Assembly: GCA_965660855.1 (NCBI GenBank)
Contig: CBFIBM010000003.1
Coordinates: 86,382-150,381 of the forward strand
Length of the DNA: 64,000 bases
Source of the DNA: an uncultured bacterium
GTDB taxonomy: Bacteria; Fidelibacterota; Marinisomatia; Marinisomatales; UBA1611
Reading direction: 5' to 3'
Shown: positions 1 to 64,000 of the stretch, piece by piece
How the letters are laid out: each line of letters begins with the position of its first letter
Position numbering within the stretch: position 1 is the first letter of the stretch
Notes under the pieces: model-generated
Seen by the model: the letters and a program-made list of their open reading frames with translations, nothing else
What the model was told of the DNA's origin: nothing
Databases searched by the model: none
Made by a program: the position numbers and the translations under genes

Positions 1-1
1 A

Positions 2-253
2 TTATCAGATAGTACATTTAATGAAGTAACGGTACCACCAAGTCAGACTTCTGCTTGGTATCAAGATAACAGTGCTGTTGAGTACGGAGGGATAGATGAA
101 ATAATTAGCTATAATATGACATCTCATGTAGCTAGTATTGAAAATCCAAGTCGTACTTTTATTATTTATGAGTATATAGGTCATACCACCTACAAGATTC
201 AGTTTCTTGAGTATACTGACGGGGTAGTCTCTTTACAATTTTTTGCATTATAA
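2..253 (+). CDS. 3' end of an ORF truncated by the window edge; hypothetical protein
   Basis: Frame +2 is open from base 2 to TAA at 251-253 (...RTFIIYEYIGHTTYKIQFLEYTDGVVSLQFFAL*). It is absent from the ORF track because it has no start in the window. Family not recognised. Confidence 0.4.
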   Translation, partial: LSDSTFNEVTVPPSQTSAWYQDNSAVEYGGIDEIISYNMTSHVASIENPSRTFIIYEYIGHTTYKIQFLEYTDGVVSLQFFAL

Positions 254-662
254 ATTGAATAAAAATCAACATAATATACTGCCATCGAGTAATTTTTTTA
301 CTCGATGGCTGTGGCTTCTCATTGGCCTTATTCTAACGGCAATTGGTTTTATTGGAATTGTGGTTCCAGGCTTACCTACTACTATATTTATGATATTAGC
401 GGCAGGTTGTTATTTTCGAAGCTCGCAAGGATTGTATAATTGGATAATTAATCATAGATACTTTGGACATCATGTTAAAAATTATCGTGAAGGAAGAGGT
501 ATGCCTTTAAAAGCAAAAATTTTATCCCTTATAATGATGTTTGTTTTTGTTTTTTATGCATTATTCTTTTCAATTCCGGATGATCTATTGTCTTTAAAAA
601 TCATTATATTTTTAGTTGCTTCTTTTGGTGCAAAAACAATTTTAAGTCTTCCGACTAAATAA
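243..662 (+). CDS. YbaN/DUF454-family inner membrane protein
   Basis: LIGLILTAIGFIGIVVPGLPTTIFMILAAGCYFRSS... matches the DUF454 N-terminal signature (G..lP.LPTT.F.llAa.cf.rsS). There are four hydrophobic segments. The start is a TTG (243 or 255) that overlaps the upstream stop. Confidence 0.7.
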   Translation: MHYKLNKNQHNILPSSNFFTRWLWLLIGLILTAIGFIGIVVPGLPTTIFMILAAGCYFRSSQGLYNWIINHRYFGHHVKNYREGRGMPLKAKILSLIMMFVFVFYALFFSIPDDLLSLKIIIFLVASFGAKTILSLPTK

Positions 663-732
663 CATATTTTTAATGTTACTTTATAATTCTGAGATATAAA
701 ACCAGATACGATAATTTTAATAATAGTAAGAT

Positions 733-1434
733 TTGTATATGAATTTCTATTCTTTATTTGGTTTTATACCTAAACATACTTTGCTAGTTGTTTTACCAAG
801 ATTAGCTACAATTTTATTTATTTTTTTTCAGCTTGCGGGAATGTTTTTATATCCAGGAGGTACAATGTTTAATTCCGCGTCAAAGGGTTATACTTTTTCA
901 GAAAACTTTTTTTCGGATATGGGCGCATATACTGCAAGGAATGGAGAACCAAACTATCTTTCAATGATTCTGTTTTCGTTTTCATTAGCTATTGTAGGGG
1001 TAACATTTATATTATATTACTTTACACTGCCTTTACTTTTCAAAAGTAATAAATTAAATTATTTATTTACTTTGATTGGTACTTTATTTGCATTTATGGG
1101 TTCTATATGTTTAATTGGAACAGGTCTGACACCATCTGATCTAGTTTTGAAAAGTCATCAGTTTTTTGCAAACAATATTTTTTATTCCTTCTTATTAACT
1201 TCATTCTTTTATACTATAGCTATTTTTAGATCAAATCAAATAGAAAAAAAATATGCTATTGGTTATTTTATATTTTTTTTATCAATATTCATCTATGTGG
1301 GAATACTAAATTTTGGGCCATCGGCTGATTTAAACAATTCAGCTCTTATTTTTCAAGTTATTTCACAAAAAATTATAGTATTAGTTTTTATTTTTTCAGT
1401 TATCCACCAAACATTTGGTTTCTCAAAGTTATAA
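733..1434 (+). CDS. polytopic membrane protein, function unknown (possibly DUF998-like)
   Basis: About six hydrophobic helices across 233 aa. TTG at 733, or ATG at 739, as start. No catalytic motif recognised. Confidence 0.45.
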   Translation: MYMNFYSLFGFIPKHTLLVVLPRLATILFIFFQLAGMFLYPGGTMFNSASKGYTFSENFFSDMGAYTARNGEPNYLSMILFSFSLAIVGVTFILYYFTLPLLFKSNKLNYLFTLIGTLFAFMGSICLIGTGLTPSDLVLKSHQFFANNIFYSFLLTSFFYTIAIFRSNQIEKKYAIGYFIFFLSIFIYVGILNFGPSADLNNSALIFQVISQKIIVLVFIFSVIHQTFGFSKL

Positions 1435-1550
1435 ATTAAAGATGCTAAAATATTAAATAGAATTGAGTTTTTAAAATATAGTAAATCATAGATAAATTGT
1501 ATCAATCAAAATTTTTGAATATTGAATTATAGTATATTAGGAGGACAATA

Positions 1551-1742
1551 GTGAAAAATTTATCAGTAATAATTTTTTCTTTCTTTTCTTTAATCATAGC
1601 TATTTCCGCTATGAATTATGAAATAAATACTAGTTCTCCTAATTGTGTACCATTCAAAGGAAAAGGGTTTAACTCTTGTTGTTCAATTGATATGAAATCA
1701 ACATACAACAAATCATGTGAAAAGAATTGCTGTCTCAAATAA
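1551..1742 (+). CDS. small secreted cysteine-rich protein (63 aa)
   Basis: GTG start 6 nt after a GGAGG Shine-Dalgarno (taggaggacaataGTG). N-terminal signal-like helix (LSVIIFSFFSLIIAISA). The roughly 40-aa mature part has 7 Cys, including two CC pairs. Confidence 0.5.
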   Translation: MKNLSVIIFSFFSLIIAISAMNYEINTSSPNCVPFKGKGFNSCCSIDMKSTYNKSCEKNCCLK

Positions 1743-1758
1743 CCGAGTAGCTAGCTTT

Positions 1759-3147
1759 ATGAAAAATTACATTACCCTATTCAGTTTAATAACTATAGTT
1801 AGTTCTGAACCAGGAGACTTAGTTGAATATAATTTTCAAAATAGAGTTCCAGTAACCTCGATAAATAACATTATTAGTAGTCTTGCTAATTCTCTTGGTT
1901 TTAATTCTTTTGATTTGAATTATTCAATTAATATATATGATATTCATTATGAATCTATAAATGTTGAGGGTAGCTTGGATACTTTATCAGGATTGATATG
2001 TATCCCAGAATCTAATACTAAATCATTTCCGATTTTAAGTTATCAACATGGCACTCAAATACTTGATTCTTCTGCACCATCAATTGTAGGAGTAAGCCTA
2101 TCTGGAATATATAATAATTTTGAAACTACTTTAATTGGTTTGATTACAGCATCATCGGGTTTTATATCTTTGCTTCCTGATTACGAAGGTCTGGGAAATA
2201 CTGAAAGGTTTCATCCTTATATTGTTGGTGAATCTTATGGTAAATCTTTGGTAAATATGATCCGTGCATCAAAAAAATTTTCCAAAGAAATAAATGGTGC
2301 CCAAAAATTTCAAAGTAATAATCAATTATTTTTACTGGGCTATTCAGAAGGAGGATATGCTACTCTTGCGGCCCAAAAAGATATTGAACTTAATTTTTTT
2401 GACGAGTTCCAAATTACAGCCTCTTTTCCAATGGCGGGACCATATGACCTTTCGGGCACAATGGTTGACTATTTTTTATCTGATCCTGATTACTCACAAC
2501 CATACTATGTACCATATGTATTGACTAGTTATTTATGGACTTATGAGGGGTTGGATGTCGATTTTTCTGATTACTTTACTCCATTTTGGGCTGAAAACCT
2601 TCCTATTCTTTATGATGGTAGTCATTCCTCCAGTGAAATAAATTCAATGATGCCTAATAACCCACTTGATATTTTATTACCTGAGGTATTGGAAGAATTT
2701 CAGAATAATCAGGATCACTTTTTTAGGCAAACGTTGCAAGAAAATACTCTTTTGGATTGGACTCCATTAAGTCCTACATTTTTTTATCATGGTTTAGGTG
2801 ATGATATAATACCTTATCAAAATAGCCAGGCTGTGTATAATATATTTACAGAAAATGGTGCTTCTAATGTAAACCTAATACTCTTTCCAGAAGTTCTAGG
2901 TGGTCACTCTGAGGTCGCAATAACGTGTTTATTATCAGGGTTTGAAACTGCTTTAGATTATCAAATCATAAATAATAAAGGAGATGTAAATATTGATGGC
3001 AACATAACTATTTTAGATCTAACAATAGTGATATCTCATCTGTTTGATGAAACAAATTTTTTAGACCTTGAGTATTGGGCTGCAGATGTAAATTTTGATA
3101 ATAATATATCTTTATTTGATATTTTGCTTTTAGCAGATAGTTTATAA
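1759..3147 (+). CDS. secreted alpha/beta-hydrolase (lipase-like) with C-terminal type-I dockerin module
   Basis: ATG at 1759 gives a signal peptide (MKNYITLFSLITIVSS). Nucleophile elbow GYSEGG. The C-terminus (2980-3144) has two EF-hand-like dockerin repeats, GDVNIDGNITILDLTIV and ADVNFDNNISLFDILLL. The track start at 1717 overlaps the previous gene and is unlikely. Confidence 0.7.
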   Translation: MKNYITLFSLITIVSSEPGDLVEYNFQNRVPVTSINNIISSLANSLGFNSFDLNYSINIYDIHYESINVEGSLDTLSGLICIPESNTKSFPILSYQHGTQILDSSAPSIVGVSLSGIYNNFETTLIGLITASSGFISLLPDYEGLGNTERFHPYIVGESYGKSLVNMIRASKKFSKEINGAQKFQSNNQLFLLGYSEGGYATLAAQKDIELNFFDEFQITASFPMAGPYDLSGTMVDYFLSDPDYSQPYYVPYVLTSYLWTYEGLDVDFSDYFTPFWAENLPILYDGSHSSSEINSMMPNNPLDILLPEVLEEFQNNQDHFFRQTLQENTLLDWTPLSPTFFYHGLGDDIIPYQNSQAVYNIFTENGASNVNLILFPEVLGGHSEVAITCLLSGFETALDYQIINNKGDVNIDGNITILDLTIVISHLFDETNFLDLEYWAADVNFDNNISLFDILLLADSL

Positions 3148-3225
3148 TATTTCTATGAAAAAATATGTTATAAGAGGATTAATAATTTTATTTCTCTGCT
3201 ACTTATTATTTTACTACCTATTAAT

Positions 3226-3414
3226 TTGGTCAACTTATTTTTGATGAAGTTAAGTTTAAAAAAAATATTATTAATGATTTTTTGGATGGGTATAGCAGGG
3301 GGTATAGTTATTATTTTAGATAGGTTTTTTAATCCTCCAGATGAAATATCAGGAGTGCTATATTTTTTGAGTATTGGAATAGCTGCTTCTGCAACTTTGA
3401 ACTATTATAAGTAA
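3226..3414 (+). CDS. small hydrophobic protein (two predicted TM helices), hypothetical
   Basis: ORF only. A likelier ATG at 3244 overlaps (TGATG) the stop of an untracked 29-aa hydrophobic ORF at 3155-3244 (MKKYVIRGLIILFLCYLLFYYLLIWSTYF). Confidence 0.25.
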   Translation: MVNLFLMKLSLKKILLMIFWMGIAGGIVIILDRFFNPPDEISGVLYFLSIGIAASATLNYYK

Positions 3415-3419
3415 GTTTT

Positions 3420-4034
3420 ATGAAGAAAAAAGCCACAGATATTTTTAGTGATTGGGCAGAAAACGGTAAAGATTTAGGAATGGAGATATCACATTCAAAA
3501 GCAGTAAACACCATGCTTAAATATTTATTAAGAAACCAAAAAAAATCTTTTGATTTTATTGATGCAGGTTGTGGAAATGGATGGGTAATTAGAAAAGTTA
3601 AAAAGAATAAACAATGTAAGGTTGCTATTGGAGTTGATGGGGCTAAAATTATGATAGAAAAAGCAGTCGTTAATGATCCAAAAGGGAAATATTATCATAC
3701 AGATTTATTAAAGTGGTCTCCCAATAAAAAAGTTGACTTTATTCATAGTATGGAGGTCTTATATTACTTTAATAAACCTAAAACTTTAATAACTCATATG
3801 ATTACTTCTTGGTTAAAACCTGGTGGAAAATTTATTTCTGGATTAGATTATTATGAAGAAAATATAAACTCTCATACATGGCCTACTAGTTTGAACACAG
3901 ATATGACCTTGTTATCAATGCAAAAATGGGGCGATTTATTAAAAAATTGTGGTTTGAAAAATATTAAAGTTTTTCAAACTAATACTTCTTCAACATTCCT
4001 TGGAACTCTTGTTATATACGGAGAAAAAGAATAA
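3420..4034 (+). CDS. class I SAM-dependent methyltransferase
   Basis: Motif I FIDAGCGNGW and downstream Rossmann-like motifs (VDFIHSMEVLYY, LKPGGKF). Confidence 0.7.
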   Translation: MKKKATDIFSDWAENGKDLGMEISHSKAVNTMLKYLLRNQKKSFDFIDAGCGNGWVIRKVKKNKQCKVAIGVDGAKIMIEKAVVNDPKGKYYHTDLLKWSPNKKVDFIHSMEVLYYFNKPKTLITHMITSWLKPGGKFISGLDYYEENINSHTWPTSLNTDMTLLSMQKWGDLLKNCGLKNIKVFQTNTSSTFLGTLVIYGEKE

Positions 4035-4035
4035 A

Positions 4036-4542
4036 ATGCCTTTTCGTGGTAAAAAATATAATTGGTTACTGTTAATAATTTTTTTGTCAATAATAAATTT
4101 AATAAATGGTCAAAACTCTACAAAACTCAAACATAAAAGAGGGAATATGAAAAAAACTGACTCCGAATGGGAAAAAATATTATCTGCTGAAGAATATCAT
4201 ATTTTAAGAGAAAAAGGAACTGAGCGTGCATTTACAGGTGAGTATGACAAACATTTTGAAGAAGGGACTTATGTGTGCTCTGGTTGTGGAACAAAAATTT
4301 TTGAATCAGATTCAAAATATAATTCTGGGTGTGGGTGGCCTGCTTTCTCTGAGGCAGTTCCTAATTCTGTTGAAGAGACTCAAGATAATAGTTTTGGCAT
4401 GAGACGCATAGAAATCACATGCAAAAATTGTGATGGACATTTAGGACATGTTTTTAATGATGGACCGAAGCCAACAGGAATTCGCTATTGTATAAATTCA
4501 GTTGCAATGGATTTCTTACCACAAGATAATAAAAAGAAATAG
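4036..4542 (+). CDS. msrB: peptide-methionine (R)-S-oxide reductase MsrB
   Basis: CSGCG...CGWPAF...CKNCDGHLGHVFNDGP...RYCINS are the two CxxC zinc motifs and the catalytic Cys of SelR/MsrB. Start is ambiguous. ATG 4036 adds a 37-aa signal-like leader. ATG 4147 (agagggaatATG) gives the canonical cytosolic length. Confidence 0.85.
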   Translation: MPFRGKKYNWLLLIIFLSIINLINGQNSTKLKHKRGNMKKTDSEWEKILSAEEYHILREKGTERAFTGEYDKHFEEGTYVCSGCGTKIFESDSKYNSGCGWPAFSEAVPNSVEETQDNSFGMRRIEITCKNCDGHLGHVFNDGPKPTGIRYCINSVAMDFLPQDNKKK

Positions 4543-4545
4543 CCT

Positions 4546-5151
4546 TTATCTATAAATAAATTCTTGGATAGTTCGTCGTTCTGTAAGTGGAATTTTATGG
4601 CCGGTTGAAAATAATTTTAGGGATACTAAATAGCCTTGAGATTTCAATATTGTGTAAGATTCCTCACTTTCTAAAGGAAAAACTATTTCATCCTTTTGTC
4701 CATGTAATAAAAGAACACGTGTTTTTTTGCTATATATATTAAATTCATCTTTTGATTTATTTTTAAATTTAAAAAAACCTGCAATAGGTATTACACCTCC
4801 TAATGAAAAATTTTGACGTATTAAAAACTCTAAGGAAATGCTTGCCCCTTGAGAAAAACCCAAAATAAAGATATCTTTATTTAAAAAACCTTCTTTATTA
4901 GCTAATTTAATAATTTCTGAAATAATTTTGATTGACTTATTACATTTCCATTTCTGTTTATCATCTTGGAAATACCAAGAGTATCCTTTTTTTGGAGATA
5001 CGTAGGGTGCTTCGGGTATTAGCCATTTAGTTTTTTTTAGATTTAACATTTTAGCTATCGGTTTCATTGAATTTATGTCCCCGGTCCACCCATGAAGAGC
5101 AACCACTGCCCTTGTGGGCTTTTCAGATGTTGAAAAAGATTCTAATTTCAT
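4546..5151 (-). CDS. phospholipase/carboxylesterase-family alpha/beta hydrolase
   Basis: LHGWTGD, nucleophile elbow GFSQGA, LLLHGQKDEIV and a C-terminal GHKI, typical of the Abhydrolase_2 esterase layout. Confidence 0.7.
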   Translation of the reverse strand: MKLESFSTSEKPTRAVVALHGWTGDINSMKPIAKMLNLKKTKWLIPEAPYVSPKKGYSWYFQDDKQKWKCNKSIKIISEIIKLANKEGFLNKDIFILGFSQGASISLEFLIRQNFSLGGVIPIAGFFKFKNKSKDEFNIYSKKTRVLLLHGQKDEIVFPLESEESYTILKSQGYLVSLKLFSTGHKIPLTERRTIQEFIYR

Positions 5152-5196
5152 TTAAGATAAATCGATGATTAATATACTTTGTATTTAATTTATCTT

Positions 5197-5862
5197 TTAT
5201 AATAAATTAGATTTTCTTGATTCTTCGTAATCAGTCATTCTTTTTGAAAAATCCTTAAAATTTACTGCTTGGAGTAAAGAGCTAATTTTTATATTGTCTT
5301 TTAATGTAATACTTTTTTTCTCACTATAGTGATGTCCTGGATAAACTCGTAAATGATCTGGAAGTTTTAAAATTTTATTATAAATAGATAAATACAAATC
5401 TTCTATATCGCTCCCTGAGCTAATTACGCGCCCAGTTCTTCCGACAAACAACGTGTCGCCAGTAAAAATAACAGGTGATAAAAAGTAGCAAATCGAGTCA
5501 AAATAGTGTCCAGGTGTATGGATACTTTTAATTTTTAAATCTCCAATTTTTATAATTTCATTATCATTAATAATTTTAAAATTTGAATATAAAAATTTAT
5601 CTGATGATTCAGGATGCCCAAAAATAAATATTTCTGGATTATTAATTACATATTCATCAATATATTTGATGTGATCATGATGACTATGGGTAATTAATAT
5701 TGCAGCAGGGGCTCTTTTTAGAAATGGCTTAATAGAGGAAAATTCAACTGAGGGGTCAATAATTACTTGTATTCCACTCGCATAGCATGTTAAGACGTAG
5801 CAAAAATTATTATCATAACCACCTAATACAGATTGAATAGAATAATTTGAATTGTTTATCAT
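5197..5862 (-). CDS. MBL-fold metallo-hydrolase (glyoxalase II-like)
   Basis: Metal motif THSHHDH, later HTPGH and GDTLF. Confidence 0.75.
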   Translation of the reverse strand: MINNSNYSIQSVLGGYDNNFCYVLTCYASGIQVIIDPSVEFSSIKPFLKRAPAAILITHSHHDHIKYIDEYVINNPEIFIFGHPESSDKFLYSNFKIINDNEIIKIGDLKIKSIHTPGHYFDSICYFLSPVIFTGDTLFVGRTGRVISSGSDIEDLYLSIYNKILKLPDHLRVYPGHHYSEKKSITLKDNIKISSLLQAVNFKDFSKRMTDYEESRKSNLL

Positions 5863-5962
5863 GAATTTTTAGAGAGTTTCTATAATTTTTTGTAGATTTA
5901 GGCATATTGAAATTACATTATTAAACAATATAATATCTCAATAAATAAATAGAGGTTATTAA

Positions 5963-6130
5963 ATGAAAAATAAACAAATAGCATGGTATCTCATTTTTGC
6001 TGGCCTCATAATATTTATGATAGAGTTTGTAACAACTATTTTAGCTTTTATTGGAAACCATCCATTACTTGGTTTAGCATGTCTAATTATACTAGTGGGT
6101 ATTTTTCTTCTTGCATATGATGATGAATAA
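5963..6130 (+). CDS. 55-aa two-TM hydrophobic micro-protein, hypothetical
   Basis: Untracked ORF ATG 5963 to TAA 6128-6130 (MKNKQIAWYLIFAGLIIFMIEFVTTILAFIGNHPLLGLACLIILVGIFLLAYDDE), preceded by agaggt. ORF evidence only. Confidence 0.25.
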   Translation: MKNKQIAWYLIFAGLIIFMIEFVTTILAFIGNHPLLGLACLIILVGIFLLAYDDE

Positions 6131-6163
6131 ATGATGACTTTAATAAAAAAAAAGGGAAACTAA

Positions 6164-6850
6164 ATGAAAATCAGTATTATCCTAACGATGTTATTTATGA
6201 TAGCATGTAGTAATCAAAGTTCTAAAAAGTCAACTTCAAGCCTTGAAAATTTTGATGATTCTACAAGCTACTCAATTGGTGCAGATTTAGGTGTAAACCT
6301 TAAAAGACAAAATGTCGATATTAATTATGATGTGTTTTTGGCAGGCTTAGTCGATGGAATGGAGCTAAGTGATAAGGATGTGAAATTAAATCAAAGTGAA
6401 AGAAGAAAAGTGATGTCTGTTTTGCAAAATAGAATAAGAGAAAAAGAAAAAAATCAAGGTGGAGAAAATTTAAAAGCAGCTGAAGCTTTTTTATCTGAAA
6501 ATAAAAAAAAGATAGATATAAAAGAAACCCCAACAGGTCTTCAATATAGAGCTTTAAAAGAAGGAGATGGTGAAAAACCTAATGCAGATGAAAAGGTAAA
6601 GGTTCATTATGTTGGTCGGTTAATAGATGGGACTAAATTTGATAGTTCCATTGATAGAGGAGAACCTGCTGAATTTGGACTAAATCAAGTTATAAAAGGA
6701 TGGACAGAAGGTTTACAATTAATGAAAGTTGGATCAAAATATGAATTTTTCATTCATCCTAAAATTGCATATGGTTCAAGACCCAGACCTCAAATTCCTG
6801 CAAATAGCTTGTTAATTTTTGAAGTAGAGCTACTTGAAATTTTAAAATAG
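6164..6850 (+). CDS. FKBP-type peptidyl-prolyl cis-trans isomerase, lipoprotein (FkpA/Mip-like)
   Basis: Lipobox LFMIAC. The C-terminal FKBP domain reads VHYVGRLIDGTKFDSS...GWTEGLQLMKVGSKYEFFIHPKIAYG...LIFEVELL. Confidence 0.85.
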   Translation: MKISIILTMLFMIACSNQSSKKSTSSLENFDDSTSYSIGADLGVNLKRQNVDINYDVFLAGLVDGMELSDKDVKLNQSERRKVMSVLQNRIREKEKNQGGENLKAAEAFLSENKKKIDIKETPTGLQYRALKEGDGEKPNADEKVKVHYVGRLIDGTKFDSSIDRGEPAEFGLNQVIKGWTEGLQLMKVGSKYEFFIHPKIAYGSRPRPQIPANSLLIFEVELLEILK

Positions 6851-6873
6851 ATATTATTCTAATAAATTAATGA

Positions 6874-6903
6874 AAAAAGGGAGTGAAAACTCCCTTTTTT
6901 TTT
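6874..6903 (+). terminator. intrinsic terminator after the FKBP gene
   Basis: GGGAG(6879-6883)-tgaaaa-CTCCC(6890-6894) followed by a 9-T run. Confidence 0.7.
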
Positions 6904-6906
6904 GTG

Positions 6907-6980
6907 TACGCCCGAGAGGATTCGAACCTCTGACCCTCTCCTTAGAAGGGAGATGCTCTATCCAGCTGAGCTACGGGCGC
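6907..6980 (-). tRNA. tRNA-Arg (anticodon TCT)
   Basis: The reverse complement is GCGCCCGTAGCTCAGCTGGATAGAGCATCTCCCTTCTAAGGAGAGGGTCAGAGGTTCGAATCCTCTCGGGCGTA. It folds as a cloverleaf with anticodon loop CTTCTAA and T-loop GGTTCGAATCC. CCA is not encoded. Confidence 0.9.
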
Positions 6981-7158
6981 ATACTAAAGTAAATTTACAA
7001 AGATTTTTATTGTAATAACAATAAAGGGTTCAACATTATTATAATTATATTGTTCTTAAACTATTGATAAAAATTTTAATGGTAATTTGGATTAATTCAA
7101 GTTTAATTATTGAAATAATACGCTTTAGATACAGATAAATCATTATCATAGAAAAAAC

Positions 7159-7188
7159 TTGACAGATTCATATTATATGTCGTACAAT
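7159..7188 (+). promoter_or_regulatory. sigma70-like promoter candidate for the 75-aa repeat protein
   Basis: TTGACA (7159-7164), 18-nt spacer, TACAAT (7183-7188). GGAGG lies 6 nt before the ATG at 7266. The promoter consensus of this lineage is unknown. Confidence 0.35.
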
Positions 7189-7265
7189 TGCAATTGAGAG
7201 AACTGACGTTTTAAGAATCTCTTCACTACCAAAAAACCAAATTAACATCAGAATGGAGGTCTTTT

Positions 7266-7493
7266 ATGGCTGAAGTAGTTGCAAATACAGGAGTTTCAAA
7301 GGATAAGGGCTATTTATATTATCTTGGAAAAGATGGTAATGTATGGCGTTCACAGATGGCGCGAGCAGGAAAAGGAGGAGGAAACGCAGAGAAGGTTGCA
7401 GATGCAGGTGTAACGCGTGAGTCCGGTTATCTTTATTTTATAGATAAGAATGGTAACGTTTCAAGGTCTCCTATGGCGAGGGGGCGTAAATAG
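7266..7493 (+). CDS. small basic protein made of two tandem ~35-aa repeats, unknown function
   Basis: Repeat 1 is NTGVSKDKGYLYYLGKDGNVWRSQMARAGK. Repeat 2 is DAGVTRESGYLYFIDKNGNVSRSPMARGRK. Strong SD and its own terminator. Confidence 0.6.
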   Translation: MAEVVANTGVSKDKGYLYYLGKDGNVWRSQMARAGKGGGNAEKVADAGVTRESGYLYFIDKNGNVSRSPMARGRK

Positions 7494-7511
7494 TAGTTTG
7501 AATTTATCTTG

Positions 7512-7542
7512 AAAGGCTCTCTTTTTGGGAGCCTTTTTTTTT
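7512..7542 (+). terminator. intrinsic terminator
   Basis: GGCTCTC(7515-7521)-ttttt-GGGAGCC(7527-7533) followed by a T-run. Confidence 0.7.
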
Positions 7543-7617
7543 AACGTAAAATACCAAAAAATATAGTAAATTTATATCTGAAGTAATTATTAATTTAACA
7601 TTAAAATAATTAAAAAT

Positions 7618-8403
7618 ATGCGAAGTATAATTTTTTATAGTCTATTAATTTTTTCATTTCTTCCTTTGAACGCTGAAGGAATGCAGTTGTTTAGATCAAA
7701 AAAAGCATCGGCAAAGGACTCGAGAAATGAAGATCAAAGTAATAAAAGAGAAATTATTACAGAAGATTTTTCCAAACCTGAAGTTACAACAAGAAAAAAT
7801 ATAGAATCAGTTATACCTGTTAAAAGGATACCTAACGGTTGGGTTTTTCGAGATGAATTACTCGCTCCATGGGAGTCTAATCTGCCTGCTGTTTTATCAA
7901 TTATACCCGATACTACTGTAGAGGTAATATATCACGACGATAACAGAACAACTAGAGAAGGTTTTGTTTTACCAATTAAGAGAGCTTCTGTCGAATTTCA
8001 ATATACATCAAGACTAACACATGAGCTGATAATGTTAGAATTTGTAAATGTAGACTTTATTTATAGTACAACCAATAATAATGACTCTCATTTTATTCTT
8101 GAAGGGATTACAAAAAAAGTGAAATTGAAAGATACTGGATTCCCCCAGCTTGCTGCATCTGATATTATTAAACATAAAGTCCTAATGGAATATGGTAGTC
8201 CAAAGGAATTCGATGGAGTATGGCATATTTACGAAGATTTAAACTCTTCTTATAAAGTAAGAGAATTAGATGAAAGAAATATTAAAGTTGAAACTAAGAG
8301 CCTTCAAGTATCTGATAAACTTGAAAAAGCTATTGATGATACATATTCAAAACAAGGTATTGAATATAAAAAGAGACTAATGGTTCAAGGGATTGATATT
8401 TAA
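7618..8403 (+). CDS. secreted hypothetical protein
   Basis: Signal peptide MRSIIFYSLLIFSFLPLNA. No family recognised. Confidence 0.45.
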   Translation: MRSIIFYSLLIFSFLPLNAEGMQLFRSKKASAKDSRNEDQSNKREIITEDFSKPEVTTRKNIESVIPVKRIPNGWVFRDELLAPWESNLPAVLSIIPDTTVEVIYHDDNRTTREGFVLPIKRASVEFQYTSRLTHELIMLEFVNVDFIYSTTNNNDSHFILEGITKKVKLKDTGFPQLAASDIIKHKVLMEYGSPKEFDGVWHIYEDLNSSYKVRELDERNIKVETKSLQVSDKLEKAIDDTYSKQGIEYKKRLMVQGIDI

Positions 8404-8408
8404 TTATC

Positions 8409-9710
8409 GTGCACAAAATAATCTTTTTAAAAAGGCCTCTGAAAGGCCTTTTTTTGTATCTTGTTTGTCTATCTTTTACTCTGTCTTCACAAAAATATTA
8501 TCCTGAAATAGTTAAGGTTGAATTTGAAGGCAATATAAAAACCCTTGATTATATCATAAATAGAGAAATCCAACATCAAATAAATACAAAGTTAGATAGT
8601 GTAAAAGCTGAGCAGGACAGAAATAGAATTGAAAATTTAGGACTCTTTAGTCAAGTAGAGTGGAAAGTAATTCCGCTTGAAGATGGTACTGCCACCCTTA
8701 AATTTATCATCATCGAATCAATACAAAGAACCCCTCCATTTGCTCTACCAACATATGAAGAAGACACGGGTTGGTCACTTACGGGTTTTTATCTCATTAA
8801 TAATTTTAAAGGTAAAAATCAATCTTTAGTATTGGGAGGAAGTATTGGTGGAAAAGATACCTATGGGATACAATTTAGCGATCCTTGGGTTTTTGGTAAT
8901 CATGTTTCAATGAACTTTCAGTTTGGAAAAACTCTTTTTCAACATAGGTTTTTAAAAAAAAATCTAGAAGTAAATAGTTTTAATTTAAACTTTGGGAAAT
9001 GGTTTGGTGAGAAATTAAAAACACAATTAGGGATAGAGATTGAGAATAAAATATTTTTAGATAAAAATATAAATGACTCTTTTTTTTATTATTCTCCAAT
9101 ATTTACCGTTAGCTATGATACAAGAGATGTGTATTGGAATCCTAGTAGAGGTGTAATTATCTCTCAATATTTAATTAGAAAAAATGGTATAAATCCAAAA
9201 TCATTTAGTTTAACTCTATGGGATCAATCATATTCAATTTTCTATTCAAAAGAATTTTTCGATAAAAAAACTGTTTTTGCTTTTAATATAAGTTCAAAAG
9301 TAAAAAGTGGTAAAAAAGAAGAGATATGGTTGGATTATTTTGGGGGTCAAGCAACAGTTAGAGGGTGGGAAATTCCAGATTCTTCTTTATATTATTCAGG
9401 TTCAGAAGATTTTAGATTTGGCCATGAGTCTATTTATTCAAGTATTGAAATTAGAAGAGAGATTATACCAAAATATGCAACCTCCCTTAAAATTGAATTT
9501 GGGTTAGTGTTAGTATTTTTTACTGATATAGGATTTATAGCAAAAGATTTTAATGCTATAAATTATCAGGAACCTATTTCTGGAACCGGACTAGGTATAC
9601 GAATACCATTTCCAATTGTTAACGTTATAAGACTTGATTATGGTTGGGGTTTTTATAATAATAAATGGAACTTTGGTTCCTTACATTTTGGAATTGGACA
9701 AAAATTTTGA
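8409..9710 (+). CDS. Omp85/BamA-family outer-membrane protein (single POTRA plus surface-antigen barrel)
   Basis: POTRA-like N-terminus (VKVEFEGNIKTLDYIINREI...RIENLGLFSQVEW). Alternating beta-strand pattern throughout. C-terminal beta-signal ...GSLHFGIGQKF. GTG start. Confidence 0.7.
   Translation: MHKIIFLKRPLKGLFLYLVCLSFTLSSQKYYPEIVKVEFEGNIKTLDYIINREIQHQINTKLDSVKAEQDRNRIENLGLFSQVEWKVIPLEDGTATLKFIIIESIQRTPPFALPTYEEDTGWSLTGFYLINNFKGKNQSLVLGGSIGGKDTYGIQFSDPWVFGNHVSMNFQFGKTLFQHRFLKKNLEVNSFNLNFGKWFGEKLKTQLGIEIENKIFLDKNINDSFFYYSPIFTVSYDTRDVYWNPSRGVIISQYLIRKNGINPKSFSLTLWDQSYSIFYSKEFFDKKTVFAFNISSKVKSGKKEEIWLDYFGGQATVRGWEIPDSSLYYSGSEDFRFGHESIYSSIEIRREIIPKYATSLKIEFGLVLVFFTDIGFIAKDFNAINYQEPISGTGLGIRIPFPIVNVIRLDYGWGFYNNKWNFGSLHFGIGQKF
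8429..8455 (+). terminator. intrinsic-terminator-like hairpin inside the first codons of the Omp85 ORF
   Basis: AAAGGCC(8431-8437)-loop-GGCCTTT(8445-8451) running into 7 T. It lies 26 nt after the stop of the upstream gene. Confidence 0.5.
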
Positions 9711-9722
9711 CATATTAAAATT

Positions 9723-10316
9723 TTATGGCAGAGGGTTTTCTTTTGGTGCTAAAAGACCTCCAGAAATAATAGTCTTTAAACCTTTTTCAACTGACATTCC
9801 AGTAGATATCGTATCTTTTTGAGGTATCATTAAAAAAAAACCGGATGTTGGATTTGGCGTGGTGGGTACAAATAGATGATAAAAAGCTTCGCCTTGACTT
9901 GTTTTTGATTCTCCACTAATGAAAGCCATAGTCCATAATCCTTTTCTAGGGTATTGTATGTATACTGCTCCTTCAAATGCTTCAGTAGATCCTTTGGTAA
10001 AAGTATCAGTAATCTGCTTAAGTGTTGTATAAATGATATTCACTATAGGTACTTTTTTTACAATCTTTTCCCCTATCGCAAATATTTTACGTCCTAAAAA
10101 ATTTGTAACAAGTATCCCAAGGATATACACAAGGATAATAGTTAAAATTATTCCTAAGCCAGGAATATCAATATGTAGTTTTTTTAATAATGGTCCTGAA
10201 ATTTCTTCAAGAGTATTAAATAAAAATTTAATAACAAAAAAAGTTAAGTAAAGTGGAAGGAGTGTTGCGATACCAGCAAATAATTTTGATTTAAAGTATT
10301 TTGTGATTGAATTCAT
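9723..10316 (-). CDS. DUF502-family membrane protein
   Basis: Two N-terminal TM helices, then ...YPRKGLWTMAFISGE...FVPTTPNPTSGFFLMIPQKD, the conserved DUF502 core. Confidence 0.7.
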   Translation of the reverse strand: MNSITKYFKSKLFAGIATLLPLYLTFFVIKFLFNTLEEISGPLLKKLHIDIPGLGIILTIILVYILGILVTNFLGRKIFAIGEKIVKKVPIVNIIYTTLKQITDTFTKGSTEAFEGAVYIQYPRKGLWTMAFISGESKTSQGEAFYHLFVPTTPNPTSGFFLMIPQKDTISTGMSVEKGLKTIISGGLLAPKENPLP

Positions 10317-10336
10317 ATATAAAATTAAAAAATGTT

Positions 10337-10834
10337 TTATCTGAAAAAAAGATTATCGTTAATTAAGTGACCTTCATGTTCTAATAAATTCCTTTTGATC
10401 TTTTTTCCATAAGTGTAATTCCCAATTGACCCGTTCGATGGAACCACTCTATGGCATGGAATTAAAATTGGTATTGGGTTTAGATTATTAGCAGTTCCAA
10501 CAGCTCTGTATGCTTTTTTATTATTACAACTAATCGCAATTTCTTTATAAGAATTAAAAGTTCCATATGAAATTTTTCTAACACACATTAATACTTTTTG
10601 ATAAAAAAAAGGTAACTGAAGATCAATTGGGATGGTGAATTCTTTTCTCTTCCCATGAAAGTATTCATTTATTTGTTTAATGGCTTCATCAATAATCAGA
10701 TTATTTTTATTTAATTCTAGATCAGAAGTGTCATTTAATAGCTTTAAATTTCTAATGCCCCTTGAGCTAGAACATATGAAAAACCTCCCAAAGGTGGTTT
10801 TAAAAGTAGCTGAGCTTATTTTATCAGGAATCAA
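10337..10834 (-). CDS. ogt: methylated-DNA--protein-cysteine methyltransferase
   Basis: Active-site motif IPCHRVV, plus the YKEIA...RAVGTANNLNPIPILIPCHRV helix-turn-wing region. Confidence 0.85.
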   Translation of the reverse strand: MIPDKISSATFKTTFGRFFICSSSRGIRNLKLLNDTSDLELNKNNLIIDEAIKQINEYFHGKRKEFTIPIDLQLPFFYQKVLMCVRKISYGTFNSYKEIAISCNNKKAYRAVGTANNLNPIPILIPCHRVVPSNGSIGNYTYGKKIKRNLLEHEGHLINDNLFFR

Positions 10835-10872
10835 TGATAATCATAAAAGTTCTAATTAAAAAACAAGTTTTT

Positions 10873-11793
10873 CTACTTTGAATCCATATAAACTACCACA
10901 GGACTTGCTACGAAAATACTCGAATAAGTTCCAATTAAAACACCTATGATCATTGCAAATGAAAAGGTATGTATCACTTCTCCACCAAAAATAAATAAAA
11001 TTAAAACAACAAAAAAAGTGGTAATTGATGTAATAATTGTACGGCTCAAGGACTCATTGATACTCTTATTAATTGTGCTAATTATATTGGCATTTTTTGA
11101 AATTTTGACATTCTCGCGCACTCTATCAAATATTACAATAGTATCATTCAGAGAGTAGCCTACAATAGTTAAGAAGGCAGCTATTACAGCAAGGGATACT
11201 TCATATCCTAGTAATGAAAATACACCAAGTGTAATTAATACATCATGGGTTAAAGCTGCAATCGCTCCTAACGCATATTTAAATTCAAACCTGACAGAAA
11301 CATATATTAATATAAAAAATAGAGCACTTAATATAGCCATAAGAGCATCACTACTTAATTCAGCCCCAACTTTAGGACCTACCTTTTCAATTGAAAGAAC
11401 AAAGTTTTTCATATCCTGAGGAACTGAATTAGGGAAAATATCAGCCATTTTACTTGTAAATTTTTTTGTGAATTGTTCGGGTTCATTTTCCATACTTGCA
11501 ATCCTGACAGCTATATTTGATTTATCACCAAAATATTTAATTTCAGCATTACTAAAATTAAAGTTTTGACCATCTATAGATATTGAGCTTAGTTCTTCCC
11601 TGATTTTTTCAATATTTACTGTATCAGTATAATTTACTGCAATTAATGTTCCACCTTTAAAATCAATACTCAGTTTAGGGCCTCCATTTAAAATGATAGA
11701 TATGGTTCCTAAAAGTATTAATAAGACAGAAAATATTGTTGTAATATTTGTTTTTCCTAAAAAATCAATATTAGTGTTTTTTATAATTCTCAT
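10873..11793 (-). CDS. secF: protein translocase subunit SecF
   Basis: IDFKGGT start of the periplasmic domain. Six-TM SecDF core (GYSLNDTIVIFDRVREN). Directly downstream of secD with a 1-nt gap. Confidence 0.9.
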   Translation of the reverse strand: MRIIKNTNIDFLGKTNITTIFSVLLILLGTISIILNGGPKLSIDFKGGTLIAVNYTDTVNIEKIREELSSISIDGQNFNFSNAEIKYFGDKSNIAVRIASMENEPEQFTKKFTSKMADIFPNSVPQDMKNFVLSIEKVGPKVGAELSSDALMAILSALFFILIYVSVRFEFKYALGAIAALTHDVLITLGVFSLLGYEVSLAVIAAFLTIVGYSLNDTIVIFDRVRENVKISKNANIISTINKSINESLSRTIITSITTFFVVLILFIFGGEVIHTFSFAMIIGVLIGTYSSIFVASPVVVYMDSK

Positions 11794-11794
11794 T

Positions 11795-13696
11795 TTAAAT
11801 ACTCAAGTTTGAAAGTGATTTACGTGAAACGTATGTATTGAAAATTGTTCTTGTAATAAAAACTGCAGTAAACATGCTAATTAAAATTCCCCAAAATAAT
11901 ACAGTAGCAAATCCTTTTATTGGACCTGTTCCAAATTGATAGAGTACAAGCGAAGCGATTAATGTTGTGACATTTGCATCAATTATGGTAGTAATTGCTC
12001 TATTATAACCAGAGTCTATTGCTGTTTTTGCAGTTTTACCTTTTCTCAATTCTTCTCTTATTCTTTCAAATATTATAACATTGGCATCAATAGACATTCC
12101 TACAGTTAAAATTAATCCGGCAATACCTGGTAGTGTTAATGTTGCTTGCAATGACGCTAGTACAGCCAGAACTAAAAGTATATTCCAAATTAGTGCAAAA
12201 TTTGCAATTAGACCTGAAAGCTTATAGTAAAATAGAATAAATATTAAAACTATAGTTAGACCTAATAAAACAGCTTGCGTACCTTGCTTAATGGAATCTG
12301 CACCAAGACTAGGACCTACTATTCTCTCCTCAATGATATTAACTGGAGCGGGTAATGCACCTGCTCTTAAAATGATAGCTAGATCTTTTGCCTCCGAAAT
12401 GTTTGCAAATCCTTCTATTTGAGTCCTACCGCTTGGTATTTTTTCACGTATTGAAGGCGCCATGTGGACTTTTTTATCAAGAACAATTGCTATTCTCTCT
12501 CCAATATTTGCTCCTGTAACTCGAGACCATGTTCTGGAACCATCATTATTCATTGATAAGGAGACAACAGCTTGGCCTGCAGATCCAGTTCCAAGGCCTC
12601 CTAAATCAGCACGAGCTTCCTCTACAATCCCACCAGTCAATTCAGGTTTACTCTCTAGGTAGTAGAGCTTATAAAATTTTTCTGCTGAATTATTAGTAGT
12701 TCTCTCACTGTTTTGATTTAAAAGAAATTGTCCATTTGAATTTCCTAATCTAGTTTGAATATCTGGTATGGCTAATAGTTTTTTTAATGCGTAAATATTA
12801 TTCTCGGAAATAGCAATATCTCCAGATAGAGAAGTCAGAAGGCTTGAGAATGGAGCATCTATTGATTGTTGTTCTGCATCATCCATTGAATTAGTATCAC
12901 TAGTGTTTTCTACTTCACCAAATAATTCTGTAACTGATGTTACCTCTTCTTCGGGTTTTTCATCAATGGATGAAGTAGACAATGACTCATTAGATTTTTC
13001 AGTTTCTTTAATTTTAATGATATCATCTCTTCCTTTGAGAAGGTTATCTATTTGTGAAATCATTTCATTTGTCACAGAAGTGTTTTTAACCAAATAGAAT
13101 TCTAATAATGCTGTACTTTGCAGGAGTGCTCTTGCTCTTTCCGAATCTTGAATACCAGCAAGTTCCACAACGATACGATGTTTTCCTTGCTTTTGAATAG
13201 TAGGTTCAGAGACACCAAATTGGTCAACCCTATTTTGTAATATTTCAAGCACACGATTAATTGCATCATCTGCTTCTTCTTTTAGGGATGATAAAATATC
13301 GTCAAGAGAAGATCCATATTCATGGTAATACCTGGAAAGCTTAATTCCATCTGATTTCACATTTTTTTCAAAAGCTGTAAAAAAATCAACTTCGGGATCT
13401 ATTGATTCAACTTTTGCATCATTAATTATTTTTTTTAACCTATCATCTTCTAAAGTTGCAATATTTGCTAAAAGAGTTGGAATGTCTGCTTCAAGAACAA
13501 TGTACATTCCTCCTTTGAGGTCTAAACCCTGTTTAATAATTTTAGATTCAATTTTATTTAGTTCACCAGTAGTGCGTAAATCTTCTTTCTCATCTTCTGT
13601 TAATTTTTGATATTCCCATGTTGGCAAAAGAGAATAAATAGCCCATGTTAAAATCAATAAAATGATTAGGTATCTAGGTGTTAAGTTTTTTTGCAT
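11795..13696 (-). CDS. secD: protein translocase subunit SecD
   Basis: LGLDLKGGM, large periplasmic P1 domain, and C-terminal TM core GMSIDANVIIFERIREE. Confidence 0.9.
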   Translation of the reverse strand: MQKNLTPRYLIILLILTWAIYSLLPTWEYQKLTEDEKEDLRTTGELNKIESKIIKQGLDLKGGMYIVLEADIPTLLANIATLEDDRLKKIINDAKVESIDPEVDFFTAFEKNVKSDGIKLSRYYHEYGSSLDDILSSLKEEADDAINRVLEILQNRVDQFGVSEPTIQKQGKHRIVVELAGIQDSERARALLQSTALLEFYLVKNTSVTNEMISQIDNLLKGRDDIIKIKETEKSNESLSTSSIDEKPEEEVTSVTELFGEVENTSDTNSMDDAEQQSIDAPFSSLLTSLSGDIAISENNIYALKKLLAIPDIQTRLGNSNGQFLLNQNSERTTNNSAEKFYKLYYLESKPELTGGIVEEARADLGGLGTGSAGQAVVSLSMNNDGSRTWSRVTGANIGERIAIVLDKKVHMAPSIREKIPSGRTQIEGFANISEAKDLAIILRAGALPAPVNIIEERIVGPSLGADSIKQGTQAVLLGLTIVLIFILFYYKLSGLIANFALIWNILLVLAVLASLQATLTLPGIAGLILTVGMSIDANVIIFERIREELRKGKTAKTAIDSGYNRAITTIIDANVTTLIASLVLYQFGTGPIKGFATVLFWGILISMFTAVFITRTIFNTYVSRKSLSNLSI

Positions 13697-13784
13697 GTTA
13701 ATTTTATATTTTATGTCTAAAAAAAGTTGGTTAATATACTTCCAGCGTATTTAGTCTGGCAAGTGATCAGCTAATCTATTTATT

Positions 13785-14975
13785 CTAAATAATATTTAAT
13801 TTATTTCCTACGTTTTTAAAAGCAGTTATAGCGCTATCAAGGTGCTTTTTTTCCATAGCTGCAGATATTTGAATTCGAATTCTTGCCTGATTTTTCGGAA
13901 CTACAGGGTAAGTAAAACCAACAACGTATATCCCTTCCTTTAACATCTCTTTTGCCATTTTTTTTGCAATTGAAGCATCATAGAGCATAATAGGTACAAT
14001 AGGGTGTATACCTTCAATAATATCGAAGCCTATATTTTTCATTTCTTTTCTAAAATAATTAGTGTTTTTTTCTAATTTATTTTTTAAAGAGTTATCAGAG
14101 CAAATTAGTTCAAATACCTTATTTCCTGCACATATAATGCTGGGTGATACAGTGTTTGAGAATAAATAGGGTCTTGACTTTTGCCTTAGAAGATCAATTA
14201 AACTTTTTGATCCAGTTGTAAATCCACCAGATGCCCCTCCAAGTGCTTTCCCAAGAGTTGATGTCCAGATATCTATTTTATCCATTACATTATGATGCTC
14301 TGCAGATCCTTTACCTGTCCTTCCAATAAAGCCAGTAGCGTGACTATCATCAACCATCACTAAGGCATTATATTTATCTGCTAGAAATGTAATCTCATCA
14401 AGTTTTGCAATTTCTCCATCCATTGAGAAAACACCATCTGTAGCTATCATTTTAATTCTAGCCTTATTTGCAGCAATTAGTTTTTTTTCTAGGTCATCCA
14501 TATCATTGTGAACATATCGAAGACGTTGTGCTTTACAGAGACGAATTCCATCGATAATTGATGCATGGTTTAAACTATCAGAGATAATAGCATCCTCAGA
14601 GTCAAGTATGGTTTCAAACAATCCACTATTCGCATCAAAACATGAAGAATATAAAATAGTATCATCTGTCTCAAAAAAATTTGAAATTTTAGATTCTAAT
14701 TTTTTATGTATGTTTTGAGTACCACAAATAAATCGGACTGAGGCCATTCCAAAGCCGTAGAAGTCCAAAGCTTCTTTTGCCGCATTAATTAAATCTTGAT
14801 TATTGGCTAATCCTAAATAATTGTTCGAGCAGAAATTTAGTACTTTTCTATTTTTATCAATAAGTATCTCAATTCCTTGCGCTGAAAAAATAGGGGTTTC
14901 AATTTTTATGAGTCCAGAATCTTCAATTTGTTGAATGTATTTTTGAAAGTAACTAGACGAATGTTTTATTCCCAT
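13785..14975 (-). CDS. kbl: glycine C-acetyltransferase (2-amino-3-ketobutyrate CoA ligase)
   Basis: Alpha-oxoamine synthase PLP fold (NNYLGLA, DDSHATGF, TLGKALGGASGG with the PLP Lys). Paired with tdh. The ATG at 14975 is preferred over the track start at 14996. Confidence 0.85.
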   Translation of the reverse strand: MGIKHSSSYFQKYIQQIEDSGLIKIETPIFSAQGIEILIDKNRKVLNFCSNNYLGLANNQDLINAAKEALDFYGFGMASVRFICGTQNIHKKLESKISNFFETDDTILYSSCFDANSGLFETILDSEDAIISDSLNHASIIDGIRLCKAQRLRYVHNDMDDLEKKLIAANKARIKMIATDGVFSMDGEIAKLDEITFLADKYNALVMVDDSHATGFIGRTGKGSAEHHNVMDKIDIWTSTLGKALGGASGGFTTGSKSLIDLLRQKSRPYLFSNTVSPSIICAGNKVFELICSDNSLKNKLEKNTNYFRKEMKNIGFDIIEGIHPIVPIMLYDASIAKKMAKEMLKEGIYVVGFTYPVVPKNQARIRIQISAAMEKKHLDSAITAFKNVGNKLNII

Positions 14976-15991
14976 AATAAAACAACTTTTCCACATTTTC
15001 CAGATTGAATCACGTCAAACGCAGACTTATAGTCATCAATTAAAAATTTGTGTGTTAATACTTTGGAAATATCTAGACCACTTCGAATCATTTGAGTCAT
15101 TTTGTACCAAGTTTCAAACATTTCTCTTCCATAAATACCCTTAATATTTAATCCTTTGAAAATAACATCGTCCCAATTAATCTGTGTATTATTTGGAAGA
15201 AGTCCCAGGAGAGCGACTCTACCTCCATTATACATATTTTTAATTAGATCATTAAATGCATTCGAATTCCCTGACATTTCTAAACCAATATCAAAACCAT
15301 TGGTGATATTTAATTCCTTGTAACAATCTATAATACTATTATTCTTAACATTAATTGCTTTTGTAGCACCCAGATTTTTTGCAAGATTTAATCTAAAGTT
15401 ATTTGTATCTGTAATTACAATATTTCTTGCTCCAACAAATTTACATATTGCAACAGACATAATACCAATTGGACCTGCACCAGTAATCAAAACGTCTTCT
15501 CCAACCATTTCATATGATAAAGTTGCATGTGCAGCATTACCATATGGGTCAAAAAAAGATGCAATTTCTGATGAAATTTCATCATGGACGCGCCATACAT
15601 TTGATTCTGGAATAACTAGATATTCCGCAAATGCACCATCCCTGTGTATCCCAATTCCTACAGTCTTTTGACATAGGTGTGTTTTTCCAGCTCTACAATT
15701 TCTGCAATTACCGCATGTAATATGGCCTTCTCCTGAAACCCTATCACCAATTTTATAATGTGTAACACCTCTACCAATCTCAGAAACTATCCCACAGAAT
15801 TCATGGCCAATTACTAATGGTGTTTTTATAGTTCGTTGTGCCCATTCATCCCACTCAAAAATATGAAGATCCGTTCCACAAATCGAGGTATGGGTAATTT
15901 TTATTTTTACTTCATTTGTTCCACAAACTGGCTCGCGGATATTTTCTAACCAAATTCCCTTTGTAGGATTCTTTTTAACTAGAGCTTTCAT
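14966..15991 (-). CDS. tdh: L-threonine 3-dehydrogenase (Zn-dependent MDR family)
   Basis: ICGTDLH, GHEFCG, structural-zinc CGNCRNCRAGKTHLC, and NAD motif ITGAGPIG. Operon with kbl. Confidence 0.85.
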   Translation of the reverse strand: MKALVKKNPTKGIWLENIREPVCGTNEVKIKITHTSICGTDLHIFEWDEWAQRTIKTPLVIGHEFCGIVSEIGRGVTHYKIGDRVSGEGHITCGNCRNCRAGKTHLCQKTVGIGIHRDGAFAEYLVIPESNVWRVHDEISSEIASFFDPYGNAAHATLSYEMVGEDVLITGAGPIGIMSVAICKFVGARNIVITDTNNFRLNLAKNLGATKAINVKNNSIIDCYKELNITNGFDIGLEMSGNSNAFNDLIKNMYNGGRVALLGLLPNNTQINWDDVIFKGLNIKGIYGREMFETWYKMTQMIRSGLDISKVLTHKFLIDDYKSAFDVIQSGKCGKVVLLWE

Positions 15992-16109
15992 TTTATATCA
16001 TGAATTTCATACACCAATATTAATATTTAAATTTAGAAATAATAATAAATGAATTAGTTTCAAACCTTACATACATTTAAAAAATATTAATTAGGATGGT
16101 TTTCTTTTA

Positions 16110-16874
16110 ATGGCAAAAGTTTTAGCATTTACAAATCAAAAAGGTGGTGTTGGGAAAACTACATCTGCAGTTAACGTGGCTTTAAGTATGGCTGTAACTG
16201 AGGTTCGTACATTGTTGATTGACCTTGACCCGCAAGCGAATGCTTCAACTGGACTTTCGACCCTTTTTGATGATGCAAAGGGTTCAGTCTATGACATACT
16301 TTTAAAAGGAAATGGAATAAAAAAAGCGATAACAAAGACATCTTTTAGTTATTTAGATTTAATTTGTTCTACAAATGATCTTGTTGGTGCAGAGATAGAA
16401 TTGGTAAGCATTATGGCAAGAGAATTTCAACTTCAGAAGGCTTTAAAAGATGTCAGTGAAGAATATGATATTATTATTATAGACTGTCCCCCATCTCTAG
16501 GATTATTAACTTTGAATGCATTTACTGCGGCAAATTCTTTGGTGATACCAATTCAATGCGAATATTATGCTTTGGAAGGTCTTGGCCAATTATTGAATAC
16601 CGTTAGATTGGTTCAAAGGCACTTAAATAAAAAGTTGGAAATAGTTGGAATAATTATGACAATGTACGATGGAAGATTAAACCTTTCTAAGCAAGTTGTA
16701 AAAGAAGTAGATAGCTTTTTTAAGGATAAGTTATTCAAAACATTTATCCATAGAAATGTGAGGCTTAGCGAGGCTCCAAGTTTTGGAAAACCTGTACTAT
16801 TATACGATGCTAACTCTACAGGAGCGCAAAATTATATGAACCTTACTGAGGAGATTCTACAGCGTGTCAGTTAA
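16110..16874 (+). CDS. parA: chromosome partitioning ATPase ParA/Soj
   Basis: Deviant Walker A NQKGGVGKTT and DCPPSLG. Confidence 0.9.
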   Translation: MAKVLAFTNQKGGVGKTTSAVNVALSMAVTEVRTLLIDLDPQANASTGLSTLFDDAKGSVYDILLKGNGIKKAITKTSFSYLDLICSTNDLVGAEIELVSIMAREFQLQKALKDVSEEYDIIIIDCPPSLGLLTLNAFTAANSLVIPIQCEYYALEGLGQLLNTVRLVQRHLNKKLEIVGIIMTMYDGRLNLSKQVVKEVDSFFKDKLFKTFIHRNVRLSEAPSFGKPVLLYDANSTGAQNYMNLTEEILQRVS

Positions 16875-17742
16875 TAGACTTGGTAAAGGGCTTGAAGCAT
16901 TGATAAGGTCAGACTCGAGCAATGATTTGGATAATAAGCTTTATAAAGATTCTCCCCGAAGTGGAGTTTCTAAGATTAAAATAAAAGATATAAAAGCTAA
17001 TCCTAATCAACCTAGGAGGCTTTTTGATGATGAGAAACTTAATGAGTTAGTAAGTTCCATAAGAGATAAAGGAATTATAACACCAATAACTGTAAGAAAA
17101 ATTAAAATAGGCTATGAACTTATTGCCGGAGAAAGACGATGGCGAGCATCAAAAAAAGCTAATTTGAAATTAATACCTGCATACATAATTGATGTAAAAA
17201 ACCAGTCTGACATTATGGAATTAGCTCTAATAGAAAATATTCAACGTGAAAATTTAAATCCCATTGAAGAATCAGAGGCATATGAAGTTTTACATAAGAA
17301 GTATAAAATGTCACATGAATCTATAGCAAATTCAATTGGAAAAGGTAGAGCTTCAATTTCAAACTCCTTGAGATTGTTACAACTTCCTCTTAATATAAGA
17401 AATAGTCTGCGTTCTGGGGAAATTTCATCTGGGCATGCCAGAGCAATATTGCAAGCAAAAACAATAAAAAAAATGAACAAGATTTGGAATAAAATCAAAA
17501 TAAATAATTTGAGCGTGAGGCAAGCAGAACAATTAGTGAAAAATGAGATTTTGCCAAAAAAAAATAAGAAAAAATATAAATATGTAGATGCTGAAATCAT
17601 AAATTTAGAAAATAAACTTATTGAATCTCTTGGAACAAAAGTAAAAATAATTCCTGGGAAAAATGGTGGTCGATTTGAAGTTTCTTATTTTTCTAATGAT
17701 GATTTAATTAGAATCTTTGATTTAATTAATAAAGAGAACTAA
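16864..17742 (+). CDS. parB: chromosome partitioning protein ParB/Spo0J
   Basis: NPNQPRR box, ELIAGERRWRA arginine patch and HTH region. Overlaps parA by 11 nt. Confidence 0.9.
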   Translation: MSVNRLGKGLEALIRSDSSNDLDNKLYKDSPRSGVSKIKIKDIKANPNQPRRLFDDEKLNELVSSIRDKGIITPITVRKIKIGYELIAGERRWRASKKANLKLIPAYIIDVKNQSDIMELALIENIQRENLNPIEESEAYEVLHKKYKMSHESIANSIGKGRASISNSLRLLQLPLNIRNSLRSGEISSGHARAILQAKTIKKMNKIWNKIKINNLSVRQAEQLVKNEILPKKNKKKYKYVDAEIINLENKLIESLGTKVKIIPGKNGGRFEVSYFSNDDLIRIFDLINKEN

Positions 17743-17744
17743 AC

Positions 17745-18533
17745 TTGTTCAAGCCAAAGAAATATACAGTCATGATTATTCCTGATGATGATTCTAAGTC
17801 AAGGACATTTTATATTTCAAAAAACAAAGCAAAATTAATATTCTCATTTTTTTGCTTTTCTTTTATAATATGCTTGATCTTGATAACTTTCTCAGTTCAA
17901 AATATTTCAGACTACAGAAATATGAAATCAAAATTCCTTGATTTTTCAGCTGAAAGATTAAAAGTTTTAGAGTTGACTAGGGATTTAGAAAGAATCCAGC
18001 AAATGGATGCTTTAATTAGAAAATCATTAAGTGCATCATTGAAAATTGATTCAATAAAACCTAATTTTGATTCTTTACAAAAAAATTTGAATTCTAACTT
18101 AGAAATATCTTACTTAGAGAATATTCCTTCTTTTCCGCCAATAGAGGGGTATGTAAGCCAAAAATCAGGGGGAGATGGATTTTTTGTTATCAAGAGTCAT
18201 GATGGTATTGATATAGTTTCTAAAGAAGGGGAGCCGATCTCCGCAGCAGCTTCTGGAGTTGTTGTCTTTTCTGGTTGGACATATGAATTTGGAAATCAAA
18301 TTATTTTATATCATGGTAATGATTACTTTACTCATTATGGTCATAATCTTCAAAATTTGAAAAATCAGCGTGAATTTGTTAAAAGAGGTGAAACAATTGC
18401 ACTCGTTGGAAGTACAGGCATTTCATCAGGTCCACATTTACACTTTGAGGTTTGGAAAAAATTTGATTCAATGGATCCTCTATTATTTTTCCCAGAATAT
18501 TCAAATATGGATTTAACTTCAAGCGATGAGTAA
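17745..18533 (+). CDS. M23/LytM-family metallopeptidase with N-terminal TM anchor
   Basis: HDGIDI ... GSTGISSGPHLHFEVW (HxxxD and HxH zinc motifs). TM segment FSFFCFSFIICLILITF. Confidence 0.8.
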   Translation: MFKPKKYTVMIIPDDDSKSRTFYISKNKAKLIFSFFCFSFIICLILITFSVQNISDYRNMKSKFLDFSAERLKVLELTRDLERIQQMDALIRKSLSASLKIDSIKPNFDSLQKNLNSNLEISYLENIPSFPPIEGYVSQKSGGDGFFVIKSHDGIDIVSKEGEPISAAASGVVVFSGWTYEFGNQIILYHGNDYFTHYGHNLQNLKNQREFVKRGETIALVGSTGISSGPHLHFEVWKKFDSMDPLLFFPEYSNMDLTSSDE

Positions 18534-18879
18534 TCTAAATTTTAAAAATATTCAAACAATGATCGGGCCAGATGTTGAAATTAATGGACCAATAAAATTG
18601 AAACAAGGTATCATTGTTTATGGTAGAGTAAATGGTGATATTATAACGGAAGGGCCAGTTAGAATTTCGGGTGGTGCATTAGTGGATGGCGATATAATTG
18701 GTGAGGATATAAAAATAGGAGGAACCGTTGTTGGAAACATAAATTCAAATGGTCAAGTTGTTTTGGGTTCTCGATGTATTCTGAAAGGTGATATTGTTTA
18801 TAGAAAGCTTACAATTGAAGATGGTGCTCAGTTTGAAGGTAAATGTGATCTTTCATATGAAAAGAATTCTAATATTTAG
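18526..18879 (+). CDS. bactofilin (polymer-forming cytoskeletal protein, CcmA-like)
   Basis: Repetitive beta-helical pattern (GPIKLKQGIIVYGRVNGDIITEGPVRISGGALVDGDIIGEDIKIGGTVVGNI...) typical of DUF583. Overlaps the M23 gene by 8 nt. Confidence 0.8.
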   Translation: MSNLNFKNIQTMIGPDVEINGPIKLKQGIIVYGRVNGDIITEGPVRISGGALVDGDIIGEDIKIGGTVVGNINSNGQVVLGSRCILKGDIVYRKLTIEDGAQFEGKCDLSYEKNSNI

Positions 18880-18913
18880 GTGCTCGACTATTTCTGATAA
18901 AAATAAAAATTCA

Positions 18914-19150
18914 ATGTTTACGATGATAAAGCTAGCTACATCATTTCAAAAAATCGTACATCAATCAGGCCCTGCTGCCTCTGCATCCTATTCATTAATT
19001 GGCTCCATTTTGATATTTACTTTTCTTGGTAGGTATATTGATACAAAATATGATTCCGAACCAACTTTTACAATATCAGGACTTTCATTTGGACTAATGG
19101 TTGGGTTCTATGGATTATTTAAAGTTTTTTATTTGAAAAAAAAAAGATAA
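18914..19150 (+). CDS. AtpZ/AtpI-family small membrane protein preceding the ATP synthase operon
   Basis: ...YSLIGSILIFTFLGRYIDTKYDSEPTFTISGLSFGLMVGFYGLFK is the two-TM AtpZ/AtpI pattern. ATG at 18914 (or 18857) is more plausible than the track start at 18788, which overlaps bactofilin. Confidence 0.6.
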   Translation: MFTMIKLATSFQKIVHQSGPAASASYSLIGSILIFTFLGRYIDTKYDSEPTFTISGLSFGLMVGFYGLFKVFYLKKKR

Positions 19151-19302
19151 TAAAGAAAATTTTTCCAAAAATTAATTTTATTCTTTTAATAGCCTGATAT
19201 AGTGATGTATTTTTTGCGGCTTTTTAAAGTTGTTTTTTTTTAAAAATCTAGTAAATCAAATTTCATTATTAATTAAAAAATTAAAGTGTTAAGCAAATTT
19301 AA

Positions 19303-20256
19303 ATGAGTGCCCTAGCCGCAGCTGAACATTCAAATTCCAGCGTTATGGATCAAGTCGGTCCTAATATTATTCATCATGTCTCTAACACGTTTAGTGAAAC
19401 AGATGCTTTCCACCCCATTATTTCATTGCCTACCGTTTTTGGTGTTAATTTATCTGTTTCAAAGCATGTTTTGATGCTCTGGATAGTTTCTTTTTTACTT
19501 GTTCTTACCATAATATTACCCGTTCGTAAATTTATACGCAGTAAAAAAAGAGTTCCTTCAGGTTGGGTAAATGCAATTGAAGCAATTGCTAAATTTATTC
19601 GTGATGCAATAGCTCTACCTAATATAGGAGAAAAGTGGATTTTGACTTGGGCTCCTCTCTTAATGACTTTTTTCTTCTTTATATTATACTCGAATGGAAT
19701 AGGCATGGTGCCAATTTTTGATGTTCTAGGACTAATAAACAGGTTTGTAATAGGCGTTCCTCCAGATGCCCATGGTACTCATTCAGGTAATCTAATAAAT
19801 GATATGTTGCACGGTGGTGTTACAGCAACAGGAAATTTCAATGTAACTGGAGCTCTGGCTACTGTTACATTTTTTGCTATCATTATAGCTGGAACTTTAG
19901 CTCATGGATTTCTACAGCACTTGAAAAATTTAGTACCACATGGACTACCTATTCCAGTTTATTTTTTACTAATACCCATCGAAATTATGGGTTTATTTGT
20001 TAAGCCTTTTGCATTGACAATGAGGTTAGCTGCTAATATGACAGGTGGTCATGTTGCTCTACTTGCATTGCTATCTCTGATGGCTATTTTTGGAGAATTG
20101 TTTGGCACTTCGGTAGGTATTGGTGTTGCATCTATTGCTATACCCATGGCTGTGGCTGTGGCTGCCTTGGAAATTATTGTTGTGCTTGTTCAGGCATATG
20201 TTTTTACTTTATTAACTGCCGTATTTATAGGTATGGCAATTCATGTACATCATTAA
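19303..20256 (+). CDS. atpB: F-type ATP synthase subunit a
   Basis: RLAANMTGGH essential-Arg motif, multiple TM helices, operon position. Confidence 0.9.
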   Translation: MSALAAAEHSNSSVMDQVGPNIIHHVSNTFSETDAFHPIISLPTVFGVNLSVSKHVLMLWIVSFLLVLTIILPVRKFIRSKKRVPSGWVNAIEAIAKFIRDAIALPNIGEKWILTWAPLLMTFFFFILYSNGIGMVPIFDVLGLINRFVIGVPPDAHGTHSGNLINDMLHGGVTATGNFNVTGALATVTFFAIIIAGTLAHGFLQHLKNLVPHGLPIPVYFLLIPIEIMGLFVKPFALTMRLAANMTGGHVALLALLSLMAIFGELFGTSVGIGVASIAIPMAVAVAALEIIVVLVQAYVFTLLTAVFIGMAIHVHH

Positions 20257-20278
20257 ATAAAAAAAAAGGAAAAAAATA

Positions 20279-20494
20279 ATGGACTCAACATTACTAATAC
20301 CTCTTGGAATGGGATTAATTGTTTTAGGAGCAGGAATGGGAATTGGAAAATTTACTTCAGCAGCAGCAGAGAGTATTGCTCGCCAACCTGAAGCTGCAGA
20401 TAAAATTACTGGAGCTATTAATCTACCTTTATTCTTATTAGAGGGTGTTGCTATTTTAGCTGAGGTATTCACTTTCTTAATGCTTATTCTTTAA
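20279..20494 (+). CDS. atpE: F-type ATP synthase subunit c
   Basis: 71-aa hairpin with the ARQPE loop and the carboxylate in FLLEGVAIL. Confidence 0.9.
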   Translation: MDSTLLIPLGMGLIVLGAGMGIGKFTSAAAESIARQPEAADKITGAINLPLFLLEGVAILAEVFTFLMLIL

Positions 20495-20508
20495 ACAACA
20501 GATTAATT

Positions 20509-21084
20509 ATGAGCCAATTAAGAGTAGTGCCTGGTGGTGAAAACCTCCATGGAACCACCCATGGACATGGGGGGTCTGAGCCACCAAATCCTTTAGTTCA
20601 GTTAGATCCAGGTTTATTTTTTTGGACCATTCTCACCTTTGTCACTCTTAGTTTTGTACTTGCGAAGTTTGCATGGAAGCCATTACTTACTGCGTTAAAA
20701 GAAAGGGAAGATCAGATAAATAAATCATTAGGTGATGCAGATAAGGCTAAGTTGGAGCTTGAAAAAATAAATACTCAATCAGAAGAAATTATTTTAAAAG
20801 CTAAAGAAAATGCGTCGGAAATTCAATCAGAAGCGAAATTAATGGCAGAAAAAGTAAAATCTGATATTCTCGAAAAAGCTAATGAAGAAACGAAAATCTT
20901 AAGGGATAAAGCTGAAAAACAAATCAATATTGAAAAGGATAAAGCCCTAAACGATATAAGGAAAGAAGTAGTTGGTTTGTCAATGGTGGTTGCTGAAAAA
21001 TTAATTAAAAAGAACTTGTCAGAAAATGATAATGAAAAATTAATTAATGAAACACTAAAAGGCTTGAAAGGATATGAAGCTTAG
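20509..21084 (+). CDS. atpF: F-type ATP synthase subunit b (with unusual N-terminal extension)
   Basis: LDPGLFFWTILTFVTLSFVLAKFAWKPL, then a long coiled coil. Preceded by a roughly 33-aa Gly/His/Pro-rich extension. Confidence 0.85.
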   Translation: MSQLRVVPGGENLHGTTHGHGGSEPPNPLVQLDPGLFFWTILTFVTLSFVLAKFAWKPLLTALKEREDQINKSLGDADKAKLELEKINTQSEEIILKAKENASEIQSEAKLMAEKVKSDILEKANEETKILRDKAEKQINIEKDKALNDIRKEVVGLSMVVAEKLIKKNLSENDNEKLINETLKGLKGYEA

Positions 21085-21613
21085 AAAACCAGAAAAAGTA
21101 CTCTCTCAAATATTATTTGATATTTCTTTTAAAGATCAAATGCAGGACAAAATGCTTTCAGATTTATCCTATTTGATTAAGGTAATCCAAAATGAAAATC
21201 AAATGAAATCTTTCATTCAATCAAAAAAGATATCAAATGATCAAAAACTAGATATATTGAAACTAGTTTTTAAAGATAGTATCAATGCAGTACTTATTGA
21301 AGTTATATCGTTACTGTCAGGGCCAGACTCAATTAAAGTACTTAACAGTATTAACAAATACTACGTGGAGAGATACAAAAAAGAAAATAATATAGCAGAT
21401 GTAAAAATAGTTGTTGCGAAAAAGCTCCGCACCCCGCAAATGAAAATTCTTGAATCGTCCATTAGTAAGTCATTAGGTAAAAATATAGCTTTATCAGTCG
21501 AGGTCGATGAGAAGATTATAGGAGGTATGAAACTTCGAGTTGAAGATACTTTTATAGACGGATCAATTATTAATCAATTACAGAGCCTCAAAACAGAGCT
21601 CTTACAAATTTGA
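21074..21613 (+). CDS. atpH: F-type ATP synthase subunit delta (OSCP)
   Basis: Position between atpF and atpA. C-terminal ...IIGGMKLRVEDTFIDGSI motif. Confidence 0.8.
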   Translation: MKLRKPEKVLSQILFDISFKDQMQDKMLSDLSYLIKVIQNENQMKSFIQSKKISNDQKLDILKLVFKDSINAVLIEVISLLSGPDSIKVLNSINKYYVERYKKENNIADVKIVVAKKLRTPQMKILESSISKSLGKNIALSVEVDEKIIGGMKLRVEDTFIDGSIINQLQSLKTELLQI

Positions 21614-21626
21614 TAAATAGGATATT

Positions 21627-23153
21627 ATGGAAATTAAAACAGATCAATTAACAAAAATTCTTCGTCAACAGATTGAAAAATTTGATGGTAATACTGACGT
21701 AACAGAGGTTGGAGAAGTTATCGAGGTTGGAGATGGTGTTGCTCGAGTTTCAGGACTCGAAAACGTCATGAGTTCTGAATTAGTCGAGCTACAAAAAGAT
21801 ATTTTTGGAATGGCTCTAAATCTAGAAGAAGATAATGTAGGTCTCGTTCTCTTTGGAGAAACTAGACATGTAAAAGAAGGTGATATTGCCAAAAGAACTG
21901 GTCGTGTGGTGGAAGTACCTGTTGGTGAAGAAATGCTGGGAAGAGTTGTTAATCCTCTCGGGCAACCAATTGATGGTAAAGGTGCGATAAATGCAAAAGC
22001 AACTTTGCCAATTGAGAGAAAGGCATTAGGTGTTATGGAAAGGCAACCAGTTACAGAGCCTCTCCAGACAGGTATCAAAGCTGTTGATAGCATGATTCCA
22101 ATTGGAAGAGGACAAAGAGAGCTCATTATTGGTGATCGTCAAACTGGTAAAACAGCTGTTGCAATTGATGCAATCATTAATCAAGCTTACACACACAAAA
22201 CTGACTCTCCAGTTTTTTGTATTTATGTTGCAATTGGCCAAAAAGCATCCACTGTAGCTGCATTAGTTCAAGAATTAGAAGCTAATGGAGCTATGGAGTA
22301 CACTACGGTTGTGGCTGCAAATGCATCTGATCCAGCACCAATGCAATATATTGCACCATACTCAGGTAGTGCAATGGGTGAATATTTTAGAGATAATGGT
22401 AAGCATGGTCTCATAGTTTTTGATGATTTATCAAAACAAGCAGTAGCTTACAGGCAAATGTCCCTTGTTTTAAGAAGGCCGCCAGGAAGAGAAGCTTTCC
22501 CAGGAGATGTTTTTTATCTTCATAGCCGTTTACTTGAAAGAGCCTCAAAACTATCTGATGATTTAGGAGGCGGATCCTTGACGGCATTGCCAATAATTGA
22601 AACGCAAGAAGGCGACGTATCTGCATATATCCCTACTAATGTAATTTCTATTACTGATGGGCAAATATATCTTGAAACTAATATTTTTAATTCAGGAATA
22701 AGACCTGCCATTGATGTTGGTCTTTCAGTTTCAAGAGTTGGTGGAAATGCTCAAATTAAAGCAATGAAATCTGTAGCTGGTACATTAAGATTAGACTTAG
22801 CTCAATTTAGAGAATTGGAAGCATTTGCAAAATTTGGTTCAGATTTAGATAAAGCTACACTTGCGCAGTTGACTCGTGGAGAAAGAATGGTGGAAATTTT
22901 AAAACAAAATCAATATGTTCCAATGAGTGTTGAGAAACAAGTTGCGATAATTTTTGCTGCTTCAAAAGGATATTTAGATGATTTAGATATAAGTCAGGTG
23001 GCTGATTTTGAGTCTAATCTTTTTGACTATCTTGATGCAAATTCTAAAGATATTTTAGATGAGATTGTGAAAGAAGGAAAAATTTCTAATGAATTAGAGA
23101 ATGAGCTCAATTCTTCAATTGAAAAATTTAAGTCTGGATTTCAAACAGCTTAA
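21627..23153 (+). CDS. atpA: F-type ATP synthase subunit alpha
   Basis: Walker A GDRQTGKT, and the sequence is alpha-subunit-like along its full length. Confidence 0.95.
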
Positions 23154-24004
23154 TGGCAAACTTAAAAGACATAAGAGATCGCATAAAATCGGTCAAAAGT
23201 ATACAAAAAGTTACAAAGGCAATGAAAATGGTTGCTGCAGCTAAAATGCGAAAGGCGCAAGATCGAATGGAGTTAGCTAGACCATATAGTAATTCTTTAA
23301 CGGATGTCATAAAAAATCTCATACCTGAAGTTGATAGAAGTTTGCTGCCTTTATTGAGTAAGAGAGATATTAAGAGAAAAGCATATATCATTGTTTCTGC
23401 TGATAGAGGCCTTGCTGGAGCTTTTAATACAAATGTTCTGAAGGTAGCCCAAAAAGAAATAGATGATTTTGGTAAAGATAATGTAGACTTATTTTGTATA
23501 GGTAAAAAATCTATTGACCATTTCAAAAAAAGAAATTATAACATTGTGGAAAGCCATGCTGATTTCTGGTCTGAAATGGAATTTGAATCTGCAGTTTCCA
23601 TAGGTCGTGATATTGTTGAACATTTTACAAATTTAAAGGTTGATGAAGTCCACGTAGTGTACAATTATTTTATAAATGTTGCTCAACAGGAAGTAATATC
23701 AGAAACATTACTCCCACTTGATTACGATGATAATACAGAAACTCTTAGTGACAAGCTTTACGAGCCATCAAAAGAAGATATAATAAAATCTTTGATTCCA
23801 AGACACCTAAATGTTCAAATGTGGAAATATTTATTAGAATCATATGCAAGTGAGCAGGCTGCTAGGATGCTTTCTATGGAGAATGCGACTACAAATGCAG
23901 AGGATATGATAAAAGAATTAACATTAGAATTTAACAAAGCTAGACAGGCTGCAATTACTACTGAAATGTTAGAAATCGTTGGTGGTGCTGAAGCTCTAGG
24001 ATAA
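23153..24004 (+). CDS. atpG: F-type ATP synthase subunit gamma
   Basis: [32 protein letters not shown]-terminus and ...ITTEMLEIVGGAEAL C-terminus. Confidence 0.95.
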   Translation: MANLKDIRDRIKSVKSIQKVTKAMKMVAAAKMRKAQDRMELARPYSNSLTDVIKNLIPEVDRSLLPLLSKRDIKRKAYIIVSADRGLAGAFNTNVLKVAQKEIDDFGKDNVDLFCIGKKSIDHFKKRNYNIVESHADFWSEMEFESAVSIGRDIVEHFTNLKVDEVHVVYNYFINVAQQEVISETLLPLDYDDNTETLSDKLYEPSKEDIIKSLIPRHLNVQMWKYLLESYASEQAARMLSMENATTNAEDMIKELTLEFNKARQAAITTEMLEIVGGAEALG

Positions 24005-24009
24005 AATAA

Positions 24010-25421
<1,412 letters not shown>

Positions 25422-25422
<1 letters not shown>

Positions 25423-25820
25423 TGACTGATTTTTGTGTAGATATTGTTACCCCAACTAAGAATTTAAATTTAAAAAATATTACTTATTTACGTTGTCCTG
25501 GTTTGGATGGTGCTTTTGGTGTGTTGCCAAATCATCAAGAAGGTATATTTGCATTAGGTGTAGGTGAGCTAAAAGTAATAAAAAATGGAGAGAGTAATTA
25601 TTTTTCAGTAGGAGGAGGTTTTGCAGAGATTATTTCTAATAAAATAAAGCTCTTAGTTGAATCTGTAGAATCTTCATCTGAAATAGATTCTGAAAGAGCA
25701 AACAATGCGTTAAGTAGAGCAACTGAAAGAAAGTCTAAGTTAAAATCTAATTATGACCAAAGTCGTGTTAATGCCTCTCTAATGAGAGCAATGAACAGAT
25801 TAAAGGTCTCAAATAGATGA
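25422..25820 (+). CDS. atpC: F-type ATP synthase subunit epsilon
   Basis: Beta-sandwich plus helical hairpin pattern. The start overlaps the atpD stop (TAATG). Confidence 0.85.
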
Positions 25821-25844
25821 AAATATTTCATATAAAAAAATAAT

Positions 25845-25879
25845 AAAACCGCTTGTAATTTAAATAGCGGTTTTTTTTT
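25845..25879 (+). terminator. intrinsic terminator closing the atp operon
   Basis: ACCGCT(25848-25853)...AGCGGT(25866-25871) followed by 9 T. Confidence 0.7.
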
Positions 25880-25898
25880 ACTAGTTATTGGATAAATA

Positions 25899-27656
25899 AT
25901 GTATAAAAGCACTCATAAATGCGGAAATATTGACATAGAAGATTTAGGAAATCAGGTTTTTTTAAATGGGTGGATTCATTCAATTAGATTACATGGTCAA
26001 GTAGTTTTTATTGATTTAAGAGATAGATATGGATTAATTCAATTAGTTTTTGATTCAACTTTAATTCCCGATAGTTTTGAGTTTGTAAAAAAATTATCGA
26101 TGGAAGATGTATTATCAATTAAAGGAAATGTGAGAAAAAGGGAAGTCCCCGCAACAAACAAGAATCTTAAAACTGGTAAAATCGAAATATTAATTGAAAA
26201 TTATAAATTACTCAACAAAGCTAAGACGCTTCCTTTTGTTCTCTCTGACAGATCTAGTTCCGAAGAGAATCTAAGATTAAAATATAGATACTTAGAATTA
26301 CGAATGGATGAACTGCAAAAAAACATCTTATTAAGGCATAAAACTTATCAAGAAACTAGAAATTTTTTGTCACATAATAGCTTTGTTGAGGTAGAAACAC
26401 CAATTCTAATGAAGTCAACCCCTGAAGGTGCAAGAGATTATTTAGTTCCAAGTCGAATTCAGAAAGGAAAATTTTATGCTCTACCACAGTCCCCACAACT
26501 TTACAAACAAATTTTGATGATTGCGGGATATGATCGTTACTTTCAAATTGTAAAATGTTTTAGAGATGAGGATCTAAGAGCAGATAGGCAGCCAGAGTTC
26601 ACCCAAATTGATATAGAAATGTCTTTTGTTGATGAGTCTGATATTTTTAAACATATTGAGCAATTGGTAAAACATATATTTAAAAAAGTTAGAAATATTA
26701 ATTTAAATGATAATTTTCCTAAGTTGACCTACCTTGAATCATTAGAAAAATACGGAACAGACAAGCCTGACTTAAGATATGGACTAGAGATTCTTGATTT
26801 AAAACCCTTTACTGATCCATCTAATTTTAATGTTTTTAAAAATTGTGAAGTTGTTAAGGGCTTAATTGTAAAAAATGGAGCAAAATATTCTAGGAAAGAT
26901 ATAGATAAGTATACCGACCATGTGAAAAAGTATAAAGCAAAAGGTTTAGCTTGGATGAAATCGGAAATGGGTGACCTAACTGGTGGAATTTCGAAATTTT
27001 TTTCAAAAGAATTGAAAAAAAATATTGTTGAAACGTTTGATATAAAAAACAGTGATATTATTTTTTTAATTGGCGATAAAAGGAATATCACTTTAAATGC
27101 TCTGGGTCACCTTAGAACATTCATAGCTAAAATCGAGGGACTTCCTAAAAAAGATGACTTTAAACCAGTTTGGATAACTGAATTCCCTATGTTTGATTAT
27201 GACTTAAATGAAAATAGATTCATTGCTATGCATCACCCATTTACGGCACCAAAAAAAACTGATATTAAATTACTAGATACTGGACCTTCTAAAGTAATGA
27301 GCCGTGGCTATGATTTGGTAATGAATGGCTATGAGATTGCAGGCGGATCGATTCGAATTCATAAACCTGATTTACAAGAAAAGGTTTTTAAATTACTAGG
27401 TCTAGGAAATAATGAAATTAATGAAAAATTTGGATTTTTAGTTGAAGCTTTAAATTATGGTGCTCCACCACATGGTGGAATAGCTTTTGGGTTTGATCGT
27501 TTGGTTATGTTACTAGCAGGAACTGAAAATATTCGTGATGTAATTGCATTCCCTAAAACTACTTCGGCAACTTCTCTTATGGACCAGAGCCCTAACAGCG
27601 TCAGAGAAGCACAATTAAATGATTTAGGGATTAAAATAAAAGAGAACAATTCTTAA
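25899..27656 (+). CDS. aspS: aspartate--tRNA ligase (bacterial type)
   Basis: Class II motifs (FRDEDLRADRQPEFTQID, GGSIRIH, PPHGGIAFGFDRL), an N-terminal OB fold and the bacterial insertion domain. Confidence 0.95.
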   Translation: MYKSTHKCGNIDIEDLGNQVFLNGWIHSIRLHGQVVFIDLRDRYGLIQLVFDSTLIPDSFEFVKKLSMEDVLSIKGNVRKREVPATNKNLKTGKIEILIENYKLLNKAKTLPFVLSDRSSSEENLRLKYRYLELRMDELQKNILLRHKTYQETRNFLSHNSFVEVETPILMKSTPEGARDYLVPSRIQKGKFYALPQSPQLYKQILMIAGYDRYFQIVKCFRDEDLRADRQPEFTQIDIEMSFVDESDIFKHIEQLVKHIFKKVRNINLNDNFPKLTYLESLEKYGTDKPDLRYGLEILDLKPFTDPSNFNVFKNCEVVKGLIVKNGAKYSRKDIDKYTDHVKKYKAKGLAWMKSEMGDLTGGISKFFSKELKKNIVETFDIKNSDIIFLIGDKRNITLNALGHLRTFIAKIEGLPKKDDFKPVWITEFPMFDYDLNENRFIAMHHPFTAPKKTDIKLLDTGPSKVMSRGYDLVMNGYEIAGGSIRIHKPDLQEKVFKLLGLGNNEINEKFGFLVEALNYGAPPHGGIAFGFDRLVMLLAGTENIRDVIAFPKTTSATSLMDQSPNSVREAQLNDLGIKIKENNS

Positions 27657-27685
27657 TTTTTTATTATAAAACTATTTAAAGATTA

Positions 27686-28306
27686 TTAGTATAGAATTTT
27701 CTTAATCTCATTAATATTTTGTTTTAAACACATATCGATGGTTTTTTGTAATTCTAGACCATTATACCAAGATGAATTTGACCAAACAATTTTCCCTGAA
27801 TCATTATCTCTTAAATTAAATACTAAGCTGACTCTACTTTCAGTGTATTCAATTCTACTACTTTCGATAACATTACCAGAATGTGTTTTAGTTGTAGACG
27901 AAGATATCATTTCAGATTTTTCATTTTTACCGTTCTGTTCTGCTGATTGGTTTATAGTTGTTTCAACATATCCTCTGTCTTCATTTCTATATGGTAAGAT
28001 TATTCTATCTGATTCTTTATATTGAGTGATTAGGCAAGATAGTAAAAGGATATTCTCTTTCGTATCATTTATTACAACAGATTTATCAATTTTTTGATGT
28101 AATTCAAATTCATACCTTAAAAAATTATGAATCAAACTAGACTCAACCATTTCTCCAGACCCTGAAATATCCCTAAAGTCTTTTATGGGTAGAATTTTTA
28201 TTGATTTCACATTTTTAAAATTATATGAATTACTTATAGCAGGATTATTATAGCAAGATATAGAAAAAATTAGAAGTATAAACTCTACTTTTTTTATCAT
28301 AATCAA
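27686..28306 (-). CDS. lipoprotein, hypothetical (LpoB/CsgG-N-like alpha/beta module suspected)
   Basis: Lipobox IFSISC. The KSIKILPIKDFRDISGSGEMVESSLIHNFL pattern resembles periplasmic lipoproteins of that fold. ATGA overlap with the upstream TPR gene. Confidence 0.4.
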   Translation of the reverse strand: MIMIKKVEFILLIFSISCYNNPAISNSYNFKNVKSIKILPIKDFRDISGSGEMVESSLIHNFLRYEFELHQKIDKSVVINDTKENILLLSCLITQYKESDRIILPYRNEDRGYVETTINQSAEQNGKNEKSEMISSSTTKTHSGNVIESSRIEYTESRVSLVFNLRDNDSGKIVWSNSSWYNGLELQKTIDMCLKQNINEIKKILY

Positions 28307-28614
28307 TCAATTAAAAGGTTTTTTAAATGATTTTTAGATTCTTCTATAAGTTTTTGTTCTCCTTTAGAATATTTTAGACAATTTTTCCATGATTGAATAG
28401 CTTTTTTATTATTTCCAAGAGTTTCATGTAAGAGACCTTCAATTTTATATATTTGGGGATCAGTTGGATTTTTTATTTTTGATTCAGATAGATGTACTAA
28501 AGCCTCTTCGTACATTCCAGATTTCAAGGCTAATGAGGCATTGACTAGATGATCATTTTGGTATCCATTAAGAAAACTTAAAATAATCATAATTAATAAT
28601 AATAAATTATTCAT
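28303..28614 (-). CDS. small secreted TPR-repeat protein
   Basis: The internal ATG (28614) gives signal peptide MNNLLLLIMIILSFLNG and lies 4 nt after the upstream stop. TPR-like helices (ALKSGMYEEALVHL..., NNKKAIQSWKNCLKY). Confidence 0.5.
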   Translation of the reverse strand: MNNLLLLIMIILSFLNGYQNDHLVNASLALKSGMYEEALVHLSESKIKNPTDPQIYKIEGLLHETLGNNKKAIQSWKNCLKYSKGEQKLIEESKNHLKNLLID

Positions 28615-28618
28615 AGTG

Positions 28619-29374
28619 TCATTCAAACAATAAAGATTCTTTTTCAAGTAGTCTTTGAGCATAAATCTTTGAAAAATAATTATCATTCATAATTTCAGGG
28701 AATTGATTAATATCTGAATTTAAAACTTCTTTTAGTATTTTATTATACTGTTCACGGTTGCCTTTTTTTTGATGATAAAATTCTGCATAAGATACCCAAT
28801 TAAATAAATATTCGGGGTGAGAATCTATTGATTGTTTAAAATAGGTATCAGCTTGGCCAAGTTCCACGCCAGGAATTTTGGTGTATAGTGATCCAAAAAA
28901 TCGATAAGGACCACTGTAATTATAACCAGGGTCAAGAGCAAGTACACGATTCATGAGAACCTCTAGTAGCTCTCTATGGTTTAGTCTTTTTATTACAGGT
29001 TGTTCAATTAAATAGTGGGATAAGTTTTCAGCCCACCAAAATAACCCAGGTACAACTTCTTTTGGTGCATTTGCTATTGATGCTAAAATTTTAGAAGAAC
29101 TATCTAAAGTAGATTTATCTAAAAGTATTTTAACCTTATTATGGTTGAGGATTGCTTGTCTAGAGATTTTAGCTCCTTCTAAAAACAAAGAATCTTTTAA
29201 TTTAGGATCCATCTCTATATTTTTTGCTATGTTGTATTTAATTTTACTTAGCAAAATAGATAATTCAAAATCTATGTGACGTTTATTTTTTGCAAGACTA
29301 ATAAAATGATCTGCTTTTTTTAAAGCTTCATCATTGGTTCTTTGTTCCCAAAATAACTTACCTCTTTTAATCAA
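28619..29374 (-). CDS. TPR-like periplasmic protein, possibly TatT (TRAP-T-component)-family; N-terminus unresolved
   Basis: ...GPYRFFGSLYTKIPGVELGQADTYFKQSIDSHPEYLFNWVSYAEFY... resembles the TatT C-terminal region (from memory). The frame stays open upstream to 29512 and encodes a signal/lipobox-like peptide without a canonical start codon. Confidence 0.4.
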   Translation of the reverse strand: MIKRGKLFWEQRTNDEALKKADHFISLAKNKRHIDFELSILLSKIKYNIAKNIEMDPKLKDSLFLEGAKISRQAILNHNKVKILLDKSTLDSSSKILASIANAPKEVVPGLFWWAENLSHYLIEQPVIKRLNHRELLEVLMNRVLALDPGYNYSGPYRFFGSLYTKIPGVELGQADTYFKQSIDSHPEYLFNWVSYAEFYHQKKGNREQYNKILKEVLNSDINQFPEIMNDNYFSKIYAQRLLEKESLLFE

Positions 29375-29531
29375 GAAATTAACATTATCATTATTTGATT
29401 TATTTTCAATAGTTGGCTGAAAGCAACAGACAAAAAATGAAATGAAGAGTAAAGAAAGAAGTTTTTGTTTTAAATGTAAAATAATATTTAACCTTATATT
29501 AGTGATGACAAATTAAAGGTATTTATTTATA

Positions 29532-30473
29532 ATGGAAAAGTTGATTACACTAAAATCAGTTAGTTTTTTAGATATATTTGGTTCTGGTGATGAATATTTA
29601 AAATTAATTGAGAAATCTTTGAATGTTACAATTTTTTCAAGGGGAAATAAGGTTAAGATCAGTGGTGATAAAAAAAATACCCTTGCTGCTTATGATACCA
29701 TTTTGGAGATGATTGAAATTATTTCTAAGACTAAATATTTATCAAAAAATGACATTCAAAAAATAATAGCAATAGCACAGAATGAACACTCTGAGGAATC
29801 TATTGATTTAAGTAAAGTTATTGTTAAGGGTAAAAATGGAGACGTAAAGACTAAAACTATTGGTCAACAAAATTACATTGAAAAAGTAAGAAAAAATGAT
29901 ATAGTTTTTAGCATTGGGCCAGCTGGTACTGGAAAAACATTTATAGCTGTAGCGTTAGCAGTGAATTATTTGAGACAAAGTAGGATAAATAAAATTATCC
30001 TTTGTCGCCCTGCTGTTGAAACGGGAGAGAGTTTGGGGTTCCTTCCAGGAGATTTGAAAGAAAAAATTGACCCTTATTTAAATCCTCTTTATGATTCATT
30101 AAGATATTTATTACCAGAAAAGATTTTAACTAACTATATTGAGAATAAACTAATTGAAGTTGCTCCGTTAGCCTATATGCGCGGCAGAACACTTGACAAT
30201 TCATTTATAATATTAGACGAGGCACAGAATGCAACGGTGGCTCAAATGAAAATGTTTTTAACGAGGCTTGGTATAGGTTCTAAGTCAGTAATCACAGGAG
30301 ATCTCACTCAAATAGATTTAAAAAGAAAAGTTGACTCAGGATTACTTCAAGCAATAAAAATATTGAAAAATTTGGACGGTTTGGGTTTTGCTACATTGAA
30401 TGAAACTGATATTGTTCGACATCAGCTTGTTACAAAAATTGTTAAGGCATATGAGAAATTTGAAGCAAGATGA
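29532..30473 (+). CDS. phoH: PhoH-family ATPase
   Basis: Walker A GPAGTGKTF, ILDEAQN, ITGDLTQIDL. Confidence 0.9.
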   Translation: MEKLITLKSVSFLDIFGSGDEYLKLIEKSLNVTIFSRGNKVKISGDKKNTLAAYDTILEMIEIISKTKYLSKNDIQKIIAIAQNEHSEESIDLSKVIVKGKNGDVKTKTIGQQNYIEKVRKNDIVFSIGPAGTGKTFIAVALAVNYLRQSRINKIILCRPAVETGESLGFLPGDLKEKIDPYLNPLYDSLRYLLPEKILTNYIENKLIEVAPLAYMRGRTLDNSFIILDEAQNATVAQMKMFLTRLGIGSKSVITGDLTQIDLKRKVDSGLLQAIKILKNLDGLGFATLNETDIVRHQLVTKIVKAYEKFEAR

Positions 30474-30560
30474 GATTTTTATTAAGTTTCTTGCTATGGG
30501 CAGTTAATGAAATTATTTATTAAATTCTTTACTAGTTTTTATACTATAATGAAGGATTAA

Positions 30561-31745
30561 ATGGGTAATAAATCAGTAATTATTAAGGCAAAAAGGACCC
30601 CAATTGGATCTTTCCAAGGAAAACTCTCAAGTTTTTCTTCTCCAGAACTTGCCGCTGAAGTGATAAAAAGTATTCTAAGGACTGTGAACTTGGGAAAATA
30701 TAAACCTGACGAAATTATCTTGGGTAATGTTTTAACTAGCGGACTTGGGCAAGCACCAGCAAGGCAAGCAGCAATATATGGAGGATGTGGTAAATCAATT
30801 GAAACATTAACAATAAATAAAATGTGTGGTTCTGGTTTAAAAGCAGTAATGCTCGCAGATCAAGCAATAAGATCTGGAAATGCTAACATAATTTTAGCAG
30901 GTGGAATGGAAAGTATGTCGAACTCTCCTTATTTATTAAATAAAGCTAGGTCTGGGTTTAAACTAGGACATGGTAGAATAATTGACAGTGTAATTCATGA
31001 TGGTCTTTGGGACGCTTACAATAATAAACATATGGGAAACTTTGCAGAAATGTTAGCTAAAGATCAAGGATATAGTCGAAAAGAGCAAGATGCATATGCA
31101 ATATTATCTTATGAAAAAGCATTAAAATCTCAATTAAATAACTCTTTTGATTCAGAAATAATTCCAATTATATATAACGATAAGAAAAAAAATAAAATTG
31201 AAGTATTTCAAGATGAGGAACCTCAAAAAGTATCTTTTGATAAAATTGAGAAGTTAAAACCTGCTTTTGACCCCGAAGGAACAATCACGGCTGCAAATGC
31301 ATCATCTCTCAATGATGGTGCTTCAGTTTTATTAATTATGAATGAAGAAAAGGCTAGAGATTTGGATTTGAATCCAATAGCAAAAATAATTTCTCATTGC
31401 TCATACGCTCATGAGCCAGAATGGTTTACTACCGCTCCATCCAAAGCAATCGATAAGGTTTTAAAAAAAGCTTCAATGAGCCATAATGATATAGGTTTAT
31501 GGGAAATAAATGAGGCATTTTCAGTTGTCGCAATGTCTGCAATAGATAATTATAAACTTGATATAGATTATGTGAATGTTTTTGGTGGTGCTGTTGCCTT
31601 GGGTCATCCAATTGGTGCATCAGGAGCAAGAATTTTAACAACCTTATTAAATGGTATGAATAAAAAAAATATTGACGTTGGTTTAGCTGCAATATGTATT
31701 GGTGGTGGTGAAGCGTCAGCAATGATTGTGGAAAAATTTGATTAA
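30561..31745 (+). CDS. acetyl-CoA C-acetyltransferase (thiolase II)
   Basis: Active-site NKMCGSGLKA, NVFGGAVALGHPIGASGARI, CIGGGEASAMIVE. Confidence 0.9.
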   Translation: MGNKSVIIKAKRTPIGSFQGKLSSFSSPELAAEVIKSILRTVNLGKYKPDEIILGNVLTSGLGQAPARQAAIYGGCGKSIETLTINKMCGSGLKAVMLADQAIRSGNANIILAGGMESMSNSPYLLNKARSGFKLGHGRIIDSVIHDGLWDAYNNKHMGNFAEMLAKDQGYSRKEQDAYAILSYEKALKSQLNNSFDSEIIPIIYNDKKKNKIEVFQDEEPQKVSFDKIEKLKPAFDPEGTITAANASSLNDGASVLLIMNEEKARDLDLNPIAKIISHCSYAHEPEWFTTAPSKAIDKVLKKASMSHNDIGLWEINEAFSVVAMSAIDNYKLDIDYVNVFGGAVALGHPIGASGARILTTLLNGMNKKNIDVGLAAICIGGGEASAMIVEKFD

Positions 31746-32880
31746 TTTTAACTTGACTGAAGAGCAATTGATGGTGCAAAAAACTGCACAAGAATTTGCT
31801 AGGACTCATTTAGAACCTGGTGTTTTAAAAAGAGACGAATTATCTCATTTCCCAAAAGAGCAAATTAAAATGATGGGAGAGTTGGGCTTTATGGGAATGA
31901 TGGTTCCTGAAAAATGGGGTGGTTCGGGGATGGACACTTTAAGTTTTACTTTAGCAATTGAAGAAATTGCATCAGTGGAGTTGGCTTCTTCAACAATAAT
32001 GTCTGTTAATAATTCTTTAGTGTGTCAAGTTTTAGAAGATTGGGGTACAGAATATCAGAAAATTAAATATTTGAAAGATTTATCAAGTGGTTTGAAGCTA
32101 GGAGCATATTCTTTAAGTGAACCGCAATCAGGATCAGATGCTAGTAATATGAAAGCTGTAGCTAAAAAAAGTGGCAACTCGTATATTATAAACGGCGTTA
32201 AAAACTGGGTTACAAATGGTGAAAGTTCTGATTTTATTATTTTATTCTGCGTAACTGGAAATACTGAAAAAGGAAAAGAAATTTCTGCATTCATAGTAGA
32301 TAAAAAATTTGATGGGATTAAAACTGGTAAAAAAGAAGATAAATTAGGGCTTAGGGCTTCGGATACATGTGAGATATATTTTGAAAATTGCATTGTTCCT
32401 CAGGAAAATCTTTTAGGAAAACTTGGTGATGGTTACAGAATTGCAATGAAAACTTTAGGCGGAGGTAGAATTGGTATTGCGGCCCAATCAGTTGGTTTAG
32501 CAAGGGCAGCATTGGAAAAAGCAATCTCATATTCAAAGGAAAGAGAACAATTTGGGAAAAAAATTAATCAATTTGGGTCCATAAGAAATAAAATAGCAGA
32601 TATGGCAACAAATATTGATGCAGCTAGATTACTTGTTTGGAAAGCCGCATTTTTAAAAGATCAAGGAGAACCTTACAATAAAGAGAGCTCAATGGCTAAA
32701 TTATTTTCATCAAATGTTGCTATGCAATCTGCAACTGAATGTGTCCAGATTCATGGTGGATATGGTTATATCCAAGAGTATGGAGTAGAGCGTTTAATGC
32801 GAGATGCTAAGATAACTCAGATATATGAAGGAACCTCAGAAATACAAAGAATTGTGATTAGCAGGGAACTAACAAAATAA
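31726..32880 (+). CDS. acyl-CoA dehydrogenase (short/branched-chain type)
   Basis: LTEEQ N-terminus, ...GSDA..., C-terminal catalytic-base region YEGTSEIQRIVISREL. TTG start at 31726 or 31738. Confidence 0.85.
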   Translation: MWKNLINFNLTEEQLMVQKTAQEFARTHLEPGVLKRDELSHFPKEQIKMMGELGFMGMMVPEKWGGSGMDTLSFTLAIEEIASVELASSTIMSVNNSLVCQVLEDWGTEYQKIKYLKDLSSGLKLGAYSLSEPQSGSDASNMKAVAKKSGNSYIINGVKNWVTNGESSDFIILFCVTGNTEKGKEISAFIVDKKFDGIKTGKKEDKLGLRASDTCEIYFENCIVPQENLLGKLGDGYRIAMKTLGGGRIGIAAQSVGLARAALEKAISYSKEREQFGKKINQFGSIRNKIADMATNIDAARLLVWKAAFLKDQGEPYNKESSMAKLFSSNVAMQSATECVQIHGGYGYIQEYGVERLMRDAKITQIYEGTSEIQRIVISRELTK

Positions 32881-32881
32881 A

Positions 32882-33895
32882 ATGATAAGTATAGATTGGG
32901 ATAAATTAGGTTTTGATGTAATACCAACAAAAAGTATGTTTAAGGCGACATGTAACCAAAATGGAAAATGGGAAAATGGATCCATAGTTCCATATGGGAA
33001 TATAGAATTATCACCAGCTGCAAATGTATTAAATTATGGTCAAGGTGCTTTCGAAGGTGTCAAGGCTTTTAGAACATCAAAAAATAATACTGTTTTATTC
33101 CGTGTTGATAAAAATGCAGCAAGAATGGCTCATTCTACTAAAAGATTATGTATTCCTGAAATGGATGTAGATTTTTTCATTGAATCTGTTATAAAAACTG
33201 TAAAAGATAATATTGAATACGTACCTCCTCATGGAAAAGGAAGTCTATATATAAGACCTGTTGTTTGGGGAACCTCAATTGGAATTGGTGTTAAACCAGC
33301 TACAGAGTACACTTTCATGATTTTTGTTACCCCGGTTGGACCATATTTTAAAAAAGGAATTAATCCATTAAACCTTAAAGTTACAGATCATTACCATAGA
33401 GCTGCTCCAAAAGGAATTGGAAATATCAAAGCAATAGGGAATTATTCTGCCTCACTTTTACCTTTAAGCGAAGCAAAAGATGAGGGGTTTGATGAAGTAA
33501 TCTATTTAGACGCGGCAAATGAAGAATATATTGAAGAGGTTGGTTCAGCTAATATGTTCATTATAAAGAGGGGTATTATTTATACCCCCCCTCTATCAGG
33601 GTCTATTCTTGGTGGGGTTACAAGGGATTCAGTTTGTTTAGTAGCAGAAAAAATACTAAAGATTCCTGTAAAAGAATTAAATATAAACTTTCAGGATTTA
33701 ATAAGCGCTGATGAAGTTTTTTGCACAGGAACTGCTGTTGTTGTTTCGCCTATTGGAAAAATATCTTTTAATGGATTAAACCATAAAATAAATAATAATG
33801 AAATGGGTAAGATTACAAAAAAAATTAGAGAAACAATTTTAGCTATTCAAAATGAGCAATTATCCGATGCTTATGATTGGTTAAAATATATCTAG
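32882..33895 (+). CDS. ilvE: branched-chain amino acid aminotransferase
   Basis: Fold-type IV PLP enzyme motifs (GQGAFEGVKAF, EEVGSANMF, GGVTRDSV, GTAVVVSPIG). Confidence 0.85.
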   Translation: MISIDWDKLGFDVIPTKSMFKATCNQNGKWENGSIVPYGNIELSPAANVLNYGQGAFEGVKAFRTSKNNTVLFRVDKNAARMAHSTKRLCIPEMDVDFFIESVIKTVKDNIEYVPPHGKGSLYIRPVVWGTSIGIGVKPATEYTFMIFVTPVGPYFKKGINPLNLKVTDHYHRAAPKGIGNIKAIGNYSASLLPLSEAKDEGFDEVIYLDAANEEYIEEVGSANMFIIKRGIIYTPPLSGSILGGVTRDSVCLVAEKILKIPVKELNINFQDLISADEVFCTGTAVVVSPIGKISFNGLNHKINNNEMGKITKKIRETILAIQNEQLSDAYDWLKYI

Positions 33896-33896
33896 G

Positions 33897-34322
33897 ATGA
33901 AAATACATTCAAGAAGGAAAGCAAGAGAAGGCGTACTGGAAGCGCTATTTTCACATCAATTTTCAGATGTTGAAAGGGAAATAACCATTAAACGTGTTTT
34001 AGAAAATGCACCTGAGAGAGAAGAAAATATTGCTTTTATTAATGCTTTATTTAATAGTGTAATGGATAATTATGAGTGGGCTGACCAAATAATAGAGACT
34101 CATCTTCAGAATTGGGAGTTTAATAGAGTTGCAAAGGTAGATAAAGTATTATTAAGAATGGGTATATGTGAAATTTATTTTCTAGATGATATACCCCCTA
34201 AAGTATCAATTAGTGAGATGGTTGAAATCTCAAAGGTCTATAGTACTGATGAAAGTCCTGTTTTTATAAATGGTATTTTGGATACAGTTTATAAAGATTT
34301 TCAAAAAAAAGGAAAAACATAA
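33897..34322 (+). CDS. nusB: transcription antitermination factor NusB
   Basis: RRKAREGVLEALF... and ...EMVEISKVYSTDESPVFINGILD. Confidence 0.85.
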   Translation: MKIHSRRKAREGVLEALFSHQFSDVEREITIKRVLENAPEREENIAFINALFNSVMDNYEWADQIIETHLQNWEFNRVAKVDKVLLRMGICEIYFLDDIPPKVSISEMVEISKVYSTDESPVFINGILDTVYKDFQKKGKT

Positions 34323-34324
34323 GA

Positions 34325-37300
34325 ATGATTTTTACAAAATTATTTGGTACAAAATCCGATAGGGAGATTAAAAAATTATCTAATATTATCTCTCAAATTA
34401 ATCAACAATACGAAAATTTAGCGTCACAAAGCGATGAAGGTTTAGTTGAAAGAACTAAAGAATTAAAAGAATTTGTAATGAACTCAAGAAAAGAGAAAGA
34501 GAATTCTTTACCTTCGAATATGGATCAAGAGGAAAGGAAAAAAGAAATTCTAAAAGCTGAGCAAGGTGCACTCGGTTTAATCATGGTGGAAGCTTTTGCA
34601 ATTGTTAAGGATGTCTCTAGGAGAATGTTTGGATCCTCATGGAGGGTCTCAGAGCATGAGATAACTTGGGAAATGATACCTTATGATGTTCAGTTAATTG
34701 GAGCTATCATTTTACATAATGGAAAAGTAGCAGAAATGAAAACTGGTGAGGGTAAAACACTTGTGGCGACAATGCCAATTTATTTAAATGCTTTAACAGG
34801 AAGAGGCGTCCATGTTATCACGGTAAATGATTACCTTGCTCAAAGAGATGCAGAATGGATGGGGCAAGTATACAAGCGGTTGGGTTTATCTGTTGGATAT
34901 ATTTTAAATTCAATGGACAATGTAGAAAGAAGAGAAATGTATAATCGAGATATTACCTATGGAACCAACAATGAGTTTGGTTTTGATTATTTAAGAGATA
35001 ATATGTCTTTAAGAAAAGAAGACAAGGTTCAGCGAGGGCATGCTTTTGCAATAGTAGATGAGGTTGATAGTGTCCTTATTGATGAAGCTAGAACGCCTTT
35101 AATAATATCAGGTGCTGTTGATGCTCCAGTAGATGAAACTTTTACAACTCTAAAACCTGGGGTGCAGCGATTAGTTAAAAAACAAACAAATTTAGTTGCA
35201 GACTTGGTAAGAGAAGCTCAAAGATTTCTTGAGGAAGGTGATGAAGAAAAAGCAGGCCTTAAACTTCTACAGGCTCAAAGAGGAATGCCAAAACATAAGC
35301 TTGTAATGAAGATTTTCCAAGAAACGGGTATGTTGAAACTAGCTCAAAATGTAGAGTCTGATCACATTAGAGATAAAAAAATGCATGAAGTTGATGATGA
35401 TTTATTTTTCTCAATTGAGGAAAAAAGTCATGTGATGGATATCACTGAAAAAGGACGAAATGTACTTTCACCTGAAAATCCTGATACATTTATTATTCCA
35501 GACTTAGGAGAGCTTTTACTAGAAATTGATGAAAATGAGAACCTTGATAAACTTGAAAAAGATAAGGAACGTGAAAAAGCACATCAATTGCACGCTGAAA
35601 GAAGCGGTACCATTCATAATTTTAATCAACTTTTAAAAGCATATACTTTATACGAGAAAGATGTCGAGTATGTGCTTGAGGGTGGGAAAGTAATGATCGT
35701 GGATGAGTTTACAGGCAGAGTCCTGCCCGGAAGAAGATATTCAGATGGACTCCATCAGGCTCTTGAGGCAAAAGAAAATGTACGAATAGAGCGTGAAACT
35801 CAAACTCTAGCAACTATTACAATTCAAAATTATTTTAGACTCTATGATAAACTAGCAGGTATGACAGGGACTGCTGAAACTGAAGCAGAAGAACTTGGTT
35901 CAATATATGGGTTGGATGTAACTGTAATACCTACACATAGACCCATATCAAGAGAAGATAGAGAAGATCTGGTTTATAAAACAAAACGTGAAAAATATAA
36001 TGCAGTTATTGACGAAATTATTGATTGCCATAAGAGAGGACAACCCGTTCTGGTTGGAACAATTTCTGTTGAAATTTCAGAGTTACTTGCACGGATGTTA
36101 AAAAGAAAAAGTATCCCTCATAATGTTTTGAATGCTAAACAGCATAAAAGCGAAGCAGAAGTTGTGAGTAGAGCAGGTCAAAATGGAGCAGTTACTATTG
36201 CTACAAATATGGCTGGAAGAGGAACTGATATTAAATTAGTTGATGGTATAAAAGAGCTAGGTGGCTTGCATATAATAGGAACAGAGAGGCATGAATCGAG
36301 GAGAATTGATTTACAGTTAAGAGGAAGAAGTGGAAGGCAAGGCGATCCTGGATCTTCTATATTTTATTTATCACTTGAAGACGATTTAATGAGACTTTTT
36401 AGTTCAGATAAAGTTGCTGCAATTATGGATCGAATGGGTATTGAAGAAGGTGAAGTTATATCGGCAAAAATGGTTACAAGAGCGATATCAAATGCTCAGA
36501 AAAAAGTAGAAGTAAGAAATTATGGTATTAGAAAACATTTACTAGAATACGATGATGTTATGAATCAGCAAAGGCAAGTTGTTTATGATATTCGTAATCA
36601 AGCTTTGGAGGGTGATAACCTAGATCAATCAGTCTCCTTACTATTAAATGATTTTATTGAAGAGGAACTTGAATCTCAAAGCCAAAATGGGACACCGGAT
36701 ATGTGGGAATGGGATTATTTAAGACAATATTTTTCAAGTCACGTTTTGGTTGATGTCGAGTATGATAAATTAAAAAAAGAATTAAAAAATGAAGATCCTA
36801 ACTTTGAGGAAATTTCAAATTGGATTAAAGAAAAAGCGAGTGCTATTTATAAAGCTAGAGAGTCTTTACTTGATGAAGAAGCAATGAAAGGTTTTGAGAG
36901 ATTTGTGATGCTCCGGACAATTGATGATAAATGGAAAGATCATCTCTACGGTATGGATCAATTACGAGAGGGTATTAATCTTAGAGCTTACGGCCAAAAG
37001 AACCCACTTTTAGAATATAAATCTGAAGGTTTTAAAATGTTTCAGGAGATGATGGCGGATATGAATGCTATAATAATCAAAAGATTATTTCGTACTCAGA
37101 TACAAGGATTAGATCAAGTAAATACAAACAATAGACGAGTTGTTAAAAATATGCAAACTTCTCACCAAGATACAACTGGTATGGGCTTTTCAGGGGGGCG
37201 AACTCAAGATAAGAACAATCAGCCTCAACAAGTCAGAGTTCCTCTGCAAGCGGAAGTAAAACATGGAAGAAATGAAAAAATTTCTGTAAGGGATCCTAAT

Positions 37301-37369
37301 GGTAACACAGTTGAAATAAAGTTTAAAAAATTAGAATCTTATCTCAAAAAAGGGTACACACAGGTTTAA
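34325..37369 (+). CDS. secA: preprotein translocase ATPase SecA (no C-terminal zinc finger)
   Basis: MKTGEGKTLV Walker A, VDEVDSVLIDEARTPLIISG, TNMAGRGTDIKL. The C-terminal tail has no Cys. Confidence 0.95.
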   Translation: MIFTKLFGTKSDREIKKLSNIISQINQQYENLASQSDEGLVERTKELKEFVMNSRKEKENSLPSNMDQEERKKEILKAEQGALGLIMVEAFAIVKDVSRRMFGSSWRVSEHEITWEMIPYDVQLIGAIILHNGKVAEMKTGEGKTLVATMPIYLNALTGRGVHVITVNDYLAQRDAEWMGQVYKRLGLSVGYILNSMDNVERREMYNRDITYGTNNEFGFDYLRDNMSLRKEDKVQRGHAFAIVDEVDSVLIDEARTPLIISGAVDAPVDETFTTLKPGVQRLVKKQTNLVADLVREAQRFLEEGDEEKAGLKLLQAQRGMPKHKLVMKIFQETGMLKLAQNVESDHIRDKKMHEVDDDLFFSIEEKSHVMDITEKGRNVLSPENPDTFIIPDLGELLLEIDENENLDKLEKDKEREKAHQLHAERSGTIHNFNQLLKAYTLYEKDVEYVLEGGKVMIVDEFTGRVLPGRRYSDGLHQALEAKENVRIERETQTLATITIQNYFRLYDKLAGMTGTAETEAEELGSIYGLDVTVIPTHRPISREDREDLVYKTKREKYNAVIDEIIDCHKRGQPVLVGTISVEISELLARMLKRKSIPHNVLNAKQHKSEAEVVSRAGQNGAVTIATNMAGRGTDIKLVDGIKELGGLHIIGTERHESRRIDLQLRGRSGRQGDPGSSIFYLSLEDDLMRLFSSDKVAAIMDRMGIEEGEVISAKMVTRAISNAQKKVEVRNYGIRKHLLEYDDVMNQQRQVVYDIRNQALEGDNLDQSVSLLLNDFIEEELESQSQNGTPDMWEWDYLRQYFSSHVLVDVEYDKLKKELKNEDPNFEEISNWIKEKASAIYKARESLLDEEAMKGFERFVMLRTIDDKWKDHLYGMDQLREGINLRAYGQKNPLLEYKSEGFKMFQEMMADMNAIIIKRLFRTQIQGLDQVNTNNRRVVKNMQTSHQDTTGMGFSGGRTQDKNNQPQQVRVPLQAEVKHGRNEKISVRDPNGNTVEIKFKKLESYLKKGYTQV

Positions 37370-37370
37370 T

Positions 37371-38537
37371 ATGGAAAATAAATTAAAGTTTATTACTAAA
37401 TCAATTCATGTAGGTAACAAGCCTGATTCTTTGACTGGAGCTGTAATACCACCCTTGAATATGACATCTACATTCCAACAAGAGAGTGTTGGTGTTAATA
37501 AAGGTTTTGATTATTCTAGGGCTGGGAACCCCACCACTAAAAGGTATGAGGAAAACATTGCTTCATTAGAGGCTTGTGATTTTGCAATCTCTTTCTCAAG
37601 TGGAATGGCCGCAATAGCTGCATTATTTCAGTTATTAAAAAAAGGAGACCATGTAGTAATCGGACGAAATACTTATGGTGGTACCTATAGGTTTACAACA
37701 CAAATATTAAAAAAGCATGGTTTTGAGTTTGATTTTGTTGATACAAGAAATATCAGTGAGATAAAATCTTCAATTAAGCCAAATACAAAATGGGTATTTG
37801 TTGAGACTCCGACAAATCCTTTACTTGAATTATGCGATATTAAAGAGACATCAGAATTATGTAAAAAGGAAAAAGTTTTTTTAGCAGTTGACAATACATT
37901 TATGAGTCCCTACGGACAATCTCCAATTGCATTAGGTGCAGATGTAGTTATGCATAGTGCAACCAAGTATATTGGAGGTCACAGTGATTTAATTTCAGGT
38001 GTATTGATAACCAATAAAAAGCCTATTGCTGATAGTTTATATTTTATACAAAAATCTGGAGGGGCAATCCCATCCCCTTTTGATTCTTGGCTTTTACTTA
38101 GAAGTACGAAGACTCTTGGACTTCGTGTGCAAAGACAATCTGATAATGCTTTTAAATTAGCAAAAATTTTGGAGGGGCATAATGCAATTAATTCTATCAT
38201 TTACCCAGGCTTAGAAAGTCATCCTCAAAATAAAATAGCTATTAAACAGCAATTAAACCCAGATGGAAAGCCTATTTTTGGGAGTGTTTTTTCAATAATA
38301 CTAAAATCATTAGAAAAAAGAGATGATTTTTTAAGAAAAATTAAGTTATTCACTTTAGCCGAGAGCCTAGGTGGTGTGGAAAGCTTAGTTTCAGTTCCAT
38401 ATGATATGACACATGTATCAGTTCCTGTTGAAGTGAAAAAGGATATGGGCTTACCAAAAACACTTGTAAGGTTATCGGTTGGCATAGAAGATTTAGAAGA
38501 TTTACGTTTAGATATTATGCAGGCACTTAAAGATTAA
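37371..38537 (+). CDS. Cys/Met-metabolism PLP enzyme (cystathionine beta-lyase/gamma-synthase family)
   Basis: SATKYIGGHSD (PLP lysine), ...ESLGGVESL... signature. Confidence 0.8.
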   Translation: MENKLKFITKSIHVGNKPDSLTGAVIPPLNMTSTFQQESVGVNKGFDYSRAGNPTTKRYEENIASLEACDFAISFSSGMAAIAALFQLLKKGDHVVIGRNTYGGTYRFTTQILKKHGFEFDFVDTRNISEIKSSIKPNTKWVFVETPTNPLLELCDIKETSELCKKEKVFLAVDNTFMSPYGQSPIALGADVVMHSATKYIGGHSDLISGVLITNKKPIADSLYFIQKSGGAIPSPFDSWLLLRSTKTLGLRVQRQSDNAFKLAKILEGHNAINSIIYPGLESHPQNKIAIKQQLNPDGKPIFGSVFSIILKSLEKRDDFLRKIKLFTLAESLGGVESLVSVPYDMTHVSVPVEVKKDMGLPKTLVRLSVGIEDLEDLRLDIMQALKD

Positions 38538-38655
38538 TTTATGAGTGATATATCGATAGAAAATCGTTATTTTATATAACCTTTATTAATATAAGATTTT
38601 AATAGTACTCACATTTTTTAATAATTTAAAGCTTTTAATATAGTTGGAGGATCTT

Positions 38656-41600
38656 ATGATCTCGATGAGAAAATATTTATTCAAATTTTTAATTGCAATT
38701 CTCCCCGCAAGTACGGTTTTATCAAACGTGATAATATCATTGGGAGATGTTGATGTCCAAGGTTATACTAATGAAATTATTGTGCCTGTAACTCTTGAAA
38801 ATCCAAATAGTACAGTTGGTGGATTTCAATTTGATTTTTCAACAAATGATGAGATCTTAACCATATCAGGAGTTTCTGCTATTGATTCAGAAAACTTTTC
38901 ATCTGACTATAATATTTTAAATAATGGAGATACTAGAGTGGTCTTCTTCACGATATCAGGTGATGGTATTGAATCAGGTAACGCTGGTACAGTCGTTAAT
39001 TTACACTTTGATGGATCAGACATCTTATCAGGATTTTTTAGTCTTGATGCATTTAATCTTACTGTTAGCGATGAGGATGGGACTATCGTAAATAGTCAAA
39101 TAAATGATGGATCCATAACTATCGGGACGGTTGTCTCAATGAGTGCAACATCTGATTCCGGAGATATAAATGAGCAAGTTGTAATCGATATTAATCTTAA
39201 TAATTCTGGTTTAGTTGGTGGTTTGCAATTTGATATTATAGATACACCCAATTACTTATCCGTGATTGGGTTATCTACTACTGACCGCTCAGAAGGATTT
39301 ACAATTGAATATAATGAACTCTCAGATGGCTTAACTAGAGTTTTAATGTTTAGTCCTGAAAACCAAAATATCGAGATTGGATCTGGTTCAATAGCTTCGC
39401 TACAAATGTTGATAGCTGAAAATGCATACAATTCAAACGTTGGAGTTAACTTTGAGAATGTTACAATTACTGACCCAATTGGAGGAATTTATTTTACAGA
39501 AAGTGCAGACTCAGGAACTGTAACGGTTACCCCTGGTTATATAGAAGAACCTCATAACCTGCAAGCTCAAGATGGTATGGATGCACAAGTTCTACTTAGT
39601 TGGGATGCTCCTTATGGGCCAATACCTCCAAATTTTGAAGAAGATTTCGAAGCAGGTTCAATTCCTGAGAATTGGAATTTAACTACAAATTCATCACAAG
39701 GATGGTTTATTACTCAAGATGGCTCAAGTGACTTTTGGTCAATACCTGCACATTCTTGGTATATGTGCTCAAATGATGATATGGCTGATGATGATGGGTC
39801 TGTAGATTATCTTATTATGCCTCCTCTTAACGTGAGTGGAGCAGAGAATATTGCACTTAATTTTGCATCCTATTATGATGGTGCGTATGGACAGTCTGCT
39901 CATATCGCGGTAAGCACAGATGGATCAAATTTCACGGAAGTAGCTGTACTCGATGCCGCAGCTGAATGGGTCATGGAAACTGTTGATTTATCTGAATTTT
40001 CTGGTGTACCAAATTTATATATTGCATTTCATTCAAATGATAATGGTGCATGGGCGTCAGGATGGGCTGTTGATGATGTTCTAGTATCCTTCGCTCTAAG
40101 AGATTCAGAGCGTTTTTTACACTACAACTTAACTGAATTTGGACAATGGGCTATGGATGCTTCAAAAGAAGATGTCCTTTCTCAATATGGGGGAGGTATT
40201 CCGTATAGCATGAAGGTTGACTTGAATAATCCGAATATTAATACAAGTAGACCTGTTACAATAGATGCATATAAGGTATATAAATCATTGAACAATAATT
40301 CAGATTTTGAAGAGGTTGCAGAAGTAGATGGATCTTTAACAACATATCTTGACGATGATGTTATTAATAGTACAATCTACTACTACTATGTTACAGCTAT
40401 TTATCCTGATGGCTCTGAATCAGGTCCAACAAATACAATCTCCGCAACCCCAGTTGAGTGGGTTGAGCTTTCATTAGATAATGGATATTCCCTGTCAGGG
40501 CAGATGGACACACTTGACTTTTACATAAATAATGAAAGTGATCTAGGTTTATTTTATTTTGAAATAATGGACTATCCCAATGTTTTGAATGGTCTAAACA
40601 TACTTTCAACTGAGAGAACTGAATCTTGGGCTTTAGAAATTGCAGACCAAGGAGATGGAACAATTGCAATTACTGGGATTAGTATCGGTGAGCCTCTTTT
40701 ACCAGGAAATGGACCAGTTTGTAGAGCTATTTTATACCCTGATGCTGAAGAAGAAATGGTTGTAAACCTTTCTTTTACTAGTGGCACTTCAATTCAAGAC
40801 GTTAATTACATTGATTTAAATTGGACTGCCGAAGGAGGCATATATGAAGTTGGTATAGAGACTCAGTATATTAACTTATATGGCGGATATGCTCTCTCAG
40901 GAGAAGAAACAGCTGGTTCAGTTTTCATGGAGACAACACAACCTGTTTACGCTATCGAATTTGATATCTTAGCAGATCCACCTTTTATTACTGGTACAGA
41001 TATTAATTTTAGTGAACTTCTAAATTTAGAAAATTGGACTGTATCAGGGTCGGATTTAGGTATTGGTTATAGAGTTACAGCTTATGATAATACTTTATCT
41101 AACCCAATAAGTCCTGGAGTCCGACACCTTGCAGATATTAATTATAATGTTTTAGATCAAATTCCTGAAGCTACCATTGTTAATATATCTGTCTCTGATC
41201 CAATTTTAGCAGACATGAATAATCTCTCTATGGTCACAGAAACAACTCCACATGCATTTTATATTGGTACTCCTCCAGCGGGGTGTACAATTGAAAATGC
41301 AACAGGACAATTAATACCCGGCGGTACAGGAGTATTTGAAATCCATATGGAGAATACAGAAACAATTAATATTTTAGAGTTTGAAATACAAGATATGCCA
41401 AACAATATGGCAGTAACAAATATTACTGGTGTAGGTAGGTTTGAAGATGGAACAATCGATGGTGGATCTGGAGAAACAGATGAAGGAAATATCTACTTCT
41501 TAGGATATGATTTTGCTACAGCAATTGAACCTGGAAGCGGAGCTATTCTCGAGATCGAAGTTGTATTCAATGAAAACATTAATAATTCATCAATTGTTTT

Positions 41601-41994
41601 TATGATAAATACAATTTCTGCGGGAGATGTGAATGCGGTCCCAGTTACGATTTTAGCTGATAATTTTGGGCAGTTCTCAGGATACTTAAATACAATATCT
41701 ACAGGACCAGTTCCACAAGATTTCCAATTAAATCAGAACTATCCAAACCCATTTAATCCTAGTACAATTATTAGTTATAGCTTACCATACAAGTCAGATG
41801 TGAAGCTGAATGTTTATGATATGAATGGTAAAAGAGTAAATTCATTAGTTAATCAAACTCAAGAAGCTGGCACACATAACATCTCATGGAGAGCGATAGA
41901 CTTTAGAGGAAACTCAATAAGTGCAGGCGTCTATTTATATAAATTAGAAGCTGGTGGAAAAGTATTTACAGAAAAAATGGTATATATGAAATAA
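38656..41994 (+). CDS. giant secreted scaffold-like protein: multiple cohesin-like modules, MAM/choice-of-anchor-J-like and FN3-like modules, type-A T9SS C-terminal sorting domain
   Basis: ATG 38656 follows GGAGG (38646-38650). Repeated modules follow the pattern ...EIIVPVTLENPNSTVGGFQFDF...TRVVFF...GTVVNLHF (also GGLQFDII, LFYFEIMD, YAIEFDIL, ILEFEIQD). The C-terminal domain at 41716-41991 reads QNYPNPFNPSTIISYSLP...VYDMNGKRV...GVYLYKL. Confidence 0.65.
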   Translation: MISMRKYLFKFLIAILPASTVLSNVIISLGDVDVQGYTNEIIVPVTLENPNSTVGGFQFDFSTNDEILTISGVSAIDSENFSSDYNILNNGDTRVVFFTISGDGIESGNAGTVVNLHFDGSDILSGFFSLDAFNLTVSDEDGTIVNSQINDGSITIGTVVSMSATSDSGDINEQVVIDINLNNSGLVGGLQFDIIDTPNYLSVIGLSTTDRSEGFTIEYNELSDGLTRVLMFSPENQNIEIGSGSIASLQMLIAENAYNSNVGVNFENVTITDPIGGIYFTESADSGTVTVTPGYIEEPHNLQAQDGMDAQVLLSWDAPYGPIPPNFEEDFEAGSIPENWNLTTNSSQGWFITQDGSSDFWSIPAHSWYMCSNDDMADDDGSVDYLIMPPLNVSGAENIALNFASYYDGAYGQSAHIAVSTDGSNFTEVAVLDAAAEWVMETVDLSEFSGVPNLYIAFHSNDNGAWASGWAVDDVLVSFALRDSERFLHYNLTEFGQWAMDASKEDVLSQYGGGIPYSMKVDLNNPNINTSRPVTIDAYKVYKSLNNNSDFEEVAEVDGSLTTYLDDDVINSTIYYYYVTAIYPDGSESGPTNTISATPVEWVELSLDNGYSLSGQMDTLDFYINNESDLGLFYFEIMDYPNVLNGLNILSTERTESWALEIADQGDGTIAITGISIGEPLLPGNGPVCRAILYPDAEEEMVVNLSFTSGTSIQDVNYIDLNWTAEGGIYEVGIETQYINLYGGYALSGEETAGSVFMETTQPVYAIEFDILADPPFITGTDINFSELLNLENWTVSGSDLGIGYRVTAYDNTLSNPISPGVRHLADINYNVLDQIPEATIVNISVSDPILADMNNLSMVTETTPHAFYIGTPPAGCTIENATGQLIPGGTGVFEIHMENTETINILEFEIQDMPNNMAVTNITGVGRFEDGTIDGGSGETDEGNIYFLGYDFATAIEPGSGAILEIEVVFNENINNSSIVFMINTISAGDVNAVPVTILADNFGQFSGYLNTISTGPVPQDFQLNQNYPNPFNPSTIISYSLPYKSDVKLNVYDMNGKRVNSLVNQTQEAGTHNISWRAIDFRGNSISAGVYLYKLEAGGKVFTEKMVYMK

Positions 41995-42018
41995 TTTAGT
42001 TTTTGTGATACTAAATAT

Positions 42019-42101
42019 GCCGCGGTGGTGGAATTGGTAGACACGCCAGATTTAGGATCTGGTGCACTTTGTGCGTGAAGGTTCGAGCCCTTTCCGCGGT
42101 A
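42019..42101 (+). tRNA. tRNA-Leu (anticodon TAG)
   Basis: GCCGCGGTGGTGGAATTGGTAGACACGCCAGATTTAGGATCTGG... with a long variable arm (type II), T-loop GGTTCGAGCC and anticodon loop TTTAGGA. Confidence 0.9.
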
Positions 42102-42102
42102 C

Positions 42103-42148
42103 AAAATTAGAAACCCTATTTATTTGAATAAATAGGGTTTCTAATTTT
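42103..42148. terminator. 22-bp perfect inverted repeat, probable bidirectional terminator
   Basis: AAAATTAGAAACCCTATTTATT(42103-42124)-tg-AATAAATAGGGTTTCTAATTTT(42127-42148). A-run on one side and T-run on the other. It lies between convergent transcription units. Confidence 0.65.
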
Positions 42149-42175
42149 TAAACCTATCGTAAAAATGTCGATTAA

Positions 42176-45100
42176 TTATTTTAAGTGGATCATTTTTCTT
42201 GAAGAGCTAAACTCTTTTGAATAAATAGATAGGAAATACATTCCAGATGGAACTGGTTTTCCATTATCATTTAATCCATTCCATATGATTTTGTGTTGTC
42301 CAGCTTGTTTAAATTCCTTTAAAGGTTTAAAAACCTCATTACCAGTTATATCATGAATTGCTATCTCAATATACGATGCTAATGGAAGGTCGTACTGAAT
42401 AGTTGTAGTAGGGTTAAATGGATTTGGGTAATTCTGATATAATTCAAATTTGGTGGGTAGCCCATTATAGTCATTTTGATTGAGTAAATTATAATGAATA
42501 ATAAGAGAATACCTTGAAGTTCCAATGATAGGATATGGCTTTAATATTTCGCTAGTAGTTGGATTAAAGCTTCCTCTTGGTTCGATAAAAAGATTTAATC
42601 CACTTGTATTACTAATATCCAATTCATTTCCTATTAAATTGTCTAATAAACTTATTGATATATGGTCAGGTAAACTTAGTTCTAGTAATGACATTGTTGC
42701 ATTTGTTTCATTTGTTACAAAATATCCAGATGAATCAATATTTAAAAATAGTATATCTAATGGAATTGTAATGGATTCTTCATGGTGTAGGGGTAAGTGA
42801 TTTATCTTTAAAGGAATATCATTTGATAAGGTCATAGCAACCAACCGTGGTGAAATCTCTAAAGGTAATAATTTTTTTCCATCTGAAATGTCAGAGTTTA
42901 TATTCCCGTTTATCCCAAATGTTAGATAGACTTCATCGATATAATTGTTCGATGAAAAACTTAAGGTAAGTTTACCCGAGTCCTCATGGTCATTCCTTTG
43001 CCTAATTAATGTACTAGAGCCAGTCGCAATATCTTCTTCTTCAATTGTAAAACTACCTATCCCACCACTTGCTTGAATCCAAAAACCTTGGAATGGAGCA
43101 ATCAAACCATTACTTAAGTCACCGGATGATCCATTCCACATTTTCCAACTTGCAGTAGAATTATCCCAAATCGAAATAACATTTGAAAGATTATTTTTGG
43201 AAATATCATTCCAGCTTATTGTTTTAGTAAATGGATTACCTGCTAAGTAATAATTATCTTGCGGAATAGAACTTTTTGAAACACTTCCAGTATTCTGAGT
43301 GCCAGATAAAAAAAGATCAACAGGAAGATCATTGTTTCCATCAAAATCTATATCATTAAAAACATAAATGAGGAAACCTTGTCCTGCATTTAAAGACTGA
43401 GTTGATATATTCGTAATAGGTGTCCAGCTTTGCTGAGCAAGGTTTAATATCCATATATTTGCATTACCATCCGTAGCATCTCCACCAGATATTCCTTGAA
43501 TCCAAAGCTCATCTAACAAGTCTTCAAATATAGTCCCTGAGACTGGACTACTCAACATTCTAAAACCAGAATTACCACTTATAGTTATATTATGGAGAGG
43601 AATCCAAGTATTTCCAAAAGTAGAACTTAAATCCCAATCATGTCCAGCAGTCCAATTAATATTCCCATCCTCATAAGCGCCAATATCTGGTGAACTACCA
43701 TTATTAGTGTAGGTATCTGTTATTCCAGGTATAGAAATTCCAGCATCAATAAGTGGAGAGCTGGCTGCTGGAGAGAAATCACTATTTGATGTATCAGTTA
43801 AGACACTATTTAATGTTACACTCTCATTATATCCATTCCAATTATTGCTGTATGTTCCAAAATCAATAGTTACATTATTGGTTCTGTGATTTGAAATTTT
43901 GTCTGCAGCATTATTTTTAATGATAGATGTAGAATGATCATCGTTATTAATTTTTAGAACAATAATATCGTTTTTACTTCCGGAGTTTAAAACAGTATTG
44001 TTATATATTTTGTGATTATTTCCTTTTACCATAATCCCGCCACTTTCACAGTTCCACGCTAAATTATGATGCATTATTCCATTTGTTCCGTCAGCAGATC
44101 CGCTATGATCAAATCTCGCACCATACTTCTCTGTATCATGAAGCCAGTTGAACCTACATATAGCCCCATCTTGCTGGTCTTCCATAAATTGAATCATAGA
44201 ACCATCACTTTGTAAGTGGCCTGTATCATACAGATTGTTATATTCTATCAATCCAGCATTCCCAATCATTACAGTAGCAGAACCACCAGTTTTATGAACC
44301 GTATTTTTTCGAAAAACATTGGACGTACCATTCATGCGAATAGTCAGCATGATACTGCTATTATCTGCTACGGAATAATCAATTTTATTAAAATAGCAAT
44401 TATCTAATGTATCTGTTCCACCCCACATCTCTACAGCAGTTCCATCTGTATTCCTGAAAGCACAATTTCTAATAGTACTACCAGAACTACCTGAAGCAAA
44501 TTTTGTCATTTCTGGCTCTGTGTCCACAATTCGTAGCATTCGTTTTGAACAACTAGGATACATGAAGTTACACCCATAAACTAAACAATTATCACCGTTG
44601 GAGAAGTAGACTGTTGTTGCAAAAAACTCTAAATTTTTAATTTGAACATATTTTGACCCTGTAATAGTAAATGCATATGATTGAATTTTTCCTCTAAACT
44701 CTAGTTTATTTGGATTAATTCCATTTTCAGTATAATAATATAGAGAGTCTTGATTGTTGTGGGTATCATACCACCATTCACCACTTTGATCAAGAAATTC
44801 ACGTCGGCCTTCTAAATAATAGTAGTGATGTTTTGTTTTCCAATTTGGAACGGTTGAATAGTTAAAGGTACCCCCTGAGTGATTTGTCACAATCCTAGAC
44901 CATGTTCTAAAAGATCCTAAATTAAGTATAGCAATTGCTTGTTTATTACTCTCATCAAGATCAAAGCCAGTAGAGCTAAGATTAATATTTGTTCCTTGTG
45001 AGTTTGTAAAAGGTTTATCTATAATTGTCCCATTAGAATATGCATTTTCATCATCATCTATTGTTCCTTTTGCCCAAAAATTATCATTGTCCCAAATTGT

Positions 45101-45556
45101 ATCATCATCAAACTTAGCATTTGGCCAACGAGCCATAATTTGTTCTTCCCAATTCACAAATAGTTGCCAAATATCCGATGTTAATTTTGTTCTCCATATA
45201 TTTGAAGATCCAACTTGAGTCCATGATGAGTTTATTGGTATGGTTCCATCCATTATTACTCTTTCATTATTGTAGTTTGTAAATATTATTGCAGACCCTG
45301 AAGAACCATTTAAATTATCGATAGTCACACTTTCATGATATCGACCTTGGCGTATATAACATATATCACCCGAATTCATTACGCTTGCTGCTTTGGAGAC
45401 AGTTTTAAAAGGCTTTGCAAGGGTAGTTCCATTATTCTCATCGTCACCATAAGAGATTGCAACGTAATAGTCAGTAGCTGATAGATGGGTGACGGCTACA
45501 GTAATATAAATAAGTTTTTGTATTGCTGGAGTCAATTTTCTAATCAAAAAAGACAT
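42176..45556 (-). CDS. giant secreted right-handed parallel beta-helix protein with type-A T9SS C-terminal sorting domain
   Basis: The N-terminus DYYVAISYGDDENNGTTLAKPFKTVSKAA..GDICYIRQGRYHE is typical of pectate-lyase-fold proteins. Repeated N/G-rich beta-helix rungs follow. The C-terminus (about 42179-42440) reads QNYPNPFNPTTTIQYDLP...IHDITGNEV...GMYFLSI. Confidence 0.65.
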   Translation of the reverse strand: MSFLIRKLTPAIQKLIYITVAVTHLSATDYYVAISYGDDENNGTTLAKPFKTVSKAASVMNSGDICYIRQGRYHESVTIDNLNGSSGSAIIFTNYNNERVIMDGTIPINSSWTQVGSSNIWRTKLTSDIWQLFVNWEEQIMARWPNAKFDDDTIWDNDNFWAKGTIDDDENAYSNGTIIDKPFTNSQGTNINLSSTGFDLDESNKQAIAILNLGSFRTWSRIVTNHSGGTFNYSTVPNWKTKHHYYYLEGRREFLDQSGEWWYDTHNNQDSLYYYTENGINPNKLEFRGKIQSYAFTITGSKYVQIKNLEFFATTVYFSNGDNCLVYGCNFMYPSCSKRMLRIVDTEPEMTKFASGSSGSTIRNCAFRNTDGTAVEMWGGTDTLDNCYFNKIDYSVADNSSIMLTIRMNGTSNVFRKNTVHKTGGSATVMIGNAGLIEYNNLYDTGHLQSDGSMIQFMEDQQDGAICRFNWLHDTEKYGARFDHSGSADGTNGIMHHNLAWNCESGGIMVKGNNHKIYNNTVLNSGSKNDIIVLKINNDDHSTSIIKNNAADKISNHRTNNVTIDFGTYSNNWNGYNESVTLNSVLTDTSNSDFSPAASSPLIDAGISIPGITDTYTNNGSSPDIGAYEDGNINWTAGHDWDLSSTFGNTWIPLHNITISGNSGFRMLSSPVSGTIFEDLLDELWIQGISGGDATDGNANIWILNLAQQSWTPITNISTQSLNAGQGFLIYVFNDIDFDGNNDLPVDLFLSGTQNTGSVSKSSIPQDNYYLAGNPFTKTISWNDISKNNLSNVISIWDNSTASWKMWNGSSGDLSNGLIAPFQGFWIQASGGIGSFTIEEEDIATGSSTLIRQRNDHEDSGKLTLSFSSNNYIDEVYLTFGINGNINSDISDGKKLLPLEISPRLVAMTLSNDIPLKINHLPLHHEESITIPLDILFLNIDSSGYFVTNETNATMSLLELSLPDHISISLLDNLIGNELDISNTSGLNLFIEPRGSFNPTTSEILKPYPIIGTSRYSLIIHYNLLNQNDYNGLPTKFELYQNYPNPFNPTTTIQYDLPLASYIEIAIHDITGNEVFKPLKEFKQAGQHKIIWNGLNDNGKPVPSGMYFLSIYSKEFSSSRKMIHLK

Positions 45557-45686
45557 TTAGAATTCATTTCTATTTTATTGAAAATATTAAATAGTAGTTT
45601 ACAATAGAAAGATTAGCCTTATTATATTATATAGTATAATAATAATTCCTATTGCAATAGAAATTCTAGCGATAATTCGAATTAAG

Positions 45687-46160
45687 CTACTGTTGAAATT
45701 CATTTTTATCTTGATTTAATTGCTCGAACAATCTGAGAGAATTCCATTTATCAAAAACTTCATTTAAAAGATCTACATATTCATTGTAAATTCTGTAAAT
45801 AATATTTTTTTTATCATTAATTCGATTATCAGTATCCATTTTTAAATCGCCAATTAACTCTAACATAACTTCTGCAGATTCTTTTTCTTTTATTATCCAA
45901 CTAATAGGTTCATTGATAGATGCTTGAACAATTTTGTTTTTTTCTTCATTTTGAGTTATGAGAATAGGTATACCTGAAAGTTTTATTCGATTAATTAATG
46001 TAAGGGTAGTTTTTTCTTTTATTTTTAATTCTTTTGAGAGCTCTTTAATAGAAAGCTTTTTTGGGTAGGCTTTGAAGATTAGATGTAGTATTTTTGAAGA
46101 AGTCTCATCTATTCCCCTTCTAGCAATTCTTTTTTTATTATTTGAAAAAGTCGAAATCAT
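45687..46160 (-). CDS. hypothetical protein with probable winged-helix DNA-binding region
   Basis: KKLSIKELSKELKIKEKTTLTLINRIKLSG resembles an HTH/wHTH. ATG at 46160 (track GTG at 46187). Divergent from the TPR/LuxR regulator. Confidence 0.35.
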   Translation of the reverse strand: MISTFSNNKKRIARRGIDETSSKILHLIFKAYPKKLSIKELSKELKIKEKTTLTLINRIKLSGIPILITQNEEKNKIVQASINEPISWIIKEKESAEVMLELIGDLKMDTDNRINDKKNIIYRIYNEYVDLLNEVFDKWNSLRLFEQLNQDKNEFQQ

Positions 46161-46266
46161 ATGAATCTTTAATAATATATATTGCACAAAATTTAAATAT
46201 ATATAATTACGCCATGGCTACTCATATTTATTAAAATACTACTCATTTGTTTTTGTAAATTTCAAA

Positions 46267-48096
46267 ATGATAGATAATAAATTTTATACTTTAGTAATAA
46301 TGTTTTTATTTAGTCAAGTAGTAATATGCTCGACTGAAGAATTTGATGAAAAGCCAACCACAAGGAATCCTGATTTTGCATTAATAGATTCTTTAGTCGA
46401 TTATAAATATGCACAACCTGAAAGAGCTATTACATTTGCAAGGACGGTCTTGCAAAGAAAGAAATATGCTACTGGAGGTTTTCCAAAGATCGAAAGCGCA
46501 TTCTATAATCATTTAGGTGAAATTTATCTTCGAATGAATCTACCTTCACAAGCTTTATCTTATTTTATTGAAGCAAAAAGGTTGCTCCCTAAGACTAAAA
46601 CTCCATGGCTAGATGTTCAATTTGGAAATGTCTATTACAATCAAGATATGATGATAAAGGCAAAAGAAGCTTATGGGAAAGCTCTTGATATTTTTTCTAA
46701 AACTAAAATTTCTGGAGATAGACTCGATGGAAAAAAGACGGGTGGAAACTCCATTGCAGGAATTGCAACGTGTTATAGCAATCTTGGTAAGATAGAAATA
46801 CAATTAAAAAATTATGAATCTGCATTATCATATTTTGAATTAGCTTTGGAAATTAGAAAAGATTTTTATGATAATTTGGATAGCAATAGGGACATTCAAT
46901 TTAACGTTTTAACGGGTGTACTGTACCAGTATTATTTGCTTGCAGAACTATATCATATTTGGGAAATGGATGATTTAGCTATGGAAAAAATTTCTTTAAT
47001 TGATAGTATAGCTATTCCCATTTATAATAAAAATAATCTGGATCCACTTCCTAGCCAAGATAAAGGGTTAAGGTTGATTTATCGTGTATTAGGTCTATCA
47101 AACGATATGAAAATAATTATTAAAACAAATGAAAAAAAATATAAACAAGCTAAACAAGCATCTATTTTAGCAAATATGTTTTTGAAAGATTGGCCTATTT
47201 ATCTTTCTAGAAGCTATTCAAATAGTGCAAGGATGTATTTTGAGCAAGATAGTTTATATAAATCATTGGAACATATCGATGCAGGGATTCGGGTGTGTCA
47301 ATTAAACGGTTTAGGCTTTGAAGAATTGGAACTCCTCAAATACAAAATGGAATTATTAGAAAAAAGCAATTTAAACAAAAGTGCAATTGATATTGCATCA
47401 AAAATATTAGATAAGAAGATCATTATTGAAAAGATGCAAATGTCTGATATGGTAGAGAGCGTTGAGATTAAATCTGAATTATACCAAAGTAGAAATGAGC
47501 TTTTAAAATCAAAAAGAAGACAAACCCTACTTCAGATTCTAATAGGTGTTTTAATATTAATTACTGGCTTAATTATAATTTCTTATAGAAATAAAAAAAG
47601 ATATTCTGAGCAAATTGCAATTATCAATGAGCAAGAAAATCAGATTACTCAAGTTGAATTGAAAAATAAAGAAGCTGAACTAGTTAATATCTCTACTTTT
47701 GCTCTATCAAAAAATGACCTTTTAATTAATATTATTAAAGAATTAGAATATCACATAACTCTCATAAATGATAAGGATGATCAAAAATCTTTAAAACCAT
47801 TAAAAAAGAAAATTCAGAGCTTTATTGATGATGGTATAGATTGGGAGGATTATAAACTTCAATTTTCTAATGTTTTTCCTAATTTTGTCGACTCATTGAT
47901 AGCAAATAATCCAGATATTACAAATAATGATATCAAGTTATGTTGTTATCTAAAGATGAATATGAATACAAAAGATATAGCGCAGCTTTTTGGCTTAACT
48001 GTCAGAGCCATAGAGAATAAACGATATAGACTTAGGAAAAAGCTTTCATTAGAAAAAGATGTTAGTCTTATGTCCTTTATAAATAGCTTAAAATAG
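46267..48096 (+). CDS. membrane-spanning TPR-repeat regulator with C-terminal LuxR/GerE-type HTH
   Basis: N-terminal hydrophobic segment, about 380 aa of TPR-like helices, TM helix LLQILIGVLILITGLIIISY, a coiled coil, then NNDIKLCCYLKMNMNTKDIAQLFGLTVRAIENKRYRLRKKL (LuxR-type HTH). Confidence 0.7.
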   Translation: MIDNKFYTLVIMFLFSQVVICSTEEFDEKPTTRNPDFALIDSLVDYKYAQPERAITFARTVLQRKKYATGGFPKIESAFYNHLGEIYLRMNLPSQALSYFIEAKRLLPKTKTPWLDVQFGNVYYNQDMMIKAKEAYGKALDIFSKTKISGDRLDGKKTGGNSIAGIATCYSNLGKIEIQLKNYESALSYFELALEIRKDFYDNLDSNRDIQFNVLTGVLYQYYLLAELYHIWEMDDLAMEKISLIDSIAIPIYNKNNLDPLPSQDKGLRLIYRVLGLSNDMKIIIKTNEKKYKQAKQASILANMFLKDWPIYLSRSYSNSARMYFEQDSLYKSLEHIDAGIRVCQLNGLGFEELELLKYKMELLEKSNLNKSAIDIASKILDKKIIIEKMQMSDMVESVEIKSELYQSRNELLKSKRRQTLLQILIGVLILITGLIIISYRNKKRYSEQIAIINEQENQITQVELKNKEAELVNISTFALSKNDLLINIIKELEYHITLINDKDDQKSLKPLKKKIQSFIDDGIDWEDYKLQFSNVFPNFVDSLIANNPDITNNDIKLCCYLKMNMNTKDIAQLFGLTVRAIENKRYRLRKKLSLEKDVSLMSFINSLK

Positions 48097-48209
48097 CTAT
48101 GTATTTAATTTGAGTAGTTTTGGCGTAGTATTTATGTAGTATTGGAGTAAGGCTTTTTGTAACTACTTATTCTTAATTTCTTCTAACTAAAAATGAGTTT
48201 TAATTTAAA

Positions 48210-49568
48210 ATGAAAGTAAAATATCTAATTTTATTCGTCCTTTACTTACTCATCAGTTCCTGTGAGGATGTTGAAGTTGCATACCCTGGAAATAATCAAT
48301 CTACCAGAGCTGTTGCTCCAAATGGTACTGCTGACTGGTTAATTGCGCAAGTGAATGGCGTTGGGCAATTACCCGAAAATTCAGCTGCAGGGATTGATAT
48401 AGCAACCTTGAATGCTGAAGATGAAAATCCAGATGATGAGTTTTCTTATTCGATTGCAAGTCAGACTATTGGCAATACTTCAGGTGATTATTTCAGAATT
48501 GAGAAAGAAGAAGATGGAGATTTTAAACTTGTTTTAAATAATAGTAGTATTAACTATGAATCTCTAAGCGGTGTAAAGGTAGTTACGATTAATATTTCAG
48601 TTGAGGATGATAGTCCTGATAAATTAAAAAGTGATTTTTCATTGGAAGTGGAAATAATTAATGTGAATGAGTCCCCTTATTTTATTAACCTAAGCTCAAT
48701 TACCCCTTTCGCTGATGAATATGTTGAATTTTCTTCTGGAAATTTAATTTGGGATGATATAGACGAAGGTGATAATCCAATTTTAAATACACAAGGTCCT
48801 GGCTGGTTAAATATAAGTAATGAAGGTTTGTTTAGTGGGTCACCCTCATCTTCAGATGTGGGTGTTAACTCATTTGTTTTGACCATTTCTGATGACGATA
48901 ATCCACCGATCTCTGTAAGTGAGGAAGTAAATATTGAAGTAAGAGAGAATGTCGCTCCAATTTTTGAAAACGCGCCCTCATCACTATCAATTAAGGTAGG
49001 TTGTTATGATACAAATGAAAGCATTGTAAATCTAAATTGGCGAGATCCAAATAATGATGCTCCATATTTTTCTGGTAATGATTTGGTTTCATTTAGTTTT
49101 AATGAAAATATCTCCTGGTTAAATATTTCTGATGATGGAAATATATTTTGTGTTGATGCTCCTCAAAATACAGATGCGGCTGTTTCTGAAATTGAAATTA
49201 CCATTGCTGACAATAGGCCGAGTAATCCAAAAAGCACAACAAAATCATTTGATGTTACAGTAATAGCAAATGATGCACCAAGTTTCACAAACCTTAATGG
49301 CTTTGCAGATGAAATGGATTCAGGTACAGAATATATCTTTGAATTGGAATATGATGATCCAAATGACGATCTTCTCGCATTTGAATTGAAGTTTGCTATT
49401 GGTAATAATGTATTTGATTCTGATCAATTAGGGTGGGTTAGTATTGATAATTCAGGAGAAATCACTCTAAGTCCAACATCGAGTAATGCTGGAGATTATA
49501 CGATCAGTTTTATTATTTCAGATGAATGCTTTGAAGTTTCAGAAGAAAAATCTTTTACAATTAGATAA
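48210..49568 (+). CDS. lipoprotein with one cadherin-like repeat and several He_PIG/dystroglycan-type Ig-like repeats
   Basis: Lipobox LLISSC. Cadherin-like LPENSAAGIDIATLNAEDENPDDEFSYSI...EVEIINVNESPYF. The Ig-like module WLNISNEGLFSGSPSSSDVGVNSFVLTISD is repeated. Confidence 0.6.
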   Translation: MKVKYLILFVLYLLISSCEDVEVAYPGNNQSTRAVAPNGTADWLIAQVNGVGQLPENSAAGIDIATLNAEDENPDDEFSYSIASQTIGNTSGDYFRIEKEEDGDFKLVLNNSSINYESLSGVKVVTINISVEDDSPDKLKSDFSLEVEIINVNESPYFINLSSITPFADEYVEFSSGNLIWDDIDEGDNPILNTQGPGWLNISNEGLFSGSPSSSDVGVNSFVLTISDDDNPPISVSEEVNIEVRENVAPIFENAPSSLSIKVGCYDTNESIVNLNWRDPNNDAPYFSGNDLVSFSFNENISWLNISDDGNIFCVDAPQNTDAAVSEIEITIADNRPSNPKSTTKSFDVTVIANDAPSFTNLNGFADEMDSGTEYIFELEYDDPNDDLLAFELKFAIGNNVFDSDQLGWVSIDNSGEITLSPTSSNAGDYTISFIISDECFEVSEEKSFTIR

Positions 49569-49588
49569 ATTAAAAAAAAGGAATTAAC

Positions 49589-49987
49589 ATGAAGTTGAGA
49601 TCAGATATTAATGCAATGACCGCCCTTGTTTATGGAGGAGCAGCATTCTTACTTGTTATCGTAGGGTTTAGGTCTATTCTAGCAACATTAGGAGATCATG
49701 TTGGTGTGATGACTTACTTATCTATTGCTGCACTTGGTTTAGAATTTGTACTTTTAATTTTATACGCAAAGGCTATTTATAACTTGGGTCCAGATTCAGG
49801 TGAAAGTAAAGTCAGCGCTGGGGCAAGTGTTGCGAACATGGATAGTAAAGAGATATCAGAGTTAACCAAAGCAGTAATAAAAGTTGCTGAAATGGGCGAG
49901 GGTTTAGCAAATCTCTCAAATGGGAAAGTTCGTGATGAAGTGAAAAAAGAGGTTAATGATATTCTTTCGAAAGCAATTAAGAAATAG
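49589..49987 (+). CDS. 132-aa two-TM inner-membrane protein, GldL/PorL-like (tentative)
   Basis: ALVYGGAAFLLVIVGF...GVMTYLSIAALGLEFVLLILYA parallels the remembered GldL N-terminus FAYGMGAAVVIVGALF...GTVMLSIGLLTEALIFALSAF, including the TM2 Glu (E52, codon 49742-49744). The cytoplasmic tail is short and helical. Confidence 0.45.
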   Translation: MKLRSDINAMTALVYGGAAFLLVIVGFRSILATLGDHVGVMTYLSIAALGLEFVLLILYAKAIYNLGPDSGESKVSAGASVANMDSKEISELTKAVIKVAEMGEGLANLSNGKVRDEVKKEVNDILSKAIKK

Positions 49988-49996
49988 GTCTATAAA

Positions 49997-51436
49997 ATGA
50001 AAAAAGTAGAAGTCTATTTTCTAATCAATCTTGGTGCTATACTTAGCCTGTTTGCTATTGAAGGTGAGCTGTCTATTTATATGCAAAGACAAGATGATAT
50101 TTTAAAGAATGTTGCTCAAGATAAGCTTCAAACGCTTGTTGAAATAAGCAATGTTGAATCAAATTATGATGATTCCGATTATTACAGGTTATTTTTCGAT
50201 GTTGAAGGACAATATGAACAAGGTTCAATCGAGTTTAATCCTAGTTTTACTACTCCAATTGTAGAGGTTGATGGCGACTCGATAAAAGTAGATGATTCAT
50301 ATGTATGGGAATTGGATTCTGTTAATATCGAGCCTTATACAGAAGAGGGGGATAAAAATAGATATGTAGCTAAGGTCAAGCTTGCATCCATTGAGGATAA
50401 CTATCTAAATCAACCCTTTGATATAAACCTAGGTGTGAATTTCATTCCCGCTATTGACACTGTTACTTACGCAAAATGGACAAAGGCGTTTGGAGATTAC
50501 ACAGTTACAGACAAATTGTTGAAGATAATCGATGATGAAGTTTCCTCAAAAGGAAGCTTTGAAATGGAGAGGGAATTTGACACCCCGGTAACACTGATTT
50601 ATATGGATGGTCAGCAAGCAGAGTTTTTTGTTTTGTTTGATAAAGAAAAGTATACTGTGTTAAGAGGTTTGGATTGGGAGATTCCGTTCAGTATTGGTGG
50701 GGTGAATTCTGAAGCTGATTTTGATATTGAGATATCAAGTGGCAAAGATTTAGTAAAAGAGTCTCAACCAGGGTTGCCAAGATCATTTATCAAAGGTAAA
50801 GGTACGAGTGATGGAACTGTTGAAATTGTTGGGCTGAGGAAAAGAGATAAAAAATCTAGTATTACTAAGGCTAAGATAGTAGTAGTGGATCCACAGTATA
50901 GTTCTCCAACTGAAGACAAAGAAATTTACATTGGAGAGCAGTATGTTTTTGATAGCAGAGTTAAAGATGTAGACAGAGATAGAATTTCTGTGAAAATTTC
51001 TGGATCTGCGGTAAACTCAAAAACTTTTAACTCTTACGAAGCAAAATTAAAACCTAAAAGTCGAGGAAAAGTTAAATTCCAAACTTTTGTTGATGGGAAA
51101 GCTGTAAAAGGATTATTTCGTGAAGTTTCTGTAAAGAAAATTCCACCGCCTAAGCTTGAGTTTAAGCGTTTAGGAAAAGGATCAAATAATATGATGGTTA
51201 CAGTTACAACATATGGAAATAATAATGGTAAAAAAGCTGTAGTCCCTCTCTCTGGTATTTATGGAAAACTAGACGAAGAGCAAGCTGAAAAACGGGTTGG
51301 AAATCGAAGAGTTGTTAAATACAGCTTTGAAATGGACGAGCCACAATTTGGAACAACCACTGAGATAAGAATAAAAGTTGTGGATAAATATAAAGCAGAA
51401 ACTGTCTCAGACAATGAATTTGAATATTATGATTAA
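49997..51436 (+). CDS. bitopic protein (N-terminal TM plus ~440-aa periplasmic Ig-like domains), GldM/PorM-like (tentative)
   Basis: Start is 9 nt after the GldL-like gene. The TM YFLINLGAILSLFAIEGEL can be compared with GldM MINLMYLVFIAMLALNVS. The late motif FREVSVKKIPPPKLEF resembles the GldM C-terminal F.V..iP.P motif. Confidence 0.4.
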   Translation: MKKVEVYFLINLGAILSLFAIEGELSIYMQRQDDILKNVAQDKLQTLVEISNVESNYDDSDYYRLFFDVEGQYEQGSIEFNPSFTTPIVEVDGDSIKVDDSYVWELDSVNIEPYTEEGDKNRYVAKVKLASIEDNYLNQPFDINLGVNFIPAIDTVTYAKWTKAFGDYTVTDKLLKIIDDEVSSKGSFEMEREFDTPVTLIYMDGQQAEFFVLFDKEKYTVLRGLDWEIPFSIGGVNSEADFDIEISSGKDLVKESQPGLPRSFIKGKGTSDGTVEIVGLRKRDKKSSITKAKIVVVDPQYSSPTEDKEIYIGEQYVFDSRVKDVDRDRISVKISGSAVNSKTFNSYEAKLKPKSRGKVKFQTFVDGKAVKGLFREVSVKKIPPPKLEFKRLGKGSNNMMVTVTTYGNNNGKKAVVPLSGIYGKLDEEQAEKRVGNRRVVKYSFEMDEPQFGTTTEIRIKVVDKYKAETVSDNEFEYYD

Positions 51437-53174
51437 AAAACACCATATTTCTACTCTCTTATTTTTAAGTAGCACTCTATTATTTGGTCAAAAATCAATC
51501 TACTGGGAAGTAGCTGATCCTGTTGTGAACAGCGAGTTCATCGAATCTTATATTAATAGATTGATTGAGGTTGATAAATTTGAGCAAAATACCATTCAAG
51601 CTTCTCATACAATCATTGTCCAAATGGATATTGAAAATGATAAAATTAGTTTAGAAAAACTCAAAGCTAAAAATTATCAAATGGGAGAGTACCAATCTTT
51701 TGATATGGAAGAAATTGAAAAGATGGATCCTGTCCAGATTAATACATTAATGTCGCGAGAGTACAAGTGGAAAGATGTAAGTCGAAGAGATTTGTCTGAG
51801 TTAGAAGCTTTTAGTACTGTAGATAATGTATTTCAAGAGCGTAGTTTTAAAGATGCTAGAGATGCATTTTGGTGGTCGAATTCTCAAATAAGCGTCAGTA
51901 CTGCTCAGAAGGTTTTTATTAGACAGAAAAGTAATAGTCTTGCATTTCGTTTGGAGAAGGGTTTTCTTGACCTTGGACTGTCAAGAGAATTGTCTGAAAA
52001 TTTGATTTTAGGCATTTCAAATGATGTTGTGAGCTCATATCTCATTATACCTGGAGCAACTAATTCTACAGCTATGGGTATTGGGCATCCTTTAGAAGGA
52101 AATTTAGGCTTTGGCTTTAAGTTTGACACTCATACTCTTGGTGGTCAGGTTAACTATATGGATGTCGATGGTCAGGATTATGACTATTCAAAAGTTTTTA
52201 GCAGAAAACATTTGGTGATCCCATCAAGTAGTGGACTATTATATTGGAGCAATACTTTCCAAATTAATAGAAATGTTGATTCCAAGTATGGTAATAAAGT
52301 TAAAGATCAAAAAAAAGAAAAAGCCAAAGCAGAAAAAGCAATCTCGAAATCTAGAGAATGGAATACTGGATCAGACAAATTTAATGGAGTATTTCAGGTA
52401 ATGGAAGAAGAGACTGTTACTTTTATTGTTGATAGAGATAATAAAGCACACAAGTTAGCAGAAAAGGGTAAAGAGTGGACGACAAAATCAGGAAGTGTTG
52501 TTAAAGCAGTTTTAACAAATAGAAACCCCAAAGAGATTACCCTGTTAAGAGCAAAGGATAATTTTAAAATTGTACTAAAATTAAGAGATCTATCCGAAGA
52601 GGATCAATCTTTTGTTGAAAGTTTAAAGTGGGATGGTAAAAAAACAAAAACTCTATCTATTGAGCAACTAAATCCCTCCGATCAACAGCTTATTAGAGCA
52701 GCGACAGGGACTGTGAAGGCAAGAAGCGGTAAAGGTCGTGAGCTAAAAGTCAGTGAACCATTTGCTTCAATGCGGTTGAAAGCAGGTCTTGCATTTACTC
52801 AATTTGTTCACGCTAGAGTTTTTGAAGATAATTTAGTATCGGTAATTGATCGTACGTCTGGCTCTAATTCATTAGGGTTTTATGCAAAAGTTGAGGGAGT
52901 GACAGATAGTAAAAGCTCCAAAGGGTATATCCAAGTAAATGTAGCAGGTAATGGATTTAAGGCATACGGGTTGGGTTTAGAGCATAATGTATGGAAAATG
53001 GTTAATTTAGGAGTGGATTTGACTCTTTACCCTGATAACAGTTTTATCGAATTTAAAAATGATCGAAATAATCCAGAAGATAAATGGAGATGGTATCCAG
53101 GGAGTCGCCCAGATGAAAATGGAAAGGGCGGAGGAACTCTTTTCTTTTCTCCTTATATTACTGTGAACTTCTAA
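51429..53174 (+). CDS. secreted probable outer-membrane beta-barrel protein with internal tandem SHD1-like domains
   Basis: ATG 51429 (ATGA-type overlap with the upstream stop) gives signal peptide MIKKHHISTLLFLSSTLLFGQ. C-terminal beta-signal LFFSPYITVNF. 52353-52625 encodes REWNTGSDKFNGVF... and KEWTTKSGSVVKAVL...IVLKLRDLSEEDQSFVESL. Confidence 0.5.
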   Translation: MIKKHHISTLLFLSSTLLFGQKSIYWEVADPVVNSEFIESYINRLIEVDKFEQNTIQASHTIIVQMDIENDKISLEKLKAKNYQMGEYQSFDMEEIEKMDPVQINTLMSREYKWKDVSRRDLSELEAFSTVDNVFQERSFKDARDAFWWSNSQISVSTAQKVFIRQKSNSLAFRLEKGFLDLGLSRELSENLILGISNDVVSSYLIIPGATNSTAMGIGHPLEGNLGFGFKFDTHTLGGQVNYMDVDGQDYDYSKVFSRKHLVIPSSSGLLYWSNTFQINRNVDSKYGNKVKDQKKEKAKAEKAISKSREWNTGSDKFNGVFQVMEEETVTFIVDRDNKAHKLAEKGKEWTTKSGSVVKAVLTNRNPKEITLLRAKDNFKIVLKLRDLSEEDQSFVESLKWDGKKTKTLSIEQLNPSDQQLIRAATGTVKARSGKGRELKVSEPFASMRLKAGLAFTQFVHARVFEDNLVSVIDRTSGSNSLGFYAKVEGVTDSKSSKGYIQVNVAGNGFKAYGLGLEHNVWKMVNLGVDLTLYPDNSFIEFKNDRNNPEDKWRWYPGSRPDENGKGGGTLFFSPYITVNF

Positions 53175-53187
53175 AAACGGAACTTAT

Positions 53188-55506
53188 ATGACTCTAGTAT
53201 TTAAATATTTTACAATTTTAGCTTTTTCATCAACGCTTATTTTTAGTCAAAATGAGTTAAAATTAAAAAAAGACAAAGCGCAGGTTACCGAGGATGAAAG
53301 CATTAAAATAGATGTCTTAAAAAATGACGGAATTAAAGATAAAAGTAACCTAATAATTAAGATTGAAAAACAAGCTCAAAAAGGAGTTGCCGTACTATCT
53401 GGGAAAATGATCGAGTATACCCCCAATAGTAATGAAAGTGGATCAGATAGTTTTACATACTCAGTTGATATTGGTACTGGAGCTGGTACAGCTGAAGTCT
53501 CTGTCAAAATTAAATCAGTAAATGATGAACCCACCGGACTTAGTCTTTCTAGTAAGACAATTAAAGAAAATAAACCTGAAGGGACATTAATTGGTAAGCT
53601 AATTGTTGATGATCCAGATATGAATGATACTTTCAACTTTGGTCTATCTAGAGATAGTAAAGCAGATTTTCGAATTGATGGTGAAAAGTTACTTTCAAAA
53701 AGATCATTTGATTATGAGGAGCAAAGTAAATATAATTTATCAATACAAGTATCAGACGCAGCAGGTGAATCTAATGTTTTTGATATAGCAGTGAATATTG
53801 AAAATGAAAATGAAGCTCCAAAACTCATTGGGGATAAAGACTTAAACATTAATCACCCGGAAGATGCGGGAAAAATTGTGGCAAGAATTCAAGTAGAAGA
53901 CCCTGATTCTGACCAATCGGGTCTTAAATACAAGCTTACTAAGAGTCTAGATAAGGAACATTTTAAAATCACTCGTAGTGGCGATATCTCATTTTTAAAA
54001 GAGCCGGATTTTGAAAACCCAAAAGATAAAAATAAAAATAATACTTATAATGTTTCATACAAAGTAACAGATAGTAAAGACCCTTCCCTTTCCATTGAAG
54101 GAGAAGTTACTATTAATCTTCTTGATGCTGAGGAAACAGAAGTTAAGGCTTTGGACAAAAGGAAATTTATTGCTTGGTCTGTAGATCATCAACCATATCA
54201 CATTTTGATGGAAGAAGCCGTAGAGGATTATTTGAAATTAAAATATTCTGATGATTCTATTGATGAGGCAGTTGATGATGGATATGGTGCTAGTATTCAG
54301 GAACTAAAGCCAACAGATCAAATTATTATTGTTCAGCAAAAAGGTAATAATAGTGAAATTTATGAAATTTGGTATGGTAACGGATTAGACTATACCATAA
54401 TCGATAGAGAAAAAGTGGATTGGATTTTTAGTCAGGATATACAATCTGTTCTTGTCACAAAAGATCAATATCTTAATAGTGATTCAGAGACAGTATTTCA
54501 TAAAAGTGAAAGTGATAGATTGATGGCTAGCTATGGAAATGAATTTTCTGTCTGGCACTCCAATAATTTCAAAATGTCACTTGCTTCCTTTTCTATGAGA
54601 TCGAATTTATTGCAATACGCATCTAATATGCGTGTAGGAAATAAATTAATAGGAATTCCAGGTGAGCTTGGTGCAGGGGCAGAATTTGGTATTGCGACAC
54701 AACGATCAGAATTTGGTTTTCGATTGCCAATTTCATTTGATTTTGCAACATCTAATTCTGATGGTATTGATTTACCAGAAGCTGATAATTTAGGGTTGTA
54801 TGCACGTGGAAATATTGAAAATTTATTTTCAACTAATACTGATTTTCATGGATTGATTGGGTTTTCTTTTTATTCACCAAGTGTTGGTAATGTTTTAAGT
54901 TCCCCTAAAGATTTAGAAAGTGACAGTACAAAGTGGGGGGCTATAAACGACTCCACTGAAAATATTAATATTTTAGATAGCTATGCTTTATTTGGTGCGA
55001 CTGTTCAAGTTCCAGTAAATGCACCTTTTATTGGTCGCTTAACCGCAACACCGGGTATTCATTACATAAAGATAGCCCACCGTTTAAAAGATAAGCGCTA
55101 TTCAGCAGATGATGACTTGTATGAAAGGCTTTATTATAATCAAATGTTTGAGCAAAATGATAGTACTTTGACTTTCAATTCAGAAAAATTAAATGATGAA
55201 AATGAATCTTTTACATCTCTATCATCTTTTTACTTACGATTTGATCTACTAGGGAAAATAGGGGAAAAGCCTAACGTAATTGAGAGATTATCATTCTTGG
55301 ATTTCATTAAAATTTCCAATGTCCCTTTTTATGAGGTTTCATTACAGTTTATTCCCGGTTTTAATACAATCAGCACACTGAATGTGAATTTCTCAGACCA
55401 ATTTGGCATGTCTTTGACACGTTTGTCTTCCGATGATGCATTAAAAGGAAATTGGATGCCAGAATCAAAACTTTGGTTTGGATTTAATTATCGTGCTAAT
55501 TTTTAA
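53188..55506 (+). CDS. secreted protein: bacterial cadherin-like repeats fused to a probable C-terminal outer-membrane beta-barrel
   Basis: Signal peptide. IDVLKNDG...YTPNSNESGSDSFTYSV. Two cadherin repeats end in VNDEP and ENEAP. The C-terminal ~440 aa show alternating strands and end in LWFGFNYRANF. Confidence 0.5.
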   Translation: MTLVFKYFTILAFSSTLIFSQNELKLKKDKAQVTEDESIKIDVLKNDGIKDKSNLIIKIEKQAQKGVAVLSGKMIEYTPNSNESGSDSFTYSVDIGTGAGTAEVSVKIKSVNDEPTGLSLSSKTIKENKPEGTLIGKLIVDDPDMNDTFNFGLSRDSKADFRIDGEKLLSKRSFDYEEQSKYNLSIQVSDAAGESNVFDIAVNIENENEAPKLIGDKDLNINHPEDAGKIVARIQVEDPDSDQSGLKYKLTKSLDKEHFKITRSGDISFLKEPDFENPKDKNKNNTYNVSYKVTDSKDPSLSIEGEVTINLLDAEETEVKALDKRKFIAWSVDHQPYHILMEEAVEDYLKLKYSDDSIDEAVDDGYGASIQELKPTDQIIIVQQKGNNSEIYEIWYGNGLDYTIIDREKVDWIFSQDIQSVLVTKDQYLNSDSETVFHKSESDRLMASYGNEFSVWHSNNFKMSLASFSMRSNLLQYASNMRVGNKLIGIPGELGAGAEFGIATQRSEFGFRLPISFDFATSNSDGIDLPEADNLGLYARGNIENLFSTNTDFHGLIGFSFYSPSVGNVLSSPKDLESDSTKWGAINDSTENINILDSYALFGATVQVPVNAPFIGRLTATPGIHYIKIAHRLKDKRYSADDDLYERLYYNQMFEQNDSTLTFNSEKLNDENESFTSLSSFYLRFDLLGKIGEKPNVIERLSFLDFIKISNVPFYEVSLQFIPGFNTISTLNVNFSDQFGMSLTRLSSDDALKGNWMPESKLWFGFNYRANF

Positions 55507-55577
55507 ATCCTAGATTCTTTATTTGAGGACTAAAGTAAAGAGAATTTTTTTTAATTAAAACCTGGACAAAGAACTAA

Positions 55578-58250
55578 ATGCTTTTTAGAACTTGTTACAT
55601 AATACTTTTTCTTTTTTCTTTACTTAATGCACAAACATCTATTCTTGACTCTAAAGAGCTTGGTATTACAAAACCTAAGAAGCTCATAGAAGCAATTCTT
55701 GGTGATAATATTGAGGCTCCAGGTGGATCTGCAGTTATCCTAGATGCTTCAAAATCAAGGCCTAACAATGGATCCTTGACCTTCGAGTGGTCTTTTCCTG
55801 AGAATCTTATTTTTGAAGATGATTATGAATATGATAAATCCCAAACAGTAATAACTTATTCATCTGAAGAATTAAAAGAGGTTCCTTTTCAAAATAAAAC
55901 TAGTATTAAAACACTTGTTACTAGAAATCAATATATAGAATTAGACCTTCCAAATTATACAACAGCTAAAACTTTTTCAATTATTCTCAAAGTTCAAAAC
56001 CATGTAGGTATGAAAGACTTTGATACATTATTTGTTAATCTAATACCTCCTATTAAAACTAGCTTACAAGTGGTTGATGTTGGAGATGAATATTTATCCA
56101 TTCAGGATAGCTCTGAGTCCGTTGGAGTCGAGTTAACAGAAACTATAATAGATGAATCGTTACTATCTATACAACCAATTAATAAAAATTTATTTAAACC
56201 AAGAGAAATTGATTTGATTAACTCTCTTATTTTTAATGAGATTAAAAACAAAGGATTTGATAATGTTTTAAATCCAAATAGGTACATATCAGAAGAGATA
56301 AAATTAAATAGACTTTATGAAAGATTTAAAATTGTTAAGGATACTGTAATAACTGAAAATAATCCTAGTGCACCAGCTGGACCATCTCTTATCCAAAAAA
56401 TCCAAAGTTTTTTTATTAAAGATAAAAATAATGATTCCCTAAAAACCACAACAACAGAAGATACATTAAATATTGTAATAAAAGGAAAAGATGACTCTAA
56501 TCTTGAAGTCGTATTAGCTGATGAAGAGGATCCTGATCTAAAAATAGATTCATTAAGTAATGACTCAACTGTAGTAACAGACTCAATCAATACGGAAAAT
56601 TTATTTAGCCTAGGGTTTTTTAAGTCCTTTTTTCAAAAATTTTCTAAAAAACAGGAAAATAATGTTATCTTAAAAGATAGTACCTCTTTAATTGTCGATG
56701 ATTCTTCCGTTGTTAAAAATATTACAAATAATGATATTCCTGTAACGGATATATCAGAAGAACTAAATAAAACCATTGAATATGATTCATCCCTTGTTTC
56801 AGCTGTTACCTATGATACCACTATTGTTGTAGACACACTGAAATATAATGTGGTCGTGGACACAACACTTTTCTATAATTTTTCCTGTGCCTCAGACTCT
56901 TGTGCAGGAGAAAATGCAATTTTAGAAGGAGCTGGTAAAGTTTTAACTTGGGGTCTAAACGATGATTCTGAGTTGGAGTTCCGTTATTTCTCAGTAGCAA
57001 ATCTTTTTAACGAAGATGTTCATTTTGATTGGGTAATCAGCAATGTCCAATTAAACCCTAGCTCAAAAGAAAAAATAATTTATCCAACCACTCTAGCAAC
57101 AAGTATCACTGGTAGTCTTTTTGTCGGAGAAGCAAACTCAAATAATATATTAGAAATAACAAAAGACCAGAATGCTCAAATAGTTGTAGAAGGGAATATT
57201 TTGAATGAAGAGCTTTCAAAACCATCAGGAATGGAAATAGGTTCAAACCAGGAAATATATTTTTCTGATAAATATAATAATAGAATTCTAATTAATTCTG
57301 GAGAAAGCTTCAGAACTCTTGTCAACAGTAAGAGTAAGTATAATAATCAAGATAACTCTTCTCCAATGGACCCTTCTTCAGTACGAATAGGACCAAATGG
57401 AGCAGTTTATGTATTATTCGATAAAGATGGATCGGTTTATAAGATTGCTAAAAGAGAAATTAGCACTATTCTAAATCCTAATTTACTAGATGGGATTGAT
57501 GATTTTGCGATTAATTCAAAAGGTGAAATTTTCATTTTAAGTACTGAAATGAAAAAAATCTATAAAATCATCAATAAAAATGAAATTATAACTATAGCTG
57601 GTTTAGACCGTCCTGATAAGAATAGAAAAATATATATGAAGAGGAAAGGTCCTAATTCTTTGAGCTTTTCAGGAACTGCATTAGAACCTGCTCTTATGAA
57701 TGATGTTCCTTCAAAAAAAATTCCATTTGGAAACCCTGTTAGTATTGATATTGATTTAAATGATAATCTTTACATTGCAGATGATGAATATGGAACCATT
57801 AGGAGAATTGATAAAGAGGGTACAATAAGCACATTTTTTGGGCCTAGCGATGAATTAAAAGGTGTTTCTCAAATTAGACTAACAAATGAAGAAAATTTTC
57901 AGATATATATTTCAAAACCATTTGCCCATGAATTAAAAAAGATTAGTTTGAGTGAAATTTCTCCATGGGTTAAAAAATCAACCATTGATCACCCTAGGTA
58001 TATAATTCAAGAAAAGGGTGTTTATGGACTTGAGGATCAATTAAATGAATCTCTCTCGTTCACATTAGATGAGATCTTACCAAAAGTAAGAAAAACGTTT
58101 TTGGAGCGAATTAGTAATCAAAATAAAAAGGTTACTAAATTTATGGGAAAGAATCCACTTTTCTGTGGTCTTTTATTACTACTTGTGAATCAAGGTGTCG
58201 CAGCTAGCCTTGAAGATCCACCTAAATTACCTCCAGATTTTCCATTTTAA
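55578..58250 (+). CDS. secreted PKD-like plus NHL-repeat beta-propeller protein with C-terminal hydrophobic anchor
   Basis: Signal peptide. APGGSAVILDASKSRPNNGSLTFEWSF (PKD-like). A low-complexity S/T/D/N linker. NHL-like blades (PSGMEIGSNQEIYFSDKYNNRIL, PVSIDIDLNDNLYIADDEYGTIRRI). The C-terminus reads PLFCGLLLLLVNQGVAASLEDPPKLPPDFPF. Confidence 0.5.
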   Translation: MLFRTCYIILFLFSLLNAQTSILDSKELGITKPKKLIEAILGDNIEAPGGSAVILDASKSRPNNGSLTFEWSFPENLIFEDDYEYDKSQTVITYSSEELKEVPFQNKTSIKTLVTRNQYIELDLPNYTTAKTFSIILKVQNHVGMKDFDTLFVNLIPPIKTSLQVVDVGDEYLSIQDSSESVGVELTETIIDESLLSIQPINKNLFKPREIDLINSLIFNEIKNKGFDNVLNPNRYISEEIKLNRLYERFKIVKDTVITENNPSAPAGPSLIQKIQSFFIKDKNNDSLKTTTTEDTLNIVIKGKDDSNLEVVLADEEDPDLKIDSLSNDSTVVTDSINTENLFSLGFFKSFFQKFSKKQENNVILKDSTSLIVDDSSVVKNITNNDIPVTDISEELNKTIEYDSSLVSAVTYDTTIVVDTLKYNVVVDTTLFYNFSCASDSCAGENAILEGAGKVLTWGLNDDSELEFRYFSVANLFNEDVHFDWVISNVQLNPSSKEKIIYPTTLATSITGSLFVGEANSNNILEITKDQNAQIVVEGNILNEELSKPSGMEIGSNQEIYFSDKYNNRILINSGESFRTLVNSKSKYNNQDNSSPMDPSSVRIGPNGAVYVLFDKDGSVYKIAKREISTILNPNLLDGIDDFAINSKGEIFILSTEMKKIYKIINKNEIITIAGLDRPDKNRKIYMKRKGPNSLSFSGTALEPALMNDVPSKKIPFGNPVSIDIDLNDNLYIADDEYGTIRRIDKEGTISTFFGPSDELKGVSQIRLTNEENFQIYISKPFAHELKKISLSEISPWVKKSTIDHPRYIIQEKGVYGLEDQLNESLSFTLDEILPKVRKTFLERISNQNKKVTKFMGKNPLFCGLLLLLVNQGVAASLEDPPKLPPDFPF

Positions 58251-58298
58251 TTAAATTTTTAATTCATTTATTATGAAACACTTCTTAAGGAGTTCATT

Positions 58299-61200
58299 AT
58301 GAATAAGCTCTTATTAATATTTGTTTTATTTACCTATGTCCTTAACGGGCAAAAATATAAAACTAATAATCAAAGTTTATTTAATTCAAAAAATAAAATA
58401 AATACAGCCGAAACTTTAAGTTCTACAGTTCCAAGGTTGCTATCCTATCAAGGCCTCTTAACAAAAACAGATGGCAAAGCAATCAAGGATGGTAGTATAG
58501 AGGTAACTTTTAGGTTATATACATCTTTGGAAGAAGGGGTTCATTTTTGGGAAGAGGTGCAAAATGTTGTTATCGAAGATGGTATCCTCACTGCTGTTTT
58601 AGGAAAGATTATACCAATAGATATCGTTCCTGATGCATCTTTTTTAGAAGTAGAAATAAATGGTACAGTTCTTTCACCTCGCCAAGAAATGACTTCTTCA
58701 TTTTATTCTATTATCTCAGATACTTCAAAATACTCCCAAGGTGGAAATTATTTGGATCTTGATGGTTTACCAGATTTAAATATTTTTGCAAGGAAAGATA
58801 CTCTTAGCAATTACACCCTAATAGATAGCCTTAATCCAGTTGCTTTGAGTGGGGATTATCTTGATTTAGAAAATGTTCCTGATTTATCAGAAGTTCTTCA
58901 AAGTGACACACTTGATTTATACGTGATGATAGATAGCCTTAATTCGTATGTTCTTCAATCAAGTTTAAGTATAGTTGCTTTTTCAAATGACTATTCAGAT
59001 TTAAATAATATTCCTGACCTTAATCAATATGCGACAAAGGATACTTTGACTAATTTCATTTCAGAAGACACCTTATCCTTCTATGCTTTGAACACAGAAT
59101 TAGGTTCTATTGCATTGCAAGATACTAATAATGTTAATATTACAGGTGGATCCATTTCTGGTGTTTCTGATATTTCGGTTGCAGATGGAGGTACAGGCGC
59201 TTCTGATATAGCTACTGCGAGAGAAAATTTAGGTCTTGAAATTGGTACAGATGTTCAAGGATACGATGCAGATCTAGCAGATCTAGCAGACGGTTCCTTA
59301 TCAGCATCAAAAGTACAATTTTTAGAAAATATTAGTTCCGATGTTCAAGAGCAAATTAATAATTTAGGTTTAAACAGTTTAATGGACCTTGGTGTGGTCG
59401 CTGACTCCTCTGAGTTAAATTTTGTTGATGGAGTTACATCAAATATTCAAACTCAATTAGATAATAAACAAGAAATAAACTCGAACCTTACCTCGATAGT
59501 CAATCTAGATCAAACAGATGGAAATTTCATTGTGTCTGATGGAAATAACTGGACGGTTGAAAACGGAGCAGATGCGAGGGCATCCTTGAATTTAGGTTCA
59601 ATGTCGACTCAACAATCAGATAATGTCACAATCTCGGGTGGAAGAGTGACGGGCATATTAGACATTGCGATTGCAGACGGGGGAACTGGCGCATCAGATA
59701 TCGCTACGGCAAGAGAAAATTTAGGACTCCAAATTGGTGCTGATATTCAAGGCTATGATGCTGACCTTGCTGATATATCAAGTTTATCGCAAGCTGAGGG
59801 TAACATCATTGTTTCCAATGGGAGTAATTGGACCGCCGAATCTGGTTCTGATGCTAGAGAATCTCTTGGATTATCTATAGGGAGTGATATCCAAGGCTAT
59901 GATGCAGATTTAGAAGATTTAGCAGATGGAACCCTATCTTCTAGTAAAATAGAGAATAATGAATACTTTATTACATCCTCAGGAAATGCCAATGAGGTTT
60001 GGACTTCTGATGGAAGCGGAGCAGGAACATGGGCCACTTCTACCAATACCCTCACAGGAGCAGGGTCTACAATAGATACAGAGGATTTATCAGCATCTCA
60101 AGCGGTGGTTACGGATAGTGATGGCAAAATAGCGGTATCAGATGTAACGGTCACTGAATTAAATTATGTGGATGGAGTAACATCAAGCATCCAGGCTCAA
60201 TTAGATGCAAAACAATTAGCTGATTCTGATTTAGATGATTTAGCTGTATTACCTCAAAGTAATGGTAATATTATCGTCTCGGATGGAAGTAATTGGACTG
60301 CCGAATCTGGTTCTGATGCTAGGGAATCTCTTGGATTATCTATAGGGAGCGATGTTCAGGGTTATGATGCTGATTTAACAGATTTAGCAGATGGAACCCT
60401 GTCTGCTAGTAAAGTAGAGAACAATGAGTATTTTATTACATCTCCTGGTAACGCTGGTGAAGTATGGATTTCAGATGGTTCTGGTGCAGGTGAATGGGGT
60501 CTATCAGCAGGCATAACCGGAGCCGCATCTACCGTGGATACGGAAGATTTGACAGGGAAGAGAACGCTTATATCAAATATTGATGGTAAAATTGCAATAT
60601 CTGACATTACATCCCAAGAACTAGGTTATTTAGATGATGTATCAAGTAATGTACAAACTCAATTAGATGGTAAACAGCCTTTGAATTCTAACTTAACAGA
60701 CTTAGTTGGATTAACTCAAAGTGATGGGAATTTTATTATTTCTGATGGAGTAAATTGGACTGTAGAAAAGGGAGCAGATGCCCGGGCATCTTTGGGGTTA
60801 GGCTCTTTATCTACACAAGAATCTAGTGCCGTAGCTATTACTGGGGGTTCTATAGCCGGTATTGCAGATATTACCATTTCTGATGGTGGAACTGGAGCTT
60901 CAGATATAGCAACTGCAAGGGAAAATTTAGGGCTTGAAATTGGAACAGATATTCAAGGTTACGATGCAGACCTAGCAGACCTAGCAGATGGAACTCTATC
61001 CGCAAGTAAAGTTGAAAATAATGAATACTTTATTACTTCTTCAGGCTCAGCGAATGAGGTGTGGACATCCGATGGAAGTGGTGCTGGAACATGGGCCACT
61101 TCTACAAACGCCCTCACTGGAGCGGGATCTACGATAGATACAGAAAATTTATCAGCATCTGTAGTTGTAGTTACAGATAGTAATGGTAAAATAGCAGTAT

Positions 61201-63443
61201 CAGATGTTACAGCAGCAGAACTTAATTATGTAGATGGAGTTACCTCCAACATCCAGACTCAGTTAGATGCAAAGGGAACAGGAATGGTTAGCTCTTTATC
61301 AGACTTGAGTGTTACTTCCACAGCAACAGAGTTAAATCTTTTAGATGGGGTAACTTCTACAACATCAGAGCTAAATATTTTAGATGGGGTAACCGCCACA
61401 GCAGCAGAACTTAATTATGTAGATGGAGTTACCTCCAACATCCAGACTCAGTTAGATGCAAAGGGAACAGGAACGGTTAGCTCTTTATCAGACTTGAGTG
61501 TTACTTCCACAGCAACAGAGTTAAATCTTTTAGATGGTGTATCTGGATTAGTTCAAGGAGACCTTACAAAGTTAGCAGCGGTTGACGCCACAGCAGCAGA
61601 ACTGAATTATGTGGATGGAGTTACCTCCAACATTCAGACTCAACTAGATGCGAAGGGAACAGGAACGGTTAGCTCTTTATCCGACTTGAGTATTACCTCC
61701 ACAGCGACAGAGTTAAATATATTAGATGGTGTTACTTCTACTACTGGAGAGTTAAATATTCTTGATGGGGTAACCGCCACAGCAGCAGAGCTTAATTATG
61801 TAGATGGAGTTACCTCCAACATCCAGACTCAGTTAGATGCGAAGGGTACAGGAACAGTTAGCTCTTTATCCGACTTGAGTGTTACTTCCACAGCGACAGA
61901 GTTAAATATATTAGATGGTGTTACTTCTACTACTGGAGAGTTAAATATTCTTGATGGGGTAACCGCCACAGCAGCAGAGCTTAATTATGTAGATGGAGTT
62001 ACCTCCAACATCCAGACTCAGTTAGATGCGAAATCTTCTATAACAGGACTTGATGGTCTTACGGATGTTAAATCAGGTGGAAGTAATTTTTCAAATTCGA
62101 TGATTGTTGGACATCAAACAACAGGTACACTTAACAATGCAGATGAAAATATTGGACTAGGTGTTGGATCCCTTGAATCGCTTACCTCTGGTGATAGAAA
62201 TACTGCTATCGGGAAAGATGCAATGAATAGTAACACTGATGGTAATTATAACACTAGTTCTGGATATCAAAGCTTATATGTCAATACTACTGGTAGTTTT
62301 AATCTGGCATCAGGAAATTCAGCATTGGGGCTAAATATTGATGGAGATTCAAACACGGGTTTAGGGCATAGAGCATTAAATAGTAATACAAGTGGAGACT
62401 TAAATATTGGAGTTGGTCGAAGATCATTATATTCAACAACCACAAGTAATTATAATTCAGCAATTGGCTCTTATGCTTTAGAAGATGCCAACAGGACAGC
62501 AGATACGGATGGTTATAATACTGCACTTGGGTATAAAGCTGGTAACACAGGAACTAACGACGTAACGACAGGGAATAAGAATACTCTATTAGGAGCAAAT
62601 ACTGCCTCTTCAGCCGCAGCAGGAACCAATCAGACGGTTATTGGTTACGGTGCGTCCGGTACAGCGAATAATAGTGTTACGATTGGTAATAGTGATGTAA
62701 CAGCATGGTATCCAGGTTCAGATAATACTGCAGATTTAGGTAGTAGCTCAGTTGAATTCAAAGATTTGTATATAGATGGTACTGCAAACTTAGATGCAGT
62801 TGATATTGATGGAGGTGCGATTGATGGTGCTGCTATAGGAGCAAATTCAGCATCAACGGGAGTATTCACAACCGTTACAGCAAGTACTTCTTTGGATGTT
62901 ACAGGTTCAGCAGGTGTGATATTAGAGAATGATGAAACTATTACAAATTCAAGTGATGGAACGGTTTTGGTTACAGCAACTACCACTTCTTTAAGTGGCG
63001 ACTTAACTGTCACAGGAAATGACATAACTTTTGGTAACGGAGAGACAATTTCTAACTCGACAGATGGAACGGTAGTTGTTACAGCAACTACCATTGAATT
63101 GTCCGGGAAAACTGACTTTGGTGATAATGCAATTACGGGTTATGGAGCAGATTTACAAACATTATCTGGAACTACAAAAACTCTTGCTGCAACTGACAAT
63201 GGAACTGTGATTGTATGTTCTAGTGGTTCCGCGACAACGATTACTGTCGCTTCTGGTGCAAGTTTACCTGCTGGATTTAATTGTATGATTGTTCAAAGTG
63301 GCGCAGGCCAGGTGACATTTAGTGGATCAGGTACTACCTTAAATGCGAGGAATGGTTTAAAGACTGCAGGACAATATGCAATGATGACATTAGTTCATCT
63401 TGGAAGTAATGTTTTTGTTATTTCAGGGGATACGACTCTTTAG
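58299..63443 (+). CDS. 1714-aa repetitive tail-fibre-like surface protein
   Basis: Signal peptide. N-terminal module LLSYQGLLTKTDGKAIKDGSIEVTFRLY...HFWEE. DY.DL.N.PDL motifs. Three copies of DGGTGASDIATARENLGL. Many ELNYVDGVTSNIQTQLDAK units. YadA-head-like NT.IG/NTA.G repeats. No T9SS type-A or type-B C-terminal domain recognised. Confidence 0.6.
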   Translation: MNKLLLIFVLFTYVLNGQKYKTNNQSLFNSKNKINTAETLSSTVPRLLSYQGLLTKTDGKAIKDGSIEVTFRLYTSLEEGVHFWEEVQNVVIEDGILTAVLGKIIPIDIVPDASFLEVEINGTVLSPRQEMTSSFYSIISDTSKYSQGGNYLDLDGLPDLNIFARKDTLSNYTLIDSLNPVALSGDYLDLENVPDLSEVLQSDTLDLYVMIDSLNSYVLQSSLSIVAFSNDYSDLNNIPDLNQYATKDTLTNFISEDTLSFYALNTELGSIALQDTNNVNITGGSISGVSDISVADGGTGASDIATARENLGLEIGTDVQGYDADLADLADGSLSASKVQFLENISSDVQEQINNLGLNSLMDLGVVADSSELNFVDGVTSNIQTQLDNKQEINSNLTSIVNLDQTDGNFIVSDGNNWTVENGADARASLNLGSMSTQQSDNVTISGGRVTGILDIAIADGGTGASDIATARENLGLQIGADIQGYDADLADISSLSQAEGNIIVSNGSNWTAESGSDARESLGLSIGSDIQGYDADLEDLADGTLSSSKIENNEYFITSSGNANEVWTSDGSGAGTWATSTNTLTGAGSTIDTEDLSASQAVVTDSDGKIAVSDVTVTELNYVDGVTSSIQAQLDAKQLADSDLDDLAVLPQSNGNIIVSDGSNWTAESGSDARESLGLSIGSDVQGYDADLTDLADGTLSASKVENNEYFITSPGNAGEVWISDGSGAGEWGLSAGITGAASTVDTEDLTGKRTLISNIDGKIAISDITSQELGYLDDVSSNVQTQLDGKQPLNSNLTDLVGLTQSDGNFIISDGVNWTVEKGADARASLGLGSLSTQESSAVAITGGSIAGIADITISDGGTGASDIATARENLGLEIGTDIQGYDADLADLADGTLSASKVENNEYFITSSGSANEVWTSDGSGAGTWATSTNALTGAGSTIDTENLSASVVVVTDSNGKIAVSDVTAAELNYVDGVTSNIQTQLDAKGTGMVSSLSDLSVTSTATELNLLDGVTSTTSELNILDGVTATAAELNYVDGVTSNIQTQLDAKGTGTVSSLSDLSVTSTATELNLLDGVSGLVQGDLTKLAAVDATAAELNYVDGVTSNIQTQLDAKGTGTVSSLSDLSITSTATELNILDGVTSTTGELNILDGVTATAAELNYVDGVTSNIQTQLDAKGTGTVSSLSDLSVTSTATELNILDGVTSTTGELNILDGVTATAAELNYVDGVTSNIQTQLDAKSSITGLDGLTDVKSGGSNFSNSMIVGHQTTGTLNNADENIGLGVGSLESLTSGDRNTAIGKDAMNSNTDGNYNTSSGYQSLYVNTTGSFNLASGNSALGLNIDGDSNTGLGHRALNSNTSGDLNIGVGRRSLYSTTTSNYNSAIGSYALEDANRTADTDGYNTALGYKAGNTGTNDVTTGNKNTLLGANTASSAAAGTNQTVIGYGASGTANNSVTIGNSDVTAWYPGSDNTADLGSSSVEFKDLYIDGTANLDAVDIDGGAIDGAAIGANSASTGVFTTVTASTSLDVTGSAGVILENDETITNSSDGTVLVTATTTSLSGDLTVTGNDITFGNGETISNSTDGTVVVTATTIELSGKTDFGDNAITGYGADLQTLSGTTKTLAATDNGTVIVCSSGSATTITVASGASLPAGFNCMIVQSGAGQVTFSGSGTTLNARNGLKTAGQYAMMTLVHLGSNVFVISGDTTL
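61209..62035 (+). repeat. in-frame tandem repeat, ~189-bp (63-64 aa) unit, about 4.3 copies, near-identical DNA
   Basis: Unit starts (ACAGCAGCAGA[AG]CT.AATTATGT.GATGGAGTTACCTCCAAC) at 61209, 61398, 61590, 61779 and 61968. Copies 4 and 5 are identical over the readable overlap. Copies 1 and 2 differ by 1 nt in the first ~140 nt. Confidence 0.9.
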
Positions 63444-63451
63444 GAAGAAAT

Positions 63452-64000
63452 ATGTACTTTTTCTTTAAAAATCATATAATAAAGTTTCTTTTCACCTCTA
63501 TAATTTTATTTGCTCAAGATTATGATTTGAAAACATTTCAATTTTCTCTTACCAATGAAATAATGGAGTCACAAGATTTAAAACTAAAAGGTTCGATTAG
63601 TTCAAACCTTTTTAGCACTAGTAGCAGCGATTCTATTTCTCTAAAAGGCGGGGTTATAAGTTCAGCATTAGGCTTATATTCAGAACCACCCAAACTTATT
63701 ACCTTTTTTCCTGATACAATAACGCAATCTGATCCTAATGTTGCACGTGCAATTGCGACTGATTTAAATGGAATACAAAGTACAAATTTGTATATACAAA
63801 TTGGTGGAAGTAAGAGAACTTTAAAACTTCCTATGGCGGTGGTTAATGATTCTATTTTTGAAGTACATATCCCAGAAAGCCTAATGACTGTTCGAAATTT
63901 TAGAACATATTTTGAGAGTGTTGATAGTATGGACTATTCCAGTTCTAGCGATTATAATACCCCATATTTAACCATTCCACAAAATGGTTTAAATATGGAA
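63452..64000 (+). CDS. 5' part of a secreted hypothetical protein (runs off the window)
   Basis: ATG 63452 is 8 nt after the fibre gene stop, and the frame is open to base 64000 (183 codons). Signal-like N-terminus MYFFFKNHIIKFLFTSIILFAQ. Not in the ORF track because no stop lies in the window. Confidence 0.5.
   Translation, partial: MYFFFKNHIIKFLFTSIILFAQDYDLKTFQFSLTNEIMESQDLKLKGSISSNLFSTSSSDSISLKGGVISSALGLYSEPPKLITFFPDTITQSDPNVARAIATDLNGIQSTNLYIQIGGSKRTLKLPMAVVNDSIFEVHIPESLMTVRNFRTYFESVDSMDYSSSSDYNTPYLTIPQNGLNME

Follow-up and report, generated by a model that had tools for sequence, protein, structure and literature searches.

A portable insert of SHD1-like modules, probably nested, in a putative outer-membrane barrel protein of Marinimicrobia

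The locus and its envelope operon

The window, by which the whole analysed stretch of 64,000 nucleotides is meant, contains a gene for a 581-aa secreted protein, hereafter the host, which lies in a conserved envelope operon of SAR406/Marinimicrobia, abundant uncultured marine bacteria in which this operon is unstudied (Table 1). Membrane proteins and barrel-like proteins, two of each, are encoded in the operon together with giant repeat proteins; products of 452, 132, 479, 772, 890 and 1714 aa accompany the host, and the gene order is kept with or without the insert described below. The upstream pair occurs in identical order at an orthologous locus and beside P0135, a homolog of the host that lacks the insert, and an invariant Glu is located in the second transmembrane (TM) helix of the 132-aa member. 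We presume a resemblance of this pair to GldL/GldM (PorL/PorM), in that a two-TM protein with a YGGAA motif and the invariant TM2 Glu is adjoined by a bitopic partner. No Pfam or NCBIfam match to GldL/GldM was obtained for the pair, PDB searches with the single sequences and with a three-sequence profile gave no match, including to the solved GldLM/PorLM structures, and none of the 120 orthologs of the upstream proteins carried a precomputed Pfam domain; the assignment as a GldL/GldM-like pair, being supported by neither the PDB searches nor the Pfam annotation of these orthologs, is at most a tentative lead. The C-terminal region of the 772-aa downstream protein corresponds to a stand-alone 422-aa protein at an insert-less locus. 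A paralogous relationship between the host and the downstream barrel-like protein was also considered and rejected (hhalign probability 1.9%).

Table 1. Features of the host gene and its operon partners (positions in the window; res, residues of the host)
Feature	Position	Strand	Basis
Upstream partners: 132-aa two-TM protein and 479-aa protein with N-terminal TM helix	49589..51436	+	Synteny, homology
Host gene, 581-aa secreted protein	51429..53174	+	ORF (51378/51429-53174)
Signal peptide, res 1-21, MIKKHHISTLLFLSSTLLFGQ	51429..51491	+	Direct sequence reading; model helix 2-16
N-terminal alpha/beta domain, res 22-150	51492..51878	+	AF2 model, ortholog alignment
Barrel-like body, first half, res 151-284	51879..52280	+	DSSP of AF2 model; weak Foldseek matches to outer-membrane barrels
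Lys-rich helix opening the insert, res 285-308, ...KVKDQKKEKAKAEKAISKS	52281..52352	+	Model helix 286-305
SHD1-like module A, N-terminal half, strands 1-3, REWNTGSDKFNGVFQVMEEETVTFIVDR	52353..52436	+	Model strands 309-313, 316-326, 329-334
Basic linker helix, DNKAHKLAEK	52437..52466	+	Model helix 338-346; conservation
SHD1-like module B, complete, GKEWTTKSGS...LRDLSEEDQSFVESL	52467..52625	+	Pfam matches of orthologs; profile and Foldseek matches to 2HBP
SHD1-like module A, C-terminal half, strand 4 and LSxxDQ helix, KWDGKKTKTLSIEQLNPSDQQLIRAA	52626..52706	+	Strand 406-410, helix 416-426
Gly/Lys-rich flexible linker closing the insert, TGTVKARSGKGRE	52707..52745	+	Residues 429-438 with pLDDT < 50
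Barrel-like body, second half, res 440-581	52746..53171	+	Strands at pLDDT about 86-95
Downstream partner, 772 aa, Big_9/cadherin repeats and C-terminal region ending ...GFNYRANF	53188..55506	+	Pfam, synteny

The host belongs to an uncharacterised family that combines an N-terminal alpha/beta domain with a beta-barrel-like body, and a search of the protein against Pfam and NCBIfam matched no family. Its close homologs number 275, and it was found in 29 GTDB species representatives; the records that name a taxon are all Marinimicrobia/Neomarinimicrobiota, the remainder being labelled "uncultured bacterium", and, judged by the records naming a taxon, the insert-bearing form of the host is restricted to Marinimicrobia/Neomarinimicrobiota. 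The N-terminal alpha/beta domain shows the highest conservation in the host (mean column identity 0.87), and the signal peptide is the N-terminal stretch with the lowest. Both this signal peptide and an outer-membrane protein beta-signal had been noticed in the preliminary description and are borne out, the protein ending in ...TLFFSPYITVNF, that is, in ...FFSPYITVNF with an aromatic C-terminal residue, and the terminal N-F being invariant in 28 orthologs.

In the AF2 model of the host (pLDDT 79.9), 14-17 amphipathic strands were counted, the protein is beta-rich on either side of the insert, and the C-terminal half is modelled with high pLDDT. The first half of the barrel-like body is closed by a long strand (residues 262-284); the second half begins with another long strand (residues 440-464), ends with the C-terminal beta-signal and shows amphipathic alternation by sequence reading. 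Foldseek comparison of the host gave weak matches to V. cholerae OmpT/OmpU, TodX/FadL and Pla (E about 1e-4, TM <= 0.26), and no known outer-membrane protein family was matched by the host. The host may be a true transmembrane barrel. The earlier proposal of an insertion in an outer-membrane barrel is supported insofar as the host is barrel-like and the insertion is a clean indel relative to insert-less homologs.

Extent, fold and internal order of the insert

The whole insert, including its flanking Lys-rich helix and linker, extends over about 52281-52745 (about 155 residues) and sits between the two long strands of the host. The preliminary description had placed the modules at 52353-52625; on the forward strand, this interval translates to REWNTGSDKFNGVFQVMEEETVTFIVDRDNKAHKLAEKGKEWTTKSGSVVKAVLTNRNPKEITLLRAKDNFKIVLKLRDLSEEDQSFVESL, so that the quoted peptides are present exactly, but the feature runs 81 nt past that end. 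The insert is strongly basic, with a pI of 9.7 and 36 Lys/Arg per 164 residues. Column identity is 0.83 in the Lys-rich helix, which is missing from the insert-less homologs, and 0.84 in the Gly/Lys-rich linker, and K339, K342, A344 and K346 of the linker helix DNKAHKLAEK are invariant or nearly so. Conservation in the protein is lowest in the SHD1-like cassette itself (column identity 0.57-0.72 versus 0.79-0.87 elsewhere), which is compatible with a docking surface and also with a loosely constrained decoration.

Module B comprises four strands, a 3-10 turn and a C-terminal helix. The window protein and its 91-aa segment were not matched by Pfam SHD1 (PF03983) even at E <= 10, and member 1 of the cassette alignment likewise gave no SHD1 match. 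In contrast, 11 of 22 orthologous cassettes match Pfam SHD1, with a best E of 1.4e-6 and no other family recurring comparably, and the full-length ortholog P0052, 70% identical, reached 24.9 bits against the Pfam gathering threshold of 23.7 bits; the anticipated HMMER match was thus obtained for orthologs and not for the window copy. A profile of the cassette matched the SHD1 domain of Sla1, PDB entry 2HBP, with an E of 0.003 over positions 36-91. Furthermore, when the cassette was modelled alone by AF2 (pLDDT 86.8) and compared by Foldseek with 350,542 PDB chains, 2HBP was the best match (probability 1.00, TMt 0.69, rmsd 1.5 Å), aligned to module B with 30% identity over 54 columns at a Foldseek E of 8.8e-3. 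The further matches were other SH3-like folds, namely Hfq, a designed SH3 barrel, Tudor and KOW, and a Foldseek search of viral structures returned nothing significant. Owing to the shortness of the domain, all E-values to SHD1 are modest.

The cassette is therefore predicted to adopt an SH3-like fold, as had been anticipated, and sequence comparison indicates that the SHD1 homology of module B is real at the family level, by way of its orthologs and the profiles only. A chance likeness of a generic small beta-domain unrelated to Sla1 would fit the missing Pfam match of the window copy, the modest E-values of the profile (0.003) and of Foldseek (8.8e-3), and the ranking of other SH3-like folds close behind 2HBP. 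Such a coincidence is nevertheless scarcely credible and already largely refuted, as independent sequence and structure searches converge on the single entry 2HBP and half of the orthologous cassettes match SHD1, with no other family comparable.

The modules had previously been described as a tandem, an arrangement that does not hold because module A is split, its strand 4 and LSxxDQ helix (WDGKKTKTLSIEQLNPSDQQLIRAA) coming after module B. The data favour an SHD1-like domain that interrupts a second one between its strands 3 and 4. In the models of both host and cassette, the order of secondary structure is β1-β2-β3, a helix, β1-β4 with a helix, and finally β4 with a helix. When the two halves of module A were spliced and aligned with module B by hhalign, a probability of 92% and an E of 5.6e-7 were obtained over 49 collinear columns, with a score of 33.0 as compared with 9.5 ± 2.1 (maximum 17.4) for column shuffles. 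The C-terminal half alone aligned with module B at an E of 1.6e-6, and the N-terminal half alone scored 17.2, at the upper end of what the shuffles gave. In many orthologs, sub-matches of the module-B HMM were found, with positions 2-35 falling on the N-terminal half (weakly) and positions 34-54 on the C-terminal half. Spliced module A sequences matched Pfam SHD1 in 3 of 22 cases, and since the spliced module A profile found no SHD1 match in the PDB, the assignment of module A rests on its likeness to module B. On this reading, the two halves of module A would pack into one domain.

Plus and minus forms and placement in the envelope

Homologs of 420-447 aa lack the insert, and their matches to the host consist of the two stretches that flank it. 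Between P0122 and P0123, for example, the flanks are 62% and 53% identical, and the intervening segment is 151 aa in one and 20 aa in the other. When 19 distant insert-less homologs were used as a profile against a word-indexed database, four matches were obtained. P0131 appears to be a host gene that was truncated or misassembled.

A second type of protein that carries the cassette is the PilQ-like secretin P0172, whose domain order is STN, Secretin_N, cassette and Secretin. This cassette-bearing secretin was seen again on an independent contig with 86% identity, and a 58%-identical secretin has 19 aa at the point where P0172 has 139 aa; the cassette of P0172 sits in the beta-lip. In addition, P0186 is a stand-alone cassette of 161 aa with no channel attached, encoded beside glpK on a 1.3-kb contig. 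No further copy was found in the window or in the fetched loci. The block of roughly 155 aa is thus a discrete, portable insert.

The beta-lip position raises the possibility of a structural cap or gate, the cassette being a lid over the channel mouth without a separate ligand, comparable to an enlarged Vibrio-type cap gate. Cap gates are known to arise as beta-lip expansions, of about 80 residues versus 51-60 (PMC8563730), and in the secretin the cassette takes the place of 19 residues at this position; in the host, flexible linkers hold the insert between two long strands. However, a gate should contact the barrel, and here pLDDT falls below 50 in the linkers, while the cassette alone folds equally well. 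The stand-alone form without a channel and the conservation in the cassette of the SHD1 signature residues (W, SGS, LSxxD), which suggests a retained domain-level function, also argue against a gate, and this explanation is considered unlikely.

As to the side of the membrane, a periplasmic turn was derived for the host from the count of C-terminal strands, with the polar segment 470-475 taken as non-membrane, and two parity-consistent topologies fit the secondary-structure string of the host alone. The secretin beta-lip is described as the edge of the barrel on the extracellular side (PMC8563730, PMC10653833), and a periplasmic placement that had been drawn from the secretin context was withdrawn because the insertion maps to this lip. 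The evidence from the host and that from the secretin conflict, and the cassette may face the periplasm or the cell surface with roughly even odds.

Candidate functions and known systems

The explanation that we favour, with somewhat better than even confidence, is a portable nested SHD1-like insert that serves as a docking module in an outer-membrane barrel-type host. To our knowledge, the SHD1 domain of yeast Sla1 is the sole characterised relative of the cassette, and it binds a short peptide motif; since, in addition, an unrelated outer-membrane channel has acquired the cassette as well, the cassette may by analogy act as a ligand- or partner-docking module. Two nested SHD1-like barrels would be tethered to the rim of the barrel by flexible connections, the cassette would be no part of the channel wall, and through it a partner protein, or some other ligand of the envelope, could be held at outer-membrane barrels.

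An anchor to the cell wall or to glycans, in the manner of SH3b or AMIN domains, that would fix outer-membrane channels in the envelope is a rival explanation to which we give a low probability. The ligand would be peptidoglycan if the cassette is periplasmic and surface polysaccharide or an S-layer if it is external. Such an anchor would agree with the SH3-like fold, with the strongly basic insert and with the occurrence of the cassette in outer-membrane channels of two unrelated kinds, by which a generic ligand of the envelope is suggested; moreover, an N-terminal extension of roughly 135 residues in the insert-less secretin relative is missing from the cassette-bearing secretin. On the other hand, SH3b, AMIN and peptidoglycan-binding families are all unmatched, the nearest relative by both sequence and fold is the peptide-binding SHD1 and not SH3b, and an AMIN identity that was tried for the N-terminal extension of that insert-less relative found no Pfam support.

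In a more specific form of docking, which we regard as very improbable, the cassette would be a short-linear-motif receptor grafted on different outer-membrane channels, where a shared client would be recruited by way of its peptide signal. The most striking version, in which the signal is the PNPF of type IX secretion system (T9SS) C-terminal sorting domains, had been raised in the preliminary description, and it would, if true, make peptide-signal recognition by SHD1 common to eukaryotic endocytosis and the bacterial envelope. The window does contain two T9SS cargo genes, at 38644-41994 (+) and 42176-45556 (-), and, as described, QNYPNPFNP opens the Por_Secre_tail/FlgD_ig C-terminal domains of both, NPF being rare in the window (three occurrences in all among about 19,800 translated residues). 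The known ligand of the Sla1 SHD1 domain is NPFx(1,2)D (PMC2199253). Homology to this domain, together with a periplasmic insert as one of the two viable topologies, would be in line with a receptor for the PNPFNP segment (peptide QNYPNPFNPSTIISY) in cargo recognition.

Several observations nevertheless make such a cargo receptor highly improbable. Searches of Pfam and NCBIfam for T9SS families gave no match in the host or its operon neighbours, Por_Secre_tail being found in the two adjacent cargos only, and the cargo genes adjoin the operon without being members of it. The cassette is also carried by a PilQ-type secretin, belonging to a system without C-terminal-domain cargo, and insert-less homologs occupy the same operon, so that the function of the operon is independent of the cassette. 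Furthermore, the motif of the C-terminal domains, NPFNP[ST]T, does not possess the Asp of NPFxD. YPNPF is common to this class of C-terminal domain across many phyla, and it forms part of strand 1 in a folded Ig-like domain, which also counts against recognition by an NPF receptor. The cargo-recognition idea is thus without support and the finding is descriptive; what it provides is a well-delimited unit of two domains, naturally present or absent in variants of two different outer-membrane channels, which is a handle on the ligands of bacterial SHD1 domains.

Architecturally, the insert is a new form of a domain already known. No paper on bacterial SHD1 domains was found in the literature searched, and we know of SHD1 studies in yeast Sla1 only, the bacterial domain being uncharacterised. 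The "SHD1" of PMC2018616 is the Slp homology domain, which is unrelated. The AMIN domains of PilQ and SH3b are likewise accessory binding modules on outer-membrane channels (PMC10653833), but they are N-terminal and bind peptidoglycan, whereas the cassette is internal to the barrel sequence and is unmatched by peptidoglycan-binding families. Extended Tudor domains and Spt5 KOW pairs also unite a pair of small SH3-like barrels compactly and gave longer Foldseek alignments; these are eukaryotic nuclear proteins with no sequence relationship to the cassette, and the likeness is architectural only (TM 0.17-0.31). The cap gates of Vibrio-type GspD secretins are insertions in the beta-lip between the N3 and Secretin domains, as in P0172, but they add about 20-30 residues of hairpin, as compared with about 139 residues and two autonomous SH3-like domains in the cassette, a block that occurs also in a non-secretin barrel. 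Closest is the SHD1 domain of Sla1 (PF03983, 2HBP), with which module B has in common the signature R/K-x-W-T...SG...A...V/I-x-L...LS-x-x-D-x-x-F/Y-V and the SH3-like fold of four strands and a helix. Unlike this cytosolic, eukaryotic domain, the cassette would be secreted to the bacterial envelope as a nested pair embedded in a putative beta-barrel membrane protein.

Probable nesting of the SHD1-like modules in the cassette

The two peptides that the preliminary description had likened to Sla1 homology domain 1 (SHD1) are the exact translation of positions 52353-52625 on the forward strand, within an insert (the cassette) in a barrel-like protein (the host). The host reading frame is listed from TTG 51378, and its start is likely ATG 51429, which gives 581 aa and coincides with the gene call in the orthologous contig (N-terminus MIKKHHISTLLFLSSTLLFGQ; C-terminus ...TLFFSPYITVNF). 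Both neighbouring T9SS cargo proteins, which carry Por_Secre_tail and FlgD_ig matches, have sorting domains that open with QNYPNPFNP, as had been noted, and the descriptive part of that finding is therefore correct. The two cargo genes are convergent, each encodes ~1120 aa (one with a right-handed beta-helix), and the pair adjoins the operon; one of them is found at the corresponding place in the orthologous contig.

The window protein and its 91-aa segment gave zero Pfam matches even at E ≤ 10 and zero NCBIfam matches. Marine metagenomes contain 275 close relatives of the host, the named ones being Candidatus Marinimicrobia/Neomarinimicrobiota. A 70% identical ortholog, P0052, matched Pfam SHD1 over HMM positions 4-62 of 67 with 24.9 bits, exceeding the gathering threshold of 23.7 bits; in an alignment of 22 cassettes, 11 members matched SHD1 (best E 1.4e-6) and each other Pfam family was matched by at most four. 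The profile of this alignment, searched against all PDB sequences, aligned with near the full length of Sla1 SHD1 (2HBP; E 0.003). Furthermore, when the cassette-only AlphaFold model (pLDDT 86.8) was compared with 350,542 PDB chains, 2HBP ranked first (probability 1.00, 30% identity; TM 0.69 normalised to 2HBP, rmsd 1.5 Å, 54 columns), followed by generic SH3-like folds (Hfq, a designed SH3 barrel, Tudor and KOW). With both an SHD1 match and an SH3-like fold, the second module (B) is indeed an SHD1-like domain, if a divergent one. Two phage structural proteins slightly outranked Sla1 in the profile search (E ~8e-4, positions 44-94), namely 36za chain 6 ("inner-peripheral baseplate spoke gp32") and 11fg chain B ("capsid latch gp146"), suggesting that phage virions may also contain SHD1-like modules.

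The modules had been described as tandem, and the evidence favours nesting instead. The first "module" (REWNTGSDKFNGVFQVMEEETVTFIV) has three strands only and no LSxxD helix, and KWDGKKTKTLSIEQLNPSDQQLIRAA, which comes after module B, resembles the absent strand 4 and helix of module A. The order of elements is identical in both AlphaFold models: strands 309-313, 316-326 and 329-334, helix 338-346, a complete four-strand-plus-helix unit (348-398), strand 406-410 and helix 416-426. When the two flanking pieces were joined in all 22 sequences and compared with module B by hhalign, they were collinear over 49 of 53 columns (probability 92%, E 5.6e-7), with a score of 33.0 vs 9.5 ± 2.1 (maximum 17.4) for 100 column shuffles. 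Scored separately, the C-half reached 27.2 and the N-half 17.2, a marginal signal on its own. Three of the 22 spliced sequences matched Pfam SHD1 by themselves, and a module B HMM gave weak sub-matches in six-frame translations of many orthologs (HMM positions 2-35 on the N-half, 34-54 on the C-half). These results are best explained by an SHD1-like barrel that interrupts another between its strands 3 and 4; the two halves of the interrupted barrel would pack together.

Coordinates of the host, its cassette and neighbouring genes
Feature	Position	Strand	Remarks
T9SS cargo protein	38644-41994	+	
T9SS cargo protein	42176-45556	-	
609-aa TPR/HTH protein	46267-48096	+	
132-aa and 479-aa pair	49589-51436	+	
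Same pair, other contigs	L001 8161-10008; L003 8077-9999		
Host	51429-53174	+	581 aa
Cassette	~52281-52745	+	~155 aa
SHD1-like barrel A, two halves	52353-52436 and 52626-52706	+	Spliced comparison and models
SHD1-like barrel B, complete	52467-52625	+	Best read as inserted between strands 3 and 4 of A
N-terminal alpha/beta domain	Host residues ~23-150		AlphaFold model
Amphipathic strands	Host residues 154-284, 440-580		AlphaFold model
Insert	Between long host strands 262-284 and 440-464		AlphaFold model; low-confidence linkers
772-aa protein	53188-55506	+	
422-aa protein, insert-less locus	L003 11359-12627		
890-aa NHL-repeat protein	55578-58250	+	
1714-aa secreted protein	58299-63443	+	
Insert-less PilQ-like secretin	L038 7518-9194		
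Stand-alone nested cassette	L040 662-1147		161 aa

Portability of the cassette

The cassette is a portable insert. In an exhaustive homolog search over 1.84 billion representative proteins, many homologs of 420-447 aa matched the host in two stretches (~residues 12-282 and the C-terminal part), without residues ~283-440. P0122 (592 aa) carries the cassette and P0123 (446 aa) lacks it; the two share 62% identity in the upstream flank and 53% in the downstream flank, with 151 vs 20 aa in between. The cassette also occurs in a secretin, P0172 (domain order STN, Secretin_N, cassette, Secretin), to which, among solved structures, PilQ from M. xanthus and from V. cholerae are closest; this copy is ~36% identical to that in the window and keeps the nested layout. 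The architecture was confirmed in an independent contig (86% identity), and a secretin 58% identical to P0172 has 19 residues in place of its 139.

The insert-less PilQ-like secretin at L038 has a ~135-residue N-terminal extension, not recognised as AMIN by Pfam, that is absent from the cassette-bearing secretin (P0172/L035), and this complementarity, known from a single secretin of either kind, hints that one element substitutes functionally for the other. The stand-alone cassette gene adjoins glpK on a 1.3-kb contig, overlaps the glycerol kinase 3' end by 8 nt and encodes no obvious signal peptide. No further copies were found in the window or in 41 retrieved loci, and P0131 looks like a host gene that has been truncated or misassembled. 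Insert-bearing hosts occur in 29 GTDB species representatives (55-83% identity), of which all taxon-naming records are Marinimicrobia/Neomarinimicrobiota and the remainder are labelled "uncultured bacterium" only.

Host fold and membrane side

The full-length host model was built from a 45-sequence alignment (pLDDT 79.9, pTM 0.53). Its Foldseek matches are weak (V. cholerae OmpT/OmpU, TodX/FadL, OmpT/Pla and Spt5 KOW; E ~1e-4, TM ≤ 0.26). Because of these matches, the signal peptide and the C-terminal ...VNF, which is invariant in the host family, the host is best read as a predicted outer-membrane barrel. The barrel assignment made earlier is consistent with both termini and with the beta-rich model, whereas the weakness of the Foldseek matches and the lack of a match to any known outer-membrane protein family speak against it.

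The periplasmic and extracellular sides are almost equally probable for the cassette. Counted backward from the C-terminus, taken as periplasmic as in canonical barrels, and with the short polar segment 470-475 as an extension and not a membrane strand, the strands would form a 16-strand barrel with the cassette in one of its periplasmic turns; strand 440-464 then ascends from the periplasm, and every other periplasmic turn stays short. Counts of 12-14 strands would place it outside the cell but need a six-residue polar membrane strand or one pass through IEFKNDRNNPEDKWRWY. The surface location is also favoured by the secretin, in which the insertion, flanked by N3 and by the Pfam domain Secretin, occupies the beta-lip region (for the order of domains, see PMC10653833), described in one paper as the extracellular barrel edge where cap gates arise (PMC8563730). 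In addition, the cassette is the most variable part of the host (column identity 0.57-0.72 vs 0.79-0.87). Large insertions in proteins of the outer membrane usually lie on the outside.

Operon and possible function

Orthologous contigs keep, in order, a TPR/HTH protein, a cadherin/He_PIG lipoprotein, a 132-aa two-TM protein, a 479-aa protein, the host, a Big_9/cadherin protein with a barrel-like C-terminal region, an NHL protein and a giant repeat protein. Since the core order (two-TM, 479-aa, host-family and second barrel-like protein) recurs at the locus of the insert-less P0135, where the partners are 28%, 24% and 48% identical, the basic operon function is independent of the cassette. The 132-aa protein (invariant YGGAA in TM1, invariant Glu in TM2) and the 479-aa protein (N-terminal TM helix, invariant PPPK) adjoin the host family with or without cassette; the layout resembles that of GldL/GldM (PorL/PorM) motor pairs, an identity that received no support from HMM, PDB-sequence or profile searches.

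The 772-aa protein combines three Big_9/cadherin repeats with a C-terminal ~470-aa region ending GFNYRANF, and because this region is a free-standing 422-aa protein in the insert-less locus, both barrel-like operon proteins have gained extra modules in this lineage. The 890-aa protein has a signal peptide and ends in a hydrophobic segment and proline-rich tail (...LFCGLLLLLVNQGVAASLEDPPKLPPDFPF), which could be a sorting or anchoring signal, as yet unrecognised, at the C-terminus. The 1714-aa protein has no confident domain and lacks the T9SS C-terminal domain of the cargo pair encoded immediately upstream of the operon; precomputed Pfam annotation lists YadA_head for its orthologs, with no mark in one contig and as "faint" in the other. 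The 609-aa protein combines a hydrophobic segment at its N-terminus with TPR repeats and, at its C-terminus, an HTH of the LuxR/sigma70-region-4 type; its gene is conserved at the operon head, and the protein may regulate the operon.

On the preferred reading, the cassette would act as a ligand- or partner-docking module flexibly tethered to outer-membrane barrels, since it is homologous to a domain that binds peptides, folds autonomously, has flexible linkers, recurs in an unrelated channel and retains signature residues (W311, W350, S354-G355-S356, L388-S389-x-x-D392, F395 and D418-Q419). The strongly basic insert (pI 9.7) would also suit an anchor to the cell wall or to glycan, and a further rival is a cap or gate without a ligand. 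It had further been proposed that the cassette recognises T9SS cargo through NPF; only homology to peptide-binding SHD1 and the proximity of cargo speak for this, and it is highly improbable, given that the host and operon match no T9SS family, the cassette is also in a pilus-type secretin, insert-less versions occupy the same operon, and the cargo motif is NPFNP[ST]T, not the NPFx(1,2)D ligand of Sla1 SHD1 (PMC2199253). As a putative docking module, the cassette offers a tidy and experimentally tractable case.

SHD1 is already known as a domain, and Pfam lists bacterial members; no papers discussing these were found in the literature searched. The nested double-domain cassette, its insertion into an outer-membrane barrel body and a secretin beta-lip, and the natural plus/minus cassette variants appear to be new.

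Follow-up and report, generated by a model that had tools for sequence, protein, structure and literature searches.

A giant phage-tail-fibre-like protein of Marinimicrobia (SAR406) with a MAT-like N-terminal domain, probably a chromosomally encoded fibre of the cell surface

The Candidatus Marinimicrobia (Neomarinimicrobiota; SAR406), an uncultured group, are abundant in oxygen-minimum zones and the dark ocean, and the locus analyzed here may bear on how they attach to particles or to other cells. A preliminary description of this stretch of DNA (64,000 nucleotides, hereafter the window), made from the sequence alone, had singled out a giant tail-fibre-like protein encoded at 58299-63443 in a cellular envelope operon and had left its export and anchoring unexplained. 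The locus therefore asks whether such a protein belongs to a phage or to the cell, and how it might come to be held at the cell surface. The gene proved to be a 1714-aa ATG-to-stop ORF occupying exactly 58299-63443 of the + strand, on which all the features discussed below also lie; the nested repeats, the motifs and the C-terminus are all as claimed, and the C-terminal sequence quoted at the time is correct against the ORF translation. The host belongs to the Marinimicrobia, and not to the Bacteroidota, and the closest relatives of the fibre are all found in Marinimicrobia. Our literature search returned no paper linking SAR406/Marinimicrobia with a T9SS or with fibres of this kind.

The protein opens with a predicted Sec-type signal peptide (aa 1-17, MNKLLLIFVLFTYVLNG; 58299..58349), read from the sequence, with a likely cleavage just before Gln18, that is, between MNKLLLIFVLFTYVLNG and Q, and this G/A-Q junction is kept in the orthologues. 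In the Bacteroidota, substrates of signal peptidase I typically have Gln at position +1 (the 'Q-rule'). The domain that follows (aa 44-146, VPRLLSYQGLLT...SDTSKY; 58428..58736) was delimited with NCBIfam and hhalign and is the most informative part of the protein for its classification. The sole NCBIfam family matching the fibre is NF053851 (Bdello_MAT_N), with an E-value of 3.3e-5 for the full protein and of 1.2e-6 for the domain alone, and the same family matches 11 of the 13 members of the fibre family (best E 1.6e-8). With 24-28 bits, these matches fall short of the curated cut-off of 60, and they cover no more than profile positions ~9-74 of 162; as far as profile comparison goes, they indicate superfamily-level homology, and not membership in the Bdellovibrio subfamily, and with such partial coverage homology of the whole N-domain is not proven. 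A homologue search with the N-domain profile returned short fragments only. In a similar vein, hhalign pairs the N-domain of the fibre with a Bacteroidota-type N-domain (probability 88.6%, E 2.6e-6) that itself matches Bdello_MAT_N in all six members analyzed (best 1.4e-12).

In the published description of the Bdellovibrio MAT proteins (Caulton et al. 2024, PMC10769870), a signal peptide is followed by a beta-rich N-domain of ~130 aa that is conserved, then by the fibre and lastly by a tip that can be swapped and that may or may not include an S74 domain; the same paper states that such fibres also exist in other bacteria, 'predatory and otherwise'. The protein analyzed here resembles in particular the non-S74 subgroup of the Bdellovibrio bacteriovorus fibres: its gene is chromosomal, the signal peptide precedes an N-domain that is similar at the HMM level to the conserved beta-rich one, though below the cut-off of the model and over part of its profile, the long shaft is of phage-tail-fibre type and the C-terminal tip is modular and lacks an S74 domain. 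On the other hand, Bdellovibrio is a predator, whereas the host of this fibre is a free-living marine heterotroph from another phylum; the fibre is ~1.7x longer than the Bdellovibrio MATs and carries nested and tandem repeat expansions; its tip is conserved within the family, whereas that of the Bdellovibrio MATs is swapped; and the latter form a 21-member paralogue family, whereas the former is encoded by a single copy, at a locus that is fixed and in which it adjoins the gene of an NHL protein and an envelope module of four genes. A second group of relatives is provided by the fibres of Bacteroidota/Cytophagia with a 'APQGFNYQAIVRD' N-domain (P0079-P0095), which share with the Marinimicrobia fibre a homologous N-domain and the shaft modules (E 1e-248 to 1e-100) and, in P0079 and a few others (P0083, P0085 and P0087 among them), also the C-terminal tip. 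They differ in having another N-domain subtype and no linkage to the Marinimicrobia module (locus L102), and in some of them (P0090, P0092) NHL repeats are fused into the fibre itself. Some of these Bacteroidota/Cytophagia proteins carry Peptidase_S74, and they are often named 'tail fiber domain-containing protein' by NCBI.

Beyond the N-domain lie three ~40-aa repeats with a D/NY.DL...PDL motif (58737..59093), a region with 57-63% identity in the orthologues. The preliminary description had listed three DY.DL.N.PDL motifs, and a regular-expression search does locate three sites (aa 150, 186 and 231), the first of which, NYLDLDGLPDL, fits the pattern only loosely. The shaft proper (59094..61208), defined by DNA repeat families (D2, D4 and D5), PHROG matches and tblastn, is built from nested 155-aa super-repeats composed of the modules NWT/DAR.SLGL, ISGG...DGGTGASDIATARENLGL, QGYDADL..LADGTLS and ENNEYFITS...ELNYVDGVTS. 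A 278-nt DNA repeat family, with copies at 59756, 60221 and 60818 (spacings of 465 and 597 nt, identities of 78% and 60%), is in register with the 465-bp (155-aa) super-repeat that had been placed at 59826 and 60291, and a 300-nt repeat pair at 59852 and 60914 shows 78% identity. At the protein level the three units begin near aa 505, 660 and 814, and the larger spacing of 597 nt is due to a 44-aa insertion with a GGTGA module in the third unit. The three DGGTGASDIATARENLGL motifs reported earlier are indeed three (aa 296, 460 and 862), and the fibre as a whole contains 15 copies of ELNxxDGV(T/S), five of QGYDADL and three of ENNEYFITS. The shaft continues into a tandem array (61209..62032) that TRF resolves into 4.3 copies of a 189-nt (63-aa) unit, with 88% matches and a score of 1262, each 63-aa unit carrying three ELN..DGVT submotifs; the array had not been spelled out in the preliminary description. 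With identities of 60-88% at the DNA level, the long repeats of the fibre are far beyond chance. We attributed the Pfam matches of the ELN repeats to Salt_tol_Pase, E3_UFM1_ligase and HHH_3 to the repetitive sequence and disregarded them as artefacts.

Downstream of the array the protein is predicted to form a YadA-head-like beta-roll of 17-residue G..NTA.G..AL..NT repeats (aa about 1290-1470; 62166..62708), for which the AF2 model places a strand every 17 residues with pLDDT values of 80-89. It is followed by a pre-tip region (SSVEFKDLYIDG...; 62709..63104) with a duplicated 36-aa unit (ENDETITNS.DGTV.VTATT; direct repeat D6, copies at 62934 and 63042), which according to the alignment is present in some orthologues and absent in others, and in which AF2 confidence is low. 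The protein ends in a 112-aa tip domain (aa 1603-1714; 63105..63443, stop codon included), delimited by tblastn against phage records. Prediction of the C-terminal 425 aa as a monomer gave a poor AF2 model, with a mean pLDDT of 58, a direct sequence search of the PDB with the fibre gave no match, and an exact look-up of the fibre found no record of it in public assemblies.

The tail-fibre-like reading of the preliminary description is borne out by PHROG families, by matches to isolated phages and by the alignment of the tip to the C-termini of phage fibres. The shaft super-repeats match PHROG 24210 ('tail fiber protein', 7e-21) and the tandem-array region matches PHROG 16122, a family of virion structural proteins (3e-30), while tblastn with the fibre gave matches in 90 genomes of isolated phages, where the proteins concerned are annotated as tail fibre or minor tail. 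Among these, the super-repeat region matches the tail fiber of Rhizobium phage RHph_N3_19 and Pelagibacter phage HTVC106P, and the tandem array matches an Octadecabacter virus tail fiber, Prochlorococcus phage P-RSP2 and the minor tail proteins of mycobacteriophages. The 112-aa tip alone matched 152 phage records by tblastn, and it was also found in 12 IMG/VR loci. In the records in which its position was checked, it aligns to the extreme C-terminus, namely that of gp29 (1e-7), a minor tail protein of Gordonia phage Tolls, and that of a tail fiber protein (2e-3) of Stenotrophomonas phage BUCT609. The fibre hence has in common with the tail fibres and minor tail proteins of tailed phages both the GGTGA...AR.NLGL, QGYDADL and ELN..DGVT shaft modules and the C-terminal tip domain, but phage fibres lack a signal peptide and a MAT-like N-domain and are encoded among virion genes, whereas this one is cellular and much longer. 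Distant relatives that share these shaft modules end in PF13884 (Peptidase_S74), like the S74-type MATs. That modules are common to this protein and to the fibres of marine phages clearly illustrates how cellular adhesins and phages exchange such parts.

The fibre has at least 68 orthologues, of 1229-1920 aa, which have both termini in common and differ in the number of repeats and modules. The tandem-array expansion is specific to this lineage, with 15 ELN motifs against 0-4 in most orthologues. The tip is among the most conserved parts of the family (59-73% identity), whereas in MAT proteins and in phages the tip is the variable part.

Taken together, these results make it probable that the gene encodes a chromosomal, non-viral fibre of the Marinimicrobia cell surface, with the same design as the Bdellovibrio MAT proteins, and we consider that it belongs with the MAT-type fibres already described. 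Domain composition, homologies, chromosomal context, synteny and co-occurrence are directly established; we infer the trimeric state, surface exposure and adhesive function of the fibre, as well as the role of the adjacent g890 product. The Sec signal peptide would carry the fibre across the inner membrane, after which the MAT-like N-domain (aa 44-146), the presumed cell-proximal anchor, would hold it at the cell surface. The shaft of phage-tail-fibre modules, with its 155-aa super-repeats, 63-aa array and 17-residue beta-roll, would project outward, presumably as a trimer, and the 112-aa C-terminal domain, of a type found at the distal end of phage tail fibres, would bind a ligand on particles or on other cells. 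The length of the fibre in each lineage would be set by duplication and loss of shaft modules, and g890 is inherited together with the fibre and probably co-transcribed with it. The conservation of the tip, unlike that of MAT and phage tips, makes it possible that this domain has a conserved role in assembly, as a chaperone or in anchoring. At a fixed chromosomal site the Marinimicrobia have kept a conserved but length-variable fibre of phage-tail-fibre type, and if this reading is right, the MAT-type design extends from the predatory Bdellovibrio to a free-living marine phylum.

The surroundings of the gene bear on the question of export. Immediately upstream, separated from the fibre by 48 nt, g890 (55578..58250) encodes a predicted secreted NHL-repeat protein (Pfam TEN_NHL and NHL) with a conserved C-terminus in which a hydrophobic stretch precedes DLPPDFPF (within NQG...DLPPDFPF). 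All 20 fibre-bearing loci have this gene, with the fibre gene following it, and none of 12 fibre-less loci does; g890 is the best candidate for a partner of the fibre in anchoring or assembly. Further upstream, a four-gene envelope module (g132, g479, g598 and g772; 49589..55506), defined by synteny, is syntenic in every locus long enough to show the four genes. The gaps in the cluster measure 8-71 nt and all its genes lie on one strand, an arrangement that fits an operon; promoter and terminator scans gave counts equal to the shuffled expectation. Of the two TM helices in the g132 product, the second contains a Glu that is invariant, and the g479 product has a TM helix followed by four beta-sandwich domains (AF2 mean pLDDT 86). 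The products of g598 and g772 end in ...ITVNF and ...YRANF, respectively, in the manner of OMPs, and judging by this C-terminal motif both might be outer-membrane barrels; g772 also has N-terminal cadherin repeats. The first gene of the cluster, g452 (48210..49568), is variable (27-64% identity across loci) and encodes a protein that, from its LISSC lipobox, is predicted to be a lipoprotein and in which Pfam finds He_PIG and cadherin-like domains.

It is conceivable, though rather unlikely, that these genes amount to more than neighbors and that the fibre, in addition to all that has been proposed above, is the cargo of a dedicated upstream envelope machine (g132, g479, g598, g772 and g890) that exports it, anchors it or both. 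In such a machine the g132 product would lie in the inner membrane, that of g479 would be bitopic with its four beta-sandwich domains in the periplasm, and g598 and g772 would supply the putative outer-membrane barrels. The module, g890 and the fibre gene follow one another without interruption in all 20 fibre-bearing loci, in one orientation and with short gaps, and the module is better conserved than its supposed cargo: identities across loci are 73-89% for g132 and g479, 69-82% for g598 and 57-76% for g772, versus ~50% for the fibre. The modelled g479 product would be long enough in principle to span the periplasm, and the terminal Phe and alternating hydrophobic pattern of g598 and g772 are like an OMP beta-signal. 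The module, however, occurs without the fibre in 12 loci, where ordinary T9SS cargo or unrelated genes follow it, and MAT-like fibres of other phyla do without it (L102). Profile searches of Pfam, NCBIfam and the PDB likewise linked no module protein to a secretion component already known: cadherin repeats apart, there was no Pfam, NCBIfam or PDB family match, and the g598 and g772 profiles retrieved cadherin repeats only from the PDB. The bolder proposal that the fibre, g890 and the four module genes constitute a previously undescribed envelope-spanning system of Marinimicrobia, exporting and anchoring phage-fibre-like adhesins without a T9SS tag, we hold to be less likely again; if true, it would offer the first point of entry to the question of how fibres of the MAT type arrive at the cell surface. 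With g890 and the four-gene module, candidate partners for the export and anchoring of tag-less fibres can be named.

Given that its two-TM topology and conserved Glu looked GldL-like, we considered whether g132, together with g479, might correspond to GldL/GldM, and rejected this as homology. The g132 family aligned to the TM region of authentic GldL from the PDB with an hhalign probability of 0.18%, profiles of g132 and g479 did not find GldL, PorL, GldM or PorM in the PDB and had no match in Pfam or NCBIfam either, and Foldseek with the g479 AF2 model returned generic multi-Ig proteins only. Only a loose architectural analogy remains.

A different route would be open to the fibre if it were a T9SS substrate and its conserved C-terminal ~110 aa an unrecognised type of sorting domain, a proposal that we regard as improbable. 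Judging by its gene content the host uses a T9SS: two Por_Secre_tail (PF18962) proteins are encoded at 38644-45556, and the next gene in syntenic loci is T9SS cargo. In the window that gene (63452..64000), which begins 8 nt past the fibre stop codon and is cut by the window end, is probably the orthologue of a ~610-aa T9SS cargo, since FlgD_ig and Por_Secre_tail are both present in the product of the gene that occupies this position in L001, L103 and L108. The C-terminus of the fibre is, moreover, more conserved than is usual for the tip of a fibre; it is rich in beta structure, and its size is like that of a CTD. Nevertheless, the statement in the preliminary description that the fibre bears no T9SS tag still holds: neither a type A (PF18962/TIGR04183) nor a type B (TIGR04131) C-terminal domain was detected (Pfam E<=1, NCBIfam E<=0.01), in a Pfam search that does find PF18962 in the two nearby proteins. 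The same C-terminal domain also ends tail-fibre and minor-tail proteins in phages of Gordonia (Actinobacteria), Rhizobium, Ruegeria and Stenotrophomonas, hosts without a T9SS. The search for a PorP/SprF-like partner suggested earlier was unsuccessful, no cluster protein matching PF11751 at E<=10, and no YadA anchor or other secretion tag was found on the fibre.

It is very improbable that the gene instead encodes the tail fibre of a prophage, of a remnant phage or of a tailocin-like particle, in spite of the strong homology of shaft and tip to phage fibres and of a homologue (P0115) located on 75-kb phage contigs beside a Gp23-type capsid gene. The cellular context noted in the preliminary description is evident in the window, which encodes SecDF, ParAB, ATP synthase, AspRS, SecA and similar proteins, and phage genes are absent from the 58 kb upstream. 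Phage structural or integration genes immediately downstream, which that description had named as the mark of a prophage, are likewise absent from 10 kb in five syntenic loci: the downstream DNA, read from syntenic contigs of relatives (L001, L103, L107 and L108 among them), holds T9SS cargo, Big_12/LamG, Hc1 and cytochrome oxidase genes. The Sec signal peptide and the cellular MAT-like N-domain are both missing from the phage homologues, and the locus keeps its place in Marinimicrobia lineages that have diverged to identities of only 50-88% in the proteins of the cluster.

Finally, a trimeric autotransporter adhesin of the YadA family, using the type Vc route, might be suggested by the fibrous adhesin design, the predicted beta-roll resembling a YadA 'head', its NTA.G repeats and the precomputed matches to PF05658 (YadA_head) in two orthologues, but this is effectively excluded by the sequence, which has a phage-type tip where YadA-family adhesins have their C-terminal anchor barrel (no YadA_anchor or other C-terminal membrane barrel in Pfam) and a repeat period of 17 residues, not the 14 of YadA. 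The short repeats on which the likeness was first based (NTAIG, NTSSG, NTGLG and NTALG) are present at aa 1301-1407, and Pfam YadA_head gives no match in this fibre itself. A Foldseek comparison of the beta-roll against BFVD retrieved a Bodo saltans virus protein named 'FhaB-like adhesion protein', with an rmsd of 3.1 A across 178 columns. At the other end of the locus, upstream of the cluster, a gene at 46267..48096 encodes a membrane-bound TPR protein (Pfam TPR) whose C-terminal HTH, as read from its translation, looks LuxR/GerE-like; this gene is conserved, being found upstream of the cluster in L103, L107 and L108 as well, and its product is a possible regulator.

The gene placed by the preliminary description at 58299-63443 was recovered with the same bounds on the plus strand, as an ORF that runs from ATG to stop without interruption and encodes a fibre protein of 1714 aa. 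The nested repeat architecture proposed for it is real at the DNA level, where a 278-nt repeat family recurs at 59756, 60221 and 60818 (spacings of 465 and 597 nt; 78% and 60% identity), together with a 300-nt repeat pair at 59852 and 60914 (78% identity), eight copies of a 56-nt element coding for ELNYVDGVTS and a 189-nt (63-aa) tandem array at 61209-62032 (4.3 copies, 88% matches). At the protein level, 155-aa units start near residues 505, 660 and 814, the third being longer through insertion of an extra 44-aa GGTGA module. Our recount agrees with the earlier one for the DGGTGASDIATARENLGL and D/NY.DL...PDL motifs (three each) and gives 15 ELN..DGV(T/S) and five QGYDADL motifs; the NTAIG, NTSSG, NTGLG and NTALG block and the C-terminus quoted previously are both present. 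The repeat region of the gene (60001-62000) has the highest G+C content of the window (0.41 versus 0.27-0.35 elsewhere), which could reflect either a composition rich in Gly, Ala, Thr and Ser or a foreign (phage) source for the modules.

For the fibre shaft, the PHROG matches were 16122 (virion structural protein; 3e-30) and 24210 (tail fiber protein; 7e-21), and tblastn located it in tail-fibre, minor-tail or unannotated genes of 90 isolated-phage genomes, with hosts including Rhizobium, Octadecabacter, Roseobacter, Pelagibacter, Prochlorococcus, Synechococcus and Mycobacterium. A metagenomic homologue (P0115; E 6e-72) is found on 75-kb contigs, adjoining a Gp23-type capsid gene. Residues ~1290-1470 form a putative beta-roll of 17-residue G..NTA.G..AL..NT repeats, for which AF2 predicts one strand per 17 residues (pLDDT 80-89); YadA_head Pfam matches were obtained in two orthologues and none in the fibre itself. 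The tip (last 112 aa) matched 152 phage records, and the matches to gp29 of Gordonia phage Tolls (minor tail protein; 1e-7) and to a tail fiber protein of Stenotrophomonas phage BUCT609 (2e-3) reach the last residues of the phage proteins. On an IMG/VR contig, a tip-type domain closes a 225-aa protein located after head genes, and Foldseek comparison with viral models agrees with a phage-type reading of the tip. Hence, the tail-fibre likeness first noticed from motifs goes beyond motif resemblance and is homology.

A prophage tail fibre should have phage genes beside it, and the preliminary description had seen none. The rest of the window is indeed ordinary chromosome (SecDF, ParAB, F-type ATP synthase, AspRS, PhoH, thiolase, SecA). 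Because the window stops 557 nt past the fibre gene, the downstream region was read from syntenic contigs (L001, L103/L104, L107 and L108), which carry no phage genes 3' of the fibre gene and encode instead a T9SS cargo protein of ~610 aa, very large proteins of Big_12/FG-GAP/LamG type, Hc1 and cytochrome oxidase components; the downstream phage genes named in the preliminary description as a refutation are therefore absent from these contigs. In one Marinimicrobia lineage, a large ORF (L107, 14003-17854; 1283 aa, no Pfam match) directly follows the fibre gene and may encode a second fibre paralogue. The best fibre homologue (88% identity) is encoded in a Candidatus Marinimicrobia genome, the GTDB genomes that supplied syntenic contigs are Neomarinimicrobiota, and a metagenome contig (L008) encodes a protein 100% identical to a neighbour of the fibre gene.

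Two convergent genes at 38644-41994 (+) and 42176-45556 (-), encoding T9SS cargo proteins of ~1,120 aa each with FlgD_ig and Por_Secre_tail domains, demonstrate a working T9SS in this organism; the pair lies just upstream of the fibre cluster, and one of its products also contains a right-handed beta-helix. In Pfam (E<=1) and NCBIfam (E<=0.01), the fibre itself matches neither Por_Secre_tail nor a type-B CTD, in keeping with the earlier remark that it bears no recognisable T9SS tag, and it has no YadA anchor or other Pfam domain of substance. Three weak Pfam matches, all on ELN repeats, were judged artefacts. A search for a cognate PorP/SprF-like partner, suggested previously, found no such gene in the cluster.

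The fibre signal peptide ends at a G|Q junction kept in orthologues, and the sole NCBIfam match of the N-domain (residues 44-146) is Bdello_MAT_N, the N-domain model of the mosaic adhesive trimer (MAT) fibres of Bdellovibrio, with E-values of 3.3e-5 when the full fibre is used and 1.2e-6 with the isolated domain. Of 13 diverse N-domains of the family, 11 match this model exclusively (best E 1.6e-8); the scores of 24-28 bits fall short of the subfamily cut-off, which is 60, and the alignment is limited to the first ~60 residues. The model is likewise matched by the N-domain (APQGFNYQAIVRD...) of Bacteroidota/Cytophagia relatives in six of six cases (best 1.4e-12), which hhalign aligns with that of Marinimicrobia over 90 columns (88.6% probability, E 2.6e-6). 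On these shared matches, we take the N-domains to form one superfamily. The MAT family is the closest described system, and since its authors note such fibres in other bacteria, "predatory and otherwise" (PMC10769870), the fibre belongs to a kind already described. It comes from an uncultured marine phylum; its shaft of nested repeats is unusually elaborate, its phage-type tip is conserved and its genomic partnership is fixed. Our literature search found no paper tying Marinimicrobia to such fibres.

Among the 120 best homologues, 68 carry both the N-domain and tip motifs; these 68 range from 1229 to 1920 aa and vary in module counts. The comparison across relatives proposed in the preliminary description revealed 0-20 NTA.G repeats per member and 0-4 ELN motifs in most, compared with 12 in P0067 and 15 in this fibre. 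The best-kept parts are the N-terminal 290 aa (51-63% identity) and the tip (59-73%). Tips are variable in MATs and phages, whereas that of the Marinimicrobia family is conserved, which argues against a simple reading of it as a variable receptor-binding domain. Remoter relatives keep the shaft modules but have a C-terminal Peptidase_S74 or phage-type N-termini.

The fibre gene belongs to a gene order shared by all Marinimicrobia loci of sufficient length: a TPR/HTH membrane protein, g452 (a He_PIG/cadherin lipoprotein), g132, g479, g598, g772, g890 (an NHL protein), the fibre and a T9SS cargo protein. The module g132-g479-g598-g772 (49589-55506) is syntenic across Marinimicrobia (loci L001-L087) and much more conserved (g132 and g479 73-89%, g598 69-82%, g772 57-76% identity) than the fibre (~50%), with g452 at 37-60% and g890 at 32-56%. 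Among loci with enough sequence, g890 occurs in 20/20 that bear a fibre and in 0/12 that do not; the module is followed by the g890-fibre pair, by T9SS cargo (~1,070-1,100 aa in fibre-less loci) or by unrelated genes. The fibre and g890 are therefore a two-gene unit always located behind the module, which can occur without either of them. The Bacteroidota-type relative P0088 is chromosomal and lacks such a module. Two distant proteins with a Bacteroidota-type MAT-like N-domain (P0090 and P0092) contain NHL repeats (PF01436) within the fibre protein itself, whereas Marinimicrobia encode the NHL protein in a gene of its own, always found with the fibre; BLAST of g890 against both gave nothing significant. 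The C-terminal 45 aa of g890 (55578-58250) comprise basic residues, NP-LLFGLLLLLLNQG-SAAL and a terminal SDGG.IDLPPDFPF, strongly conserved in L001, L005, L014, L020, L030-L032, L035, L040, L049 and L060. This basic-hydrophobic-motif order is the reverse of that in PEP-CTERM-type sorting signals, and no NCBIfam sorting-domain model matched the segment.

Searches of Pfam, NCBIfam and PDB assigned the module proteins to no family except cadherin repeats, also the only PDB relatives of g598 and g772; in a lineage of ~40% identity, g772 lacks the cadherin part. Of the two TM helices of the g132 protein, the second contains an invariant Glu. The g479 protein belongs to a small family, for which 1.84 billion proteins yielded ~100 representative clusters, and its model (mean pLDDT 86) consists of a 46-residue N-terminal helix and four beta-sandwich domains, for which Foldseek returned generic Ig strings only. 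A GldL/GldM-like identity for g132/g479 failed every sequence-level test. The C-termini of g598 (...PYITVNF) and g772 (...FGFNYRANF) look like putative OMP beta-signals. The listed TTG start of g598 creates a 59-nt overlap with the end of g479 (51378-51436); translation of the orthologues begins at an internal Met (MNLNIM... or MI...), so that the real g598 start probably lies slightly further downstream. That the genes beside the fibre constitute a dedicated export and anchoring system, a reading for which synteny is the evidence, seems improbable.

By analogy with MAT work (PMC10769870) and phage fibres, the fibre would be exported via Sec, pass across the outer membrane and be retained at the cell surface by its MAT-like N-domain, possibly through g890 as partner. 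The presumably trimeric shaft would extend outward, its length tuned by module duplication, and the phage-type tip would bind a ligand.

The TPR protein (46267-48096), kept immediately 5' of the cluster in L103, L107 and L108, combines a TM helix with a C-terminal LuxR/GerE-type HTH-like segment (...IAQLFGLTVRAIENKRYRLRKKL) and may be the cluster regulator. Finally, a protein encoded at 1717-3147 of the window pairs a secretory lipase (LIP) domain with a C-terminal dockerin domain of type I, an unusual feature in organisms other than cellulosome-forming Firmicutes.
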